Positions 1 to 64,000 of a stretch of 64,000 nt of DNA are shown here, in pieces. The notes beneath the pieces are model-generated. The model did not search any database. It was not told where the DNA came from and was given only the letters and a program-made list of their open reading frames with translations. Origin of the DNA: an uncultured Acidobacteriota bacterium (GTDB taxonomy: Bacteria; Acidobacteriota; Terriglobia; Acidiferrales; UBA7541); NCBI GenBank assembly GCA_963703705.1, contig CAVPFK010000024.1, forward strand, positions 144,338-208,337. The letters are read 5' to 3'. The position numbers were made by a program, and so were the translations under genes. Position 1 is the stretch's first letter; every line of letters begins with the position of its first letter.

Positions 1-473
1 CGACGCGGGCGCTGGCGGATTATTTTGAGGCGGCTGTGCGCGCAGGAGCGCCGGCCAAATCCGCGGCCAATTGGATTTCGACCGAGCTATTGCGGCGGCT
101 AAATGAAGGCGGAAAGAACATCGAGGATTGTCCCGTGACGCCATCCGCGCTGGCGGAATTGTTGGCAAAGATTGAAGGCGGTGCGATCACCGCGGCGACC
201 GGGAAGAAAGTATTTACAACGATGTTTGATACAGGCAAGAGCGCGGCCGATATTATTTCAGCCGAAGGAATGGCACAGATTACCGATTTGGGCGCCATTG
301 AAAAGATTGCGCGGGAAGTGGTGGTCAAGAATGCGGAGAACGCGGCAAAATATCGCGCGGGAAATGAAGGCGTGTTCAAGTTTTTCGTCGGGCAAGTGAT
401 GAAGGAAACACAGGGGCAGGCTAATCCGCAAGTGGTGAACGACGTTTTGAAGCGCGTACTAGCGGAATCTTAG
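1..473 (+). CDS. gatB: Asp-tRNA(Asn)/Glu-tRNA(Gln) amidotransferase subunit B, C-terminal part (5' end outside window)
   Basis: The frame is open from the window edge to TAG at 471-473. The tail (NWISTELLRRLNE...GKKVFTTMFDTGKSAADIISAEGMAQITD...FFVGQVMKETQGQANPQVVNDVLKRVL) looks like the GatB/YqeY C-terminal domain. Confidence 0.85.
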   Translation, partial: TRALADYFEAAVRAGAPAKSAANWISTELLRRLNEGGKNIEDCPVTPSALAELLAKIEGGAITAATGKKVFTTMFDTGKSAADIISAEGMAQITDLGAIEKIAREVVVKNAENAAKYRAGNEGVFKFFVGQVMKETQGQANPQVVNDVLKRVLAES

Positions 474-501
474 CCTTAAGCGGACAGGGGAAGCATACGT
501 C

Positions 502-963
502 ATGTTGAAGGAAGGCGATAAGGCTCCGAGTTTTCGAGTGACGGCTGACGACGGCAAGCCCGTGGGGCTGTCGGATTTTCGCGGGCGCAATCTGGTCCTG
601 TATTTCTATCCCAAAGCCAACACGCCCGGTTGAATCAACGAAGCGTCCGAGTTTCGTGACGCCATCAAGACGTTCGAAAAACTGGACACCGCCATCGTGG
701 GATGCAGCGCAGACGACGTGGAAGCTCAGACCAAATTCAAGATCAAGCATAAACTGAATTTCCCGTTGCTAGCGGACACGGAATTCGAAGTGATTGAACC
801 CTTCGGAGCTCGGCGGATGAAGAGTTTTCTGGGAAAGTCATTTTTAGGCATCGTGCGCATGACATTCTGGATCGGACCGGACGGAAAGATTCGAAAAATT
901 TGGGATAAGGTTACGCCGAAAGGACATGCCGCCGAGGTGATTGCCGCGATTGAGGCTGGATAA
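502..963 (+). CDS. bcp: Bcp/PrxQ-type peroxiredoxin with in-frame TGA (631-633) at the peroxidatic Cys position; probable selenocysteine
   Basis: ATG at 502 reads MLKEGDKAPSFRVTADDGKPVGLSDFRGRNLVLYFYPKANTPG-TGA-INEASEFRD... and continues in the same frame into the listed ORF 697..963. It matches the Bcp motif YFYPKxxTPGCTxEA, with TGA replacing the Cys codon. Confidence 0.75.
643..662 (+). promoter_or_regulatory. Candidate bacterial SECIS hairpin downstream of the in-frame UGA
   Basis: GCGUC-CGA-GUU-UCG-U-GACGC. The lower stem is 5 bp (643-647 with 658-662) and the upper stem is 3 bp (648-650 with 654-656). U657 is bulged and the apical loop contains GU. The hairpin starts 9 nt after UGA 631-633. 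Folded by eye only. Confidence 0.45.
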
Positions 964-969
964 ATCGTA

Positions 970-1842
970 CTAGACATTCACACGGAAGACGCCGTTTCCC
1001 TCTTCGATCTGCGCGTTATCAATCAGCCGCGTTTTACCTAATTTTGCTGCAAGCAATATAAGGCAACTTCCCCGGAGGCTTACCACCGGCTCAAGCGATT
1101 CCGCGTCCACAATTTCGGCGTAATCCAGGACCATGCCGGGCTCGGCTTCGATCACGTGATGTAATGTGGAGAGCAGGCGCGCGGCGCTACGTTCACCGGC
1201 TACGATTTCCTGGCGCGCGGACTCAAGCGAGCGATAGAGCGCGGTGGCGGCGCGGCGTTCGTCAGCGTTCAAATAAACATTTCGTGACGAATGCGCCAAG
1301 CCGTCGGGCTCGCGAAGAATCGGGCGAACGACAATTTGAGCGGGAAGATTGAGGTCCCGCGCCATTTGGCGGATGATTCGGGCTTGCTGCGCGTCCTTGC
1401 GTCCGAAATACGCACGATTTGGCTGAACAATTTCGAAGAGCTTAAGCACTACGGTGGTGACGCCCTGGAAATGGCCGGGACGCGAGCGGCCTTCGAGCTT
1501 GTCGCTAAGCCCTTGCACGGTGACGACGGTGCCAAAATCGGGCGGGTACATTTCCTCGGGTGTTGGCGCGAATAGATAATCCACGCCGAGATTTTCCAGC
1601 GCGGTGCGGTCCGCTTCGAAAGCACGCGGATATTTCTGAAAATCCTCAGAGGGACCGAACTGTTTCGGGTTGACGAAAAGCGAAACGACGACCGGAGAGC
1701 ATTCGGCTTTTGCCGCGCGTATCAACGAGAAGTGGCCTTCGTGCAGGGCGCCCATGGTTGGAACGAGGCCGATGATGCGTTCCTGGGCGCGCGCTTCGCG
1801 GGCTACCTGGCTCATCCACGATATGGTGCGAATTATTTCCAT
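970..1842 (-). CDS. panC: Pantoate--beta-alanine ligase
   Basis: 290 aa. The motif GLVPTMGALHEGHFSLIRAA...VVSLFVNPKQFGPSEDFQKYPR is typical of PanC (HIGH-type nucleotidyltransferase). Confidence 0.9.
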   Translation of the reverse strand: MEIIRTISWMSQVAREARAQERIIGLVPTMGALHEGHFSLIRAAKAECSPVVVSLFVNPKQFGPSEDFQKYPRAFEADRTALENLGVDYLFAPTPEEMYPPDFGTVVTVQGLSDKLEGRSRPGHFQGVTTVVLKLFEIVQPNRAYFGRKDAQQARIIRQMARDLNLPAQIVVRPILREPDGLAHSSRNVYLNADERRAATALYRSLESARQEIVAGERSAARLLSTLHHVIEAEPGMVLDYAEIVDAESLEPVVSLRGSCLILLAAKLGKTRLIDNAQIEEGNGVFRVNV

Positions 1843-1907
1843 GGCGTCGGTGCAGGAGATGTCTCAGGGGGCTGCTTTGATCGAGATCTGTCGACGGTCT
1901 GGTGGCC

Positions 1908-2417
1908 TCATGCCTTAGTCTGTGCAGCGCGCTCGCGATAGAAAATGATGAGGTCGGTACCGATGGGCTTGGCATCCAGCTGACGGAGCAGGCTTGCGAC
2001 TTGTCCACGATGATAGGTGCCGTGATTTACCAGATGTTGCAGCATTTGCCAAAGCGGGGCGGCTTGCGGCACGCCGGCAGTTGTCTTGTGTTCGATCACG
2101 CGATCCAAATCCTCGGGCTTCATCGAAGCGACATAGTCGAGGAGATTGCTTTCGACTTCAGCCCAGCGACGGCGTACCGCTTCCTGCGTGGGAAAATCGC
2201 TTGCGGGCGGAAAGTGATCCGGGGAACGGCCCAACCAGCGTTCGCGCCACAACCATTCGACCAGTAAGATATGGACGAGCGTATCGCGCACGGAGCGGAA
2301 GCTCGATCGCAGGTCGCGCGTGAATTGCTCGTCGTTGAGCGGCGTGCATGATTCGAGAGTGCGGCGATTGGCCCAGGAGTTGTAATCATACAGGCGGCGG
2401 AAATCGTCGAGGTTCAT
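1908..2417 (-). CDS. DinB-family (DinB/YfiT-like four-helix bundle) protein
   Basis: 169 aa. The N-terminus reads YDYNSWANRRTLESC and the C-terminal His motif reads HLVNHGTYHRGQVASLLRQL. It sits between panB and panC on the same strand. Confidence 0.75.
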   Translation of the reverse strand: MNLDDFRRLYDYNSWANRRTLESCTPLNDEQFTRDLRSSFRSVRDTLVHILLVEWLWRERWLGRSPDHFPPASDFPTQEAVRRRWAEVESNLLDYVASMKPEDLDRVIEHKTTAGVPQAAPLWQMLQHLVNHGTYHRGQVASLLRQLDAKPIGTDLIIFYRERAAQTKA

Positions 2418-2469
2418 GCGAGTTGTCTCCTTCAGGATACGGAGCGCGCATTAAACTGCGACAGGATCA

Positions 2470-3357
2470 TCAGACGCGCTGCCGCGCAAGCAAGTGCTCG
2501 CGCAATTCGGCCGGCGAATGGAAAGACTCCGCATCGGATGGAAAACACCCGGCGCCGACATCATGGCAGAATGCCTCCGCGGCGCGGGAAATTTCGCCGG
2601 CGAGATTCACATATTGGCGCGCGAACTTCGGCGTGTGGCCGACGGTGAGGCCCACCAGATCGTGGAAGACGAGAACCTGTCCATCGCAATCGGGGCCTGC
2701 GCCTATGCCGATGGTTGGAATGCGGAGCTTCTCAGTGATGCGAGCGGCAAGGTCGCGCGGAACGGATTCCAGCACGACCGAAAACGCGCCGGCGGCTTCG
2801 ACCGCTTGCGCATCGCGCTCGAGCTGGCGCGCCGCGTCGACCGTTTTGCCCTGCACGTGGAATCCGCCCAGCGCATTCACCGATTGCGGGGTGAGACCGA
2901 CGTGGCCCATTACAGGTATTTCGGCTTCCACTAAACGCGTGATCAATTCCAGCCGGCGTTCGCCACCTTCAATCTTGACGGCTTCCGCTCCGCCCTCTTT
3001 TACCAGGCGCATCGCGTTACGGATCGATTCGTCGAGGGAAACGTGAAAGCTTCCGTACGGCATATCCGCAACCAATAACGCCCGCTTGGTGCCGCGGCGG
3101 ACAGCGCGGACGTGGTGCAGCATTTCATCGAGCGTGACGGGCAGGGTGCTGTCGTAGCCAAGTACCACCATGCCGAGCGAGTCACCGACCAACAATATGT
3201 CCACGCCTGCATCGTCAAGCAGACGAGCGGTGGGATAGTCGTAGGCCGTCAAACAAGTGATTTTCTTTTTTGTTTCAGGGGAACTGGAACTGAATTTGCG
3301 GGATTGAATGTCAGGCACGGTAATTTTACCGTTACCTGCGCGAGGTGCAACGCTCAT
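2470..3357 (-). CDS. panB: 3-methyl-2-oxobutanoate hydroxymethyltransferase
   Basis: KKITCLTAYDYPTARLLDDAGVDILLVGDSLGMVVLGYDSTLPVTLDEMLHH is a PanB signature. I chose the start at ATG 3357 (MSVAPRAG) because GGAGG lies 4 nt upstream. The ORF track gives a longer version starting at 3411. Confidence 0.88.
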   Translation of the reverse strand: MSVAPRAGNGKITVPDIQSRKFSSSSPETKKKITCLTAYDYPTARLLDDAGVDILLVGDSLGMVVLGYDSTLPVTLDEMLHHVRAVRRGTKRALLVADMPYGSFHVSLDESIRNAMRLVKEGGAEAVKIEGGERRLELITRLVEAEIPVMGHVGLTPQSVNALGGFHVQGKTVDAARQLERDAQAVEAAGAFSVVLESVPRDLAARITEKLRIPTIGIGAGPDCDGQVLVFHDLVGLTVGHTPKFARQYVNLAGEISRAAEAFCHDVGAGCFPSDAESFHSPAELREHLLARQRV

Positions 3358-3491
3358 AGTGCCTCCGGTGCCGCTCCCAGGTTCGGGATGCAGCCCATAC
3401 AACAATCTCATTGTAGCAAATGGCGACCGGTTGCACTAAAAATTACTTGGCCGGCGGCGACGGCGACGACAACCATCCACTCGCCTGCCGT

Positions 3492-4313
3492 TTATTGAGC
3501 GTCAGTAACCTTACCGTTTACGAAGGTGACTTTGAGATCTTTGTAAACATAGATCTGCTTGGTTCCCAGGTTGATGATCTTTTCGGGCTGTCCAAGTATC
3601 CCGAGGACTTGATCGGGAGTTTGGCCCTTCTCTATTGTCGCTGGTGGGGCGGGCGGAGCTGCTTCAGCTGCAGGAGCCGCTTCCGCCGCGGGAGCCGCGT
3701 CTGCTGCCGGCGCCTGGCCCGCTGCGGGCTGTTGGTTTCCCTTGTCGTCCGACTTCGCGGAATCGTCTTGTTGAACTTTGAAGACTTCCGCGACGGTCTT
3801 CAACACTTCATCATTGGATGGCGTGGAGCCTTTGGAGTAAAGAAATTTGAGTGTGCATTGGTAACGCACGTCGCTATAGGGATCGCTGAACAAGGTGAAA
3901 ACAACGCCATCTGATTGCACAGCAATGCCGGTCACCCAGAACTTTTCGCCGGTAACGAAGTGCCGCGATTGCGTCTGCGCCTGGGATGGGGGCGGGTGGC
4001 CGATAAAGCTGCCAAATTTCTGCACGTTATCATGCACACCGAAGGCACCCTCAGAGAGCCTTCCGGCTTTATAGGTATTCTGGGGCAGAACCTGGTTAGA
4101 AATGGCGTACATTATTATTTTGTCTTTTTGGAGAATCAAAACGGACCCGGCGGTGACGATGTCGCTCTTATCGTCGGTGGGCTTGGTGATGGTGTATGTT
4201 GATTCCAATTGCTGTTGAAGTCCCTGGGCGGCGCTGCGAGGGCTGATCCCGAGCGATGCAAACACCAACGCCGCGATAACCCCTAATTTAATAAATGCTG
4301 GGCGCGAAAACAT
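3492..4313 (-). CDS. Secreted hypothetical protein with Ala/Pro-rich linker
   Basis: 273 aa. It has an N-terminal signal-like segment (FIKLGVIAALVFASLGISPRSAAQ), an (AAPAAE)n linker, and a small C-terminal domain ending KVTFVNGKVTD. I recognise no family. Confidence 0.6.
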   Translation of the reverse strand: MFSRPAFIKLGVIAALVFASLGISPRSAAQGLQQQLESTYTITKPTDDKSDIVTAGSVLILQKDKIIMYAISNQVLPQNTYKAGRLSEGAFGVHDNVQKFGSFIGHPPPSQAQTQSRHFVTGEKFWVTGIAVQSDGVVFTLFSDPYSDVRYQCTLKFLYSKGSTPSNDEVLKTVAEVFKVQQDDSAKSDDKGNQQPAAGQAPAADAAPAAEAAPAAEAAPPAPPATIEKGQTPDQVLGILGQPEKIINLGTKQIYVYKDLKVTFVNGKVTDAQ

Positions 4314-4473
4314 AGGCTTCCCTCACTAAGAAGAATTTTTTTCCGGGGAGCGGGGGAGCATCCCTTTGGATGAAACGCCGTAACTATAGGTAAGCGGATT
4401 AACCATGTCAACCAATCCATTAACTAAGCGTGACTCAATGCGCATTAGTTCGATCTGCTGTCTCAATGCTAAA

Positions 4474-4507
4474 CCGGGAAAGCCAGCCTGTAAGCTGACT
4501 CTCCCGG
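4474..4507 (-). terminator. Possible intrinsic terminator after the repeat-protein gene
   Basis: On the minus strand: CCGGGAGAGUCAGCUUACAGGCUGGCUUUCCCGG, an imperfect hairpin followed by UUUAGCAUU. It lies about 40 nt downstream of the stop at 4548. Confidence 0.35.
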
Positions 4508-4547
4508 TTCGGTGATCCTTTGCACTCGTTAATGGGATTAGGCGCTG

Positions 4548-6458
4548 TTAATTGCTGATCCCATCGTTTTGGGCTACCTGGACTTCTTTCTCAGCCTCGT
4601 CCGCCTCTTGTTGCTGTTTCTGCAAATCAGCGGCTGCGTTAGGATCGGGCGTTGCCTGGCCTTCCGGATTGGGCTTCGATACAGCCGAGCCAGCCGGAGC
4701 GGCAGGCATACCATTCTTGCCCTGATTCTTTGCCAGCTGTTCGAGACCGTCATCGATCTGCTCCCGGAAATGATTGTGCATTTCCTGGAGATCGTTGACA
4801 GCAACGGCTACCTGAACCCCCGAACTGCAGTCGCCCTTCTGGCTGCCGCTAACGAGCACCTTAACGTTCTGGTTGGCATCAGGAGTATCGTCGATGCGGG
4901 TAAGAACATCGCCCTGAGTCAACGAACATTCTGTGCCATCGGGCAACTGGGGATTTATAGTGTCCGCTACGATGAAAGTACGATTGTTAGGATTCAAGGC
5001 GTCCGGAACCACTTCTGGCGGAGTAGCTGAGGCCGAGTCTGACGCCGCGGCTGCTGGCGCTGCCGCCGGAGCACTAGTCCCGGCCGACTGCGCGGCTGCC
5101 GCGTCCCTTTCGGCTGCGATCTGGGCTTTCACTTCATCAGCGATTGCCTGTTTTACTTCCGGAGTGAGAACGACTGCCTGCTGACCGCCACCTCCGCCGT
5201 CCGCGGGAGCAGCAGCAACAGCGCCTCCTCCGTCACCACCTGCGTTTGCGCTCGCAACAGCAGCGGCGTTAGCTGAAGCCTGGGCTGCGTAGGCGGCTTG
5301 CAGATTGGCTGCAATCAGATAGTCCGTGATCCAGAATGCTGGGGCTGCATAAACCGGGTAAGGATTGAAATAGTATCCGTAGTAACCATACCAGGGAGCT
5401 CCACCCCATCCCCAGCCCCAACCAATTCCCGGACCCCATCCGCCGTAGGCCCAACCATAGTAACCACCGCCCCAGTAGTGTCCGGGGTAGTAGTGGTTGT
5501 AGTAGCCACCGTGGTAGTAGCCACGGCCATAAACATGCGCATAAGCATGGCCACCTCGGTAGTAGGTGCGGCTGTTGTAGCTGCGGCCACCGCGCGAGAA
5601 GCTATGTTCTGTGTAACCGGCACCATGTCCAGTGCTAACCACTCTAGTGCCATTGGCTTTCGTGGACGTTACGGTACGGCTTCCATTAGCGCCGTGGTTG
5701 ATAGTCGTGCCGCTTTTGGTATGAATCGAGCTGACTTTGCCACTGGAACTGTAAGTCGCTTTTGTTCCGCTCTTGGTCGTGACGCTCGTGGTCTTGCCCG
5801 AGCCGTTGATTGTCTTTGTGTTTCCGTGAGCAGTGGTGACGGTCTTGCTGGCTGCTGCGTTCTTGCCACCCGACGTATTGGACTTCGCGCCACCGGCCGT
5901 GGTTGTCTTGGCCCCACCTGCTGTGGTTGTCTTCGCCCCACCTGCCGTGGTCGTCTTCGCGCCGCCTGCCGTGGTCGTCTTCGCGCCGCCTGCCGTGGTC
6001 GTCTTCGCGCCGCCTGCCGTGGTCGTCTTCACGCCGCCTGCTGTGGTCGTCTTCGCCCCACCTGCCGTGGTTGTCTTCGCCCCACCTGCTGTGGTCGTCT
6101 TCGCCCCACCTGCTGTGGTCGTCTTCGCCCCACCTGCTGTGGTTGTATGCGAGCCGCCGGCTGTGGTTGTCTTGGCACCGCCGGCCGTAGTCGTGTGACC
6201 GGCGTTGGCGGTAGTTGTATGCGAACCGCCTGCCGTGGTTGTATGCGAGCCGCCTGCCGTGGTTGTATGCGAGCCGCCGCTCGAAGTCGAGTGTGACGGA
6301 GCGCTCGTATGAGCCGGCGCTGACGGATGCGACCCACCACCTGAAGAACCGCCACCGCCTTTATTCTTTTGGCCCCAAGCTAGACTTGGGAGCATGAGTA
6401 AAACGAGAAATACTGTCCACTTTGCTGCGAGATTGCGACCTGGCTGGCCGGATTTCAT
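4548..6458 (-). CDS. Secreted low-complexity repeat protein (TTTAGG[AK/SH] octapeptide array, Gly/Tyr/Trp-rich block, Ala-rich linker, C-terminal globular domain)
   Basis: 636 aa with a signal peptide (WTVFLVLLMLPSLAWGQ). It contains 16 tandem octapeptides, then YYRGGHAYAHVYGRGYYHGGYYNHYYPGHYWGGGYYGWAYGGWGPGIGWGWGWGG. The ORF is uninterrupted despite the repeats. Confidence 0.7.
   Translation of the reverse strand: MKSGQPGRNLAAKWTVFLVLLMLPSLAWGQKNKGGGGSSGGGSHPSAPAHTSAPSHSTSSGGSHTTTAGGSHTTTAGGSHTTTANAGHTTTAGGAKTTTAGGSHTTTAGGAKTTTAGGAKTTTAGGAKTTTAGGAKTTTAGGVKTTTAGGAKTTTAGGAKTTTAGGAKTTTAGGAKTTTAGGAKTTTAGGAKSNTSGGKNAAASKTVTTAHGNTKTINGSGKTTSVTTKSGTKATYSSSGKVSSIHTKSGTTINHGANGSRTVTSTKANGTRVVSTGHGAGYTEHSFSRGGRSYNSRTYYRGGHAYAHVYGRGYYHGGYYNHYYPGHYWGGGYYGWAYGGWGPGIGWGWGWGGAPWYGYYGYYFNPYPVYAAPAFWITDYLIAANLQAAYAAQASANAAAVASANAGGDGGGAVAAAPADGGGGGQQAVVLTPEVKQAIADEVKAQIAAERDAAAAQSAGTSAPAAAPAAAASDSASATPPEVVPDALNPNNRTFIVADTINPQLPDGTECSLTQGDVLTRIDDTPDANQNVKVLVSGSQKGDCSSGVQVAVAVNDLQEMHNHFREQIDDGLEQLAKNQGKNGMPAAPAGSAVSKPNPEGQATPDPNAAADLQKQQQEADEAEKEVQVAQNDGISN
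5883..6266. repeat. Tandem 24-bp repeat, 16 contiguous units (384 bp), inside CDS 4548..6458
   Basis: Plus-strand units read cttcgcSccRcctgcYgtggtYgt. Three consecutive units (cttcgcgccgcctgccgtggtcgt) are identical. Units toward 6266 diverge (atgcgagccgcc...). Confidence 0.9.
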
Positions 6459-6918
6459 ATTTATCTCCTCTTCATTCGGAACTTATTTTAATTTTCACGT
6501 TCAAGGCCGTTTGAAACTCGAAATCTTCCTACTATTGCCGCGCATACTTTCCCAGAGCGTCGAGCGCGCCCTAAGTTTGAGATCGCGTGCAACTGGATGA
6601 GCAGCGAATCAGCAGAAGCGTGCGTGTCATCCAGCTTGCTGAATATGAACGAATAAAACCAGTCAAGCCCCAAGACTGGTCTCACTACAGGCCTCTGCAA
6701 GAGCCAGGTTACAAGGGCAGTAATAAGTAGGGAAACTATAGTCCGAGGTTCGCCGGAGTGTCAATTCCAAATGAAAACCCCTATTCCTCTTTGCCATACG
6801 GCTCACTTGGATTTTCTCCATATTCGCCTGATCTAACCCAGCCGGCAAGCAAAAGTTGCAGGGTTCAGATTATTAGCGCACCGCTTGAAACGCGGGGCTG
6901 CAAGGGGGGCCACTAACT

Positions 6919-9900
6919 TCAGGATTGAACGACGGGGGCCGGCATTTGGGGTTCGACGCCACGCCATCCGACCGGGCGTCCCTGGACCGCTTCTTTCAAC
7001 GCGCGGAATAGAACGACGTACATCATCTGACGGTAGTAAAAACGCTGAAGGATCAGGGGCGCCAAGAGAGTCCAGTCTTCATTCCTTTCCAGCGCGAATG
7101 CGACGACGCAGGTTAACAAGTCGATGACCATGAAGATGGCGAAGAAGATCAGCGAACGCTCGACGTCCTGAAGAGTCCAGAGCTGGGGCAAGTGCGCGAT
7201 TCGAAGCTGCGCGAGCCCCCAGAGCGCGATGGAAAGCAAGAACAGGAGATCAATTACCGGTGAAACGAGCGGAAGAATAATCTGAAATAGAAATATGTTC
7301 GGAATTGCGATCCAGCCGAGTGTTCCATAGCGTGGCTTGCCCACTGCGTCGCGATGCTTCCATACCGCTTGCAGCGTCCCGAAAGTCCAGCGAAATCGCT
7401 GGCGAATCAGAGCTTCGACGGTATCGGGAACCTCGGTGCGTCCGATGGCGTCTTCGTCATATAGAATTTTCCATCCATTGCGACGGATGGTAAGAGTGAG
7501 GTCGGTATCTTCCGCCACGGTGTCACCCGAAAAGCCGCCATTGGCGCGCAACAAATCCGTGCGCCACGCTCCTGCCGCGCCGGGCACGACCGGAATGCAA
7601 TTCAACAAATCGAACGCGCGCTTTTCCAAGTTCTGACTGGTGATGTATTCGAGAGCCTGCCAGCGTGTGAGCCACTTATTGCGGTTCATCACTTTCACGT
7701 TTCCCGCCACTGCGCCTACTTTGGGATCCGCGAAATGCCGGACCAGGCGCGAGATGGCCTCGGGGTCCACGATTGTGTCCGCGTCAATAGAAACGACAAT
7801 TTCACCGACGGCTTCCGAGAGGGCATGGTTCAGCGCGGCCGGTTTGCCGCGGTTCGGCTGCAACAACAACCGCACGCGCGGGTCGCGTCCAAAATTTTCG
7901 CGCACGAGTTCGGCGGTGCGATCGGTGGAACCGTCGTCCACCGCCAGGATCTCGAGATGGGGATACGTGGAAGCGAGCGCCGAGCGCAGGGTATCGACGA
8001 TGACGGACTCCTCGTTGTACGCCGGAATCATAACCGTGACTTCCGGTTTGTACTCGGGATGATCCACCGGGTTGGGCCTGAGTTTCTCCGCAAGAGCAAG
8101 CAAGCCCACGACCAGCGCGCGGCCACTGACGAGCAAAATTCCGGTCATAAAAATGAAGCCGATGCCGAAGCGAAACCAGCGGAAGGCCTCAAAGGCGAAC
8201 GCGTCCGCGCGCGCGAGCAACCATTCTTGATGGCTGAGCGGCGGCATCACTTGCGCGCGGGTTTGGCCCAACAGACTGCCCACCGAGACAAATTCATAGC
8301 CCTTCGCGCGAAGGGCATCAATGATTTGCGGTAGCGCTGCAAGTGTGTGGCTGCGGTCTCCGCCGCCGTCGTGCATCAGGATGATGTTTCCCTTGCCGGT
8401 CTGCGTATCCGTCAGCACGCGCTGGACGATCGTATCCACTGGGGGAGGTGAGCCGCCGTCTGGCTCGCCCCAATCATGCGGGTCGATCTGAGCACCCACG
8501 ATGATGTATCCCATCGATTGCGGAACAGGAAGCATCGCAATTTCGCTGGCCGTTTCGGGCTGGTGATCGATACCGTAAGGTGGCCGAAAAAGGAGAGTCT
8601 TCACACCCAGGTTGCTTTCCAAAAGCAGTTCGGTGAGATTCAGCTCAAACTGGAGCTGAGATTTCGAAATGGTCTCAAAATCGGGATGCGTGAAGGTGTG
8701 ATTGCCTACTTCATTTCCGAGATCGAACTCACGCTTCACGATTCCGGGATACTGATTTGCGGACTCGCCGATTACAAAGAAGGCCGCGGGGACTTGTTTC
8801 TGATGCAAAACGTCAATGATTCTCGAAGTCCAGTTGGGATCGGGACCATCGTCGAATGTAAGAGCTACTTTGTGCGGAGCGTATCCCATCTGATCGATGC
8901 GCCAGGAAAGCGGATAGGTCTTGAACGTCTCGTCGGTGAAAAGATCGGTGTCGGAATCGTATTCGAACTCACGACGGCCGCTCTGCGGAGTGGCGGTAAT
9001 GCGCCATATATCGCCCTGGCCTTCCAGAATTAAGTCGTAGCCGGGTGGAACGTCGTGCACTTTGTTGCGAATCGTATCGTCGGGATGGGTGGCGTCCCAT
9101 ATGGACCATATCGACGGGTCTTCCATACCCAGGCGCCACAGCGCTGTGCCGCGGACGCCGGCACGTTCGGCCGCGCGCAATTCGTTGTAAGCCGTAAGAG
9201 CATCCAGCATCCAAACCTGGTGCACGTTATTTTTTTCATCTTCGTAGGAGTAGTGCGGATTCAGAGAATCGGAATCGAACTCGACATCGGTCTCCGACTC
9301 CACGGCGGTAACAATGCCTTGTTGAAACGTGACGGGCTGGGCGATGGGGTGCGGAGCTGCTTTCGATTTTGGCTGCCAGTCGTAACCATAATTCGCGATG
9401 CCCATCACGATTTTCTCGGGCGCCACCAGCTTGGTTATGTTTTGAATGTTGGTGACGAACCAATCCTGAGACGCGATGGGGCCGGGATCGGACGTGGGGT
9501 AGTGCAAGTCGTAATTCATCAGGATCATGGCATCGGCTTGCGCTGCCAAATACTTGTAGTCGTAGCTCCAGTCCGCGGCCGGCAGCGCGACCATCAATTT
9601 CAGGTTGGCGGAGCGCAACGAGGCGCCTAAATCGTGAATGAAACGGTTAAAGTCCGCCATACTGGATTGCGGGACTTGCTCGAAATCGACGACGATACCG
9701 GGCTGGTGCTGCTGGGAAACAAAATCAGAGAGCTCCCTTAGCAGACGGTCGCGCGCTGCCGGATGCCCGAGCATGTCCGCCATATCTTTTATGGCCCAGT
9801 CTTTTCCATTGTAGTTATTGACCATGGACATCACCGGAAGCTCGAGGCCGGTGGGCTGCATGGATTTCATCCAGGCGTCGAGTTTCGTATTGCGGTCAAT

Positions 9901-10305
9901 CTCCAAATGGCCGTCCGGCCAAGCGGCGTGCAGCGCGTCCGGAATGAGCAAGTCGATGTCGTGGTAGTGCACCTGCAGCGCAGCGAGACTCGATGCGTCA
10001 TCTTCTTCGTAAAAGGCCGCGCGCAGGGGATCGTAGTTCTGCGGAATTTTTCCCAGGGCGGCGATCTTGCGCTTGCGGCCCCGAGTGGTTTTTGTCTTCA
10101 CGACCGCAAGATGCGTGCGGATGGCGTGGAGTCCGCCGTGAGTATCCGCCTGCAAAATTTCAGGGAGCGCGGGATTGCGGCCGACGTTGACCAGGAAAAT
10201 GACAAGCACGATGGTAAAGAAACTGCCGGCAATTTCCAGCACGCGGCGAGTGCGCCGCCAGCGGCGCCGCTCTTGATCATAGAAAATGGGCTTGCGTTCA
10301 GGCAT
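6919..10305 (-). CDS. Fused membrane polysaccharide synthase: GH18-like domain + CE4 (NodB) polysaccharide deacetylase + processive family-2 glycosyltransferase
   Basis: 1128 aa. The N-terminus is basic (RRRWRRTRR) and is followed by a TM helix. The GH18-like region carries GIVVDFEQV at about aa 90-400. NodB motifs (LTFDDGPD, HTFTHPDF, LFRPPYG, ILMHDGGGD) lie at about aa 478-680, followed by TM helices. GT2 motifs (IPAYNEE, DDGSTD, DADT, AEDTD, QRFRW) lie at about aa 755-985. The C-terminus has further TM helices. Confidence 0.85.
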   Translation of the reverse strand: MPERKPIFYDQERRRWRRTRRVLEIAGSFFTIVLVIFLVNVGRNPALPEILQADTHGGLHAIRTHLAVVKTKTTRGRKRKIAALGKIPQNYDPLRAAFYEEDDASSLAALQVHYHDIDLLIPDALHAAWPDGHLEIDRNTKLDAWMKSMQPTGLELPVMSMVNNYNGKDWAIKDMADMLGHPAARDRLLRELSDFVSQQHQPGIVVDFEQVPQSSMADFNRFIHDLGASLRSANLKLMVALPAADWSYDYKYLAAQADAMILMNYDLHYPTSDPGPIASQDWFVTNIQNITKLVAPEKIVMGIANYGYDWQPKSKAAPHPIAQPVTFQQGIVTAVESETDVEFDSDSLNPHYSYEDEKNNVHQVWMLDALTAYNELRAAERAGVRGTALWRLGMEDPSIWSIWDATHPDDTIRNKVHDVPPGYDLILEGQGDIWRITATPQSGRREFEYDSDTDLFTDETFKTYPLSWRIDQMGYAPHKVALTFDDGPDPNWTSRIIDVLHQKQVPAAFFVIGESANQYPGIVKREFDLGNEVGNHTFTHPDFETISKSQLQFELNLTELLLESNLGVKTLLFRPPYGIDHQPETASEIAMLPVPQSMGYIIVGAQIDPHDWGEPDGGSPPPVDTIVQRVLTDTQTGKGNIILMHDGGGDRSHTLAALPQIIDALRAKGYEFVSVGSLLGQTRAQVMPPLSHQEWLLARADAFAFEAFRWFRFGIGFIFMTGILLVSGRALVVGLLALAEKLRPNPVDHPEYKPEVTVMIPAYNEESVIVDTLRSALASTYPHLEILAVDDGSTDRTAELVRENFGRDPRVRLLLQPNRGKPAALNHALSEAVGEIVVSIDADTIVDPEAISRLVRHFADPKVGAVAGNVKVMNRNKWLTRWQALEYITSQNLEKRAFDLLNCIPVVPGAAGAWRTDLLRANGGFSGDTVAEDTDLTLTIRRNGWKILYDEDAIGRTEVPDTVEALIRQRFRWTFGTLQAVWKHRDAVGKPRYGTLGWIAIPNIFLFQIILPLVSPVIDLLFLLSIALWGLAQLRIAHLPQLWTLQDVERSLIFFAIFMVIDLLTCVVAFALERNEDWTLLAPLILQRFYYRQMMYVVLFRALKEAVQGRPVGWRGVEPQMPAPVVQS

Positions 10306-10335
10306 CGGGACAATCCAAGCTAGCCGTCCATCAAG

Positions 10336-11754
10336 ATGGTGTCAATTACCCAACACACTAAGATGCTCGTAAATGCTGGCCTCGCTGTGTCAGCTGGGTT
10401 GGCCCTGAGAGTGTTCTTCGTACTGAAGTTCCCCGTCACGGATTCGGGCGATGCTCCATTCTACATGGAGTTGGCTTGGAATTGGCTGAAGAACGGAGTA
10501 TACGGATTTCCGGTCAATGGGCACCTGACCCCGGTAGACATGCGCGTTCCGGGCTATCCGGCATTCCTTGCCGCGGTTTTCGCCTTCGCAGGAAATTCCC
10601 CGCGCGCCGTCATGCTTGCGCAAGTCGTACTCGACCTGGCCACTTGTTTCCTGATCGCGCTAATCGCCGGGCGGCTGGCACCGGAAATATCCCGCAGGCG
10701 TGTGATGCTGGCGGGGCTGTGGCTTGCGGCGCTTTGTCCCTTTACGGCCAACTACACGGCGGTGGTGCTCACCGAGACTTTGACGATATTTCTGACCGCG
10801 CTCGCGCTTTTGATTTTGCTCGAGACGGACTTCGGCAAAAAGATCGATCTGTCGCGCAGAGTGAATTTTGGCAAAGGACTGTTGAATCCATGGTTGCTGG
10901 CGGGAATCGTGGTCGGGTTCGGGACACTCGTGCGCCCGGAAACGCCATTGGTCCTTTTTGCCGCTGGCTTGGTGCTGGCCACAGAGTGGTGGCGGCCAGT
11001 GAATTGGGCGAAACTTTTTCGTACCGGATTGCTGCTGGCCGCCGGGACGATATTGCCGCTGATACCCTGGGCGGCGCGCAATTGGAACACGCTGCACGAC
11101 GTTCAATTTTTGGCGCCGCGATACAGCGAACTTCCCGGTGAATACACGCCGCTCGGATTCAACGACTGGACAAATACCTGGCTTTGGCATTTTCGCGACG
11201 TATATCTGACGCAGTGGAAGCTCAATGAGGAAGAGATTTCGCTCGATGATCTTCCTGCTTCGGCGTTCGATTCGGCCGAAGAACGCGCGCGCGTTTCGGA
11301 TTTGTTGGACCAATACAACGAAGAGCTGACGGTGGGACCGGCGCTTGATCAGCAATTTCGCGAGCTCGCGCGCGAACGCACCCAGCGGCACCCATTGCGC
11401 ACTCATCTCCTCGTGCCATTTTTGCGGTCGCTCACTTTGTGGTTTACGCCTCGGATTGAGCTGCTGCCATATTCAGGGCATTTGTGGCCCGTAGGCGTGG
11501 AATGGGAAGACGATCGTCCGGATTTTCTTTTGACGCTTAGTCTGATTTTCGCGAATGTTGGCTACCTCGGGCTTGCGCTGGCGGGGGCTTGGATGGCGCG
11601 GCGGCAGCCGGGGGCGGCGCTCTTGATTGCGTTCATTATCGTCCGCACGGCGTTCTTTACGACTTTCGTCGAGACGCCGGAGCCTCGCTATGTGCTGGAA
11701 TGTTTTCCCGCGGTGATCGCGCTGGCCGCGCGGGTGTTTTCCGGTCGCAACTAG
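10336..11754 (+). CDS. ArnT/PMT-like (GT-C fold, family 39-like) integral membrane glycosyltransferase
   Basis: 472 aa and polytopic. The N-terminal loop DSGDAPFYMELAWNWLKNGVYGF and the multi-TM pattern resemble PMT_2/ArnT-type enzymes. It is divergent from the synthase gene, with a 30-bp gap. Confidence 0.6.
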   Translation: MVSITQHTKMLVNAGLAVSAGLALRVFFVLKFPVTDSGDAPFYMELAWNWLKNGVYGFPVNGHLTPVDMRVPGYPAFLAAVFAFAGNSPRAVMLAQVVLDLATCFLIALIAGRLAPEISRRRVMLAGLWLAALCPFTANYTAVVLTETLTIFLTALALLILLETDFGKKIDLSRRVNFGKGLLNPWLLAGIVVGFGTLVRPETPLVLFAAGLVLATEWWRPVNWAKLFRTGLLLAAGTILPLIPWAARNWNTLHDVQFLAPRYSELPGEYTPLGFNDWTNTWLWHFRDVYLTQWKLNEEEISLDDLPASAFDSAEERARVSDLLDQYNEELTVGPALDQQFRELARERTQRHPLRTHLLVPFLRSLTLWFTPRIELLPYSGHLWPVGVEWEDDRPDFLLTLSLIFANVGYLGLALAGAWMARRQPGAALLIAFIIVRTAFFTTFVETPEPRYVLECFPAVIALAARVFSGRN

Positions 11755-13169
11755 GCTTCTTCGACCGGCTCGGGGTGAATCGTCAACCGAAAAATCTGAG
11801 GAAATCTTTCTTTTACGCGGTCTTCCAGCGCGGCGGTGATGTCATGAACTTCAGTGATGGGAAGACTTCCGTCCATGGCGCAATGGCAAGAGACCAGGAT
11901 TTTATGATCGGCGCTGCGCACCCGCACATCGTGACAGTCGGTCAACTCGTGATATTCCGATTGAAGGGAATTCAGAAAATCCTGGACCGCGCGCGATAAC
12001 TCTTTCATTTCTGCTGCGCTGCCGATGCGCACGCCCAGCGGCTCGATATGGATATTGACGCGCGCTCCAGGTTCGCTGGCCTTCAAGATTTCTTGTTCGA
12101 GTTCTGTGGCGCGGCGATGAGCTTCGCGCAGGCTCGATCCCTCTTCCACTTCCAGGTGCAGTTCGATAAAAAGATGGCCGTCATAGTGATTGGCTGAGAT
12201 TTCGTGAATGGCCAGACCTCGACGCTGAGCGATGGCGCGAATGGTTTCAAAGGGATGCTCGTTTTGCCTGGCGCGCGGTTCGACGTGCACCACCACGTCG
12301 GCGGGGACAATCTGGCCGATGCGCTTTTCTACCGATTCACTGGCAGCGTGGGCCTGCTCGAGGCTTGCAGTGCGCGGAACGCTGATGGTTGCATCCACAA
12401 AATAGCGCTGGCCTGCCCGGCGCACGCGAACACGTTCGGTACGCAAGACGCCTTCGGTTTTATCCAAAGCCGCCGTAATCCGCTCGCGCAGCCCGCTGGG
12501 GGCCACGTCGAGCAGCGCGTCCGCGGTGCGTTTGCCGAGGCGCGAGCCGATCCAGATGATCACGCCAGCGACGCCGAGAGCAGCTACGGCGTCGAGTTTG
12601 CCCAACCACGGTATGCCGAACTTCTGCCCCAGCAGTGCGCCCGTGATGCCGAGGATGACTACGAAAGTGCTCCAAACGTCCGTAGAAAAATGCAACGCGT
12701 CGGCTTCCAAGGCTTCGCTGGGATATTTTTTGGCGACACGATTCAGGGCGCGTGACCGGACGAAATCTATGCCCATGGCTGCTGCGAGGACAACTATCGC
12801 AGTCACGCTGGGCCGCACCTCGACAGAGTGAAAGACAAGCCGCTGAATCGCTTCCCAAATAATGTAAATCGCGGTGAACAGTAAAAGCGCCGTTTCAACG
12901 AACGCGGAAAAGTTTTCCACTTTACCGTGGCCGTAGAGGTGGTCGGAGTCAGCGGGCTTGTCCGCCACGCGAACCGAGAGGTAGGTAATCACCGCGGCTA
13001 CAAGATCGAGAATCGAGTGCAACGCCTCAGACAAAATTCCCAAGCTGCCGGTGAGCGCGGCGAGGAAAACTTTTAGCGTGACAAGAACCACTGCGGATCC
13101 AATCGAGGCGAGCGCCGCCATGCGCTTTTCACGCGACGCTTGGCCGACGATCGCGGGTGCAGATGACAT
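11751..13169 (-). CDS. Cation diffusion facilitator (CDF) transporter with extended C-terminus
   Basis: The TM domain carries SEALHSILDLVAAV and HLYGHGKVENFSAF...DALHFSTDVWS. It is followed by three successive alpha/beta segments, each ending in a HVEP/HIEP/IHPEP motif. Confidence 0.85.
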   Translation of the reverse strand: MSSAPAIVGQASREKRMAALASIGSAVVLVTLKVFLAALTGSLGILSEALHSILDLVAAVITYLSVRVADKPADSDHLYGHGKVENFSAFVETALLLFTAIYIIWEAIQRLVFHSVEVRPSVTAIVVLAAAMGIDFVRSRALNRVAKKYPSEALEADALHFSTDVWSTFVVILGITGALLGQKFGIPWLGKLDAVAALGVAGVIIWIGSRLGKRTADALLDVAPSGLRERITAALDKTEGVLRTERVRVRRAGQRYFVDATISVPRTASLEQAHAASESVEKRIGQIVPADVVVHVEPRARQNEHPFETIRAIAQRRGLAIHEISANHYDGHLFIELHLEVEEGSSLREAHRRATELEQEILKASEPGARVNIHIEPLGVRIGSAAEMKELSRAVQDFLNSLQSEYHELTDCHDVRVRSADHKILVSCHCAMDGSLPITEVHDITAALEDRVKERFPQIFRLTIHPEPVEEA

Positions 13170-13354
13170 GCGGGGGATTATACGCTCAGTCGAATCGCGG
13201 CCGGGGGATCCAACCGGACGATTTGCCCAAAATCCGGTATCGAGAGCAGGGCCAAGAAATCCGCGTTGTCTCCTCTACGACAAGTTTGATATACATCCAT
13301 GTAAGCTGAAGGAACGGTGGATAGTTCCCGCCCGGCTGTAACCTCATCCTCGCG

Positions 13355-16300
13355 ATGCTGGCTCCCGGCACCAAACTCGGCCCCTATGAGATCGTCGCCC
13401 CGCTTGGCGCGGGCGGAATGGGCGAGGTCTATCAAGCCAGGGACTCGCGGCTAGGCCGCATCGTTGCGGTCAAGATTCTACCCGCCGAACTCGCTGCAGA
13501 CAGCGACCGGCTGCACCGGTTCGAGCGGGAGGCGCGCTCAACCTCCAGCCTCAATCACCCCAACATCGTAACCATCTACGATCTCGGACAGGAGGGTTCC
13601 ACTCATTACATGGCGATGGAGATGATCGAAGGGAAGACGCTGCGTGAGTTGCTTGCCGGGGGGCCGCTGCCGATACGAAAAGTAATTGAGATCGCTGCAC
13701 AAGTCGCCGAGGGACTGGCCAAGGCGCATGAGGCGGGTATCGCGCACAGGGACTTAAAGCCCGACAACCTAATGCTTTCTCAGGATGGATTCGTAAAAAT
13801 ATTGGATTTTGGTTTAGCCAAGCTCGCTTCGCCGGGAGGTGAAACGTCCGAGACGCGCACGACATCCGGATGGCAGACGCAGGCCGGCGGGGTGCTGGGA
13901 ACTGTGCCATACATGTCGCCCGAGCAAGCCAGCGGCGGCCCGATAGATTTCCGGTCGGACCAGTTTTCGTTTGGATTGGTGCTGTACGAGATGGTGAGCG
14001 GAAAGCGCGCTTTTAGGAGAAACACGGTAGCGGAGACGGTAGTTGCCATTCTTCGAGAGCAGCCCGAACCGGTCGGAGCGCAGAATCCCGACGCTCCTGC
14101 GCCGCTATGTTGGGCCATCGAGCGGTGTCTGGAAAAAGAGCCCCCTAAGCGCTACGCCTCCACGCAAGATCTCGCGCGGGAACTTGCAGCCATACGCGAT
14201 CGGTTTTCGGAAAAACAAGTCCAGCAGGGCGAACCGCGCACAACGAATATTCCCGTGCAGCGGACGCGTTTTGTGGGGCGAGAGAAAGAAGTGGTTGCAG
14301 CCAAGGAACTTCTACTGCGACCGGATGTGCGGCTGGTCACGGTCACTGGTCCGGGCGGCATCGGGAAGACCCGTCTCGCGGTGGAGGTGGCGAGCGGCTT
14401 GGTCGATCGATTTCCCGGCGGCATTCATTTTGTCCCGCTCTCTCCGGTAAGCGATCCGGAATCGATGGCGTCGGCGATAGTGCAGACGATGGGGATTCGG
14501 GAGGCCGGAGGGCAGTCACCGCTCGAAATACTCAAGAAGAATTTCAGGGATTCGTTGCGCGCGTCCATGTTGCTCGTGCTGGACAATTTCGAGCATCTTA
14601 TGCAGGCGGCGCCTACGGTTGCGGAACTTCTGGCCGCAGCCCACCATCTTAAGATCCTGGTAACCAGCCGCGCGGCGCTGCACGTCTACGGCGAGCAAGA
14701 ATTTCCGGTTCCGCCGCTTGCACTGCCAGACTCGAAGTCCATGCCTTCGCTTGCAGTGTTGTCGAAGTATCCCGCGGTCGCGTTGTTCGTTCAACGCGCT
14801 GCCGCGGCTAAGCCGGATTTTGAACTGAACGCAGAAAACGCCCGCGCCGTCACCGAGATTTGCTCGCGGTTGGACGGTTTGCCGCTCGCGATTGAACTGG
14901 CGGCTGCGCGTGTGAAAGTTCTTTCGCTCTCTGCCATGCAGACGCGCCTAGCGAGCCGCCTACAGCTATTGACCGGCGGGGCGCGGGATTTACCGCAGCG
15001 GCAGCAGACGCTCCGAGCCGCGATCGACTGGAGCTACGACCTGCTCTGCGCCGCGGAGCAGAAACTTTTTCGCAGATTATCGGTGTTTGTAGGGGGATGC
15101 ACACTGGAAGGCGTGGAAGCGGTGTGCGACACGAACGGCGATCTCGATTTGGACCTGCTCGACGGTATGGCGTCGATGGTGGACAAAAGCCTGCTACAGC
15201 AGGTCGAGCAAGCGACTGGTGAATCGCGTTTTGCGATGCTGGAGACGATTCGAGAATACGCTCGAGAAAAATTGGAGGCCAGCGGCGAGGAAGCTCAGAC
15301 AAAGCGCGCGCATGCTGCCTACTGCCTGGTGCTGGCCGAAGAGGTGGCGGCCGAACAGAGTGGCGGGGAAGGAGCGGAATGGCTGGAACACTTGACGTTG
15401 GAACATGACAATTTTCGCGCCGCGCTTGATTGGCTGACGCAAACGGGAGAGGTGGAGTGGGGACTGCGCCTCGGCGCGGCGCTGTTTCGCTTTTGGGAGA
15501 CGCGCGAATATCTGGCCGAAGGCAGCGACAGTCTTGGCAAGCTTTTAAGACTGAAAGAAGCGTCCGCGCCGACGAAGGCGCGAGTGCGAGCTTCCTTCGC
15601 GGCAGGGGTGCTTGCCAGCGAACAAGGAGCCTATGCTGCGGCAGATGCGCTCTTCAGTGAGAGTTTGGAGATCGCTCGTCATTTGGGCGACACGCAAGGC
15701 GCAGCAGTGTCTCTCAATGCGATGGCGGTGAACGCTCGGGACCGGAACGACCTGGCAGTCGCGCACTCCCTGTTCGAGAAGAGTCTGGCGCTGTGGAGAG
15801 AATCGGGCGAATTGAAGGCCATCGCTCGGGCTCTCAGTAATCTGGCGACCGTTCTTAAATTGCAGGGCGAGTATCAGCACGCGCGTCAGCTTCACACGGA
15901 GTGTCAGGCAATATTCGAAGGATTGGCAGATCGCACCGGCGTGGCTTGGTCGCTGAACTCCCAAGGGGATGTGGCTCGCGATCAGGGCGACTCCGCAGGC
16001 GCGCGGGCGTTGTATGAACAAGGCCTGGAAATATTTCGCGGACTCGATGACCGCTGGGGCGTCGCCGGTACCCTGGCGGATCTGGGAAATTTGGCGAGGG
16101 AAAAGCGAGATTGCGCCACGGCGCATCCTCTGTATCGAGAAAGCCTGAAGATTTTTCAAGAACTGGATCACAAACGCGGCGTTGCCCGCCTGCTGGAGTG
16201 TTGCGCGTGTTCGGCTGCCGTGCAACTCCAAGCAAAACGTTCCTTGCGGCTGGCAGGCGCCGCGGCTGCGCTGCGGAAAAATATCGGCGCTCCGCTCACG

Positions 16301-16453
16301 CTTGACGAACAGTCCAAACTGGAAGCTTTTCTGGACCCTGCGCGGCAGGGGTTGAGTAACACAGCCAGCGCGATGGCTTGGCTGGAAGGTTGGAGTATGC
16401 CGGTAGAGAAAGCGGTCGAAGAAGCGCTCGGGCCAGAGACGACTTCTTCGTAA
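13355..16453 (+). CDS. Hanks-type Ser/Thr protein kinase fused to a STAND (NB-ARC/AAA-like) NTPase and TPR repeats
   Basis: Kinase motifs: GAGGMGEVY, VAVKILP, HRDLKPDNLM, DFGLAK, SPEQ. Walker A: VTGPGGIGKTRLA. The C-terminal half has repeated TPR-like ALxxSLxLxRELGD units. Confidence 0.85.
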   Translation: MLAPGTKLGPYEIVAPLGAGGMGEVYQARDSRLGRIVAVKILPAELAADSDRLHRFEREARSTSSLNHPNIVTIYDLGQEGSTHYMAMEMIEGKTLRELLAGGPLPIRKVIEIAAQVAEGLAKAHEAGIAHRDLKPDNLMLSQDGFVKILDFGLAKLASPGGETSETRTTSGWQTQAGGVLGTVPYMSPEQASGGPIDFRSDQFSFGLVLYEMVSGKRAFRRNTVAETVVAILREQPEPVGAQNPDAPAPLCWAIERCLEKEPPKRYASTQDLARELAAIRDRFSEKQVQQGEPRTTNIPVQRTRFVGREKEVVAAKELLLRPDVRLVTVTGPGGIGKTRLAVEVASGLVDRFPGGIHFVPLSPVSDPESMASAIVQTMGIREAGGQSPLEILKKNFRDSLRASMLLVLDNFEHLMQAAPTVAELLAAAHHLKILVTSRAALHVYGEQEFPVPPLALPDSKSMPSLAVLSKYPAVALFVQRAAAAKPDFELNAENARAVTEICSRLDGLPLAIELAAARVKVLSLSAMQTRLASRLQLLTGGARDLPQRQQTLRAAIDWSYDLLCAAEQKLFRRLSVFVGGCTLEGVEAVCDTNGDLDLDLLDGMASMVDKSLLQQVEQATGESRFAMLETIREYAREKLEASGEEAQTKRAHAAYCLVLAEEVAAEQSGGEGAEWLEHLTLEHDNFRAALDWLTQTGEVEWGLRLGAALFRFWETREYLAEGSDSLGKLLRLKEASAPTKARVRASFAAGVLASEQGAYAAADALFSESLEIARHLGDTQGAAVSLNAMAVNARDRNDLAVAHSLFEKSLALWRESGELKAIARALSNLATVLKLQGEYQHARQLHTECQAIFEGLADRTGVAWSLNSQGDVARDQGDSAGARALYEQGLEIFRGLDDRWGVAGTLADLGNLAREKRDCATAHPLYRESLKIFQELDHKRGVARLLECCACSAAVQLQAKRSLRLAGAAAALRKNIGAPLTLDEQSKLEAFLDPARQGLSNTASAMAWLEGWSMPVEKAVEEALGPETTSS

Positions 16454-16469
16454 TGGCGACGGCCAATGC

Positions 16470-16742
16470 TTACTCTGCGGTCGTAGGATCGATGAGCCTG
16501 CGGACGGCGGAGACGCGATTGGCCGGAATGCCTGTGCGCTTGGCATGTTCGCGGACGCTGGCTTCATCAGGAGCAAGGTAAACGCAGTACACCTTGTCGC
16601 CGGTTACGTAGCTATGCAGCCATTGGATCTCGGGACCCATGCTCTTTAGAACGCCGACGGACTTCTGTGAGATTTCGCGCAATTGCGCGTCGGTTAAATT
16701 TCCGGCTCCCGGGATTTCGCGTTCGATTACGAATTTTGGCAT
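16470..16742 (-). CDS. DUF4242-like small protein
   Basis: 90 aa: MPKFVIEREIPGAGNLTDAQLREISQKS...WLHSYVTGDKVYCVYLAPDEASVREHAKRTGIPANRV. It resembles the DUF4242 family from memory. Confidence 0.65.
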   Translation of the reverse strand: MPKFVIEREIPGAGNLTDAQLREISQKSVGVLKSMGPEIQWLHSYVTGDKVYCVYLAPDEASVREHAKRTGIPANRVSAVRRLIDPTTAE

Positions 16743-16800
16743 GGAACTCCCTGTTGTGCGCGCTTATGCTAGCACGCACCTAGACGGGCTTCAAGACGGC

Positions 16801-18227
16801 GAATCGCGCCATCTAGAATGTAACCGAAGGGTGTAACGTCGCGCCATTTAGAATGTAACCCAACGAAAAAGGATTTGAGGAGGTCAGGTTGGGGAACAAG
16901 GGGCGATGGGAGTATCTGCGTGCGATCTACGAGCGGTACCAGAAGGCGGGACGAAAGGACAAGAAAGCGATCTTGAACGAGTTCTGCGCCAACGCTGGGT
17001 ATAACCGGAAGTATGCGATTCGGCTATTGAACCGAGCGCGGCCCGAGAAGCGGCCAAAACCGCCGCGGAGGCGTGGGACCAGTTACGGTCGGGAAACTCT
17101 GGAGGTGCTGACCAAGGTGTGGGAGGCGGCAGGCTATCCGTGGTCGGCGCGACTGAAGGCGCTACTACCCGGATGGATGCCCTGGATTCGCAAACGCTTT
17201 GGTCTGCGGCCGAAAGTCGAGAAGGAGTTGCTGAAGATCAGTGCGCGACAGATGAATCGGCGGCTGAAAGCGGCCAAGACACACCGGCGGCGACGGATTT
17301 ACGGGCGTACCAAGCCGGGCTATCTGCTCAAGCACCACATTCCGGTGAAGACCGATCGTTGGGATGTGCAGAGTCCCGGTTTCACGGAAGTCGATCTGGT
17401 ATCCCATTCTGGTAATTCGGCCAGTGGAGAGTTCGGGCACACGCTCAACGTTACCGACATTCATACGACCTGGACCGAGTCCGGGGCGGTGCTGGGACGC
17501 GGCGAACAGGCCGTACAGCGGACTTTAAACGAGATCGCTGGAGAGTTGCCTTTCCGCCTGCTGGGAGTGGATTCGGACAACGGTTCGGAGTTCATCAACT
17601 GGCACCTGAAGCGCTGGTGCGAGCAGAAGGAGATTCAACTCACGCGGGGGCGAGCTTACAAGAAGGACGACAACGCGCACATCGAGCAGAAGAACTGGAC
17701 ACATGTACGGAAGCTGCTGGGCTGGGAACGCTATGATACACACGAGGCGATCGCAGCCATTCATGATCTCTACCGGAACGAGTTACGGCTGTGGCTGAAC
17801 CTGTTTCTTCCTTCGGTGAAGCTGCTCAAGAAGGTACGTGTGGGCTCGAAAGTACGGCGAGTTTATGACGGGCCACGAACGCCGTTCGAACGGGTACGGG
17901 CTTGTCCCCAGGCCGACCGGGAACAGGTGGCTCAGCTCGAGGAGCGCAGAAAGCGTCTGGATCCGTTTCAGCTGGCAGGGACGATCGAACGGAAATTGGT
18001 GCGGATTTATCGACTGGCCAATCGGCGCCTGAGCCCGAAAGAGGTGCAGGAAACCGCATCGAGTCGGCGGGGAAAAGGCTGTGGAAAAGACGCTCGCTCC
18101 GCGAGCTTGGAAATCCAAAAGCGATTTCCACTTTCCCACAGCCACGGCGACGAGGGCGGTTCTCCGGTTACATTTCAAATGTCTCGACGATCATCGCTAG
18201 GGTTACATTCTTAAATGGCTCGACAGG
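16801..18227 (+). mobile_element. Insertion sequence with one DDE (rve-type) transposase ORF, duplicated subterminal repeats and a candidate 6-bp target-site duplication
   Basis: The left end has GCCATCTAGAATGTAACC (16808-16825) and GCCATTTAGAATGTAACC (16843-16860). The right end has the inverted copies GGTTACATTTCAAATG (18166-18181) and GGTTACATTCTTAAATGGC (18201-18219). GACGGC occurs at 16795-16800 and again at 18228-18233. Confidence 0.7.
16889..18214 (+). CDS. DDE transposase (integrase-core/rve domain); IS family not assignable by eye
   Basis: 441 aa. TTG start with GGAGG about 8 nt upstream. Candidate catalytic residues lie in FTEVDLVSH, LLGVDSDNGSEFIN and DNAHIEQKNWTHVR. The N-terminus is basic and HTH-like. 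Confidence 0.85.
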   Translation: MGNKGRWEYLRAIYERYQKAGRKDKKAILNEFCANAGYNRKYAIRLLNRARPEKRPKPPRRRGTSYGRETLEVLTKVWEAAGYPWSARLKALLPGWMPWIRKRFGLRPKVEKELLKISARQMNRRLKAAKTHRRRRIYGRTKPGYLLKHHIPVKTDRWDVQSPGFTEVDLVSHSGNSASGEFGHTLNVTDIHTTWTESGAVLGRGEQAVQRTLNEIAGELPFRLLGVDSDNGSEFINWHLKRWCEQKEIQLTRGRAYKKDDNAHIEQKNWTHVRKLLGWERYDTHEAIAAIHDLYRNELRLWLNLFLPSVKLLKKVRVGSKVRRVYDGPRTPFERVRACPQADREQVAQLEERRKRLDPFQLAGTIERKLVRIYRLANRRLSPKEVQETASSRRGKGCGKDARSASLEIQKRFPLSHSHGDEGGSPVTFQMSRRSSLGLHS

Positions 18228-18294
18228 GACGGCTTGGCCGAAGTTGCCTTACGTCCGGTTACAGATAACAGCAATAAAGACAAATGAGGTTGCC

Positions 18295-18801
18295 ATGGAC
18301 CTTCGATCCCTTCAGAAGCCGCTGAAAGAACAATATCGCGGCGACCCGAGCGCCTCGCGAATCACCATCCGGGCGAAAGGCTCGCAGACGGATGCTCCGG
18401 TGTCGTGTTCGGTCGATCTCGGCCGCGCGATCTACCGCGCCGAGGCGCACCAGGGGGTGGGAGGCGCTGGTGCGGGGGCCTGCTCCGGCGATCTTTTGCT
18501 GGGCGCTCTGGCGGCTTGCGCGCAGATCACTTGCCAGATGGTGGCTGCTGCGATGAGCATACCAACCGAACGCATCGAGGTGACGGTGGAGGGAGACTTA
18601 GACCTGCGCGGGACCCTGGGCATATCGAAAGATGTGGCGGTCGGATTTGAGAGCATTCGTCTTCGCTTTGTCGTTATCGCGCCTAAAGCAACCCCGGAAC
18701 AAATGGCCGGGTTGCGAGAAAAGACAGAACAGTATTGCGTGGTGATGCAAACCTTGCAGCTTCCTCCTAAGCTGCAAACCGAATGGGCTCGTCCCGATTG
18801 A
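18295..18801 (+). CDS. OsmC/Ohr-family peroxiredoxin-like protein
   Basis: Start MDLRSLQKPL at ATG 18295, with GAGG upstream. Two conserved Cys contexts are present: GACSGDLLLGALAACAQIT and TEQYCVVMQTL. The ORF track merges this gene into a longer frame starting at 17902. Confidence 0.8.
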   Translation: MDLRSLQKPLKEQYRGDPSASRITIRAKGSQTDAPVSCSVDLGRAIYRAEAHQGVGGAGAGACSGDLLLGALAACAQITCQMVAAAMSIPTERIEVTVEGDLDLRGTLGISKDVAVGFESIRLRFVVIAPKATPEQMAGLREKTEQYCVVMQTLQLPPKLQTEWARPD

Positions 18802-19154
18802 CCCGCCGATATCTTGTCGCGCTGGTTATAACGATGCAGTGAGAGGCTAAGGAAGCTGCGAAAAGGTTTCGCGGGCGCGTTCGAAACCACGCGGGTAGCC
18901 ACGGTGCCTTGAAACGGACGATCGATGTTGGCTTGGCGACCAGGACGAGCGAGAGCAAGAGCGCTAGCGACACGACCTGAATGCAATGATGTCGTCATGA
19001 CCGCGGCGCAGGTTTGACGGCCAGAGGCGTTCAGAATCGACAGAAATAGCAGCGACCCTGCCAAGCACGACAAAATCACCATTACATCTTCGGATGTGGT
19101 CAGCGCGGTTGCACCCTCCGGGTTGTTAGCGCACGGCGGCGCCGCGCGTCACAA

Positions 19155-19919
19155 TCAGTGCGCCCAGATTTTGGCAGGATCTTGCTCGTAGGGATAGACG
19201 TGAACCATCCAATTGAAGATTATCGGAAACCAGCGCCCGCCGGCGGCTTCGCAAGCGTCCTCGGTGTCGATGGATCCGCGCAGGCCGAACTCCTTCCAAT
19301 TCGCTTGCTTTATTCCGGCGGCGCCCTTCGGCGGCCAACAAAGATTCACATGCTCGTGCCAGCGCGCGATACTCAGCGGGACGCGCTGGTTTAATTGCTC
19401 CTCGTCAAATTTCTTCGGCGCAGTGTACATGACGCCCTCGAGTTCATATCCGTCTCCCACTTTCTTATAGAGCAATGAGGTGGGATGCGCGGGATTGAAA
19501 ACGAACTGGGCCTCCATCGCGTAGCGATAATTTGTGAAGTGATAATGCTCCTGCGGAACGCCCGGCCCGAAGATTTTGAAGCCATCGTCGAGCGCCTTGT
19601 GGTAGTCCTTGTACGGTTCAATGGCAGGCCGGAGTTTTTCCAAGATTTGCTGCGCGCGCTGTTCGTCACCGGGGGAAGGTTTCCGCAGCCCGGTCATGTG
19701 CATGTGCGGACCCATGTCCATATGCGTGTCGGACATCTGCTCGTTTGCCGTCGCAGCCGCTTGCGGAACAGCCTTGGTGTCGTGCTGCATTTCGCCCATG
19801 TCCATTCCAGGCATATCCGAGTTCGGCGGCGGATTCTGGTTCTGCTGCGCGCGGAGTCGCGGGAAAAATGGGATCGCAAAAACCGCCAGCAGCAGAATCA
19901 GCCAGCCATGCTTTTTCAT
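19155..19919 (-). CDS. Secreted hypothetical protein with Met/His-rich N-terminal segment
   Basis: 254 aa with a signal peptide (WLILLLAVFAIPFFPRLRAQQ). The Met/His-rich stretch reads MPGMDMGEMQHD...MSDTHMDMGPHMHMTG. An unrecognised globular domain of about 170 aa follows. Confidence 0.65.
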   Translation of the reverse strand: MKKHGWLILLLAVFAIPFFPRLRAQQNQNPPPNSDMPGMDMGEMQHDTKAVPQAAATANEQMSDTHMDMGPHMHMTGLRKPSPGDEQRAQQILEKLRPAIEPYKDYHKALDDGFKIFGPGVPQEHYHFTNYRYAMEAQFVFNPAHPTSLLYKKVGDGYELEGVMYTAPKKFDEEQLNQRVPLSIARWHEHVNLCWPPKGAAGIKQANWKEFGLRGSIDTEDACEAAGGRWFPIIFNWMVHVYPYEQDPAKIWAH

Positions 19920-20105
19920 TTCTCGCTCTCCTTATCGTTCACAGGTCTATCTTCAAACCCTGTGATTATTCTTTCCAGCAAAATCTTCTCTCTTGTGCTT
20001 CAACCCGAATGCGCGCCTTTTGACGCTGGAAACTTTTGGCGCAGCTTCGGGTTAAAATGGTGGGGTTGGTATGGTTGCGTCCATGCTTCGAAAGAGGAGT
20101 TGGTT

Positions 20106-22730
20106 ATGTTTCAGGGACGGGTGCATAAGAAGCGAAGAATGCTCTTAAGGTCGGGACCTATCCTAGTGACCCTGGTTTTAGGCCTTTGTTCGGTCGGTTA
20201 TCCGAGCACTGGCGCTTCCACATCTTCCGCCTCTTCACAAGCGTCGCGAGGTTGGGGCGGCACGCTTCAGGTTGATGAAACTCCTGCTGGAATCGTTCCT
20301 TCCGCGCAGTACACCGTGCGGCTCAGTCAAGGCGATTCATACATTCGTTCGTTCGTTTACCAAGTACAGAATCCAGGGTTTTTGCCCAATGGAGAACCCA
20401 GCGGCATCAGCAGCTCCTCGACGCTGGAGCATGCAACATCGTGGACATCGTTTTCGTTTGTAGGCTCGATTACGGTTCAAGTGACCAACACCAATCCGTT
20501 TAGGTCAGCTCGCATTCTTCCTAGCCATGCGCAAATCATCCCCACAGTCAACGGCAACACGGTTTCGTTCACTCTGAATCAACCCGGCCAATTCGCTGTC
20601 GATTTTTGCCCTACCGGTGCGACTTGCAGCGAGGCCAACGATACGGATCTGACAAATCCAATGTTGGTGTTTGCCAATCCGATGGAAACCGAAATTCCAA
20701 ATCCGTTGGCTGCCAATGTTTTGCGAGTCACGCCAGGTTTGTCCGTCCCATCAGGCGACGCCATTCCGGAACTCAGCGGCTTCCAAGACACCCTGTATTT
20801 TGGGCCGGGAATCTATGATCTGGGACTCACGCCGTTGTCTATTGATTCTGATCACACCGTCTATTTGGCAGCGGGTGCTTATGTGAAAGGCTTTCTGGCC
20901 TTCAGAACCAAAGCGCGTAATGCGACGATTCGGGGAAGAGGAATTCTGTCAGGAGAAGATCTGCCGAAAGCGCAGTGCATTGGAACCACGGCAGGTTGCC
21001 CCGACATGGTCGGTACCAAGGGAAATGTACAAGACCTGATGGTTGAAGGGCTCACCTTCATCCAATCGCCTTTTTACAATGTGTCCATCAATGGCGGGAG
21101 CGGCAACACGGTGGACAACGTGAAAGTGATCGCATGGCTGGGCAATTCCGACGGCATTCAAGCAAGCTATGGAGCGCAAGACACGGGCAGCGTGATTGAA
21201 AATAGCTTTGTCAAGAATGGCGACGATTCGATCAAAATCACGGCAAGCAATCTCTTGGTGCAAAACTGCGTGGTCTGGAAATTGAACAACGCTGCCGCTT
21301 TTGAAATAGGCGCGGGTATCGGTACCGATGTGACCAATGTTACGGTACGGAATTCGGACGTGATACGCGGCGAATATAATTGGCCGAATACTTCGGATGC
21401 GGTGATCTCCGCAAATCAAGGGGGCTCTGGAAATCTGAGTCATTATACTTTTGACGATATTCGCGTGGAGAATGAAAACTGGCAGCTCTTCAAAATTGAA
21501 GTTGTTCCAAGCAACTTTCAGCGCGCCAACACGCAACTTGGATCCATCAGCGGCCTGAATTTTACGAATATTCAAGCCAAGGACGTGCAGGAGTTCCCTC
21601 CGGTCTTCCGGGGGTTTGATCTCGCCCATCAAGTTTCGAATGTGAATTTCGAAAACGTGGTGATCGGGGGCGTGACGACGCCAAGCCCCGCCGTCACTCT
21701 GGACGCTAACCGCAATATGAGTTATGCCGGGAACACGGTGGGCGATCTCCTGTTCAGAAGCCAGAGCGATCCTACACAATTTGAAATTCCTGTGTTCAGC
21801 TTGCCCACGGCTACGACCCCGCTTCAATACTCGCCTTTTTCCATTTCTCAACCGAACCTCCCGGCTGCGGTTGAAGTGGAAGGCAGCGGGGACTTCTTCG
21901 GGGATGGGTACTCTAGCGCGGTGGTCACAAACACGGCCAGCGGAGAAGTGGGCCTATGGAAGGAGCCTTACCGTAACAGTGCTAACCCGTGGAGTGCGCA
22001 GTTCAGCCAAGTCTACAAACTGCTTAGCGCTGACGGCGCGGTGGCGGGCACTGGAGATTTTAACGGCGACGGATACTCGGATATCCTGCTTTGGAATGGC
22101 AGCACGCAAACGGGGAAAGTTTTATTAATGAACGGCGATCGAGTTATCAGGCAGCAAATCTTTCAGCCCGCGACAGTCTCGATCTGGTCCGTGGCCGCCG
22201 TGGCCGATTTCAATGGAGACGGATTCTCTGACGTCTTGCTCAGGGATACGGAAGGTAATCTGGAAATTGTTTATTTTTATTCTTCTGCTCCGCCGACCAC
22301 GGCTGATTTCAAAGTTACGAGCCTGGGTTATTCAGCGACCTCTTATTACCAGGCTACTTACGGGAAAACGTCAGGCCGTTTCGATACTTCGTGGAGTATC
22401 GCTTCCACCGGGATTTTTCAAACTCTGGGAACAGCGTATGCAAGCATCCTTTGGGTGAACCATTCCGCAGGACAATTGGGAATCACCCGCTTCACGCCTT
22501 TTCTGAATACACCCTCGTTCGGGCAGGTCTTTGCAATTTTGCCTGCCGATACAGAGATTCAGGCGGTCGCTGACTTTAACGGGGATGGGGGAAAAGATCT
22601 TCTATTGTGGAACGCAGGCGCCTCGGAAAATATTATTTGGTATTTGAATTCTTTCGGCGGAGTAGATTATCAAGTGGGTCCCACGTTACAACCGAGCCTC
22701 ACCCCAGGTTGGCAAGTGATCGCCAATTAA
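20106..22730 (+). CDS. Secreted right-handed beta-helix glycosidase-like protein (GH49/GH28-like) with C-terminal FG-GAP/VCBS repeats
   Basis: ATG at 20106 has AGGAG upstream, and a signal-like segment follows (LLRSGPILVTLVLGLCSVG). Beta-helix rungs read NSDGIQASYG...NGDDSIKITASN...CVVWKLNNAAAFEIG. The C-terminus has repeats GDFNGDGYSDILLWN, ADFNGDGFSDVLLRD and ADFNGDGGKDLLLWN. The upstream part of ORF 19485..22730 overlaps the opposite-strand gene and is rejected. Confidence 0.7.
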   Translation: MFQGRVHKKRRMLLRSGPILVTLVLGLCSVGYPSTGASTSSASSQASRGWGGTLQVDETPAGIVPSAQYTVRLSQGDSYIRSFVYQVQNPGFLPNGEPSGISSSSTLEHATSWTSFSFVGSITVQVTNTNPFRSARILPSHAQIIPTVNGNTVSFTLNQPGQFAVDFCPTGATCSEANDTDLTNPMLVFANPMETEIPNPLAANVLRVTPGLSVPSGDAIPELSGFQDTLYFGPGIYDLGLTPLSIDSDHTVYLAAGAYVKGFLAFRTKARNATIRGRGILSGEDLPKAQCIGTTAGCPDMVGTKGNVQDLMVEGLTFIQSPFYNVSINGGSGNTVDNVKVIAWLGNSDGIQASYGAQDTGSVIENSFVKNGDDSIKITASNLLVQNCVVWKLNNAAAFEIGAGIGTDVTNVTVRNSDVIRGEYNWPNTSDAVISANQGGSGNLSHYTFDDIRVENENWQLFKIEVVPSNFQRANTQLGSISGLNFTNIQAKDVQEFPPVFRGFDLAHQVSNVNFENVVIGGVTTPSPAVTLDANRNMSYAGNTVGDLLFRSQSDPTQFEIPVFSLPTATTPLQYSPFSISQPNLPAAVEVEGSGDFFGDGYSSAVVTNTASGEVGLWKEPYRNSANPWSAQFSQVYKLLSADGAVAGTGDFNGDGYSDILLWNGSTQTGKVLLMNGDRVIRQQIFQPATVSIWSVAAVADFNGDGFSDVLLRDTEGNLEIVYFYSSAPPTTADFKVTSLGYSATSYYQATYGKTSGRFDTSWSIASTGIFQTLGTAYASILWVNHSAGQLGITRFTPFLNTPSFGQVFAILPADTEIQAVADFNGDGGKDLLLWNAGASENIIWYLNSFGGVDYQVGPTLQPSLTPGWQVIAN

Positions 22731-22805
22731 AATCTTCCCGACTTGCCGCGCCGATCCTCTCTTTGCCGGCGTGTTCCGGCTACAAGACCGACCAGTTGTT
22801 TCCCT

Positions 22806-23822
22806 CTACACGAGCTCGAATTTCAATTCGCCCAGCTTTTCCAAGCTGCAGGCGACCTTATCGCCGGGCTTGAGCCACACTTGCTGGTCCTTGGGCTTGC
22901 CCTGAATCACGCCCTGGGGAGTGCCGGTGAAAATAATGTCGCCGGGTTTCAACGTGATGACGCGGGAAATGTAGGCAATCATCTTCCGCGTATTGAAGAT
23001 GAAATCGCTCGTGTTGGACGACTGGCGCGTCTCGCCGTTTACGCGGCACTCGAGCTTGAGGCTGTCGGGATCGATCTGGTCGGCGGTCACCATGTACGGT
23101 CCGATGGGTGCGAACTGGTCCGGAGTTTTGCCGACCATCCATTGCCCGCCGGTATCGAGCTGCAGATCGCGAGCAGTGAAATCGTTGCCAGTGGCATAAC
23201 CCGCGACGTAGGAAAGCGCGTCGGCTTCGGTTACGCCTTTGGCTTCGCGTCCGATCAGCATTACCAGCTCAACTTCATAGTCGAATTTCGTCGCGTAATC
23301 TACGGGGAGTTTTATCGTGCCGTTGTGATGGTTCAGCGTAGTGTTGAACTTGTTGAAAAGCACGGGTTGCTTCGGAATGGGCGCGCCAATTTCCATGGCA
23401 TGCTGGCGATAGTTCAGTCCCACGCAGACAATTTTTTCGGGATGCGTTACCACCGGGCCGTACTCGATCGAATCTTCCTTGAGGAATGTTTTTTGCGCCG
23501 CTTTGGATTTAGCGGCCGCGTCCACAAGCGCATTCAGGCTTGGGCCATCTTGGTTCTGAAGCAAATCATCAACTGTCGCCGGCGCATGCATGCGCAGAAT
23601 CTTTGAGGCTTCGACTACATCGAGCACCCCTGTTTCGTTCTTCACGCCCAAGCGGTAGCCGGTGCCGGTGCGAATGTTGAGCAAAGTAAGTCCGTGCGCC
23701 ATGCCGCGCGTCTCCGCAGCGGCAGGTTTCGCTCCTGTAAGATTTTCCGGTAGACGGCCCGCCGCCGCCAAGACGCAGACCGCGCCTGTGCCCTTCATGA
23801 AATCCCTGCGATTCTGGCTCAT
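22806..23822 (-). CDS. Fumarylacetoacetate hydrolase (FAH)-family protein with twin-arginine signal peptide
   Basis: The N-terminus MSQNRRDFMKGTGAVCVLAAAG is Tat-like. The FAH core reads KIVCVGLNYRQHAMEIG...FDYEVELVMLIGREAKG...GYATGNDFTARDLQ...PGDIIFTGTPQGV. Confidence 0.85.
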   Translation of the reverse strand: MSQNRRDFMKGTGAVCVLAAAGRLPENLTGAKPAAAETRGMAHGLTLLNIRTGTGYRLGVKNETGVLDVVEASKILRMHAPATVDDLLQNQDGPSLNALVDAAAKSKAAQKTFLKEDSIEYGPVVTHPEKIVCVGLNYRQHAMEIGAPIPKQPVLFNKFNTTLNHHNGTIKLPVDYATKFDYEVELVMLIGREAKGVTEADALSYVAGYATGNDFTARDLQLDTGGQWMVGKTPDQFAPIGPYMVTADQIDPDSLKLECRVNGETRQSSNTSDFIFNTRKMIAYISRVITLKPGDIIFTGTPQGVIQGKPKDQQVWLKPGDKVACSLEKLGELKFELV

Positions 23823-23927
23823 GGGAGGATCTCCTTCAACTTCTTGAGTTTCTCCGCGCCCGGAGAATTAACGAGGCGGGATTATAAACCAATTTGATTG
23901 TTTTTGGACGGGACGACCCATCGAAAG

Positions 23928-25790
23928 CTATTTCAGAGGGGGAGCGGGAACGATTGGTAAACGACGCGGTTCGCCGTGGAAACCTCGGACTTCGATTTCA
24001 TCCAGAAGCAGCGAAGGCGCCACAACCGTGCTGGGAATTCCGCCCTGAGCGGAACCGAATGATCCGAGAGCGGTCCCGGCAAAACCGCCGGCGGGATTCT
24101 GCATGTAGGTCACTACCGTGCTGTCGCCGCCGATCCCAAGGATGTTCCGCAAGGAACGAAGAGTGAGCCCTTCAATGTGGCCTCCGCGAACCATTTCCTC
24201 ACGGCCATCGGCAACGTATACGCGATAAACGGTTAAGGGCATGCGTTCGCCGCTGGAAAGACCGCCGGCGATAGCACCGATGAACTCGTTGAAATCCTCC
24301 TGGCGGATGGAGGAAAGCGCCGGATTGTCCATGCGTTTCACCTCCAGGCACCATTCGTGGCCGTCGTTATGGCATGCATCGATGAATTTCTTCTTCAGCG
24401 CGGCGGCGCCCAGCGGATCGCTGGCCTGGAACACGAGATTGCTGGCGAGCGGCACTGTGTCGGAGAGGTTTGCAGAGCGCGCGTGCCCATTTGATTTTTG
24501 GAAATCGGGGCCCGGCCGGCGGGACATCAGCAGGTCCCTAAGAATTCCGTTATCGACGATGGTCACCCGTTCGGCTTTCACGCCTTCGTCATCTACCGCG
24601 TAATTACCCAACAAGGTTTTCCCTTGAAAGTCTTTCGAGGTGGGGTCGTCCACAAGCGTGACATCGGCTGGAAGGACTCTGGTCCCCACGCGTCCAGTCC
24701 ATTCGCTGCGCCCGCCGAAGCGCTCCATGATTGCTTCGAAGCTCGATCCCATCGAAAGCGGCGGACGCGCTCCAGACAACGACGGCGCCAGCACTTGCGA
24801 GAGAACCGAGCCGGCCGCAGGCGCGTCGAAAAGCACGGGGCCGGTGTAATCCGGAACCAGCGGACTCGCACGCAGCATCATGAGTTCGGTTCCAGTTTGC
24901 GCCAGGGATTTGCTCAAGGCCTCCGGGTCCGGGAGATCGGTTGGCCGCGCGACATACACGGAATAAAAATTATGCAGCAGCATGCCGTCGTCGGCTTGCG
25001 TGTCGAGAGCCGCTTCAATAGCGGCGAGGCTACGCGACGTTCGCAGCGTGGTGCCCTCGCTGTTCATCAGGTAGTAGGTGACGTACACCATGTAGTAGTT
25101 CACTCGCGAGCCATTGAGCTGAGGTAAATCCTTTAGAACTTCAGAAGCTTTGCGCGCTTCTTCTTCCCAGCTGCGCGAGGTCCAATCCGGATCGACGCGC
25201 GGATCAATCTGCTGGGCTGGCGTGGCCTGCGAGAAATCGTCAATCTCCGGGGGCTTGGTCAAGCTGCGTAGAAAGGCCTGCTTGAGCGACATCTGTGTGA
25301 CCGCTTGCTTGTACGCCTGGTCGGTGGCGAGCCACAAATCCTGGCGAAGCGAATTGTAGTCGCGGTCGATTCCGACTTCGCCGGTGGAACCGAGAAAACC
25401 TTGAAAGCCCTCTTCGCTGATGAAATTCGAGCTGTCCAGGTGATAGTCGCCAACACGAACATCCACACTCATAAAGCGGTTGCGCGTGGTGGAAGTATTA
25501 ATCAGCGACCCGAACGAAGCGGTCACAGCGCGGACGTCTAAGTCCATCAAACGGTATTCGATATAAAAAGGCTTGCTTACGCCGGGTAGTTGCAACCGCG
25601 TGCGCGCTCGCTCCATTTCATCGTGCATGGCGTGAAGCGTTTGATCCTCTTCGCTGGAGGGCACGGGTGCTTGAGCGCGAGCGACAACCGGCGTAGCGGC
25701 GTGTTTTGGAGGAGCGGGCACTCCCGCGGACAGCGGAATCGCAAACGCCGCAATCGAAGCCATCATTGAGAATTTCTTCAAGGCTGTCAT
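23928..25790 (-). CDS. TldD/PmbA-family protein, PmbA-like (no HExxxH seen), signal peptide
   Basis: 620 aa with signal MMASIAAFAIPLSAG. It shows overall TldD/PmbA-like similarity to the upstream gene. Its start overlaps the upstream stop (ATGA at 25787-25790). Confidence 0.75.
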   Translation of the reverse strand: MTALKKFSMMASIAAFAIPLSAGVPAPPKHAATPVVARAQAPVPSSEEDQTLHAMHDEMERARTRLQLPGVSKPFYIEYRLMDLDVRAVTASFGSLINTSTTRNRFMSVDVRVGDYHLDSSNFISEEGFQGFLGSTGEVGIDRDYNSLRQDLWLATDQAYKQAVTQMSLKQAFLRSLTKPPEIDDFSQATPAQQIDPRVDPDWTSRSWEEEARKASEVLKDLPQLNGSRVNYYMVYVTYYLMNSEGTTLRTSRSLAAIEAALDTQADDGMLLHNFYSVYVARPTDLPDPEALSKSLAQTGTELMMLRASPLVPDYTGPVLFDAPAAGSVLSQVLAPSLSGARPPLSMGSSFEAIMERFGGRSEWTGRVGTRVLPADVTLVDDPTSKDFQGKTLLGNYAVDDEGVKAERVTIVDNGILRDLLMSRRPGPDFQKSNGHARSANLSDTVPLASNLVFQASDPLGAAALKKKFIDACHNDGHEWCLEVKRMDNPALSSIRQEDFNEFIGAIAGGLSSGERMPLTVYRVYVADGREEMVRGGHIEGLTLRSLRNILGIGGDSTVVTYMQNPAGGFAGTALGSFGSAQGGIPSTVVAPSLLLDEIEVRGFHGEPRRLPIVPAPPLK

Positions 25791-27550
25791 TCCTTTGATT
25801 GCGAAGTACGTTCCGCGGTTTTATCCGCAGACGGGTAATTTCCGGCCGGGTCATGCGCCGGTGGCGGAAGGATGGGCGGCTTGTCCGTGGAAGTCTCCTT
25901 TTTTTGCACTTCCATTTCAGAGATCAAGATCGCGGGAGCTACGGCCGACACCGGCACGGAACCAGATTCAGCTCCACAGTAGCCGTTAAAAATATCGGGC
26001 GTGTCGCCGGTGGCCACGATTTTCGTCAACGAGACTAGCGGCGTGCCCACAATATCGACTCCTCGGACCAGTTGATCGGGGCGGCCGTCGGGAAACACTT
26101 TGTAAACCACCAGCGGAAGTACTTGAAACGCTTGCGGCTGAGACCGTCCGGTAAAGGTGAAGCCGCCGGCGATATCGTCGATCAGCAGGCCGAAGGGTTT
26201 TCCTTGCTGTTTGACGAGTTCGATTAGCTTTTGGCGCAGTTGCGCGTCGGTCAAGGTTTTCGAACTCGAGACGATCAGGTTTCCCTGCCGCGCAACTGGA
26301 ACATATCCGAGTTGGCGCCGGCCGTGGCCATTCGATTCTGGAATGGTCACTAGCGGCGAGCGTGACATCAGGAAAGTTTTCAATACCCCGTGGTCCACCA
26401 GCGAAACGTTTTCGCCCGGCACTCCTTCATCATCGAACTTATAGTTGCCCAGCAGCATCTGGCCGCCAAAGGCGGCTTCGGTGGGATCGTCTTTGATGGA
26501 AATAAATGCCGGGAGAATCTGTTCGCCGACCTTGCTGGTAAAAGTCTGGCCTTCGTTTATGTCCTTCTGGCGAAATCCTTCGGCGCGGTGACCGAAAACT
26601 TCGTGAAAGAAAACCGCGGCGGCGCGACCGGTTAGGAGCGCGGGCCCGGCGTAGGGTTCAACCAACGGAGCCTGATCCAGGGCTTCCGTTTCGGCAATCA
26701 TGGTCTTAATGCGTTCAAAGACCACTTTATCCGTGGGGATATCTTTGGGATCGAGCCAATCGAAATTGGCGTAGCGGTTAATGTCCATGCCGTCGGGCGC
26801 TTTGCTCTGAACGTAGAGCTCGAGTCGGTAATGCACTTGTCCGAACGCGAGCTTGGTGCCTTCCGTATTCGCTTGGTACTGATTCATGCCGAGAGCTGTG
26901 AAGGTAGCGATGGAATTGAGAACCGCGGGTGATTTGCTGAATGCAGCGGTATATCTCCGCACGCGTTCTTCCCAGGGCTTGCGATCAACTTTAATTTCGA
27001 CGCGCGGCCCGATCGAGACATGGGGTTTCTCGCGCGAAAAATCCGGGGCGTTGCCTTCGGCGGTTTGTACTTGAACTTGTTGGCTGGTTTCAACCTTGAT
27101 CAGCGCTTCGGTAGCCGCGCGGTATTGCCGGTCGGTTTCGCGCCAAATTTCACGGCGGAGCACGGCGATGTCGTTGTCAAGCGCCATGGTGGTTCCTGGA
27201 CTGGTCCAGCTGGGAGGACGGTCGCCGAGCTTGTGCGTGTCATCGAGTTGATAGGTACCCACCCTGGTTTGCACTTCGAGCCAACGTGCGCTGTTGTCCG
27301 TGCTCGATAGCAGAGCGCCGTTTGAGCCGGACACTTCGGAATATTGCCTGTCCGCGACCGTATAGCTGATGAAGTAATCGGGCGGCTCGGATTTCGAGAT
27401 TCCCGCCATCGAGCGATCGAGCTCTTCCTGCATCGCGGTAAGCACAGGGGGGGTCGCTGTCGCCGGTTTCGCGTCGCCGGCAATGCAAACCCAGGCGGTG
27501 AGCAAGATAGCCGCTGCGGTAAATAGAGTATTCTTCAGTTTAGTTTTCAT
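25787..27550 (-). CDS. TldD-like metallopeptidase with signal peptide
   Basis: 587 aa with signal LFTAAAILLTAWVCIAG. The zinc motif is FFHEVFGHRAEG. The C-terminal TldD/PmbA fold motif reads GYCGAESGSVPVS. Confidence 0.8.
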   Translation of the reverse strand: MKTKLKNTLFTAAAILLTAWVCIAGDAKPATATPPVLTAMQEELDRSMAGISKSEPPDYFISYTVADRQYSEVSGSNGALLSSTDNSARWLEVQTRVGTYQLDDTHKLGDRPPSWTSPGTTMALDNDIAVLRREIWRETDRQYRAATEALIKVETSQQVQVQTAEGNAPDFSREKPHVSIGPRVEIKVDRKPWEERVRRYTAAFSKSPAVLNSIATFTALGMNQYQANTEGTKLAFGQVHYRLELYVQSKAPDGMDINRYANFDWLDPKDIPTDKVVFERIKTMIAETEALDQAPLVEPYAGPALLTGRAAAVFFHEVFGHRAEGFRQKDINEGQTFTSKVGEQILPAFISIKDDPTEAAFGGQMLLGNYKFDDEGVPGENVSLVDHGVLKTFLMSRSPLVTIPESNGHGRRQLGYVPVARQGNLIVSSSKTLTDAQLRQKLIELVKQQGKPFGLLIDDIAGGFTFTGRSQPQAFQVLPLVVYKVFPDGRPDQLVRGVDIVGTPLVSLTKIVATGDTPDIFNGYCGAESGSVPVSAVAPAILISEMEVQKKETSTDKPPILPPPAHDPAGNYPSADKTAERTSQSKE

Positions 27551-27660
27551 GGTTGCACAAAGCCTTACAGTTTAAGATAGGAGGCCTCGAATCCAAAATG
27601 AAAAGCCGCGAAATGGACACATCCGGAGCGGAAACAGCGTAGCGGCGCAAGGAGAGTTAG

Positions 27661-28698
27661 ATGCGGGCCATGGTCGTAAGGAAGTATGGGGCGCCCGAGG
27701 TTTTTGAGGCTCGCGAGGTCCCCGACCCGCAACCCAAACCGGGTGAAGTGTTGATCCGCGTGAAAGCGATCGGCGTAAACTTCGCCGACCTTCTGCAGCG
27801 AATGGGAATTTACCCTGGAACGCCCAAGCCGCCGTTTGTGCCCGGCCTGGAAATTGCCGGTGTGGTTGAGAAAATCTCCGATGGCGGCGGCAGACCGGCG
27901 GAAGGCGAGCGGCTGAGAATTGGCGAAGCGGTAGCTGCGCTCACGAATTTCAATGCGTATGCGGCCTGGGTCGCGGTCCCGGCGCATCAGGTCTATCGCC
28001 TTCCCGCGAGTATGCCATTTGAGGATGCCGCCGCCATCCCGGGGAATTATTTGACCGCTTATCACTCGATCGTTACGATGGGCAATCTGCAGCCAGGCGA
28101 CAGAATTCTTATTCATGGCGCCGCCGGCGGCGTCGGTATTGCCGCGGTGCAGCTTGCCAAGGCGCGCGGGCTTGTAATTTTCGGGACAGCCGGGCCTACC
28201 AAGCAGGAATATCTTCGAAAAATCGGCGTAGATCACGGAATCGATTACCAGAAACACGATTTTGTCGAGGTGGTGCGCAAATTCGCCCCGGACGGAATCG
28301 AGATGGTAATGGATCCGATTGGCGGGAAATCCTTTTCCCGAAGTTATAAGTGCCTCGGTTCCACCGGCCGGCTCGTGGTGTACGGTCTGTCTTCTGCTGC
28401 GGGACCGGGGGGGAAAAGAAGCTTGATACGCGGAGCCACAGCGCTGGCCCAGACTCCGCGATTTCATCCGCTGAAACTGATGAGCGGCAATATCTCGGTG
28501 ATCGGCGTGAACCTCGGCCGATTGCAGACGCGCGGGCCGTTGTTGCGCGCCGAGCTCGATGAGATTTTCCGCTTGTACGCAGCGGGTAAGATCAAACCTG
28601 TGATCGGCAAGTCTTTTCCCTTGGCGGAGGCCGCGGCGGCTCATAGATTTATTCAAGAGCGGAAAAACATCGGCAAGGTGATTTTGACCGTGAAATGA
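27661..28698 (+). CDS. Zinc-type alcohol dehydrogenase superfamily / NADPH:quinone oxidoreductase-like (MDR)
   Basis: MRAMVVRKYGAPEVFEAREVPDPQPKPGEVLIRVKAIGVNFADLL...HGAAGGVGIAAVQLAK (Rossmann GxxGxxG). Confidence 0.85.
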   Translation: MRAMVVRKYGAPEVFEAREVPDPQPKPGEVLIRVKAIGVNFADLLQRMGIYPGTPKPPFVPGLEIAGVVEKISDGGGRPAEGERLRIGEAVAALTNFNAYAAWVAVPAHQVYRLPASMPFEDAAAIPGNYLTAYHSIVTMGNLQPGDRILIHGAAGGVGIAAVQLAKARGLVIFGTAGPTKQEYLRKIGVDHGIDYQKHDFVEVVRKFAPDGIEMVMDPIGGKSFSRSYKCLGSTGRLVVYGLSSAAGPGGKRSLIRGATALAQTPRFHPLKLMSGNISVIGVNLGRLQTRGPLLRAELDEIFRLYAAGKIKPVIGKSFPLAEAAAAHRFIQERKNIGKVILTVK

Positions 28699-28707
28699 AC
28701 TGGAACG

Positions 28708-29487
28708 TCACTGGGCGGCGGGCTTGGCGAATAGAGACTCGTCAATTTTGGGATTGAGCTGGACGTTCTGGATCGTCGATTCGAAGAATTTTGCTCCATC
28801 GCGGTAGGTGACTGTGGAAAACGCGAACAATCGGCCTTCGACTGTGCGGTAATCGCTCCAGCGCTGTTCGTTGTCCGAAGTACCGTGCGGTCCGGCGGAT
28901 TCATATCGCGCCGCGGAAAGCAGATGCGTAGCGGGATCAAAGTAAAGCTTCAATGGGCCGAAGGCTCCCTCTACTGCTACACCGAGCATGTTCTTTCCAT
29001 CAATGTCGGTTTCTCCGATAAATTGTCCGTTCATTTTTCCCGCAAGCACTTGCTCGTAAATTCCCCATCCGCCTCCAAAAAGGGAAATGCCGCGTTTGAA
29101 CTCCGAGATTACGGGCGTGGTGTCACGGATACCCTGGGAAAATTGCAACCATGCGGAGGTACCGTCGCAAACCTGAACGACGTCCTGATCCCCGTAAAGC
29201 ACTTCCCCATGGGAACGATCGGGGTATGCCACGATCCACTTCACAGCCAGCGATGTATCTCCTTGCGCAGTGATGATTTTTCCTTTCTCTTCGATTGCAA
29301 GCGTCGCTACGGAATTTAGCTTTTCGCCACCACCGGCGGCCTTTGCCGCCGCAAGCAACACTTCATTACCCCGCTTGGCCGCGTCGCTCGCGCCGGCGGC
29401 AGATTGGGTACCTTGCGTGCTTGCAACCAACGCGGAGGGCAGGGCTAGAAGACAAAAAATTGCGCCGGATCGTATCCACTTGGTCAT
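28708..29487 (-). CDS. Secreted hypothetical protein (possibly LolA-like fold)
   Basis: 259 aa with signal GAIFCLLALPSALVAS. I recognise no diagnostic motif, so the fold suggestion is weak. Confidence 0.55.
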   Translation of the reverse strand: MTKWIRSGAIFCLLALPSALVASTQGTQSAAGASDAAKRGNEVLLAAAKAAGGGEKLNSVATLAIEEKGKIITAQGDTSLAVKWIVAYPDRSHGEVLYGDQDVVQVCDGTSAWLQFSQGIRDTTPVISEFKRGISLFGGGWGIYEQVLAGKMNGQFIGETDIDGKNMLGVAVEGAFGPLKLYFDPATHLLSAARYESAGPHGTSDNEQRWSDYRTVEGRLFAFSTVTYRDGAKFFESTIQNVQLNPKIDESLFAKPAAQ

Positions 29488-29663
29488 ATTGGAATTGTCT
29501 CCTGTTAATAGTGGTTAGACGTCTGCCAGGAAAAAACGATTAGCTCGCAACTTCCGGGCGGTAATTGCGCCAGGAATCCAGTTGCGTTGCTCTGATGGAA
29601 CAAGCCTTTTCGCAGAACCCTCCAGGATGGATCCGTATCGTAAAATCAGGTGAAGAGGCGCCC

Positions 29664-30041
29664 ATGAAAAGCATGGCAGCAATTCTCGTCACGGTCGTGG
29701 TTTCACTTCTGATTTACAAATATTACTTTGGGAAGGCCGAGTCGGACGGAGCCGGAACGCCTGCGCAGACCATCAATGTTGTTGGCGTAAAGAACGATCT
29801 GATCACCATTGGGCAGTCTGAACGCGCCTACCAGGCCGAACACGGCAGCTATGCTTCCTTAGACGACCTTACCTCGAACGGCGCGCTCACCTTCGACAAG
29901 CGGGGCCGTCAAGGCTACACATACGAGATTCAGAATCCGTCCGGCGGGTTTCGCGTGGTCGCGCACTGCCCCGCTGCCACGAATCCAGGCTGTAGCGATT
30001 ACTTCATCGATCAGAGCATGGAAGTTCAAGTCGCGCAGTAA
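29664..30041 (+). CDS. Membrane-anchored pilin-like small protein
   Basis: ATG at 29664 follows GAAGAGG. There is an N-terminal TM (AAILVTVVVSLLIYKYYF). IGQSERAYQAEHGSYASLDDL resembles a pilin/pseudopilin core, but no prepilin G-F-T motif is present. Confidence 0.5.
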   Translation: MKSMAAILVTVVVSLLIYKYYFGKAESDGAGTPAQTINVVGVKNDLITIGQSERAYQAEHGSYASLDDLTSNGALTFDKRGRQGYTYEIQNPSGGFRVVAHCPAATNPGCSDYFIDQSMEVQVAQ

Positions 30042-30170
30042 TTTGGGGTAGCTGTTGCCCGTCTTGCGCGGCCATTTGCTCCCGCCCCAGAAATTGAAGG
30101 AACATCTGAAAGCCCTTCTGCGTATCTTGGCATGAAGTTCAAGAAGCTGAAAAAACAGAGGAGGCTTGGC

Positions 30171-30521
30171 ATGGAACCGATCGGATTCATTGCTGTGGTG
30201 CTGGCGTTTTCGGTGCCGCTTGCCGGCATTTTCGCGTGGTATCGCGTTCGAAAGCTTAAGACCGAAGAGCGCCTGGCGGCTATCGCCAAGGGAGTTTCCG
30301 TACCCATCGGTGGGGAGCTGCCACCGCACGCACGTTCGCGGCACGCGGCGATTTTGCTGGTAGCCGGCGGGCTGGGTTATATGCTGACGTTCGTGCTGTT
30401 GGCAAGATTCGACACAGATGCGATGCAAGCCGCGGTTTTTGGCATCATTCCCATTTCGATCGGGATCGGTTATTTCATTGATGCCGTGCTTGTGCGGCGC
30501 GAGCTTCGACCGTCTGCGTAA
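30171..30521 (+). CDS. Small integral membrane protein (3 TM), unknown function
   Basis: I preferred ATG at 30171 (GGAGG 7 nt upstream) over the listed 30132. The protein is hydrophobic: MEPIGFIAVVLAFSVPLAGIFAWY... Confidence 0.5.
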   Translation: MEPIGFIAVVLAFSVPLAGIFAWYRVRKLKTEERLAAIAKGVSVPIGGELPPHARSRHAAILLVAGGLGYMLTFVLLARFDTDAMQAAVFGIIPISIGIGYFIDAVLVRRELRPSA

Positions 30522-30555
30522 TTTGGTCTGGTCCCTCATCAGCTGAGGTTCTGAG

Positions 30556-30753
30556 CTATGGCGCGCGCTTCTGGTCGGCAACGGTTACGCCCGCTTCCGC
30601 GTAATCGGTTGCCGGCAAATCAACGAACGTCACCTGAATATTCTCGCGCTTCGCTTTTCCATCTTCGACCAAGATTTGCGTGATGCGCTCGGCCAATTTT
30701 CGTTTTTGTTCGGGCGTGCGTCCTTCCACCCAGGTCACCTGTACGTATGGCAG
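30556..30753 (-). CDS. 4-oxalocrotonate tautomerase family protein, proposed CTG start
   Basis: (L/M)PYVQVTWVEGRTPEQKRKLAERITQILVEDGKAKRENIQVTFVDLPATDY matches the 4-OT family, which needs an N-terminal Pro1. CTG at 30751-30753 (minus strand) is preceded by GAGGAGG. Confidence 0.6.
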   Translation of the reverse strand: MPYVQVTWVEGRTPEQKRKLAERITQILVEDGKAKRENIQVTFVDLPATDYAEAGVTVADQKRAP

Positions 30754-30914
30754 AAAGCCTCCTCGATATTTCGCCCGCATTCTACCGGGAATTGGTCGCT
30801 GAGAGAACGCTTCAGTGCAATGAAGAATCAAATGGAGACAGATCATCCCACTCAGCTATCGCTGGTTCCACCCACTGCGTGCCCCTCGCGGCGATCGATG
30901 CGCGTGACGCCGCG

Positions 30915-31412
30915 CTATGCCATGCGAGCGGCTTGGGTGGGGAGTTTTGTACCGCAGTGAGGGCAGTTGGCCCAGCCGCGCTCTACGCCGCGGCCGCAAT
31001 TCGGGCAAGTGGCTTGAAGCGCTGTGCCACAGTGCGGACAGAAGACAAATCCTGAGGGAACATCCTGAGAGCAGCCGGGGCACGGCTTCGGCACCGCAGT
31101 GCGCAAGATGAAGTACAAAATGATGCCGATACCGTCCGGGATGAAAATCGCCAGCAGCGTCCACATCACATAACGCATGCCGCGGCGTTTTGCGTCGCCA
31201 TACACGTAACCCGCAAGCAACACATAAGCGAGCAGAAAGAGCGGAACGCCAAGAGAAAACAGCAGCTGCAAGCTGGGATCCCACTGGCGCATGTGGTTAT
31301 CGCTCGGCAACGCAACGGTGAACAGAAGCAATCCCGCTCCAACGTAAACGAGCAAACCGATAATCCAAGCAATCCGCGGAATCACCCGCAATTCTTTCTG
31401 AAATCGGCTCAT
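30915..31412 (-). CDS. Membrane protein with PLDc_N-like TM pair and C-terminal double zinc ribbon
   Basis: The start MSRFQKEL overlaps the anti-sigma stop (ATGA). The TM-pair region reads YVYGDAKRRGMRYVMWTLLAIFIPDGIGIILYFILR. The zinc ribbons read CPGCSQ...CPHCG...CPNCG...CPHCG. Confidence 0.7.
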   Translation of the reverse strand: MSRFQKELRVIPRIAWIIGLLVYVGAGLLLFTVALPSDNHMRQWDPSLQLLFSLGVPLFLLAYVLLAGYVYGDAKRRGMRYVMWTLLAIFIPDGIGIILYFILRTAVPKPCPGCSQDVPSGFVFCPHCGTALQATCPNCGRGVERGWANCPHCGTKLPTQAARMA

Positions 31413-31882
31413 GCCAAGCTCCTCTCGCGCCGCTGCTGAAGTGACAAGAACACGGCCGCCGCACCACCCGTCATCCAAACGATGGTCGTAAAGATTGCGA
31501 ATCCCAGCCAGGCATGGTTCAACCCGGGGTCCAACATTCCCAACAAGCCTCCGCTCACGAGCCGAACGATGGGCCAGCTAATCAGCGTCAGCGCCCAAGC
31601 AAATAAAATGACGCCCATCATCACAATGCGGTGCCAGCGATGTTCGGCTTCTTCCGCGAACCGGATGGCGGCGCGCGCGCGCGCCCGTTCCACGATCAGC
31701 GGCCGGGGCTGCGGTGTCGGCAGTCGGCGCATCCCAGCCGCCAGAAGACGCCAACCGTCGAGATCGGACGAACACGCCGTGCAAGATCGCACGTGAGTCA
31801 TCACTTGCTCCTCTTCGTTGCGCGTGAGCGCGTCTGCTGCCGCCAGAGCCAGCAGCTCCCGGATTTTTTCATGATTGCTCAT
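31409..31882 (-). CDS. Anti-sigma factor (zf-HC2 type), membrane-spanning
   Basis: The putative zinc-finger motif is HVRSCTACSSDLDGW, followed by two or three TM helices. ATG at 31882 overlaps the sigma-factor stop as ATGA. The ORF track lists 31888. Confidence 0.7.
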   Translation of the reverse strand: MSNHEKIRELLALAAADALTRNEEEQVMTHVRSCTACSSDLDGWRLLAAGMRRLPTPQPRPLIVERARARAAIRFAEEAEHRWHRIVMMGVILFAWALTLISWPIVRLVSGGLLGMLDPGLNHAWLGFAIFTTIVWMTGGAAAVFLSLQQRRERSLA

Positions 31883-32496
31883 TGCCATACTTCTCCCGGG
31901 TAATTCGTCTCCAGAGTTTGACGCAGCCTCTCGAGCGCGCGGCGCAATCTCGTCTTCACCGTTGACACCGGTATATCGATCACCTCGGCGATATCTTCGA
32001 GCTTCATCTCTTCCTCGAATCGCAAGGTGAGAACCTCCCGCTGCACCACGGGAAGAAGTTCAAGCGCCTGAGCCAGTCGGCTGGTGCGTTCGCGCTCCAC
32101 GATTCCATCGAGGACGGGACGCTCGCCCGACGGCAAACGAGTGGCCGCGGATTCCCCGGGGGCGCCTGCTATAGGTTCGTCCAAACTTGCCGGCCGGATC
32201 CTACGCAGGTGATCGATCGCAAGATTTCGCGCCACGGTGAACAGCCAAGCCTCGAAATTGCGTTTTGCATCATACTGTTTGATCTTCTCCGCCACGCGGA
32301 TCCAGGTTTGTTGGAACAGATCTTCGGCCTCCGCCGGTTCACGCACCATGCGCAGTAAATACCGGTAGAGACGGTTCTGATAGCGGGCGAGCAGCGCCGA
32401 AAGCGCGTCCAGGTCCCCGCGCTGTAGCTGGGCTACTTCGCTCTCGAGCCCCACACGCCCCTCCCACCAGATGGATGCGCCGCCTATCATATCCAT
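31879..32496 (-). CDS. ECF-type RNA polymerase sigma-70 factor
   Basis: The region 2 motif reads YRYLLRMVREPAEAEDLFQQTWIRV...WLFTVARNLAIDHLRR. The region 4 motif reads REVLTLRFEEEMKLEDIAEVIDIPVSTVKTRLRRALERLR. Confidence 0.85.
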   Translation of the reverse strand: MDMIGGASIWWEGRVGLESEVAQLQRGDLDALSALLARYQNRLYRYLLRMVREPAEAEDLFQQTWIRVAEKIKQYDAKRNFEAWLFTVARNLAIDHLRRIRPASLDEPIAGAPGESAATRLPSGERPVLDGIVERERTSRLAQALELLPVVQREVLTLRFEEEMKLEDIAEVIDIPVSTVKTRLRRALERLRQTLETNYPGEVWQ

Positions 32497-32605
32497 ACTA
32501 CGGATGAGGGCTTAGAAAAGACTCAGCCCGCGTGCCAGGAAAGGGGCTGCAAATCCCGTGCTATCAGCGAGGTTAGCCCGCGCCGTGTGTTAGAATATTC
32601 AGACA

Positions 32606-33388
32606 GTGCTGAAGATTCTTCAGGATCTGCTGGAACTGCAAGCCGTTGACATGCGGCTGCAAGACGTCCACGCGCGCCTGGCGGCCTATCCCAAGAAAAT
32701 CGCAGAAGCCGAAGCTCGCACGGCCGCCGCAAGAGCGGAGGTCGAACGCAGCAAAGCCGCACAGCTGGCCACCGTAAAAGACCGCAAAAAATACGAGCTC
32801 GACGTCGAGGGATGGAAAGAAAAAGTCCGCAAATACAAAGACCAGACATCGCAGATAAAAACGAACGAAGCTTATAAAGCCTTGCAACACGAAGTGCAAA
32901 TGGCCGAAGCAGAGATCGCCAAGGCCGAAGATCGTTTGCTGGAACAAATGGTTTCCGGCGAAGATTACGAGCGTCGCATCAAGATTTCCGAGAAAGCGCT
33001 GAAGGAAGTGGAAGAAGTCGTCCGCGGCGAGCGCTCGAAAATCGACGCCGAAAAAGCAGAGGACGAAAAGGCTCTGGGGGAATTAAACGTCAAACGAGCC
33101 GCCACCGTTCCAGGAATCCCGGAGAAGATGCTCGATCATTACGATCGCATCGTAAGAAAACATCACGGCGTTGCCCTGGCGGAAGTTCGCGATGAAAAAT
33201 GCACCGCCTGCGGAATGCGCGTGCGGCCGCATGTATTTCAGGAGATGCGCCGCACGAACAGCGAGGAGATGTTTCACTGCGAGACGTGCACACGCATTCT
33301 TTACTATTACGAGCCAGTCTCTTCGGCGGCTACGGCTAGTTCGGCCAATCCCACTTCTCCCGCCGGCTCGCTCTCCAATGACACATAA
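32606..33388 (+). CDS. Coiled-coil protein with C-terminal C4 zinc ribbon (COG1579-like)
   Basis: GTG start. The N-terminus reads LLELQAVDMRLQDVHARLAAYPKKI and a long coiled coil follows. The zinc ribbon reads CTACGMRVRPHVFQEMRR...FHCETCTRILYY. Confidence 0.75.
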   Translation: MLKILQDLLELQAVDMRLQDVHARLAAYPKKIAEAEARTAAARAEVERSKAAQLATVKDRKKYELDVEGWKEKVRKYKDQTSQIKTNEAYKALQHEVQMAEAEIAKAEDRLLEQMVSGEDYERRIKISEKALKEVEEVVRGERSKIDAEKAEDEKALGELNVKRAATVPGIPEKMLDHYDRIVRKHHGVALAEVRDEKCTACGMRVRPHVFQEMRRTNSEEMFHCETCTRILYYYEPVSSAATASSANPTSPAGSLSNDT

Positions 33389-33430
33389 GCTGCGACCTTC
33401 TTGTAATACTGCCGGCGAGGATAGTTAGGA

Positions 33431-34141
33431 ATGAAGCGTTCTCCCAAACTCACTGCACCAGCCAGCGCGCGTCTGTTCGACGAAACCCATTTGCCAGCTG
33501 CTCCGCCCGCCAGCGCGTACATCGCTAACATTGACGGCGCTTCGCGCGGCAATCCTGGCCCGGCGTCCTATGCGGTGGTCTTGCGCGATCCTTCCGGGAA
33601 GGTCGTTCTCGAACTGGCGAAAAATATTGGCCGCGAAACGAACAACGTCGCCGAATATTACGCGCTTCTGGCCGCGCTAGACTACGCGGCGACTCACCAG
33701 GTTCATGCGTTGCGCATTCGCAGCGATTCCGAGCTTTTGGTCCGGCAGATGCAGGGCCGCTACAAAGTGAAGAGTCCGGACCTGAAGCCGCTGCATGAAC
33801 GCGCGGCGAAACTCGCGCGGCAGCTTAAGTACTTCGTCATCGAGCACGTGCGCCGCGAATTGAATGCCGATGCGGACGCACTGGCAAACATCTCGCTCGA
33901 CCAGGCCAGCGAGCGTCGCGGAGTCCAGTCGAAATTCGATGTGCGAAGCCTGCGCGGCAAATCCGAATCCCGAGCAGCTAAGGCGGCGCTCGAACCACCG
34001 CACGCTTCCTTGCACACGACACGTGATTGCTCACCTTCATCCTTTAGGATTCGTGCGCGGTTTCTTAACGGCGTATTTGTTCCAGTCGAAACGCCTGATC
34101 TGCCGGAAGGCAGCGAAGTTACCCTCGACGTCCGCAAGTAG
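33431..34141 (+). CDS. rnhA: Ribonuclease HI with C-terminal extension
   Basis: The RNase H core reads IANIDGASRGNPGPASYAVVL...NNVAEYYALLAALDYA...RSDSELLVRQMQGRYKVK...NADADALAN. An extra tail of about 75 aa ends in FLNGVFVPVETPDLPEGSEVTLDV. Confidence 0.85.
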   Translation: MKRSPKLTAPASARLFDETHLPAAPPASAYIANIDGASRGNPGPASYAVVLRDPSGKVVLELAKNIGRETNNVAEYYALLAALDYAATHQVHALRIRSDSELLVRQMQGRYKVKSPDLKPLHERAAKLARQLKYFVIEHVRRELNADADALANISLDQASERRGVQSKFDVRSLRGKSESRAAKAALEPPHASLHTTRDCSPSSFRIRARFLNGVFVPVETPDLPEGSEVTLDVRK

Positions 34142-34259
34142 GCGACCAGATAGCACTTACCGGACATTCTCCCCGCCAATGTTTCACTTGGTTTGGTACC
34201 AAAGCTCTATTGTTCCATTGCCAATAGGCCTATAACCTCATTCTCGTAAGACCAAGCCT

Positions 34260-36233
34260 GTGACTCCACTTCTCGACAAACTTCCGACGATTCTTGTGCT
34301 CGCCGTTCTGGTTGGGATATTTCTATCTCTGCGCAAACACGCCCCGTCAGCTCGCATCCGGCTCTGGACTTACGCTTGGGCCCTCATTTTCCTGCACTTC
34401 TTCGTTCAAGCATTCGAAACGCATACCGGGACGCTGGAAACGACTATCGAAGCGATTGACATCATCGCTCTGGAGCTTTCTGGGGTGGTCTTCGTCACAT
34501 CCATGATGGAAGAGGTGGAGATTCGATCGAAGCGGCTGGGCTTGTTAGCGCTCCTCGGAGTTCCCGTCGCATTCCACGCGTTCGCAGCCAGTTTTAATTC
34601 GCGCATCCCGGTCGCGATGTCGGCGGCCCTTGCGGTCGTTTTCTTCGGCGCCGCTATATTCACAATTTTGTCTACCTCGCCACCGCGCCCATCTAACATC
34701 GGTGTGGCCGTCGTTCTGATCGCCTCGGGAGTTTGGGCTATTCGCAATCAGATACACGGCAGCCCCGACTTCGCCATTAACGCCATCCTGACCCTGTCTT
34801 TTGGATTGTGCGGGCTTCTTTTTTGGAGACGATATCCACGCCCCTCACCGGGAGTCATCGCGGTGTCGGGAGGCTTCCTCGCATGGGGCGTGGTCTTTCC
34901 ACTGGGCGCGGCTTTTGATTATTTTCTTCCCAAGCTGCAAATGAATCCAGAAATCTGGAACGTGCCAAAATATTTCGTCGCTTTGGGAATGGTGCTGACC
35001 CTTCTGGAAGACAAGTCCCGTATTATCGAACAATCCAGCGCGCGCGAACACGCCGAGAATTTGATGCTGCAGCGTCTTTCGCATATCACTTCCCGCCTGC
35101 TTGCCGGAAAGGATCCTGCGGCGATCTGCACCGAGGTTGCCATCGCCATCACTGACGCGAGTAGCTTCTCGAAAGCCGCTCTGTTCCTCGCTGCGGAGGA
35201 CCGCTCGTTTCGCCTGTCGGGCTCGAACGGTTTTTCGCCGAAGGAAGGCCGCGAACTTGAAGAGCGGGCGAGAAACCTCACCATTGAACAACTAAAGGCG
35301 CTGTGCAGCGGCTCAACGCAGCTGAGCAGCAATTCCTATCGCGTGGCCGGCCCGCAGAACGAAATCCTGATTCCACTTATTTCATGGAGAGGTTCGTACG
35401 TCGGATGTCTATTCCTGTTCTGCGCGCAGCCTAAAACGGGGCCTGACGCATCGGAAATGGTGAAGCTGGAAGTGCTGGCATCCGATCTTGCCGTGACCAT
35501 CGAGAATACCAGGCTGCATCATCAACTCGTGCGAGCGGAAAAGTTGGCTGCGCTCGGACAGCTTGTGGCGGGCGTCGCCCACGAATTAAATAATCCGCTC
35601 ACTGGAATTATCGGTTATTCGGAATTGCTGGCCGAGGAAGTCCAGGGCGAGAAAGTCGTCAAGCGCCTGCAGAAACTGGGGCACGAAGCTCATCGCATGA
35701 AGCGAATCGTGGATGGCCTGCTGCGGTTTGCGCGCCAGAATAATCCCGCGGCGCGCGCAGCCGATCTTGAAGCCGCTTTGCGCGACGTCATCCAACTACG
35801 CGAATTCCACCTGCGCAAGCTCGGCATTAGCGTGCAGCCGCACGTCGATCCGAACCTGCCGTGCATCGCCATAGGCGAGGACGAGTTGAAACAGGTGCTT
35901 CTGAATCTCTTGAACAATTCGATCGACGCGGTAGAAGATAGCGCGCGACGCTCCATTCAAATCCGCGCCTTCAGCGATCAGAACACCGTGGTAATTCAGT
36001 TTGAGGATTCAGGCCCAGGATTCACGGACTTGAATCGCGCATTCGATCCGTTTTTCACCACCAAGCCTGTTGGCAAAGGCACCGGGCTCGGCCTCAGCAT
36101 TTGCTACGGCATTGCACAAGAATGCGGCGGCGAAATCGTCATCAAGAATATGCAGCCGTACGGTGCAAAGGTCGTGCTCGTACTACCCGTGGCGGTCTCC
36201 GCAGTCCAGCCCATCGACGCTCTCACAGCCTAA
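34260..36233 (+). CDS. Sensor histidine kinase with polytopic N-terminal membrane domain
   Basis: About 7 TM helices come first, then a GAF-like region. The HisKA motif is LGQLVAGVAHELNNPLTGIIGYSELL. HATPase_c motifs are LLNLLNNSIDA, DSGPGF and GTGLGLSICYGI. No response regulator is adjacent. Confidence 0.85.
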   Translation: MTPLLDKLPTILVLAVLVGIFLSLRKHAPSARIRLWTYAWALIFLHFFVQAFETHTGTLETTIEAIDIIALELSGVVFVTSMMEEVEIRSKRLGLLALLGVPVAFHAFAASFNSRIPVAMSAALAVVFFGAAIFTILSTSPPRPSNIGVAVVLIASGVWAIRNQIHGSPDFAINAILTLSFGLCGLLFWRRYPRPSPGVIAVSGGFLAWGVVFPLGAAFDYFLPKLQMNPEIWNVPKYFVALGMVLTLLEDKSRIIEQSSAREHAENLMLQRLSHITSRLLAGKDPAAICTEVAIAITDASSFSKAALFLAAEDRSFRLSGSNGFSPKEGRELEERARNLTIEQLKALCSGSTQLSSNSYRVAGPQNEILIPLISWRGSYVGCLFLFCAQPKTGPDASEMVKLEVLASDLAVTIENTRLHHQLVRAEKLAALGQLVAGVAHELNNPLTGIIGYSELLAEEVQGEKVVKRLQKLGHEAHRMKRIVDGLLRFARQNNPAARAADLEAALRDVIQLREFHLRKLGISVQPHVDPNLPCIAIGEDELKQVLLNLLNNSIDAVEDSARRSIQIRAFSDQNTVVIQFEDSGPGFTDLNRAFDPFFTTKPVGKGTGLGLSICYGIAQECGGEIVIKNMQPYGAKVVLVLPVAVSAVQPIDALTA

Positions 36234-36271
36234 GCGCCCCGCGATAATCGAAAACAAAAGCCGAAGGCTCT

Positions 36272-37315
36272 CTATTGGACTTGTTTTAAAACGTAGGAGC
36301 GGTAGAGCGTGTCGCGCTGGGCGGGGAGGTAGCCCGCGTCGGAGATGATGCGGCGAAGCTCGGCCTCATTCGTGCGGGTACGCACGCCTGCTGCATACAC
36401 TACATTTTCTTCGATCAGGATGCTGCCCACATCATCGGCGCCAAACTGCAAACCTACCTGGCAAATTTTAATCCCTGGCGTGAGCCAGCTGGACTGTATG
36501 TGGTCGATATTGTCGAGGTACAGCCTGCTGATGGCGAGCGTCTTCAGATAATCGAAAGCCGTCGCTTCCGGAATTTTCTTTCCCAGCGGAGTATTTTCAG
36601 GCGCAAAAATCCAGGGAATGAAAGCGGTGAACCCGCCGGTGTCTTCCTGAATGCGGCGCAGCAGTTCCAGATGGTTCACCCGGTGGCGCGCTTCTTCTCC
36701 GCAGCCGAACATCATGGTCGCCGTCGTGCGCATGCCCAGTGAATGAGCCGCACGATGCACCTCTACCCATTCTTCGGAGCGGCACTTCAATCGCGAGATG
36801 CGCGCGCGTATTTCGTCATCCAGAATTTCGGCGCCGCCTCCGGGAATTGAATCGAGTCCGGCATCGCGTAGCCGGGCGATGGTATCTCGCAGCGAAAGTC
36901 CCGAAACTTCGGCGATACAGGTGATCTCCGGAGCCGAAAAACAGTGCAGGTGAACTTGCGGAAAGCGCTCCTTGATCGAGCGCAGCATGTTTTCGTAGAA
37001 CTCGATGCGCAAATCCGGATGCAGGCCGCCCTGCATCAGCACGCCAGTGCCGCCTAGCTCCAGCATCTCCTGGATTTTTTCGTAAATTGTCTCCAGTGGC
37101 AGGATGTAACCGTCTTTGGCTCCCAACGGGCGGTAAAACGCGCAAAACGAGCAGTACTCGGTGCAGAAATTCGTATAGTTGATGTTGCGGTCGATCTGAT
37201 AGGTAGCCACGCGCGCATCGGTTTTCTTCCGACGCACCTCGTTGGCGGCCATGCCGATCCCGATCAAATCATCGGAGTTGAAAAGATCCAGCGCTTCTTG
37301 TTGAGAAATACTCAT
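36272..37315 (-). CDS. mqnC: Radical SAM futalosine-pathway enzyme, tentatively cyclic dehypoxanthinyl futalosine synthase
   Basis: The SAM cluster motif is NYTNFCTEYCSFCAF, followed by GGTGVLMQGGLHPDL...GLDSIPGGGAEIL. The choice of MqnC over MqnE rests only on synteny with mqnA. Confidence 0.65.
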   Translation of the reverse strand: MSISQQEALDLFNSDDLIGIGMAANEVRRKKTDARVATYQIDRNINYTNFCTEYCSFCAFYRPLGAKDGYILPLETIYEKIQEMLELGGTGVLMQGGLHPDLRIEFYENMLRSIKERFPQVHLHCFSAPEITCIAEVSGLSLRDTIARLRDAGLDSIPGGGAEILDDEIRARISRLKCRSEEWVEVHRAAHSLGMRTTATMMFGCGEEARHRVNHLELLRRIQEDTGGFTAFIPWIFAPENTPLGKKIPEATAFDYLKTLAISRLYLDNIDHIQSSWLTPGIKICQVGLQFGADDVGSILIEENVVYAAGVRTRTNEAELRRIISDAGYLPAQRDTLYRSYVLKQVQ

Positions 37316-37339
37316 TTTCGATTCTTCCCTTATCGGCCA

Positions 37340-38074
37340 TCAAACCAGATAAACCGCATTGTTAATGCGCACAACGCCTTCGCGCAGGACCGCGCCGTAA
37401 ACTCCAAAACAGCCCTCGTGGCGCAAGGCCACATTTTGCAGCACCGCTGGCGCGGGCACCGCGGTGTCCGGATCGAGCGTGATCATCACACAGCGCTCGT
37501 CTTTTTTCATCAACTGTACCGTGACCGTATCGCCGATTCGCAGCTCGTGCCCAATCAATTCGTCTTCGTAGTACGGCTGATCGTTGTCCCAGCGCACATA
37601 AAAGTTAGCACGAAATCGCCGCGTATCGAGGTCCATACCGGTTTCTCTGGAGAGCGCGCTAACCGTGCCCAATCCCAGCAGCGAAACCGGCTGGGCATCG
37701 GTCTGGCAACGCTCCGAAAATCTCAAGCGCAAGGATCTCCCGAATCGTTCCTCCAAGTACTGGGTGAAGCGTGAATCACCCATTCGGAAACGCTCCCCTT
37801 CCGGCGTGGTCACTTCCGTCGCGTAGGACGCAGCGTCCGGATTCGGCTCCTCTAGCGGAGGTGGATCCAGAAAACGCGGGCGAAAAAGGATTAGCTCGCG
37901 TCCCTGTCGCGCCGTCATCCACGGAAAGTTCGAGCGATTGCGATTATCGATGAACGCAAAAGCGCGGTCGCCAATCAGCCCGGCAAAACTCACGCGCGCT
38001 TCCTCCATGTCCTCGCCGGCCATGCTTTTCACCGGATAGCGACGAAGAATGCTTAACTGCCCGATGCGTTCCAC
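37340..38074 (-). CDS. MOSC-domain protein (MOSC_N beta-barrel + MOSC)
   Basis: MERIGQLSILRRYPVKSMAGEDMEEARVSFAGLIGDRAFAF is typical of MOSC_N. The C-terminal part contains the ERCVMITLDP Cys motif. Confidence 0.8.
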   Translation of the reverse strand: MERIGQLSILRRYPVKSMAGEDMEEARVSFAGLIGDRAFAFIDNRNRSNFPWMTARQGRELILFRPRFLDPPPLEEPNPDAASYATEVTTPEGERFRMGDSRFTQYLEERFGRSLRLRFSERCQTDAQPVSLLGLGTVSALSRETGMDLDTRRFRANFYVRWDNDQPYYEDELIGHELRIGDTVTVQLMKKDERCVMITLDPDTAVPAPAVLQNVALRHEGCFGVYGAVLREGVVRINNAVYLV

Positions 38075-38077
38075 ACC

Positions 38078-38992
38078 CTACGCTCCAAACTGCGCTGTTG
38101 TTTTCACCGGGGAACGAAAAAACTCCAGCGGACGCGCGCGCGGAATCAGGCCGGCCGCGGCGGCCTTCTCGTAATACAGCCGCAGCCCCGCGAGATATTC
38201 CTCTTCGAGCCCGAAATGAATATTCTCGGCCAAGTAACGTTCCAGTGCGCGCACGGGCAAATCAAGCTTCAACGAAGCGCCTTCCGCGATGTCGCGTAGC
38301 CGTCCGAGGCCGTATTCCTTCGAGGCTTCAAAATCGGCCAACACTTCCGCATTCACCGCACCGCGACGCGCGGACCAAATCGCAAGCACGCAGGGCTTTC
38401 CCGTCATTTCCTGCCATTGATAAGCGACGTCGTATACGAACAAAGTCTCAAATCCCGGCACTGGCATCGTTTCCGGATCGCCTTTGCAACACTCCTCGCC
38501 ACTGGGAGCTTTTCCTGCCAGCGCCTCCATCTTTAGCGTAATGCGGAGTGCTGGGTCGCCGATCACCAGTGCCGCGTCAGCTTGCTTTAACATTTCCGAA
38601 GGGTCCGGAGCGGCGTCCACGAATTCCGGCTGGATTTTCCAATGTTCGGACGCCAGCAAACGCACCAGCGCAGCGGAACTCCGCGAGCTGGTGTCGAGCG
38701 CAATGCGCTTTACTTTTTCGATCGGTCGTTTCGCCACCAACAGAATACTGCGAACCTCGCCCTTGGCTGCCACGCTCATTCCGGGCAGCGCGACCACATT
38801 CTCCATGCGTTGATATTCAATGGCCGGAATAATCGCGATGTCCACATCGCCCCGCCGCAGGGCTTCCGCGCATTGCGACGGCAGCGTAAACGAAAGGCTA
38901 TACTTTCCCGCCAGCGGCCCGTCCGTAAATCCCCAGACCAGCGGCGCTGTATTCAGGAACTCAACAATCGAAATCCGCAGTTTTGCCATCAT
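38078..38992 (-). CDS. mqnA: Chorismate dehydratase (futalosine pathway)
   Basis: KLRISIVEFLNTAPLVWGF...GDVDIAIIPAIEY...ALDTSSRSSAALVRLL has the periplasmic-binding-protein-like fold motifs of MqnA (VitK2_biosynth). Confidence 0.8.
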   Translation of the reverse strand: MMAKLRISIVEFLNTAPLVWGFTDGPLAGKYSLSFTLPSQCAEALRRGDVDIAIIPAIEYQRMENVVALPGMSVAAKGEVRSILLVAKRPIEKVKRIALDTSSRSSAALVRLLASEHWKIQPEFVDAAPDPSEMLKQADAALVIGDPALRITLKMEALAGKAPSGEECCKGDPETMPVPGFETLFVYDVAYQWQEMTGKPCVLAIWSARRGAVNAEVLADFEASKEYGLGRLRDIAEGASLKLDLPVRALERYLAENIHFGLEEEYLAGLRLYYEKAAAAGLIPRARPLEFFRSPVKTTAQFGA

Positions 38993-39068
38993 TGGTTTGG
39001 AAACACGCCAAGTTGAAGCCTAGCACACCGCTACTAAAGATGCGTCTGATCGAAATCAGGGAATTCGA

Positions 39069-40565
39069 CTAGGGCGCGGGAGGGAATGTCACAACTTCAT
39101 CCTCCAGCGGAATTTCCATTTGGTGTTGAACGCCCGTATCGTGCGCGTCAGAAGGTTTCCAGCCTTCCCCTTTTCCGGCAACCTCTAACGAGGAGAAAGC
39201 ATAAGGCAGCCCTTCACAAGCGAGCATGGAACTGGCGTTGCAGATGTCAAAGTGTAGATGAGGCTCCGACGAATTCCCAGTGTTGCCAAGAAGCCCAAGC
39301 ACCTGCCCTGTCTTCACTCTCTCTCCCACTTTCACCCGCAGCGAGCCGGGCTGCATATGCGCGTAAAACGCGTATAGCCCGTTCCCCAGGTCTATTATTA
39401 CGTGATTGCCGCCAATCGTCTCCAGAGTAATCGGTATCGCCATCGACTTTGCGCCCGGCGTGTTTTGCGGAAGGCCGTCCTTCGTCTCAGTCACGATTCC
39501 GTCCGCCACCGCGTGAATTTCGTGTCCGTACGCGCGATAATTTTTGTTGTCAGCGGGATCGCCCTGGTAAGTCTTCCCGTCGGGGTAGAGTTGCACCCAA
39601 TCAATGGCGAAACGTTGGGAGATATAAGCGCGCCCGTCGACTGGAATCAGCGCACGACGATGTCCTGAAGTGTTAGATGGGCCGTTGCCCGCCCGCCAAT
39701 TTTCCCCGGTCAATGGCGCTCCAATCACCATCACCGGCTTTCGATCCACTTGCGTCGCCGGTGTATCAATTGCAAACGCCTCGGGATAATCGCCAATCTT
39801 CGCGCTCACTCGCTGGCGGATGGAATCCGGCACCGCGTCCAAATTGTCAAACGTGACCCACATGTACACCACGGCGAACTGCCTAGGGCCTATTTTCGAC
39901 TTCTGCGCTGCGTCTCCACCGGGATGAACGACCATTCCATCAAGATCGCCGCCGGAAAAGCTCGCCAGCGGTTTTTGTCCACCATTTCCGGCGACGACCT
40001 CCAACCGTGTCAGTTCGCAGTCCCACTTGCCGAGGTTCGCGACGTGGAGTTCGTACACCAGATGCCATTTCCCGTCGGCCTTGAATGCCGTGGGCGCGAT
40101 CGGAATCACGATGTCCAGAGGCATGGTCAGCGGCTTCGAGGTATGCTCCGGACTCTTTATCGCGCCCTGTTGAGACGGTTTGGGCGTGTCGCTGCGTTTG
40201 AACGAAAGCGGCTGCTCCGGAACCCCAGTCTGTACCCAGGTGCCGGAGATCTCCGTCCCGTCTTGATTCATTTCTCCTTGGTACACTCCGCCCACGCGGC
40301 TCACTTCAAACCGAACCTGGCCCCCTTTGAGCGAGGCTTTCTCAATCGGCAAAGTTGCGTGCTGATCCACGCTGTTAAGCTGTCCTGCAAGATCTCCGCT
40401 GCTTGTCTTCGAAATCGTTACAATTAGATGAAGCCTGCCACCCAAGGTACCTTCCCAAGCGCCTTCAAGTCCGGGTGCATCAGGCGCGTCCTGCGCTGCG
40501 GCGCTAGGGGGTAATAAACTCGAGATCGCCATAACCGCGAGCAAAAATCCGCACCCGCGGGCCAT
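39069..40565 (-). CDS. Secreted M23-family metallopeptidase
   Basis: ATG at 40565 (MARGCGFLLAVMAISS) has GGAGG 7 nt upstream. The M23 motifs read GNHVIIDLGNGLYAFYAHM...GLLGNTGNSSEPHLHFD. Confidence 0.8.
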   Translation of the reverse strand: MARGCGFLLAVMAISSLLPPSAAAQDAPDAPGLEGAWEGTLGGRLHLIVTISKTSSGDLAGQLNSVDQHATLPIEKASLKGGQVRFEVSRVGGVYQGEMNQDGTEISGTWVQTGVPEQPLSFKRSDTPKPSQQGAIKSPEHTSKPLTMPLDIVIPIAPTAFKADGKWHLVYELHVANLGKWDCELTRLEVVAGNGGQKPLASFSGGDLDGMVVHPGGDAAQKSKIGPRQFAVVYMWVTFDNLDAVPDSIRQRVSAKIGDYPEAFAIDTPATQVDRKPVMVIGAPLTGENWRAGNGPSNTSGHRRALIPVDGRAYISQRFAIDWVQLYPDGKTYQGDPADNKNYRAYGHEIHAVADGIVTETKDGLPQNTPGAKSMAIPITLETIGGNHVIIDLGNGLYAFYAHMQPGSLRVKVGERVKTGQVLGLLGNTGNSSEPHLHFDICNASSMLACEGLPYAFSSLEVAGKGEGWKPSDAHDTGVQHQMEIPLEDEVVTFPPAP

Positions 40566-40639
40566 TCGCAGACCTCCTACAATTTTCGCGTCTACAACCG
40601 ATCGATTTGCAGCTTCTGTTCCAAGCGCTATCATGTTCC

Positions 40640-41638
40640 GCCCCCTATCGCCCATGTATTCTTAACGCACTCGGCTCACATGTCCAGCGCAAGCGGCTCG
40701 CAAGCATCGGCGCATTCGGCCAACTTGAAGTCCTCGGAACCTCGCAACTCGTTTCGACATTGTCCGGTTCATACCCAACGCGGCTCGCTCCTGCGTAACC
40801 TCCGCCGCTGCTTAGGATGTTCCTCTCAATGCAACCGGACCAATGCTTGGGTTGGCTGGCACTGGCGACCCGCCCCCTTCTGTATGTTCGCGGAAATAGA
40901 GAACTTTTGAATCGCCGCACAATTTCCATAGTTGACTCGCGTCCTCCAACCCCTTACGGGAATCAAATGGTTCAGGGATTGGCGAAGGTCCTCGCCAATT
41001 GTCGTTTCAGGCCTGGCCGGCAGTATTGACTCGAGTGCGCACAAAGGCGCGCGCTAGGTTCGGAAACGGGCGCGAGCATGGTCGTGCTGGGCTGTGGGAT
41101 CCATGTGGTTTATCCCAAGGAGAACAAGAAGATCTTCAAGGAAATGACCCAACGTGAGTTCCCCATGGGCACGTTTCCAGGACTCCCTACGCGCGGCCGG
41201 ATATCGGGTTTGAGCGTTCTGGTGGTGGAGGAGTACAGTAGTCTTGATTGCTGCCATGGAGTTTGGCCGCGAGGTGAACGGCGGGCCGGGCAATGCCGCG
41301 CAACACTCTAGCTTCGGGCGGAATCAGCTTATAAAGCAGGGTGCCAAGGTGGTCACATCATGGGAAGATGTGATTGAGGAGCTGCCCGCCCCGATCCTGG
41401 ACGAGCGTTTACCCGTCGAGGCGGCAAACTCCGAGGAGCGGGCAGAGCTGGTACGACAAAGCCTGGCCCCGGCTGAGCGGACGCTTTACGAGCTTCTGAC
41501 CGAGAACGGTCGCGCCATAGCGACGATTTCGTCGAGGTTTCCGGCCTTACGAAGTGCTGGCGGCTCTAGTTTGACCTGGAGCTCAAAGGCGTGGTACGTC
41601 AGTTACCTGGTAAGCAATTCTTGAAAGTCCTGTTGTAA
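40640..41638 (+). pseudogene. dprA: Degraded DNA-processing protein A (dprA/smf) gene
   Basis: DprA-like segments are spread over all three plus-strand frames: PLLYVRGNRELLN..ISIVDSRPPTPYGNQM; IVVSGLAGSIDSSAHKGA; VVLGCGIHVVYPKENKKIFKEM; EFPMGTFP; ISGLSVLVVEE; FGRNQLIKQGAKVVTSWEDVIEELP; EVLAALV; DLELKGVVRQLPGKQFLKVLL-stop at 41636-41638. I see at least 6 frame changes plus stops and apparent in-frame deletions. Confidence 0.7.
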
Positions 41639-41729
41639 CCTTCCAGGGGATAGCAGGCTAGGATGGGGAGTGCGCGGGTGCCTGCTGGCACCGGCGCTCC
41701 AGGCTGTTTCACAAGGAACACGAAAGAAA

Positions 41730-44450
41730 ATGGCACGATCACTCGTAATCGTCGAATCGCCCGCTAAGGCGAAAACCATTAATAAGTACCTGGGCCGGAA
41801 CTATACGGTCAAGGCTTCCTACGGCCACGTGATGGACCTGCCGCGGAAAACGATCGGTATTCTGCTGCCCGGCGAAGAAAACGGGAAGAGCAAAAAGAAA
41901 AAGCGCAAGACAAAGAAAGCCAAAGGCGCTGAAGCTGCCCCGGAGAAAAAAACTCCCAAGCCGGTCACGGTCACCTCCACGAACATCTTTGAGCCTACCT
42001 ATCAGGTTATCCCGGGAAAAATCAAAGTCATCAACGATCTCCGCAAAGCGGCCCGCGGCGCTGACGCCATCTATCTGGCTGGTGACCCGGACCGTGAAGG
42101 CGAAGCCATTTGTGCTCACCTGGAAGAGATTCTGAGCAATCCTCACGAATATTCTAACCTCAAAGAAGAGGGAGAAGCTGAAGCCAAAAACGGAAACGAA
42201 TCAAAAGAGAGCGCCAAGAGGGAACCGAAAGTCGCAAAAGGAAAGCAAGAAGTTCCGCCGATCTACCGCGTGATGTTTAACGAAATCACGCAGAAAGCCA
42301 TCAAAGCCGCCTTTGAAACGCCGTCCCAGGTGAACGCTCATTTGGTGGATGCGCAGCAGGCCCGCCGTGTTCTCGATCGCATCGTCGGTTACAAGGTTTC
42401 TCCGCTCCTGTGGAACAAAGTGCGCCGCGGTCTCTCTGCGGGGCGCGTGCAGACGGTCGCGCTGCGTCTGATTGTTGAGCGCGAACTCGAAATTCGCGCG
42501 TTCAACCCGAAAGAATACTGGACGATTCATGCGCTGCTCGGCGCGAGCGAGCCGCCATCGTTCGAAGCCAAACTGATTAAGTACAACGGCAAAGATATCG
42601 AAGTGCCGGACGAAGCAGAAGCGCAACGCATCCTGGCCGCCGTTCAACGCGCCATATGGCAAGTCTCCAGCGTTGCGCAAAAAGAAAAGCGCCGTTTCGC
42701 TCCGCCACCATTCACCACCTCCAAGCTGCAGCAAGCCGGCTACAACCGTCTGCGTTTCACCGCTAAGCGCACCATGACGCTGGCGCAAAAGTTGTACGAA
42801 GGCGTGGAACTAGGGCCGGAGGGCTCCGTAGCGCTGATCACTTACATGCGCACGGACTCCGTAAAGGTATCAAATGACGCGCTAGGCCAGGTCCGCGAGC
42901 ACATCGGTTCGAACTACGGCGAAAAATACTTACCGGAAAAGCCGAATTTCTTCAAATCGAAGAAAGACGCCCAGGAAGCTCACGAAGCGATTCGTCCCAC
43001 GGATGTGGCGCGCACGCCGGAAAGCGTGAAGCCCTATCTCGAAGAATCCATGTTCAAGCTCTACCAGATGATTTGGCAGCGCTTTGTAGCCTCGCAGATG
43101 GTCCCGGCGGTGTTTGACCAGACCACCATCGACGTCGACGCCAATGATTACACCTTCCGGGCCACCGGCTCGGTCCAGAAATTTGATGGCTACCTGGCGG
43201 CTTACCAGGCGGTCAAGGAAGAGGAAGAAAAAGACGATGAAGGCGACGCAGCCGGCAACCGGTTGCCGGCGGTTCGCGAAGGCGATCAGTTACGTCTTGA
43301 AACCATTCGTCCCGAACAGCATTTCACGGAGCCGCCGCCGCGCTATACCGAAGCGACGCTGGTGAAAGAGCTCGAAGAGAAAGGCATTGGCCGGCCGTCC
43401 ACTTATGCCACGATTATCTCCACCATCGTCGAGCGCGAGTACGTCACCAAAGACCAAGGCCGATTCACTCCGACCATGCTCGGAGAACGCGTCAGCATAC
43501 TGTTGGTAAAGAGCTTTGAGGATATTTTCGACGTGGGTTTCACCGCCCGCCTCGAAGAAGAACTCGACGAAATTGAAGAGGGCAAGTTGCCCTGGCGCCA
43601 GGCGGTAAAGGAATTCTGGGATCCTTTCCTGCTGGATCTGGATAAAGCCTCGGACGAAATGCTCTCTTACAAAGCGGGCATTCCGACCGGACAGAAATGC
43701 GAAAAATGCGGCCAGGGAGAACTACTCGAACGCATCAGCCGTCACGGATTTTTCCTGGGCTGCGACCGCTATCCGGAATGCGATTTTATTAAAGACCTGT
43801 CACCCGAGCTTCCCGCAGACGATGGCGAAGTAAAAATCGAATATTGCGATAACTGTGGCAAGGAAATGGCCATCAAGCGCGGCCGCTTCGGCGTGTTCCT
43901 GGCTTGCACTGGCTATCCGGACTGCAAGACTACGCGCCGGTTGGTTAGCGGCACGCGCACGGCGCGCCAGCCGGATGTCCGTCTCGACGAAAAATGCCCG
44001 CTCGACGGAGGCCAGCTCCTTCAGCGCCAAGGCCGCTTCGGCGATTTCATCGGCTGCGAAAATTATCCCAAGTGCAAATACACGCGTCCCATCACGCTGG
44101 GCATCAAGTGCCCGAGATGTGGCGAAGGTGAATTCGTTCGTCGCGGCACGGCCAAAGGACGCGGGCGTGGCAGAATATTCTATGGCTGCAGCCGCTATCC
44201 TGATTGCGACTACACGTCGCCGCACGAACCCATCAACGAGCCGTGCCCGAAGTGCGGTGCTCCGTTCATCGTTGAGAAGCGCACTAAGGCGGGCAACTTC
44301 CGTTCCTGTGTGAAAGAAGGATGCGATTGGGAAATTGAATCTCCCTCTGAATCCTCAGGTCCGCCCGTAGGCACCCCAACTTCCGGGGCTCCGTTCGTGC
44401 ACCCTCAAGAGCCTCACTCAGAAAATACATTCGCACCTGTGAAATCCTGA
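41730..44450 (+). CDS. topA: DNA topoisomerase I
   Basis: The N-terminus reads MARSLVIVESPAKAKTINKYLG and the TOPRIM motif reads AGDPDREGEAI. The core also has GYKVSPLLW..GLSAGRVQTVALRLIV, and ITYMRTDS contains the catalytic Tyr. There are five C-terminal zinc-ribbon units, one of them degenerate. Confidence 0.95.
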   Translation: MARSLVIVESPAKAKTINKYLGRNYTVKASYGHVMDLPRKTIGILLPGEENGKSKKKKRKTKKAKGAEAAPEKKTPKPVTVTSTNIFEPTYQVIPGKIKVINDLRKAARGADAIYLAGDPDREGEAICAHLEEILSNPHEYSNLKEEGEAEAKNGNESKESAKREPKVAKGKQEVPPIYRVMFNEITQKAIKAAFETPSQVNAHLVDAQQARRVLDRIVGYKVSPLLWNKVRRGLSAGRVQTVALRLIVERELEIRAFNPKEYWTIHALLGASEPPSFEAKLIKYNGKDIEVPDEAEAQRILAAVQRAIWQVSSVAQKEKRRFAPPPFTTSKLQQAGYNRLRFTAKRTMTLAQKLYEGVELGPEGSVALITYMRTDSVKVSNDALGQVREHIGSNYGEKYLPEKPNFFKSKKDAQEAHEAIRPTDVARTPESVKPYLEESMFKLYQMIWQRFVASQMVPAVFDQTTIDVDANDYTFRATGSVQKFDGYLAAYQAVKEEEEKDDEGDAAGNRLPAVREGDQLRLETIRPEQHFTEPPPRYTEATLVKELEEKGIGRPSTYATIISTIVEREYVTKDQGRFTPTMLGERVSILLVKSFEDIFDVGFTARLEEELDEIEEGKLPWRQAVKEFWDPFLLDLDKASDEMLSYKAGIPTGQKCEKCGQGELLERISRHGFFLGCDRYPECDFIKDLSPELPADDGEVKIEYCDNCGKEMAIKRGRFGVFLACTGYPDCKTTRRLVSGTRTARQPDVRLDEKCPLDGGQLLQRQGRFGDFIGCENYPKCKYTRPITLGIKCPRCGEGEFVRRGTAKGRGRGRIFYGCSRYPDCDYTSPHEPINEPCPKCGAPFIVEKRTKAGNFRSCVKEGCDWEIESPSESSGPPVGTPTSGAPFVHPQEPHSENTFAPVKS

Positions 44451-44697
44451 GCCGTGCCTGCACTGCGCCCCCCCGCTAGAAGCATTTCAGCGCTCGCGCG
44501 GTGCTTAGGACGCGCTGATCCATCCTATTCAAAAAATAAAGTACCGTTAATCCGGTCGTAAGAGTAAGACTGATATAGGACACTGGTTCGGATGCCAATC
44601 CCTTGGGTCGTTCTCTTCTGCTTCTGCATCCAATTTGTATAAGCACTGTCAGGTCGCGCACCGCAATCCTAACCGCTTCTAAGGAGTGCTGTTGCCC

Positions 44698-45531
44698 ATG
44701 AACGAGAAAACGGTACAACACTATTTATTCGCCAGCGATTTTGATCAAACGCTGACCTTCAACGATTCTGGTTACGTCTTGAGCGAGATCGTCGGCATTC
44801 CCACTGCGGAATTCGAGCGTAAAGCCGCCGGTATGGCGAAGCTGAATCTTGTCCAGCAAGGCGCGGAACTTGCCTATCTGTTGTTGCACGATCCTGAATT
44901 TCAGTCGCGAGTCCGCAAGGAACACCTCTACGAAGTAGGGAAACGCATCCGTCTCAAAGACGATATTGCATTGTTGGATGAGATTCTCGACCGCGGCATC
45001 GATGGCTTTCACTTCGATTTCTCGATTGTTTCTGCCGCGCCTGTCGAAGTCATCAAATCGGCGCTGGAAGGGATTATTCCGGCCGATCGCATTTACGGAA
45101 CCGAGTTCCAATACAAAAGTACCGGCGAAATCGATACGATTCTCTGCGCCCGCGCCGGTTACGGAAAAGTCGCGGTGCTGGACAAGCTTCAGGCAAAACT
45201 CAAGATCGGCCCGGACCACATCATTTATGCCGGAGACGGTAGTTCGGATATCCACGTCATGCTGCATGTGAACGCCCGTGACGGATTCACTATCGCGGTT
45301 TCTGAAACGAAACATGTAGCGCACATCGCCAAGCGAACCGTTCTGGGTGACAATGCCGTTGCCGTGGTGGTGCCCATTCTGCAAAAAATTGCCGGTTGGC
45401 AGCGGCCTCAAGTTCGCGCATTTCTCGAATCCTACGGATTCTTAATTCAGGAGTGGGATAGCGTGCGGACTGACTGGCTCACTCTGCGGCCGTCCGGCTC
45501 CGCTTCGGCACATCCCGTCGGCGCAGGCTAG
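44698..45531 (+). CDS. HAD-superfamily hydrolase (phosphoserine-phosphatase-like subfamily)
   Basis: Motif I is [10 protein letters not shown]. The C-terminal motif is [15 protein letters not shown] at 44698 lies downstream of AGGAG. Confidence 0.7.
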
Positions 45532-45652
45532 CAGCGCAGTGGAGGATTGAACGCCAGGCGCGGCTCCCCGGGGAGTCCCCCGCAACAGGTCTGCGTTTGT
45601 TTCCTTCTGTTATCCCTGCACCAGCTTATAATCCTGCCATGAGTGGTTTGGC

Positions 45653-46606
45653 ATGAAGAAGACGGTTGACCGATTCGTCAAGTATTTGCTCTACGAACGA
45701 AACGCTTCTCCAGCCACGATTTTGAGCTATCGGAGTGACCTCGCGCTGCTCGAGCAATTCCTGACTCCGCCGGGTGAGGCCACCCTGGCTCTTGACGATG
45801 TGGACCATCGCATCATCCGCGAATTCGTTAGCTGGCTGTACGACCGCAAACAGCAGAAGGCGTCGGTGGCCAGAAAGTTGGCCGCGCTGCGAACGTTTTT
45901 TAAGTTTTGTGTGCGCGAGCAAATTACCAAGCAGAACCCTGCGCGACTGGTGAGCACACCTAAGATTCCCAAGCGCGTGCCGCGCGTTTTGACCGCGGAA
46001 GAGCTGAACGGTTTTCTCGACTCGCTTCCCGGCGGCGCGGCCGGCAAAAAACGCGAGCGAGGAAAAAAACAAACCGCTCCGGATGCGAAACTCATTCCTT
46101 GCCGCGACCGCGCAATTCTCGAACTGTTGTATGCCTCAGGCATTCGCGTGAGCGAGTTGGTGGGGCTCACCGTCGGGAACCTCGACCGCGCCGGGCAGAT
46201 GCTGCGTGTGCTGGGCAAGGGCCGCAAGGAACGGGTGGTGCCGTATGGGGCGAAGGCGGAGCAAGCGCTCGAGGCGTATTGGCCGCTGCGCAGCAAGCTT
46301 CTCGCGCGTCCGCGCACGAAACCGGCTCCCGAAGCTGTGTTCTTGAATCATCGCGGAGGGCGCTTGACCTCGAAATCCATCCGCCAGATTGTGAAGAGCT
46401 ACGCGCGGCTCGCCAACGTGAACTGGAATCTGCATCCGCACTCATTGCGCCACGCGTTTGCCACACATCTGCTTGCCGACGGGGCTGACTTGCGCGCTAT
46501 CCAGGAGCTGCTCGGGCATGTCTCGCTTTCCACTACACAGCGATATACGCAGGCCAGCATCGAGCAGCTGATGGCGGTGTACGACAAAGCTCATCCACAC
46601 GCTTGA
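45653..46606 (+). CDS. xerC: Tyrosine site-specific recombinase XerC/XerD
   Basis: The N-terminal SAM-like domain reads FVKYLLYERNASPATILSYRSDL. Catalytic motifs are ELLYASGIRVSELVGL and HSLRHAFATHLL..GADLRAIQELLGHVSLSTTQRYT. It lies downstream of topA, as in many bacteria. Confidence 0.88.
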   Translation: MKKTVDRFVKYLLYERNASPATILSYRSDLALLEQFLTPPGEATLALDDVDHRIIREFVSWLYDRKQQKASVARKLAALRTFFKFCVREQITKQNPARLVSTPKIPKRVPRVLTAEELNGFLDSLPGGAAGKKRERGKKQTAPDAKLIPCRDRAILELLYASGIRVSELVGLTVGNLDRAGQMLRVLGKGRKERVVPYGAKAEQALEAYWPLRSKLLARPRTKPAPEAVFLNHRGGRLTSKSIRQIVKSYARLANVNWNLHPHSLRHAFATHLLADGADLRAIQELLGHVSLSTTQRYTQASIEQLMAVYDKAHPHA

Positions 46607-46731
46607 TTCCGCACCACATTCAATCGCAGCATATTCTCTTGAAAATAGCGGTCGCGAAAATCGCGGATTTTAAATTCGTACGATCCGCTCACGGTAGCGG
46701 TTGGCATCAACCTGCATGTCCACAATGATTC

Positions 46732-47964
46732 CTAGATATTCAGGGTGAGAGAAGTTTCGGGGATGAACCCGTCGATGCGGTTGGATGAACCGCGGACCGG
46801 CGGAGACGGCATTTTTGTACGGTCGAGCGGATTGTAGAGCGTGTCGCGCTCGACCGGGACTCGGCCCGCGGCGCGGATCAAGCGCTCAAGTTCGGCGCGA
46901 CTCATGTGCTCGGGAGTGGTGGCGCCGGCATCGTGATAGATCTTCTCTTCGACTACGGTTCCGTCCAGATCATTTGCGCCGAAACGCAGTGCGACTTGCG
47001 CGATGCGCGGCGTGAGCATGATCCAGTAGGCTTTGATGTGGTCGAAATTATCGAGCAGCAGGCGCGAGCAGGCGATGGCTTTTAAGTCGTCGAACCCGGT
47101 AGGATTCGGGATGTGCGAAAGGCCTGTATTTGCCGGGTGAAACGCCAGCGGGATGAAGGCGACGAATCCGTGAGTTTTGTCCTGCGTATCGCGCAGCTGG
47201 ATCAAGTGGTCCACGCGCTCTTCGTTCGTTTCAATGTGTCCGTAAAGCATGGTGGCATTCGAGCGCAGGCCAATTTCGTGGGCGGTGCGCGCGATTTGCA
47301 GCCACATTTGCCCGCTGACTTTGTGGTCGCAGATCATTTTTCGCACGCGCGGATGGAAAATTTCAGCGCCGCCGCCGGGCAGCGAGTCGACGCCCGCTTC
47401 TTTCATAGCCAGCAATGTGTCGCGGATGGATTTCTTCGAGATGCGCGCGTAGTAGCCCACCTCGACCATGGTGAACGCCTTCAGGTGGACTTGCGGGAAG
47501 CGCTGTTTCAAGCCGCGAATTAACTCCAGATAATACTCGAAGGGCAAATCCGGATGCAGGCCGCCGACGATGTGAAATTCCGTGGCGCCTTCGGCTACAC
47601 CTTGTGCGGCGCGCTGCCAGATTTCGTCAAGGGCGAAGGTGTAAGAGCCGGGGGCGTCGAGCGAGCGTCCAAAAGCGCACAACTTGCAATGCGCCACGCA
47701 AACGTTGGTGGGATTGATGTGCCGATTGACGTTGAAGTAGGTCACGTTGCCGTGGCGTTTTTCGCGGACGTAATTCGCAAGCCAGCCCACTCCGAGCAAA
47801 TCGTGCGATTGGTACAGCACTAGGCCCTCGTCGGCGGAGAGACGCTCGCCGACAAGGACTTTTTTCGAGATCGGCTCGAGGCGCGCGTCCTGGAATGCGG
47901 GCACTGTTTGTGCGCCAAGTTGTAGTCCTGTCGCCATTTGATTTCCGGTCGAAGAGCCGTTCAT
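46732..47964 (-). CDS. mqnE: Radical SAM futalosine-pathway enzyme, tentatively aminofutalosine synthase
   Basis: The SAM cluster motif is NPTNVCVAHCKLCAF, followed by HIVGGLHPDL...GVDSLPGGGAEIF. ATG at 47964 overlaps the upstream UbiA-family stop (ATGA). Adjacency to the prenyltransferase supports MqnE over MqnC, tentatively. Confidence 0.65.
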   Translation of the reverse strand: MNGSSTGNQMATGLQLGAQTVPAFQDARLEPISKKVLVGERLSADEGLVLYQSHDLLGVGWLANYVREKRHGNVTYFNVNRHINPTNVCVAHCKLCAFGRSLDAPGSYTFALDEIWQRAAQGVAEGATEFHIVGGLHPDLPFEYYLELIRGLKQRFPQVHLKAFTMVEVGYYARISKKSIRDTLLAMKEAGVDSLPGGGAEIFHPRVRKMICDHKVSGQMWLQIARTAHEIGLRSNATMLYGHIETNEERVDHLIQLRDTQDKTHGFVAFIPLAFHPANTGLSHIPNPTGFDDLKAIACSRLLLDNFDHIKAYWIMLTPRIAQVALRFGANDLDGTVVEEKIYHDAGATTPEHMSRAELERLIRAAGRVPVERDTLYNPLDRTKMPSPPVRGSSNRIDGFIPETSLTLNI

Positions 47965-48842
47965 GGGCGTACGACCGCTGCGCCCCAAAAGACCAGGAAC
48001 AACAGACTAATATAGCCATTCACGGTGAAAAAGGCAGCATTCATTTTGCTCAAGTCATTGGGCTTCACCAGGGAATGCTCGTAGGCCAGCAGGGTTGCCA
48101 CTACTGCTATTCCGACCCATGCGGGCCAGCTGAGTTGAAAGCTAAAGGCGAGCCAGGCGAGCAATCCGACCATTACCATGTGCATGGCGCGCGCAATGAC
48201 GAGCGCACGTGCGATGCCGAATTTTTGGGGAATGGAGTGGAGGCCGGCGGTCTTGTCGAATTCCACGTCCTGGCAAGCATAAAGAACGTCGAAGCCGCCG
48301 ACCCAGAGCGAGACAGCGGCGCAGAGTATCAGCATGCGCCAGTCGAGCGAGCCGCGAATTGCAATCCACGCAGCCGCGGGCGAAATACCGAGGCAGAAGC
48401 CGAGAACGAAATGCGACCAGGAGGTAAACCGCTTGGTGTACGAATAGAAAAACAAAATTGCCAGCGCGGCGGGAGAAAGTTTCAGCGCGAGCGGATTGAG
48501 TTGCCAGGCGGCGAGCACCAGGAGCGCAGACGCAATCAAAGTAAACATCCAAGCAAAGCCGACGGTGAGTTCGCCTGTGGGTAGAGCGCGATTGGCAGTG
48601 CGGGGATTGCGCGCGTCGTATTTCAAGTCGGCGATGCGGTTCATGGTCATGGCGGCGGAACGCGCGCCCACCATGGCGACGACAATCCAGAGAATTTGCC
48701 GCCAGGTTGGGAGTGCGCCTGCGGCCCGCGCAGCGAGCAATGCTCCCACCAGCGCGAAGGGCAGGGCGAAGACAGAGTGCTCGAATTTGATCATCTCCAG
48801 GACGGTGCGGACGCGGCTTTTTGTCATGACAAGTTCCGCCAA
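47961..48842 (-). CDS. UbiA-family aromatic prenyltransferase (candidate 1,4-dihydroxy-6-naphthoate prenyltransferase)
   Basis: 293 aa and polytopic. Asp-rich motifs sit in NRIADLKYDARNPRT and YACQDVEFD. It is coupled to the mqnE-like gene. Confidence 0.75.
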   Translation of the reverse strand: MAELVMTKSRVRTVLEMIKFEHSVFALPFALVGALLAARAAGALPTWRQILWIVVAMVGARSAAMTMNRIADLKYDARNPRTANRALPTGELTVGFAWMFTLIASALLVLAAWQLNPLALKLSPAALAILFFYSYTKRFTSWSHFVLGFCLGISPAAAWIAIRGSLDWRMLILCAAVSLWVGGFDVLYACQDVEFDKTAGLHSIPQKFGIARALVIARAMHMVMVGLLAWLAFSFQLSWPAWVGIAVVATLLAYEHSLVKPNDLSKMNAAFFTVNGYISLLFLVFWGAAVVRP

Positions 48843-49605
48843 ATTGCTAAATCGTTAATCGCTATTCTGGCCCGGGTTAGATCCGTCGTTTGTCTTCTGT
48901 GAGCTACGTCGAATTCTGTCTGTGAGCCAGAACCGGTTAGAAGTGGTCTAGACCCGTTGTAAAATTGTGTTGAAATTTCGGACTCTTCGTCTCGGACGGC
49001 AGGTTTTTCGTTCCTCGGGGTGGTCAAAACAGGGGACTCTTCAAGCAGGGGGGTAGATGAAGGAAACGGGGGCATGATCCCGTTCGGGCGGCGGTTCGGC
49101 ACCGACGGGTCGTCGCCAAATTTGTCAGAAATAATCACGATTCACGCTAGCACTTCGCGTGGTTAGTTTCAAGGAGTCGAAGCCTGTGCCTGTGGAGCCT
49201 GTGGACGGCCTAGCATTACGATCGCGAGAACGTCCCCTACCTCCCTTTCCAGCCCGGAGCCCTGGCGAACGATTCCGCTGTAGAGTTGTGTCGAGGGTGA
49301 GATTTTCGACCATGGAGTCCAGCTGGGATCGTGCCTGGTCGAGCTGCAATTGCAAATCGGCGGTCTCACGCTGGATCGTCTCTAGCCGAGTTTCCTGATC
49401 GGCGAGTTGCTGGGCATAACGCTGCGTGAGCGCGCGTTCTTCGGCGCACCCCTTTAGATTTCACGAAGGCGCTGCTGGTCGTCGTAGATTTTCTGGGTTT
49501 CAGCCTCACGACGATTGAGCTCTTCCTGGAAAGGCAGCGCGGCCTTTCTGCTCCACAATCTTGCGAAAGGCCGCTTCGATTTCACGTGCAGCTGACGGGA
49601 ATGAT

Positions 49606-51996
49606 TTAAACCGGGACGGTGATGCGGTCCCGGCCTTGGATCTTTGAGTCGTAGAGACATTTATCTGCTACGCGGAATAGTTCTTCGGCGGTGGAACCAT
49701 GCTCGGGAAAGGCGGCCAAGCCCACTGAAAACGTAATCGGTTCCAGAACGGCGTTTCGGTGAGTTATGGATAGTTTTTTGACTTGAACGCGCAAGTCGTT
49801 GCCGCGCCTTTCTGCATCTTTTGAAGAAGAGTCGGGCAATAGCAGGGCAAATTCCTCGCCGCCATAGCGGCAGATTATGTCGCCTCCACGGAAATGGTCG
49901 GTGAGCGCTTTGGCGAACACTTTCAAGACCAAGTCTCCAGCGTCGTGCCCGAAGGAATCGTTGAATCGCTTGAAGTGGTCGATATCTATAAACATCACGG
50001 TAAAGGGACGATTTGTGCGGCGCGCGCGCAGCAGTTCGCGTTCGAGCGACTCTTGCATGAAACGCCGATTGTAAAGGCCGGTTAAAGGATCACGAATGGA
50101 TTGGTCTTTGAGAACTTCGCGGAGTTTCAAGCTAGCGATGGAAAGAGCAATTTGGCCGGCTGCGGAACTGGCGATTCGCTGCAGAACTACCTGGCTGCCT
50201 TCCTTTGATAATTTGGATTCCGACGCAGGGGAGATTTGTAATTGTAAAACGCCGATGGTTTCGCCTTGGGCCACCATGGGGACACACAGGCCATCGTTAG
50301 CGCCGAGAAAATTCTTCAGGTGATCGCATACGAGTTTAGCCGAAGAACCCGTGCTCCAATGTGGTTTGCCCCGGCGCAGCGCCCAGCAACTATTGGGCGG
50401 AAATGTCGTTAAGGGGCTTGGGCCGGTGCCCCAGCCGCCCGCAGTTTCAAGGAGGTTGCGGGACGATTTGAATACGGACAGACACCCGGAACTGTCAGCA
50501 GAAAACAATTTCTTCCCGAATTGAGTAACGACGGAATAGGCCTCCTCGAGGCTGGCGCAACACTGGAGCATGTCGCTCAGTTCTATGAGCAAGGTCATTT
50601 CGTTGGTGCGCGATTGCAATTCGGTTAGCGAGCGCTTCAGGATATTCCCCTGTTCCTCTCTTTCGCGTGCGGCTTTGATAGCGTCGGAGATATCGTTGTA
50701 GAGCGCGTATGCGCCACGCACTTGACCGTCAATGATGAGAGGGACCGCGTGCACTTCCACATCCACGAGGGTTCCATCATTTCGCGCGCGCCGAGTGCTT
50801 CCTTCGACGGATTGCCCGGCGTAAACGCGAGGTGAGAGTTCGAGGAGATCGTCTGGCTGGTGCCCGGAAATCAGCGAATCGAGTTTTTTGCCAACGACTG
50901 GGCTTCGCTCATAGCCAAACAGTCGCCGGAAAGCACGATTGCAAAGGTCCACTCTGCCGGCCTGATCGAGCACCGCGATTCCGAAGGGGCTATTTTCGAT
51001 TAATGAATTTAGATAGATGGTTCTTTGCTGCAATTCTCTGCCGATATATTGTCTTTCGCTCACCGCCGAACCAACAATCAGTCCGGTGGCGGAAACCACG
51101 AGCATCAGTAATGCAACTTTTGGCATGACCGTCGGCACGACCGGATAAAAATGCAAGGCCGCTACGATGCCGAAATCAAGCATCAGTATGGCAATCACGG
51201 CACGCTGAATCCCATTCCGCATCGCAACCCAAATGATGGGGACGAAAGGCAGGTAGAACAACTGATAGGGGCCCAACGTCCGACCGAACATGATCCACAG
51301 AACACCCAGTATTCCGGCCGCCTGCGCAATTCCCTCGGCCAAGCGGGACACCTTCACGTGAGCAGGATTTGCGGTTGTAGGGGACGTGGATTGTGGCGCG
51401 AGACTTTTTCGAACCCAGGGAAGAACATGTATGAGCAAGAATGGAGCAAAAGCCAACAAGGCGACCATGTCGCCTACATACCAGCCGAAGGCGGCCTTCC
51501 AATAATCGGACCAGGTGATGGTGTGATCTAAAACTAGGGAGGTGACGCCGAAAATGGTAGATCCTATCGCCGCGAGTAAGGCCACAACGGTATAACGGAC
51601 GACGTCCACGCGGCGGCTCAAGCCCGGATTGATTTGCAGAGGTCCCCTGAGAAGTATCGCGGCGACAGCATAAACGCCAGTCTCACCGACGGTACCCGCC
51701 AGATTGCCCCATGAAAGCAAGGGCTGTTGGTAAATCGCCATGCTTGCTAGAGAATTTGTGAAGAATACCAGAAACGCGTACCAGGGGCTCACTCCGAGCA
51801 TCAGAGCGAACGCCAAACCCGTGGCAGGGTACCAAGTGGTGAAACCTAGCTTTGATAAGAGGAGGATTTCAGGACGGTTCAAGACCAGATAAAAAAGTAC
51901 AAAAGATGCGGATAGTAAAACGTGACGAAGCCACGATTGCTTTCTGCTCAACGAAAGATATCCCGACATGCCCGGCAACGCACTCGGATCGACCAT
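49606..51996 (-). CDS. Membrane sensor diguanylate cyclase (MASE1-like TM domain, PAS, GAF, GGDEF)
   Basis: The N-terminus is polytopic, about 300 aa. The PAS region reads IENSPFGIAVLDQAGRV and a GAF-like region follows. The GGDEF region reads LTGLYNRRF...DIDHFKRFNDSFGHDAGD...RYGGEEFALLLPD. Confidence 0.85.
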   Translation of the reverse strand: MVDPSALPGMSGYLSLSRKQSWLRHVLLSASFVLFYLVLNRPEILLLSKLGFTTWYPATGLAFALMLGVSPWYAFLVFFTNSLASMAIYQQPLLSWGNLAGTVGETGVYAVAAILLRGPLQINPGLSRRVDVVRYTVVALLAAIGSTIFGVTSLVLDHTITWSDYWKAAFGWYVGDMVALLAFAPFLLIHVLPWVRKSLAPQSTSPTTANPAHVKVSRLAEGIAQAAGILGVLWIMFGRTLGPYQLFYLPFVPIIWVAMRNGIQRAVIAILMLDFGIVAALHFYPVVPTVMPKVALLMLVVSATGLIVGSAVSERQYIGRELQQRTIYLNSLIENSPFGIAVLDQAGRVDLCNRAFRRLFGYERSPVVGKKLDSLISGHQPDDLLELSPRVYAGQSVEGSTRRARNDGTLVDVEVHAVPLIIDGQVRGAYALYNDISDAIKAAREREEQGNILKRSLTELQSRTNEMTLLIELSDMLQCCASLEEAYSVVTQFGKKLFSADSSGCLSVFKSSRNLLETAGGWGTGPSPLTTFPPNSCWALRRGKPHWSTGSSAKLVCDHLKNFLGANDGLCVPMVAQGETIGVLQLQISPASESKLSKEGSQVVLQRIASSAAGQIALSIASLKLREVLKDQSIRDPLTGLYNRRFMQESLERELLRARRTNRPFTVMFIDIDHFKRFNDSFGHDAGDLVLKVFAKALTDHFRGGDIICRYGGEEFALLLPDSSSKDAERRGNDLRVQVKKLSITHRNAVLEPITFSVGLAAFPEHGSTAEELFRVADKCLYDSKIQGRDRITVPV

Positions 51997-52537
51997 CTAA
52001 ATTCCAATCAACAGGCTCGACCACAATTTAGAAGCCATGAGCCAGGCGGAAATCCCCATATCAACCCCAGCAGTTAACCTATTACCAAAGCGAGAACTGT
52101 CACTGTTCAATTGAGCACAGGTTCGACAATCGAGAGCTACGTGCTTTGCCCGTCGCCAGGCGGCGGCCACGCTTCCGGATGGAAACGGCAGCACCGCTGA
52201 GCGAATGGTAATCCTGAGTGAATATCTGGATTCCCTCGGCTGGATAGAGCAACGACAATTTCCCCGGTTTGTGCGGATAAATAAGAAGGGAAGGTGGTGA
52301 CGAAGAGATAGGGATTCTCCTGAGCGCGCCCGAAATATCTACGTGAATACTATGAGAATTTTACGCGATAATTCTGCGCATCATGGGCGCGACGAAGTGG
52401 CAGGTTGTAAATACTGTATTTACTTGCCATTGCAGGGGTCGCGGAAATCTGCGGCTGGCAGTTCGATTGCTGTTTGCGATCTATTCCCGGTTGCCGAGTA
52501 ACCGGACGCCGCTGAGATTGAAGTTTGGAGGGGAGAC

Positions 52538-52720
52538 ATGAGGGTAAGTTACGATATCTTCAGGAGATTTCCCGGTGGGCCGATGTGGGTTGAGACCGTG
52601 CAAGACCTGGAACAGGCCAAGATGCGACTAGCGAAATTGATCGAAAGCCGCCCCGGCGATTATTTTGTGTTCGATGCCTCTACTTCGAAGATTGTGTTCG
52701 GCGCTGTCGAAGCTGCCTAG
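52538..52720 (+). CDS. Small hypothetical protein (60 aa)
   Basis: ATG is preceded by GGAGGGGAG. The protein has balanced composition. I recognise no family. Confidence 0.4.
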   Translation: MRVSYDIFRRFPGGPMWVETVQDLEQAKMRLAKLIESRPGDYFVFDASTSKIVFGAVEAA

Positions 52721-52918
52721 CTAGAATTCCTAGCCCCTTTCCGCTTGCCCACATTTTCGCCGCGGGAGCTTGGGGAGGTTTGTCGAGCGGCGGATTGTTC
52801 CGCGCATGCAAGTCATTTTCATCCAATTCTTCAAAGCGGTCTAGCTAGGTGCGAACATTTGGATTTCGGCGGCGCGGCGGGTGTGGTAATTTCTCCCGGG
52901 ACAACGAGGGATTCTTCT

Positions 52919-54556
52919 ATGGCTAAGAAATTCGTCTGGCTGCTTGTGGCTTTACCGATTGCGGCAGCGCTTGCAATTGCAGTTGCGGCGCGGCCTGGCG
53001 AAGCGCAACAAGATGCGCCGGGGCACTTTGATGGCAAGAGTTGGTGGGAATACATCAAGGTGCTGGCGGACGACAACATGGAAGGACGCGAGACGGGAAG
53101 CGACGGGCTGCGCAGGGCGGAAGCCTACGTCGTCGAGCAGCTGAAGAAGAATGGTGCGGAGCCGGCGGGGAGCGACGGGTACTACCAGGCGGTGAAATTC
53201 GAGTCCCGGCAGCTTATCGAGAAGGATTCGAGCGCGGCGCTGGTGCGGGACGGGAAGAGCGAACCGCTGACGCTGGGCGAAGACGTGATCATGGGCACCA
53301 GAGCGGAGACGGCGCGGGAAGTGGAGGCGCCGATGGTCTTCGTGGGATACGGGCTGAGGATTCCGGAGCAGAAGTACGATGATTTTGCGGGACTCGATTT
53401 GAAGGGGAAAGTGGCGGTGTACATTTCAGGTTCGACCTCCGACATGCCGGCGGCGCTATCGGCGCACTATCAGTCGATCGCTGAGCGATGGAAAGCGTTG
53501 CGCGCGGCGGGAGCGATCGGAATGGTGAGCATTGTGAATCCGGCGTCGATGGATATTCCGTGGTCGCGAATTTCGGGGAATCGCGCGGAGCCCAGTATGG
53601 TGCTTGCGGAACCAGGATTCAACGATACGGAAGGATTGCAAGTTTCGCTGTTGGTGAATCCGACCAGCGCGGAGAAATTTTTCGCGGGCTCCCCCGGCTC
53701 GTTTGCACAAATCGCGCAACTGGCCAAAGACCGCGATCCGCTGCGGCACTTTCCACTGGCGGCTTCCCTCCGGGTGAAAGCGACGATCGAGAAGAAGGCG
53801 GTGGAGTCGGCAAATGTGGTAGCGAAGTTGCCGGGCAGCGATGCGTCACTGAAGGATCAGTATGTGGTGCTCTCGGCGCATGTAGATCACTTGGGGATTG
53901 GAGCGCCGGTCAACGGCGACAAAATTTATAACGGGGCGATGGACAATGCTTCGGGCGACGCGGTGCTGCTGGACGTGGCGGCGTCGCTGAAGAAGTCGGG
54001 GGAGAAGCTGAAGCGCTCGCTGCTGTTCGTTTTTGTTACCGGCGAAGAGAAAGGCCTGCTGGGGTCGAGGTATTTTGCGGCGCATCCGACCGTCGCGGCG
54101 AATTCGATGGTGGCGGACATCAATATCGATATGTTCCTACCCCTTTTTCCGCTGAAGGTGCTGACGGTATACGGGCTGCAGGAATCGGACCTGGGCGAGA
54201 TCGTGACGAAGGTGGCGAACGATCGCGGCATCCGCATACAAAGCGATCCGGAGCCGTTGCGAAACGTGTTTATCCGCAGCGATCAGTACAGTTTTATTCG
54301 CGTTGGAATTCCGTCGCTGACCATGAAGGTGGGATTCGAGAAAGGGTCAGCGGAAGAGCAAATGGTCAAGGACTGGCGGACCAATCGTTACCATGCGCCG
54401 TCGGATGACCTGAACCAGCCGGTCGATCTGTCGGCTGCCGCGGCGTACGAGGAGATTATGCGCGGGTTGATGATTGCGGTGGCGAACGATCCGCAGCGGC
54501 CGCAGTGGAAGCAGGACAGTTTCTTTCGGCGTTACGCACAGCCAGCTGGAAATTGA
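52919..54556 (+). CDS. Secreted M28-family aminopeptidase with PA domain
   Basis: I chose the start MAKKFVWLLVALPIAAALAIAVA (signal) at 52919. M28 metal-ligand contexts are SAHVDHLG, GAMDNASG and FVTGEEKGLLGS. Confidence 0.85.
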   Translation: MAKKFVWLLVALPIAAALAIAVAARPGEAQQDAPGHFDGKSWWEYIKVLADDNMEGRETGSDGLRRAEAYVVEQLKKNGAEPAGSDGYYQAVKFESRQLIEKDSSAALVRDGKSEPLTLGEDVIMGTRAETAREVEAPMVFVGYGLRIPEQKYDDFAGLDLKGKVAVYISGSTSDMPAALSAHYQSIAERWKALRAAGAIGMVSIVNPASMDIPWSRISGNRAEPSMVLAEPGFNDTEGLQVSLLVNPTSAEKFFAGSPGSFAQIAQLAKDRDPLRHFPLAASLRVKATIEKKAVESANVVAKLPGSDASLKDQYVVLSAHVDHLGIGAPVNGDKIYNGAMDNASGDAVLLDVAASLKKSGEKLKRSLLFVFVTGEEKGLLGSRYFAAHPTVAANSMVADINIDMFLPLFPLKVLTVYGLQESDLGEIVTKVANDRGIRIQSDPEPLRNVFIRSDQYSFIRVGIPSLTMKVGFEKGSAEEQMVKDWRTNRYHAPSDDLNQPVDLSAAAAYEEIMRGLMIAVANDPQRPQWKQDSFFRRYAQPAGN

Positions 54557-54678
54557 AGAAGCAAGTCGAATTCCCTTTCCTTTAGAGACCAAGGATGGAG
54601 CACCCGAAAACTCAGCAGCCTCCGTCTGAAAAACCCCGGTACAGGTGGATGCCGCAAGATCCGGGTTAACTCTCCTAG

Positions 54679-54709
54679 CGCCGCACTCTAGTGCGGCATC
54701 TTGTTTTTT
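54679..54709 (+). terminator. Intrinsic terminator after the M28 peptidase gene
   Basis: GCCGCAC-UCUA-GUGCGGC hairpin (54679-54696), followed by AUCUUGUUUUUUC. Confidence 0.5.
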
Positions 54710-54746
54710 CCGTTTGCGGAAGCGAGCAACGGCAAGATGCCTGGCG

Positions 54747-55367
54747 CTAGGAAAGCTTGCTGCCGCGCCAGCGGTATTGTTTTTCTTGCGGCAGGTTCAA
54801 CTGCGCCAGGACGCGGTAGGCGAATTGGGTGACGATATCGTCGATGGATTGGGGGGCGTAGTAGAAGGCAGGCATGGCGGGCATGATGGTGGCGCCTGCG
54901 TCGTGAACGCGGAGCATGTTTTCAAGATGGATGCGATTGAGGGGAGTTTCGCGGAGGCAGAGCACCAGACGGCGGCGCTCTTTCAGGCAGACGTCGGCGG
55001 CGCGGGAGAGCAAATCGTTGCCGATGCCGGAAGCGATGGAGGCCAGAGCGCCGGCGGAGCAGGGGATGACGACCATGCCGTCAACCGGCGCGCTGCCGGA
55101 GGCGATGGTGGCGCCGATGTCTTTATTCGGCAAGTACTCGATTTTTTTTGCGGACGTGCCGGTGAGAAGTGAGGCGAGCTTTTTTGTCTCGGTCGCGACA
55201 ATGTCTAGCTCGGCAGCGATCAGGCGCAGGCCGGCTTCGGTGACGACCAGGAAAACTCGTTCGACGCGAGGATCGGCATCGAGCAAATGCAGGACGGTTT
55301 GCGCGTAGAGGGCGCCGCTTGCGCCGGTTACTCCGACCGTGATGTGAGTTCCTCTGGTTTTCGCCAT
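54747..55367 (-). CDS. ubiX: UbiX-family flavin prenyltransferase
   Basis: ITVGVTGASGALYAQTVL...VIPCSAGALASIASGIGNDLLSRAADVCLKERRRLVL is a typical UbiX/Pad1 flavoprotein pattern. Confidence 0.9.
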   Translation of the reverse strand: MAKTRGTHITVGVTGASGALYAQTVLHLLDADPRVERVFLVVTEAGLRLIAAELDIVATETKKLASLLTGTSAKKIEYLPNKDIGATIASGSAPVDGMVVIPCSAGALASIASGIGNDLLSRAADVCLKERRRLVLCLRETPLNRIHLENMLRVHDAGATIMPAMPAFYYAPQSIDDIVTQFAYRVLAQLNLPQEKQYRWRGSKLS

Positions 55368-55534
55368 GGCTATAGCCGAACCATCGAGTCTAGGGGGGCG
55401 GTTTCTGCAAAGTCAAGGCGCAGGCAACGCGAGCGTAGGCAGTATTTGCGGATCCATGTGACGCTGCGGTTCTGTTCCACATCCGTTCGAGGAACATTTG
55501 CTTAACAAATCATCCTCATTATATTCGTTTCTGA

Positions 55535-55577
55535 GAATATTCCTTGACAAGCATATTCCACGTTAGGCATATTATAG
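55535..55577 (+). promoter_or_regulatory. Candidate sigma-70 promoter with overlapping inverted repeat (possible ArsR operator)
   Basis: TTGACA sits at 55545-55550. AT-rich -10 candidates are CATATT at 55568-55573 and TATTAT at 55570-55575. GAATAT (55535-40) and ATATTC (55553-58) form an inverted repeat bracketing the -35. The ATG at 55584 leaves almost no leader. Confidence 0.35.
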
Positions 55578-55583
55578 CTCGCT

Positions 55584-55934
55584 ATGCTAGAGACGCTTCA
55601 AGCGCTGGCTGAGCCGAACCGGTTTCAGATCGTGGAACTTTTGCGCGGGGGGCCGCGGCCGGTGGGTGACCTGGTGGAACGGCTGGGGTTGCGCCAGCCG
55701 CAAGTGTCGAAGCATCTGCGGGTGTTAAGCAAGGCCGGGCTGGTGGATGTTCGCGTGGACGCGCAAAGGCGGATTTATGGGTTGCGGGCGGCACCGCTTC
55801 GGGAGCTGGAGCAATGGATTGGGCGGTACAGGCGCATTTGGGAAGGCAACTTTCAGCGGTTGGACGCGGTGCTGGAGGAATTAAAAACTAAGGAGAAAAA
55901 ACGTGGAAGCAAAAAGCGAAAGAGCGCCGATTAG
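55584..55934 (+). CDS. ArsR/SmtB-family transcriptional regulator
   Basis: LQALAEPNRFQIVELLRGGPRPVGDLVERLGLRQPQVSKHLRVLSKAGLV is a winged-HTH motif. Confidence 0.85.
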   Translation: MLETLQALAEPNRFQIVELLRGGPRPVGDLVERLGLRQPQVSKHLRVLSKAGLVDVRVDAQRRIYGLRAAPLRELEQWIGRYRRIWEGNFQRLDAVLEELKTKEKKRGSKKRKSAD

Positions 55935-56418
55935 GAAAAACAGCGGTAGCTTGAAAGTGACTGCGCCGTCAGACCGCGAGGTGGCGATGACGCGCGTGTT
56001 TGACGCGCCGCGGCGGCTGGTGTTCAAAGCCTGGACCACGCCGGAGCTAATGAAACGCTGGTTGTATGGGCCGGAGGAGTGGCGGCTGGCGGTCTGCGAG
56101 TTCGATTTGAGGGTGGGTGGCGAAGTTCGTTTTGAATGGCGAAACGCGGAAGGGAAAGGAATGGGACTGACCGGCGTGTGTCGCGAAGTGGTGGCGCCGG
56201 AGCGACTGGTGTTCACCGAAGTGTGGGACCAGGATTGGACGGGCGGCGAGACGCTGGTGACCATGGTGTTCACCGAGGATGCGGGCAAGACCACGGTGAC
56301 GCAGACTGTGCTGTACTCGTCGCAAGCGGCTCGCGATGGCGCGTTGAAAACTGGAATGGAGCATGGCGCGGCTATGAGTTACGACCGGCTGGCGGAGCTG
56401 TTGGCCTCGATGGCCTAG
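55903..56418 (+). CDS. SRPBCC/AHSA1-domain protein
   Basis: GTG at 55903 has AAGGAG 7 nt upstream. The sequence reads MTRVFDAPRRLVFKAWTTPELMKRWL...VVAPERLVFTE... This is the classic ArsR-AHSA1 gene pair, with a 32-nt overlap. Confidence 0.8.
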   Translation: MEAKSERAPIRKNSGSLKVTAPSDREVAMTRVFDAPRRLVFKAWTTPELMKRWLYGPEEWRLAVCEFDLRVGGEVRFEWRNAEGKGMGLTGVCREVVAPERLVFTEVWDQDWTGGETLVTMVFTEDAGKTTVTQTVLYSSQAARDGALKTGMEHGAAMSYDRLAELLASMA

Positions 56419-56485
56419 AGCGAACTGTGGAACTTCGTTTTTCGCCGCGCGAGACTTAAGGAAAACGCAGGGATAAAATGGAAGG

Positions 56486-56632
56486 ATGCAGAAGAAGATC
56501 TTTTGGGCTACGTTCACCGTGTTGGGGCTGGTCGCGGACATGGCCTTGCCGTTGTGGTGGGCGCTGGCGGCTACGATTCCGGTTGGGATTGCGAGTTGGT
56601 GGTTTGCCTATCGGACCGATTGGTTTGTCTAG
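56486..56632 (+). CDS. Possible 48-aa two-TM membrane peptide (below ORF-track cutoff)
   Basis: ATG at 56486 to TAG at 56630-56632 reads MQKKIFWATFTVLGLVADMALPLWWALAATIPVGIASWWFAYRTDWFV. GGAAGG lies just upstream. Confidence 0.3.
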   Translation: MQKKIFWATFTVLGLVADMALPLWWALAATIPVGIASWWFAYRTDWFV

Positions 56633-56980
56633 GACAGGCCGCAAAGGCCAAAGAGAGCTGCCGGGGGAAGGCCCGGCGCTAGGAAAGCAACATCGAAGAC
56701 AACTCCCTAAGCCAACGGCAGGTTCGATATGCGAATGGAAACCAGGTGAAAATAGACGGCACGAGCCGCGGAACTGTGTTATACTGCGTTTGCGCTTAAT
56801 ACCGCGGTTGTGTTGTGCGGTTCCTCTGGTTGAGTAGTTGATCTGAGAACACCCGCCATCAGTCTTCTCCGTAAGTCTTCAGCGTAATTTAAAACAAAAG
56901 AACTGGTCATGAGCTGATCGTCGTGCCTCGCCTAAATGGTGTATGTGCGCGGCGACAGCCTGCCAGACAAGAAAAGGTAA

Positions 56981-58258
56981 ATGATGCAAAGTTCCACAGA
57001 AGTGATTTCAGAAGTATTTTCAGACATGGCGATTTCGGCCTACGCCAAGGAGAGGCTGGCAGCAGTCGGATTTTCGATACCAACTCCAGTGCAGGCCGCG
57101 GCCATTCCAAAGGCGCTGGAAGGCAAAGACGTGCTGGCCACGGCGCAAACCGGTACGGGCAAGACTCTTGCGTTCTTGATCCCCATGATCGAGCAGCTAT
57201 TGCAGCAAGTGACGCCGGGAATCGCGGCGCTCGTGCTGGTCCCCACGCGCGAACTGGCCATGCAAGTTGTGGCGCAGTATGACGCGTTGCGGGGCAAACA
57301 GCTTTCGCCAGCGGCGCTGGTAGTCGGCGGCTTGTCCGAAGGGACGCAACTAAACGCGCTGCGCAGAGGTGCGCGCGTGGTGGTGGCCACTCCAGGACGG
57401 CTCGAAGATTTTCTCGGGCGCAAGCTGGTGAACTTCCGTTCGCTGCGCGTGCTAGTGCTGGACGAAGCAGACCGCATGCTGGATATGGGTTTTCTTCCGG
57501 CGATTCGCAGAATTGCAGGAGTGCTCCCGAAAGAGCGGCAAACGATGTGTTTTTCAGCGACGCTGGAAGCGTCGGTGGCGCATTTGGTGCACGATTACAT
57601 GCGCAATCCGGTGCGGCTCGCTTTCGGGTCGATCCTGAAGCCTTCGGAAAATGTGCACTTGCAGGCATTCGAAGTTTCCAGCGACCGGAAATTCGGAGTA
57701 CTGCATCGCTTGCTGGCGAAGGAAAAAGGGCGATGCCTGGTTTTCGTACGCACCAAGCATGGAACTGAGCGGTTGACCAAGAGCTTGAACCGCGAAGGGA
57801 TTGCCGCCGCGATGATTCACGGCGGGCGTTCGCAGTCACAGCGCTCGGCGGCTCTGGCTGGATTTCAACAGGGACGCATCCGGGTGTTGATCGCTACGGA
57901 TTTGGCCTCGCGCGGCATTCACGTGCAGGATATCGCGCATGTGATCAATTACGATTTGCCGGACATCGCGGAGAATTTCATTCATCGCGTGGGTCGTACA
58001 GGACGCGCAGGTGAACGCGGAGTTGCTTCCACGCTTTTCGCGCGCGAACAACGCTTGGAGCTACAGCAGCTTGAGCGCACGCTTGGCGTTCGCATCGAGC
58101 GAATACAATTGAGCGATGAGCCAGTGCCTACACAGCTCACCCGCAAACCAGTGGCGATTGGGCGCATGGAAACAGCGATGCGCCAGCGGACTGGGACACA
58201 TTCATCGCGAATGACTCGTCTACCCGGCGAGATTTTGCAAGTGCAGCTTGAAAACTAA
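56981..58258 (+). CDS. rhlE: DEAD-box ATP-dependent RNA helicase (RhlE-like)
   Basis: The Q motif is PTPVQ. Other motifs are AQTGTGKTLAF, VLDEADRMLDMGF, SAT and HRVGRTGRAG. Confidence 0.9.
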   Translation: MMQSSTEVISEVFSDMAISAYAKERLAAVGFSIPTPVQAAAIPKALEGKDVLATAQTGTGKTLAFLIPMIEQLLQQVTPGIAALVLVPTRELAMQVVAQYDALRGKQLSPAALVVGGLSEGTQLNALRRGARVVVATPGRLEDFLGRKLVNFRSLRVLVLDEADRMLDMGFLPAIRRIAGVLPKERQTMCFSATLEASVAHLVHDYMRNPVRLAFGSILKPSENVHLQAFEVSSDRKFGVLHRLLAKEKGRCLVFVRTKHGTERLTKSLNREGIAAAMIHGGRSQSQRSAALAGFQQGRIRVLIATDLASRGIHVQDIAHVINYDLPDIAENFIHRVGRTGRAGERGVASTLFAREQRLELQQLERTLGVRIERIQLSDEPVPTQLTRKPVAIGRMETAMRQRTGTHSSRMTRLPGEILQVQLEN

Positions 58259-58274
58259 CTACACCTGTATCACG

Positions 58275-58316
58275 CGCCGTCGGTTTAGCTTCGGCCGACC
58301 GGCGGCGTTTTCCTTT
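58275..58316 (+). terminator. Intrinsic terminator after the helicase gene
   Basis: GCGCCGUCGG...CCGACCGGCGGCG is an imperfect hairpin followed by UUUUCCUUU. Confidence 0.45.
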
Positions 58317-58555
58317 ACGGAAACGCTTCGGTTAAAAGGCCCTTGGGCACCCCCCCAGCAAGGTTCGTAATCTAATTCCGCCGTGTCGATGCTCAGAACA
58401 TTCTCAAATCGTAGGAGCTAGGCAGAGCAAGCCCCCTAGGTTCGCTTGGCTATCGTCTCTGGTAGAACTGCGTCTAAATGCTATTGCTGCACGTGTGGTT
58501 TGCCAGCGCTAGTGGAAATGTGGACAATAAACCCTCGAATTGGGGAGGAGAGAAA

Positions 58556-59947
58556 ATGCTTTTGAGACGGAGAGCGATTGCGACCGTTGTCGCCGCAATG
58601 GCCCTGATGGTGGGCATGAGTGCGGCGCTCAATGCGACGCCGGCGGAGAACGAATTAAGGGTGCCGAAGCTCGAATTTCGGGAGGTCAAGCTCGAAAACG
58701 GTCTGCGCGTAATTCTGGTTCCGGACCACAGCGCGCCGGTGTACGCCATCGACGTTTGCTACAACGTCGGGAGCCGCAACGAGCGGCCCGGCCGCACGGG
58801 ATTTGCGCACCTGTTCGAGCACATGATGTTTCAAGGATCGGAAAATGTGGGCAAGGGTGAACATTTTTCGCTGGTGTTTAACAATGGCGGCGGGATGAAC
58901 GGCACCACGAACGAGGATCGCACTACTTATTTTGAACAGATGCCGAAAAACCAGCTGGACCTGGGATTATTCCTGGAATCCGATCGTATGCGCGCGCTGA
59001 ACATCACCCAGGCAAATCTGGACAACCAGCGCAACGCGGTGCAGGAAGAGCGGCGACAGGGCATCGACAACCAACCCTATGGCCGCGCATCGCTTGATGT
59101 GGACAATCTTTCCTACGACAATTTCGCCTACAAACATTCCACCATTGGGTCGATGACGGATCTGAACGCGGCAACGATTCAGGACGTAAAGGACTTCTTC
59201 CGAATTTACTACGCCCCGAATAATGCGGTGCTCACGCTGGTGGGCGATTTCAACCCGGACGAAGCGCTGGAGAAGGTGAAAAAATATTTCGGGTCGATTC
59301 CCTCGCAGCCCGCACCGCCCAAAGTGCTGCTGGATGAAGAACCACATTACGGCGAGCGCCGCGAGGTTATTTCCGATCCGCTGGCGCGTTTGCCGGAGGT
59401 CGACATGGCTTATCACGTCCCCGCAGGAAACACTCCGGAAAATTACGCGGTGCAACAGCTCTCGATCATTCTGGGTCAGGGGGAAAGCTCGCGATTTTAT
59501 CAGCACCTGGTGAAGGAAAAACAGCTCGCCTCCGATGTTTCGGTGCAGGCGGACGCACGGATCGGCGTGAGCCAGCTATATCTTTCCGCCAACCCGCGAC
59601 CGGGGGTGGAGGTGGGGGATCTGGAAAAAGGAATGGACCAAGAGATTGCGGAGGTGGTGAAGGACGGCGTTACGCCGGAGGAGCTGGCGAAAGCCAAGAC
59701 CCAGCTTTTGCGGCAATTCATCGAGCGCAGACGGTCCGATCTGTTCACCGCGATCCTGATCGGCAGTTACACCGTCTATTTCAACGACCCAAACCTAATC
59801 AATACGATCCTGGATAAGGAAAACAGTGTGACGCTCGAGCAGGTGAATGCCGCGGCGAAGAAATTCCTGGAACGCGATCAGCGAACGGTCGTTATCACGT
59901 TGCCGGCCGTCGCGGACGCGTCTAGAGCGGCAAAGGCGGGACAATGA
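58556..59947 (+). CDS. M16-family (pitrilysin/insulinase) zinc peptidase, catalytic subunit, signal peptide
   Basis: ATG at 58556 follows GGGGAGGAG. The signal is IATVVAAMALMVGMSAA. The inverted zinc motif HLFEH sits in GFAHLFEHMMFQGS. Confidence 0.85.
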   Translation: MLLRRRAIATVVAAMALMVGMSAALNATPAENELRVPKLEFREVKLENGLRVILVPDHSAPVYAIDVCYNVGSRNERPGRTGFAHLFEHMMFQGSENVGKGEHFSLVFNNGGGMNGTTNEDRTTYFEQMPKNQLDLGLFLESDRMRALNITQANLDNQRNAVQEERRQGIDNQPYGRASLDVDNLSYDNFAYKHSTIGSMTDLNAATIQDVKDFFRIYYAPNNAVLTLVGDFNPDEALEKVKKYFGSIPSQPAPPKVLLDEEPHYGERREVISDPLARLPEVDMAYHVPAGNTPENYAVQQLSIILGQGESSRFYQHLVKEKQLASDVSVQADARIGVSQLYLSANPRPGVEVGDLEKGMDQEIAEVVKDGVTPEELAKAKTQLLRQFIERRRSDLFTAILIGSYTVYFNDPNLINTILDKENSVTLEQVNAAAKKFLERDQRTVVITLPAVADASRAAKAGQ

Positions 59948-59997
59948 GCAGAGCTACGGTTTCGATCACAAGCGGGATGAACAGGGGAGAAGGCTCG

Positions 59998-61488
59998 ATG
60001 AGAAAACGACTTTCGGAAACCGCGGTATATGCGTTGGTTGCCTCCGCACTCCTGGCCGCTTTGCTTTTTGTGACGCCCAGGGTGCGAGCGCAACAGGGGC
60101 AAGACAAGGCGGCGCCGTTGAGCCAAGTGCAGCGGCTGAATCGCGCGCCGGTGAACAAGGAGGTGTTGCGGGTGCAACTGCCCCGACCGCAGGTTGAAAA
60201 ACTGCCGAATGGGCTGACGGTAATTCTGCAGGAAGACCACAAGCTACCCACGATTGCGTTCACCATGTGGATAGGTCCCGGACAGCTTGCAGATCCAGCC
60301 GATTTGCCGGGGCTGGCGTCATTCACCGCTGAAATGTTGAAGGAGGGCACCGAGCGGCGCACCAGTTCACAGATTGCCCAGGAAGTGGGTCAGCTCGGCG
60401 CGACGCTGGACGCGAGTTCGCGATTTGGAGCGAGCTACACGTCGGTGAATGCGTCCGGACTCGTAAACAGCACCCCACAGATTCTGGACCTGATGAGCGA
60501 CGTGGTGCTGCATCCGGGGTTTCCGTCCGGCGAACTGGAAAAATACAAGCAGCGCGAAGAAGCCGGCCTGGAAGAACAGCTCGCGAATCCGAATTTTCTG
60601 GGGCAACAAGCGTTCCGCCGCGTGCTTTACGGCGACGCGCCTCTGGCTGTCACTTCGCCGACCAAGGAATCGCTCGAAAAGCTGACGGTCGAGGATCTAA
60701 AGCGATTTCACGACAAGCATTTTGTTCCCGGCAATACGATTTTGGGAGTGACGGGCGATTTCAAGGCAGATGAGATGCGCGCGATGGTGGGAAAATATTT
60801 TGGCGCGTGGAAAGGCGAAGCGGAAGCGGCGGTGTCGTACCCCGTGCCATTTTCGCAGGCGACAAAAATCACGCTGGTTGACCGGCCTGCCTCGGTACAG
60901 ACATACATCGTGGGAGGCAATCGCGGCATCCGGCGAGTAGATCCGGATTATTACGAGCTGGTAGTGATGAACCAGGTTTTAGGAGGCGGACCACAAGCGC
61001 GGCTTTTTCTGGACCTGCGCGAAGAGCACAGCCTGACGTATGGTTCCTACAGCCGGTTCAACGCCGAAATATATCCCGGTGATTGGCTGGCCTTTGCGCC
61101 GGTGCGAACCACAGTAACCGGTGATGCGATGGAGCGATTCGTTTACGAATTCAAGCGCATCAATGACGAACCAGTGCCGCAGAGTGAACTCGACGACGCG
61201 CATCGCGCCATTATTGCGGGTTTTGCATTGTCGCTCGAACAACCAGCGCAGCTACTGAACGACTGGCTCACGGTGCAGCATTATGGGTTGCCAATGGATT
61301 ATTGGGACAAATATCCGGATCAAATTGCGGCGATTGACGCCGCAGGCGTTCAGGCCGCGGCCAGGAGATTTGTGGACCTAAACCATATGCAATGGGTGGC
61401 GGTTGGCGACCGCAAGCAGATTCAGGACGCATTATCGAAATATGGGCCAGTGACGGTAGTCGATGTGAACGGAAAGGCAGAAAAGTAA
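59998..61488 (+). CDS. M16-family peptidase homologue lacking HxxEH (non-catalytic partner), signal peptide
   Basis: The signal is MRKRLSETAVYALVASALLAALLFVTPRVRAQQ. The equivalent position reads ASFTAEMLKEGT. The alternative start at 59944 overlaps the upstream stop as ATGA. Confidence 0.75.
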   Translation: MRKRLSETAVYALVASALLAALLFVTPRVRAQQGQDKAAPLSQVQRLNRAPVNKEVLRVQLPRPQVEKLPNGLTVILQEDHKLPTIAFTMWIGPGQLADPADLPGLASFTAEMLKEGTERRTSSQIAQEVGQLGATLDASSRFGASYTSVNASGLVNSTPQILDLMSDVVLHPGFPSGELEKYKQREEAGLEEQLANPNFLGQQAFRRVLYGDAPLAVTSPTKESLEKLTVEDLKRFHDKHFVPGNTILGVTGDFKADEMRAMVGKYFGAWKGEAEAAVSYPVPFSQATKITLVDRPASVQTYIVGGNRGIRRVDPDYYELVVMNQVLGGGPQARLFLDLREEHSLTYGSYSRFNAEIYPGDWLAFAPVRTTVTGDAMERFVYEFKRINDEPVPQSELDDAHRAIIAGFALSLEQPAQLLNDWLTVQHYGLPMDYWDKYPDQIAAIDAAGVQAAARRFVDLNHMQWVAVGDRKQIQDALSKYGPVTVVDVNGKAEK

Positions 61489-61515
61489 CGGCGCAAGACA
61501 ACCGCAACCCCACAA

Positions 61516-61548
61516 GGGCGTGCACCGAAATCGTGCATGCCCTTTTTT
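61516..61548 (+). terminator. Intrinsic terminator (between convergent genes)
   Basis: GGGCGUGCAC-CGAAAUC-GUGCAUGCCC followed by UUUUUU (61543-61548). Confidence 0.6.
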
Positions 61549-61551
61549 CGA

Positions 61552-61794
61552 TTAGGCGCGCTTGATTAGCCGGATGAGCAACAGCAAGACGACCGCGCCG
61601 ACAACTCCCATTACCAGCTGTCCAATCAACCCGTAAGCGGCGAGGCCCAGCAAGCCGAATATCCAGCCACCCAGGAGCGATCCGATAATTCCTACGATCA
61701 GGTCGACTAAGAGGCCCATGCCGTGACCTTTGACGATTTGTCCCGCAAGGAAACCAATAACGATACCGATCAGAATTTCCCAGAGCAGCCACAT
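61552..61794 (-). CDS. GlsB/YeaQ/YmgE-family (transglycosylase-associated) small membrane protein
   Basis: 80 aa. It has Gly-zipper TM helices: IGIVIGFLAGQIV...IVGIIGSLLGGWIFGLLG. Confidence 0.8.
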   Translation of the reverse strand: MWLLWEILIGIVIGFLAGQIVKGHGMGLLVDLIVGIIGSLLGGWIFGLLGLAAYGLIGQLVMGVVGAVVLLLLIRLIKRA

Positions 61795-61960
61795 CGTTTG
61801 CCTCCAAAGTGATGGAATGGATCAAAGGGCGTCCTCCAGTGGTGGGATGTGGACGCCCGACTGGGCGCAACTCTAGCACAGATGGAACCCGTGCGCTGCG
61901 GGATGCGGAGTTCGGCAGAGACCGCTCACCTTCCGGAGCAACTCTCGGAGAAATGCTAGA

Positions 61961-62764
61961 ATGCCAGAGCCGCGACTGGACGTCGAGGGAAAGCGGCAGG
62001 TGAAGTATCTCATGGACGAGCGCGACGTTCGGAAATTTCTGAGTGAAGTGCGCAGCGGAAAACTTACGCTGGAAGCGGCGGTCGAGCGGCTGCGCGGGCT
62101 GCCCTACGAAGACCTGGGCTTTGCGAAGATCGATCACCATCGCACATTGCGCCAAGGCTACCCCGAAGTAATCTTCGGCAAAGGGAAGACTCCCGAACAG
62201 GTGAGCGAGATTGCGAGAGGAATGCTGCGCGCGAAGGCGTCGCACAACATTTTGATTACGCGCGCGGACGCAAAGACATTTGCCGGCGTGAGGAAAATAG
62301 CGCGGGCGGCAAAATTTCACCCGCTTTCCGGGGCGATTACGATTCAGCGAACGCGCGTGGCGCACGGGAAAGGACTGATCTTAGTGGTTACGGCGGGTAC
62401 GAGCGATATCCCGGTGGCGGAAGAAGCGCTGATTACGGCGGAGACCATGGGGAATCGCGTGGAAGCGGTGTATGACGTTGGCGTCGCAGGGCTGCATAGG
62501 CTGCTCGAGCATCGCGGGAAGCTGGCAGAGGCGCGTGTGATCGTCTGCGCGGCAGGGATGGAAGGTGCGTTGCCGAGCGTGGTCGGTGGACTGGTCGCTG
62601 TGCCAGTGATTGCGGTGCCGACCAGCACCGGGTACGGATCTAGCTTCGGAGGACTGACCGCCCTCCTCGGCATGCTGAACAGTTGCGCCTCGAATGTGAG
62701 CGTCGTCAATATTGACAACGGATTCGGGGCGGGTTGCGTGGCGAGCGTGATCAACCGGCTGTAG
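61961..62764 (+). CDS. larB: LarB-like (AIR-carboxylase-related) nickel-pincer cofactor biosynthesis protein
   Basis: The sequence reads [24 protein letters not shown] and [15 protein letters not shown]...[29 protein letters not shown]...[20 protein letters not shown]. The start may instead be ATG at 62012. Confidence 0.75.
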
Positions 62765-62845
62765 AGGCGGTGCGGGAGACGCGATAGCGGACCTTCAGCG
62801 GCTGAAGCCGCATCGAGCGCTCCGATCAAGGAACCGTGATGCTGC

Positions 62846-64000
62846 TTAGCAGAGCGCGGAAGCCAGCGCTCTCGTGAGTTCCGACTCTTGGGCGGGCATT
62901 ACCGTGCGGAGATCCAGAATCAGGCGATGGTCTTCGATGCGTGCGATTACCGGCGTGGCATTGCCCGGCCTGCGCAATCGCGCTTCGAGCTGCCCGGCCG
63001 AATGGCGCGTGCTAGCGATTGTGATTAGGTTGGTCGGAATCTGCTGGTCCGGCGTGGAACCGCCGCCGATCACGGAAAATCCTGCGATGATCCGGAGCGT
63101 CACCTCATTTGCTATCAAGGGCTGCAATTGCGCGACGAATTTTCGCGCGCGCTCAGCGATTGCGCCAGCCTCGAGCCGAATCATTCGAAGCGCGGGAATC
63201 TCGTCGACCGCACCGCGCAGGTAGGTTCGCAGAGTGATTTCGAGCGCGGCGATTGTGAGTTTGTCCACGCGAAGCGCACGAAAAAGCGGATTGCGCCGGA
63301 TGCGTTCGATGATTTCTTTTTTGCCGGCGATGATTCCGGCTTGCGGGCCTCCCAGCAATTTATCTCCACTGAATGAAACGGCCGAGGGGCCGGCGGCACA
63401 ACTGGTCGCCGTGACGGGTTCGCAAACTCCGTTCGCCGAAAGATCGGCGAGGCAGCCCGAGCCCAGGTCTTCGAACACCGGAATCTGCGAGCGGTTCCCG
63501 AGCGCGATCAATTCTTCCAGCGAAGGACGCTCGGTGAATCCGGTCATGCTGAAATTCGACGGATGGACGCGAAGGAGCAGGCGAGTGCGGTCGGTGATAG
63601 CGCGCTCGTAATCGCCGATGCCGGTGCGATTCGTGGTTCCCACTTCGCGCACGATTGCGCCGCTTTCGGCCATGATGTCCGGAATGCGGAAGCCGTCGCC
63701 GATTTCGATCAACTCGCCGCGCGAGACGATTGTTTCGGCGCCTTTGGAAAGAGTGTTCAGCGCCAGGAATACCGCCGCGGCATTGTTGTTAACGATGATG
63801 GCCGCTTCGGCACTTACCAAATGAGCGAGCATTCGTGAGGTATGAACGTCTCGCCGGCCGCGCTCGCCGGTTTCGAGGTCATATTCGAGGTTGGAGTAAC
63901 TGACGGCGACTTGCGCTATGCGTGCAGCTGCTTCGGTCGAAAGCGGTGCGCGACCCAGGTTTGTGTGCAGGATCACGCCGGTAGCGTTAATTACCTGGCG
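62846..64000 (-). CDS. selA: L-seryl-tRNA(Sec) selenium transferase, C-terminal ~385 aa (5' end outside window)
   Basis: The frame is open to the window edge. It reads VINATGVILHTNLGRAPL...NNNAAAVFLALN...VSRGELIEIGDGFRIPDIM...VGTTNRT...HPSNF...SFSGDKLLGGPQAGII, with the PLP-Lys in the SGDKLLGGPQ context. Confidence 0.85.
   Translation of the reverse strand, partial: RQVINATGVILHTNLGRAPLSTEAAARIAQVAVSYSNLEYDLETGERGRRDVHTSRMLAHLVSAEAAIIVNNNAAAVFLALNTLSKGAETIVSRGELIEIGDGFRIPDIMAESGAIVREVGTTNRTGIGDYERAITDRTRLLLRVHPSNFSMTGFTERPSLEELIALGNRSQIPVFEDLGSGCLADLSANGVCEPVTATSCAAGPSAVSFSGDKLLGGPQAGIIAGKKEIIERIRRNPLFRALRVDKLTIAALEITLRTYLRGAVDEIPALRMIRLEAGAIAERARKFVAQLQPLIANEVTLRIIAGFSVIGGGSTPDQQIPTNLITIASTRHSAGQLEARLRRPGNATPVIARIEDHRLILDLRTVMPAQESELTRALASALC

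Follow-up and report, generated by a model that had tools for sequence, protein, structure and literature searches.

The window analysed here, a 64-kb stretch of DNA from a soil member of the Acidobacteriota, carries near its start a peroxiredoxin reading frame that is crossed by an in-frame TGA at the codon where the peroxidatic cysteine would be expected. The question raised by this locus is whether the frame is a gene in decay, the result of a sequencing error, a gene whose UGA is read without selenium, or a selenoprotein gene that annotation has split in two. The comparative evidence set out below strongly favors the last of these, and the stretch from 502 to 963 very probably encodes a single 153-residue Bcp/PrxQ peroxiredoxin with selenocysteine (Sec) as its peroxidatic residue. 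This reading is based on a conserved in-frame TGA, selection on both sides of it, an RNA constraint that is specific to the TGA-bearing genes, a selA gene within the window and a selB gene in a relative.

The interrupted frame and its active site

From the ATG at 502 the frame reads MLKEGDKAPSFRVTADDGKPVGLSDFRGRNLVLYFYPKANTPG as far as the TGA at 631-633 and continues as INEASEFRD...IVGCSADD... to the TAA at 961-963. The 43 sense codons before the TGA end in ...YFYPKANTPG, and the same frame resumes directly after it with INEASEFRDAIKTFEKLDTAIVGCSADD.... Translation therefore confirms the frame as the initial annotation had described it. A mechanical list of open reading frames contains two pieces only, 502-633 (43 aa) and 697-963 (88 aa, with a GTG start), and public gene calls record exactly these 43-aa and 88-aa pieces as separate “peroxiredoxin Q/BCP” fragments, bearing out an early warning that the gene would be annotated as truncated. 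Housekeeping genes flank the locus. The gatB gene lies upstream and ends 28 nt before the Sec-bcp gene, which may be co-transcribed with it; panC, a DinB-family gene and panB lie downstream in convergent orientation. A search around the gene revealed neither a sigma-70-like promoter nor an intrinsic terminator. Other TGA-interrupted frames were sought across the window, and every candidate was either a pair of neighboring genes in one frame or an ORF in the wrong frame. The coordinates of the features are collected in Table 1.

Table 1. Features of the window, with positions counted from its first nucleotide
Feature	Position	Strand	Remarks
Sec-bcp CDS (predicted)	502..963	+	153 codons + TAA; residue 44 = UGA; Bcp/PrxQ-type peroxiredoxin
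Candidate Sec codon UGA	631..633	+	peroxidatic-Cys position, motif P37xxxT41xxU44
SECIS-like element	640..662	+	hairpin 643-662 preceded by three invariant bases 640-642
Hairpin stem	643-650 with 654-656 and 658-662		
Hairpin apical loop	651-653		GUU
Hairpin bulged base	657		
M16-type peptidase-like ORF	59944-61488		514 aa
selA	62846..64000	-	L-seryl-tRNA(Sec) selenium transferase; 5′ end beyond window

Family searches of the 153-aa product were run with Cys placed at residue 44. The product matches Pfam AhpC-TSA (PF00578) with an E-value of 2.4e-33 and the NCBIfam equivalog PRK09437, “thioredoxin-dependent thiol peroxidase”, with 141.1 bits against a cut-off of 140. Its best solved structure is 5enu_A (E 4.3e-32), followed by several entries named “bacterioferritin comigratory protein”, and the PDB Bcp structures as a whole match with E-values from 4e-32 to 1e-16. 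Residue U44 aligns with the Cys of TPGC both in these structures and in 41 Cys-form homologues, confirming the proposal that the TGA occupies the codon of the peroxidatic Cys. A PrxU identity was ruled out for the window protein, which scores 34.4 bits with the PrxU model NF040737, far below the cut-off of 270.

All 86 Bcp genes compared (45 with TGA and 41 Cys forms) keep the catalytic residues P37, T41, and R119 unchanged. The position of the resolving Cys, residue 49 (Cp+5), is Ser as had been stated at the outset, and across the 45 Sec-group genes it is occupied by Ser in 41, Thr in three and Ile in one; a Cys is found there in only seven of the 41 Cys homologues. The sole Cys of the window protein, C68, is replaced by Ala in 9 of 45 orthologues, and nine TGA-bearing orthologues are devoid of any Cys.

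Conservation of the TGA codon and of the RNA that follows it

The four nearest proteins in a collection of 5.8 billion (P0001-P0004, from JGI metagenomes) are 78-88% identical to the window protein and are printed with W at residue 44. The underlying DNA is an in-frame TGA in four out of four, so the printed W is an artefact of gene calling under a table in which UGA is read as Trp. A genome scan with one genome per GTDB species added 79 loci, nearly all of them from Acidobacteriota metagenome-assembled genomes and many named Candidatus Acidiferrales. Anchoring on the active-site motif gave a bcp set of 45 TGA genes (the window gene, the four JGI genes and 40 from the genome scan) and 41 TGC/TGT genes. 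Codon 44 is TGA in 45/45 of the Sec group, each member having exactly 153 gapless codons, and TGC or TGT in 41/41 of the Cys homologues; the alignment to Cys orthologues that the initial annotation had proposed thus finds relatives of both kinds. The TGA-bearing proteins share 56-97% amino-acid identity.

An error of sequencing or assembly, by which a TGC or TGT would have been rendered as TGA, could be suspected from a related long-read assembly (L072) that shows indels around the region. The TGA is nevertheless identical, at 631-633, in the four ENA assemblies of this species (L164-L167) on which the 43-aa and 88-aa fragments are recorded, whose contig names (k141_* and contig_*) suggest different assemblers, and it recurs in 40 other species-level genomes and on four JGI metagenome contigs. 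One of the ENA contigs, ERZ25039506 contig_21267 (L165, 524 kb), is 99.9% identical to window positions 1-10963 (about 10,964 nt) and may be one and the same contig or that of a near-identical strain. The remaining three assemblies each carry 10-12 substitutions within the gene and, among the substitutions listed (the first ten per assembly), none falls inside 640-662. Since the TGA is conserved in 45 orthologues and four assemblies, sequencing error is for practical purposes excluded, its probability being vanishingly small, and a recent nonsense mutation is excluded with it.

A nonsense mutation at the catalytic Cys codon, followed by decay or by production of only the 3′ piece from GTG 697, would account for the two fragments of 43 and 88 aa that ORF callers and public gene calls see. 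It would sit poorly with the sequence on either side of the TGA. Pairwise Nei-Gojobori proportions, calculated among the TGA genes for the two sides separately, give pS 0.66, pN 0.18, and pN/pS 0.28 (0.277) for codons 2-43, against pS 0.61, pN 0.15, and pN/pS 0.25 (0.248) for codons 45-153. Neither ratio exceeds its counterpart among the Cys homologues (0.32 and 0.40). The two sides of the TGA are thus under equal purifying selection, in line with the claim, made from the single sequence, that both are equally well conserved. Moreover, the same TGA is retained in 45 orthologues whose synonymous sites are saturated with change (pS about 0.65) and whose frames contain neither indels nor additional stops, and P37, T41, and R119 have not changed. 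A product starting at 697 would be without the entire active site, and the 5′ part would therefore have no reason to be conserved. Taken together, these observations make a pseudogene extremely unlikely.

The selenoprotein reading gains further support from the RNA immediately downstream of the UGA. A hairpin starting 9 nt past the UGA, with a GU-containing loop, had been pointed out in the initial annotation, and folding reproduces it: the sequence GCGUCCGA/GUU/UCG-U-GACGC adopts the fold ((((((((...))).))))) with a free energy of -9.8 kcal/mol and z = -3.8 relative to shuffles of a 26-nt piece. The accompanying description of a “bulged U” holds in part, as a U is indeed bulged at 657; the bulge lies on the 3′ arm, however, and its base varies among relatives, being U in 26 of the TGA genes, C in 16 and G in three. 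There may be a mild preference for U at this position and no requirement for it, because the Cys homologues favor CGC at the same codon (32/41).

The constraint on this element is most readily seen at synonymous sites. Across the 45 TGA genes the third-codon-position entropy averages 1.18 bits over the gene and is only 0-0.15 bits for codons 47-51 and 53, the corresponding range in the 41 Cys homologues being 0.8-1.7 bits. The near-fixed run of codons 47-53 in the TGA genes, GAA GCG UCC GAG UUU CGN GAC, has a mean third-position entropy of 0.22 bits, the lowest of any seven-codon window in the gene, against 1.11 in the Cys set; a mean as low as 0.22 bits did not arise once when seven codons were drawn at random 200,000 times. 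Individual codons illustrate the contrast. Codon 47 is GAA in 45/45 TGA genes and is divided between GAA (26) and GAG (14) in the 41 Cys homologues; codon 48 is GCG in 45/45 against six different codons; codon 51 is TTT in 45/45 against TTT in 23 and TTC in 18; and codon 53 is GAC in 45/45 against GAC in 17, GAT in eight and others. Far from being free to vary in relatives, an outcome that the initial annotation had envisaged as evidence against it, the hairpin region is frozen at synonymous sites in the TGA genes and only in these. Such a group-specific freeze of synonymous sites reads as the signature of a bacterial SECIS.

The hairpin 20-mer occurs in only four sequence variants across the 45 TGA genes, and in 41 of them variation is confined to the bulged base. 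Three genes (L065, L067, and L075) combine a change of U646 to A with G at the bulge, so losing one U-A pair that is not compensated. A fourth (L068) has an unrelated sequence with an 8-bp hairpin of its own, which has the loop CGUGC and starts 21 nt after the U of the UGA. The loop GUU is kept in 44/45 genes, and 98.4% of the cells at paired positions of the alignment are paired. No covariation was seen in the hairpin alignment of the 45 TGA genes, where no pair has changed on both sides; the structure is unproven by covariation because the sequence is simply invariant. Rfam has no family that matches: the whole window searched at the gathering threshold, and 600-720 searched at E <= 10, produced nothing beyond a chance miRNA match. 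When the TGA followed by the apical motif CGAGTTTCG was sought in all of the DNA collected as a guide to other selenoprotein genes, only out-of-context matches were returned. A small, G-containing loop on a stem is a common feature of bacterial SECIS elements (PMC1088965), and GUU is a small, G-containing apical loop directly downstream of the UGA.

Decoding of UGA and the proposed catalytic cycle

At the opposite end of the window, the selA gene proposed in the initial annotation matches TIGR00474 with 509.8 bits against a cut-off of 267.9, a match that covers profile positions 74-454 of 455. The gene is encoded on the minus strand, continues past the window's end, and is adjoined by a LarB gene. 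We know of no role for selA beyond making Sec-tRNA(Sec). The remaining Sec genes, selB, selC, and selD, had also been named as worth seeking, and here the outcome is divided. Neither selB nor selD was found among the 30 ORFs of the window scanned with NCBIfam, tblastn of the window with Solibacter usitatus SelB as the query gave no match, and ARAGORN found no tRNA in the 64 kb, tRNA-Sec included. Relatives of the selA gene were collected by a metagenome scan that gave 80 selA loci of 67-81% identity; ARAGORN detected no tRNA-Sec in the 60 selA loci scanned or in the 167 loci retrieved, and the closest selA relative with full flanks (L085) has, judged by ORF size, no ORF of selB length (about 630 aa) beside selA. 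A selB gene does accompany the TGA form of bcp in another Acidiferrales genome (L029), where it lies 9 kb downstream of the Sec-bcp, past pyrD, rlpA, and pyrF; this partial gene scores 303.8 bits against the TIGR00475 cut-off of 242.25.

Elsewhere in the window UGA behaves as a stop. TGA is the commonest stop codon, ending 15 of the 39 long ORFs, and both Trp codons of the Sec-bcp (123 and 134) are TGG, so UGA is an ordinary stop elsewhere in this organism. This bears on the possibility that UGA-44 is read without selenium, either through near-cognate insertion of Trp or Cys aided by the hairpin or through a code in which UGA is sense. A stop codon followed by a hairpin can be read through more readily, and a hairpin does sit downstream of UGA-44; the W printed in the four JGI proteins would also agree with insertion of Trp, were it not an artefact of gene calling over a genomic TGA. 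A UGA-sense code is contradicted by the 15 ORFs that end in TGA and by the use of TGG for Trp within the gene itself. A Trp in place of the peroxidatic residue would leave the enzyme inactive, which is hard to reconcile with the strong purifying selection on the protein, and insertion of Cys would be achieved more simply by TGC or TGT, as it is in 41 relatives. With selA also present in the window, decoding of this codon without selenium is very unlikely. Thus the conserved TGA, the pN/pS values, the frozen hairpin, the selA gene, and the selB gene of the related genome all support the initial view of the locus as a selenoprotein gene and not a pseudogene.

Insertion of Sec, binding of SelB to the hairpin, activity as a peroxidase and the choice of reductant are inferred here, and a working model can be put together as follows. 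On reaching UGA-44 the ribosome would encounter the hairpin as a bacterial SECIS, and this would recruit SelB-GTP carrying Sec-tRNA(Sec), the product of SelA, such that Sec is inserted in place of termination. The selenolate of U44, held in the P37-x3-T41-x2-U44 motif with the conserved R119, would then attack the peroxide and be converted to a selenenic acid. The oxidized Sec would most likely be reduced directly by a thiol from outside the protein, for example that of thioredoxin or glutaredoxin, in the manner of 1-Cys Prx enzymes. This last step is suggested by the lack of any conserved resolving Cys, as residue 49 is Ser, C68 is variable and nine orthologues are Cys-free.

Sec and Cys forms and their place among known selenoproteins

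The distribution of Sec and Cys across the acidobacterial genes raises the further question of which form came first. An NJ tree of 152 residues intermingles Sec and Cys forms, and the Sec genes are monophyletic in 0 of 100 NJ bootstraps, whether residues 45-54 are included or left out. Lineages as far apart as 56% amino-acid identity carry an identical 20-nt hairpin, and some Cys forms (L049, L054, L058, and L062) keep a near-copy of the hairpin sequence that is variable at synonymous sites. Because of this interleaving, the identical hairpin and the near-copies in Cys forms, fewer steps are needed if a Sec ancestor repeatedly exchanged Sec for Cys, or if the Sec allele spread laterally, than if Sec was gained many times independently. 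It is conceivable, though we would place it a little short of an even chance, that Sec is ancestral in the acidobacterial Bcp clade and was later replaced by Cys several times, the near-copies then being decaying remnants. The direction of change stays tentative, since an NJ tree built on 152 residues has too little power to decide it. For Prx, all events scored in the 2006 survey were Cys-to-Sec (PMC1794560), and Sec ancestry, if true, would reverse that direction. Six genomes have a tandem pair of a Sec gene and a Cys paralogue, the latter perhaps serving as a reserve under selenium scarcity.

The most immediate consequence is one of annotation: what is now recorded as fragments of 43 and 88 aa, or as a Trp-containing JGI protein, would properly be a single intact selenoprotein of 153 aa, and the same mis-called gene is present in at least 40 species-level Acidobacteriota genomes. 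Given that number of genomes, soil and peat Acidobacteriota seem to be reliant on a selenium-dependent thiol peroxidase, which bears on the link between trace selenium and oxidative-stress tolerance in soils. Were Sec ancestral in the clade, Sec-Bcp would moreover be an antioxidant enzyme found widely among Acidobacteriota of soil and peat, one that is split or mistranslated in public gene calls. The near-invariant 20-nt hairpin could be used as a search pattern for the SECIS of this lineage, and it offers a clean natural case of an RNA element freezing synonymous sites within a coding sequence.

The closest formal parallel to the RNA element is the fdhF-type SECIS. Both are coding-sequence hairpins placed immediately 3′ of the UGA, with a small loop beginning GU and an unpaired base in the stem, although there is no sequence similarity between them. 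The minimal SECIS element of E. coli fdhF starts 11 nt after the UGA, compared with 9 nt for the window hairpin, and its bulge differs from the variable bulge of the latter. As the window bulge is on the 3′ arm and may be U, C, or G, the likeness to the “bulged U” of fdhF is weak. At the protein level, E. coli Bcp and the atypical 2-Cys Bcp/PrxQ enzymes (CxxxxC) fall under the same PRK09437 model as the window protein and share its catalytic P, T, and R. They differ from it in having Cys where the window protein is predicted to have Sec, and in the resolving Cys at +5, which is Ser here; the intramolecular disulfide cycle of the E. coli type therefore cannot operate in the window protein. PrxU, the Sec-containing peroxiredoxin of Eubacterium acidaminophilum (Sohling et al. 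2001, cited in PMC13188914), is a Sec-dependent thioredoxin-fold peroxidase with Sec at the peroxidatic position; it belongs to a Prx subfamily separate from that of the window protein.

The nearest relatives among known selenoproteins are found in the Sec-containing Prx family with the TxxU motif (COG1225, Bcp), which has been a catalogued prokaryotic selenoprotein family since 2005-2006 (PMC1088965, PMC1794560). The Sargasso Sea survey counted 43 members (PMC1088965), and the family is listed in reviews of 2022 (PMC9312934) and 2026 (PMC13188914), so the earlier statement that Sec Prx-like proteins were already known is well founded. Bcp-type Sec proteins from Anaeromyxobacter, Geobacter, Syntrophobacter, and Syntrophus were printed in 2006 (PMC1794560, supplementary file 4), where those named are Prx_1 of Anaeromyxobacter dehalogenans and the Prx of Geobacter metallireducens, Syntrophobacter fumaroxidans, and Syntrophus aciditrophicus (PMC1794560). 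With these the window protein shares the Bcp fold, a length of about 150 aa, Sec (predicted in its own case) in place of the peroxidatic Cys in FYPKxxTxGU, and the existence of many Cys-form homologues. It is 44% identical to the Anaeromyxobacter Prx_1 (E 6e-45), the local sequence of which is FFYPKANTSGUTQEASDFRD (PMC1794560, supplementary file 4); TSGUTQEASDFRD in that protein and TPGUINEASEFRD in the window have G-U-x-x-E-A-S-x-F-R-D in common.

What sets the window gene apart from the examples of 2006 is its origin in the Acidobacteriota, with relatives that are mostly “Candidatus Acidiferrales”. The 2006 list is without an acidobacterial Prx (PMC1794560, supplementary file 4), and our literature search found no published description of an acidobacterial Sec-Bcp clade, while the use of Sec in Acidobacteriota was already known (PMC1794560 Table 2; PMC12013277). 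With the Sec-Bcp family and Bcp-type examples already in print, the “moderate” novelty assigned to the locus in the initial annotation was if anything generous. Knowledge of Sec decoding and of peroxiredoxins is unchanged by it, and we prefer to see its main value in the correction of annotation and in the breadth that it reveals in soil Acidobacteriota: the window gene adds one more probable Sec-Bcp to a kind of selenoprotein that is already well known.

Sec-form Bcp under other calls and labels

The four nearest database homologues of the window Bcp, the JGI metagenome proteins P0001-P0004, derive from short contigs that carry TGA where the JGI/IMG calls give tryptophan. These contigs were evidently gene-called under a table with UGA as Trp, so that W is printed over each TGA. 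Such calling masks the selenoprotein, which is shown instead as a "W" peroxiredoxin devoid of catalytic activity. A further Bcp gene with the TGA, and with the invariant hairpin unchanged, lies on DASPVZ010000025.1 (L037), from a MAG labelled Candidatus Cybelea sp., a genus of Eremiobacterota and not of Acidobacteriota; its occurrence there could reflect mis-binning or lateral transfer.

Hairpin variants, frame anomalies and a tandem Cys paralogue

The TGA-bearing Bcp of MAG REEB321 (L068) lacks the common hairpin sequence, has a hairpin of its own, and is placed amid the Cys forms (TGC or TGT at the peroxidatic codon) in the NJ tree. The different hairpin and this position together suggest SECIS turnover or an independent switch from Cys to Sec. 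In another relative's MAG (L072), both the TGA and the hairpin are intact and two indels separate the sequence from that of L063, a 1-nt deletion in a T/C run 5' of the TGA and a 1-nt insertion 3' of the hairpin. Because of these indels the active site is read in the +1 frame within one uninterrupted frame (…FFPRPIHPVEPTKRPSFATPSKDF…), probably a product of homopolymer error or of a frameshift "correction" dodging the stop, and not biology.

In six MAGs a Cys-form Bcp paralogue (GCIHEANGFRNMF) sits in tandem immediately upstream of the Sec-form gene, and may serve as its selenium-independent backup. L061, syntenic to these loci, has the Cys paralogue type only.

Coordinates of features in the window and in related loci
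Feature	Position	Strand	Detail
TGA codon printed as W	L001:128-130; L002:494-496; L003:248-250; L004:200-202		P0001-P0004
L068 hairpin	within L068:10130-10190		perfect 8-bp, UUUCGCGA-CGUGC-UCGCGAAA, begins 21 nt past U of UGA
L072 indel region	L072:10040-10165
Cys-form peroxidatic codon	~9551-9560		L019, L020, L021, L024, L027, L028
Sec-form peroxidatic codon	10130		same six loci
24-nt tandem repeat	window 5883-6278		16.5 copies, 85% matches
Repeat-bearing ORF	window 4548-6458	-	636 aa
GH18, polysaccharide deacetylase and glycosyltransferase-2 domains in one protein	window 6919-10305	-	1128 aa
MqnC	window 36272-37315	-	477 bits
MqnE	window 46732-47988	-	515 bits
LarB	window 61961-62764	+	NF033503, 286 bits
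selA	window 62846-64000	-

The selA neighbourhood and other window genes

The window selA is convergent with a gene for LarB, which acts in nickel-pincer cofactor synthesis; the arrangement recurs at the selA locus of a close relative (L085), and selB is not adjacent to selA at the LarB-selA locus. Elsewhere in the window, the 24-nt repeat lies within an ORF without a match in NCBIfam and translates on the coding strand as an 8-residue repeat, approximately TTTAGGAK. Both MqnC and MqnE are present, and the organism therefore makes menaquinone via the futalosine pathway.
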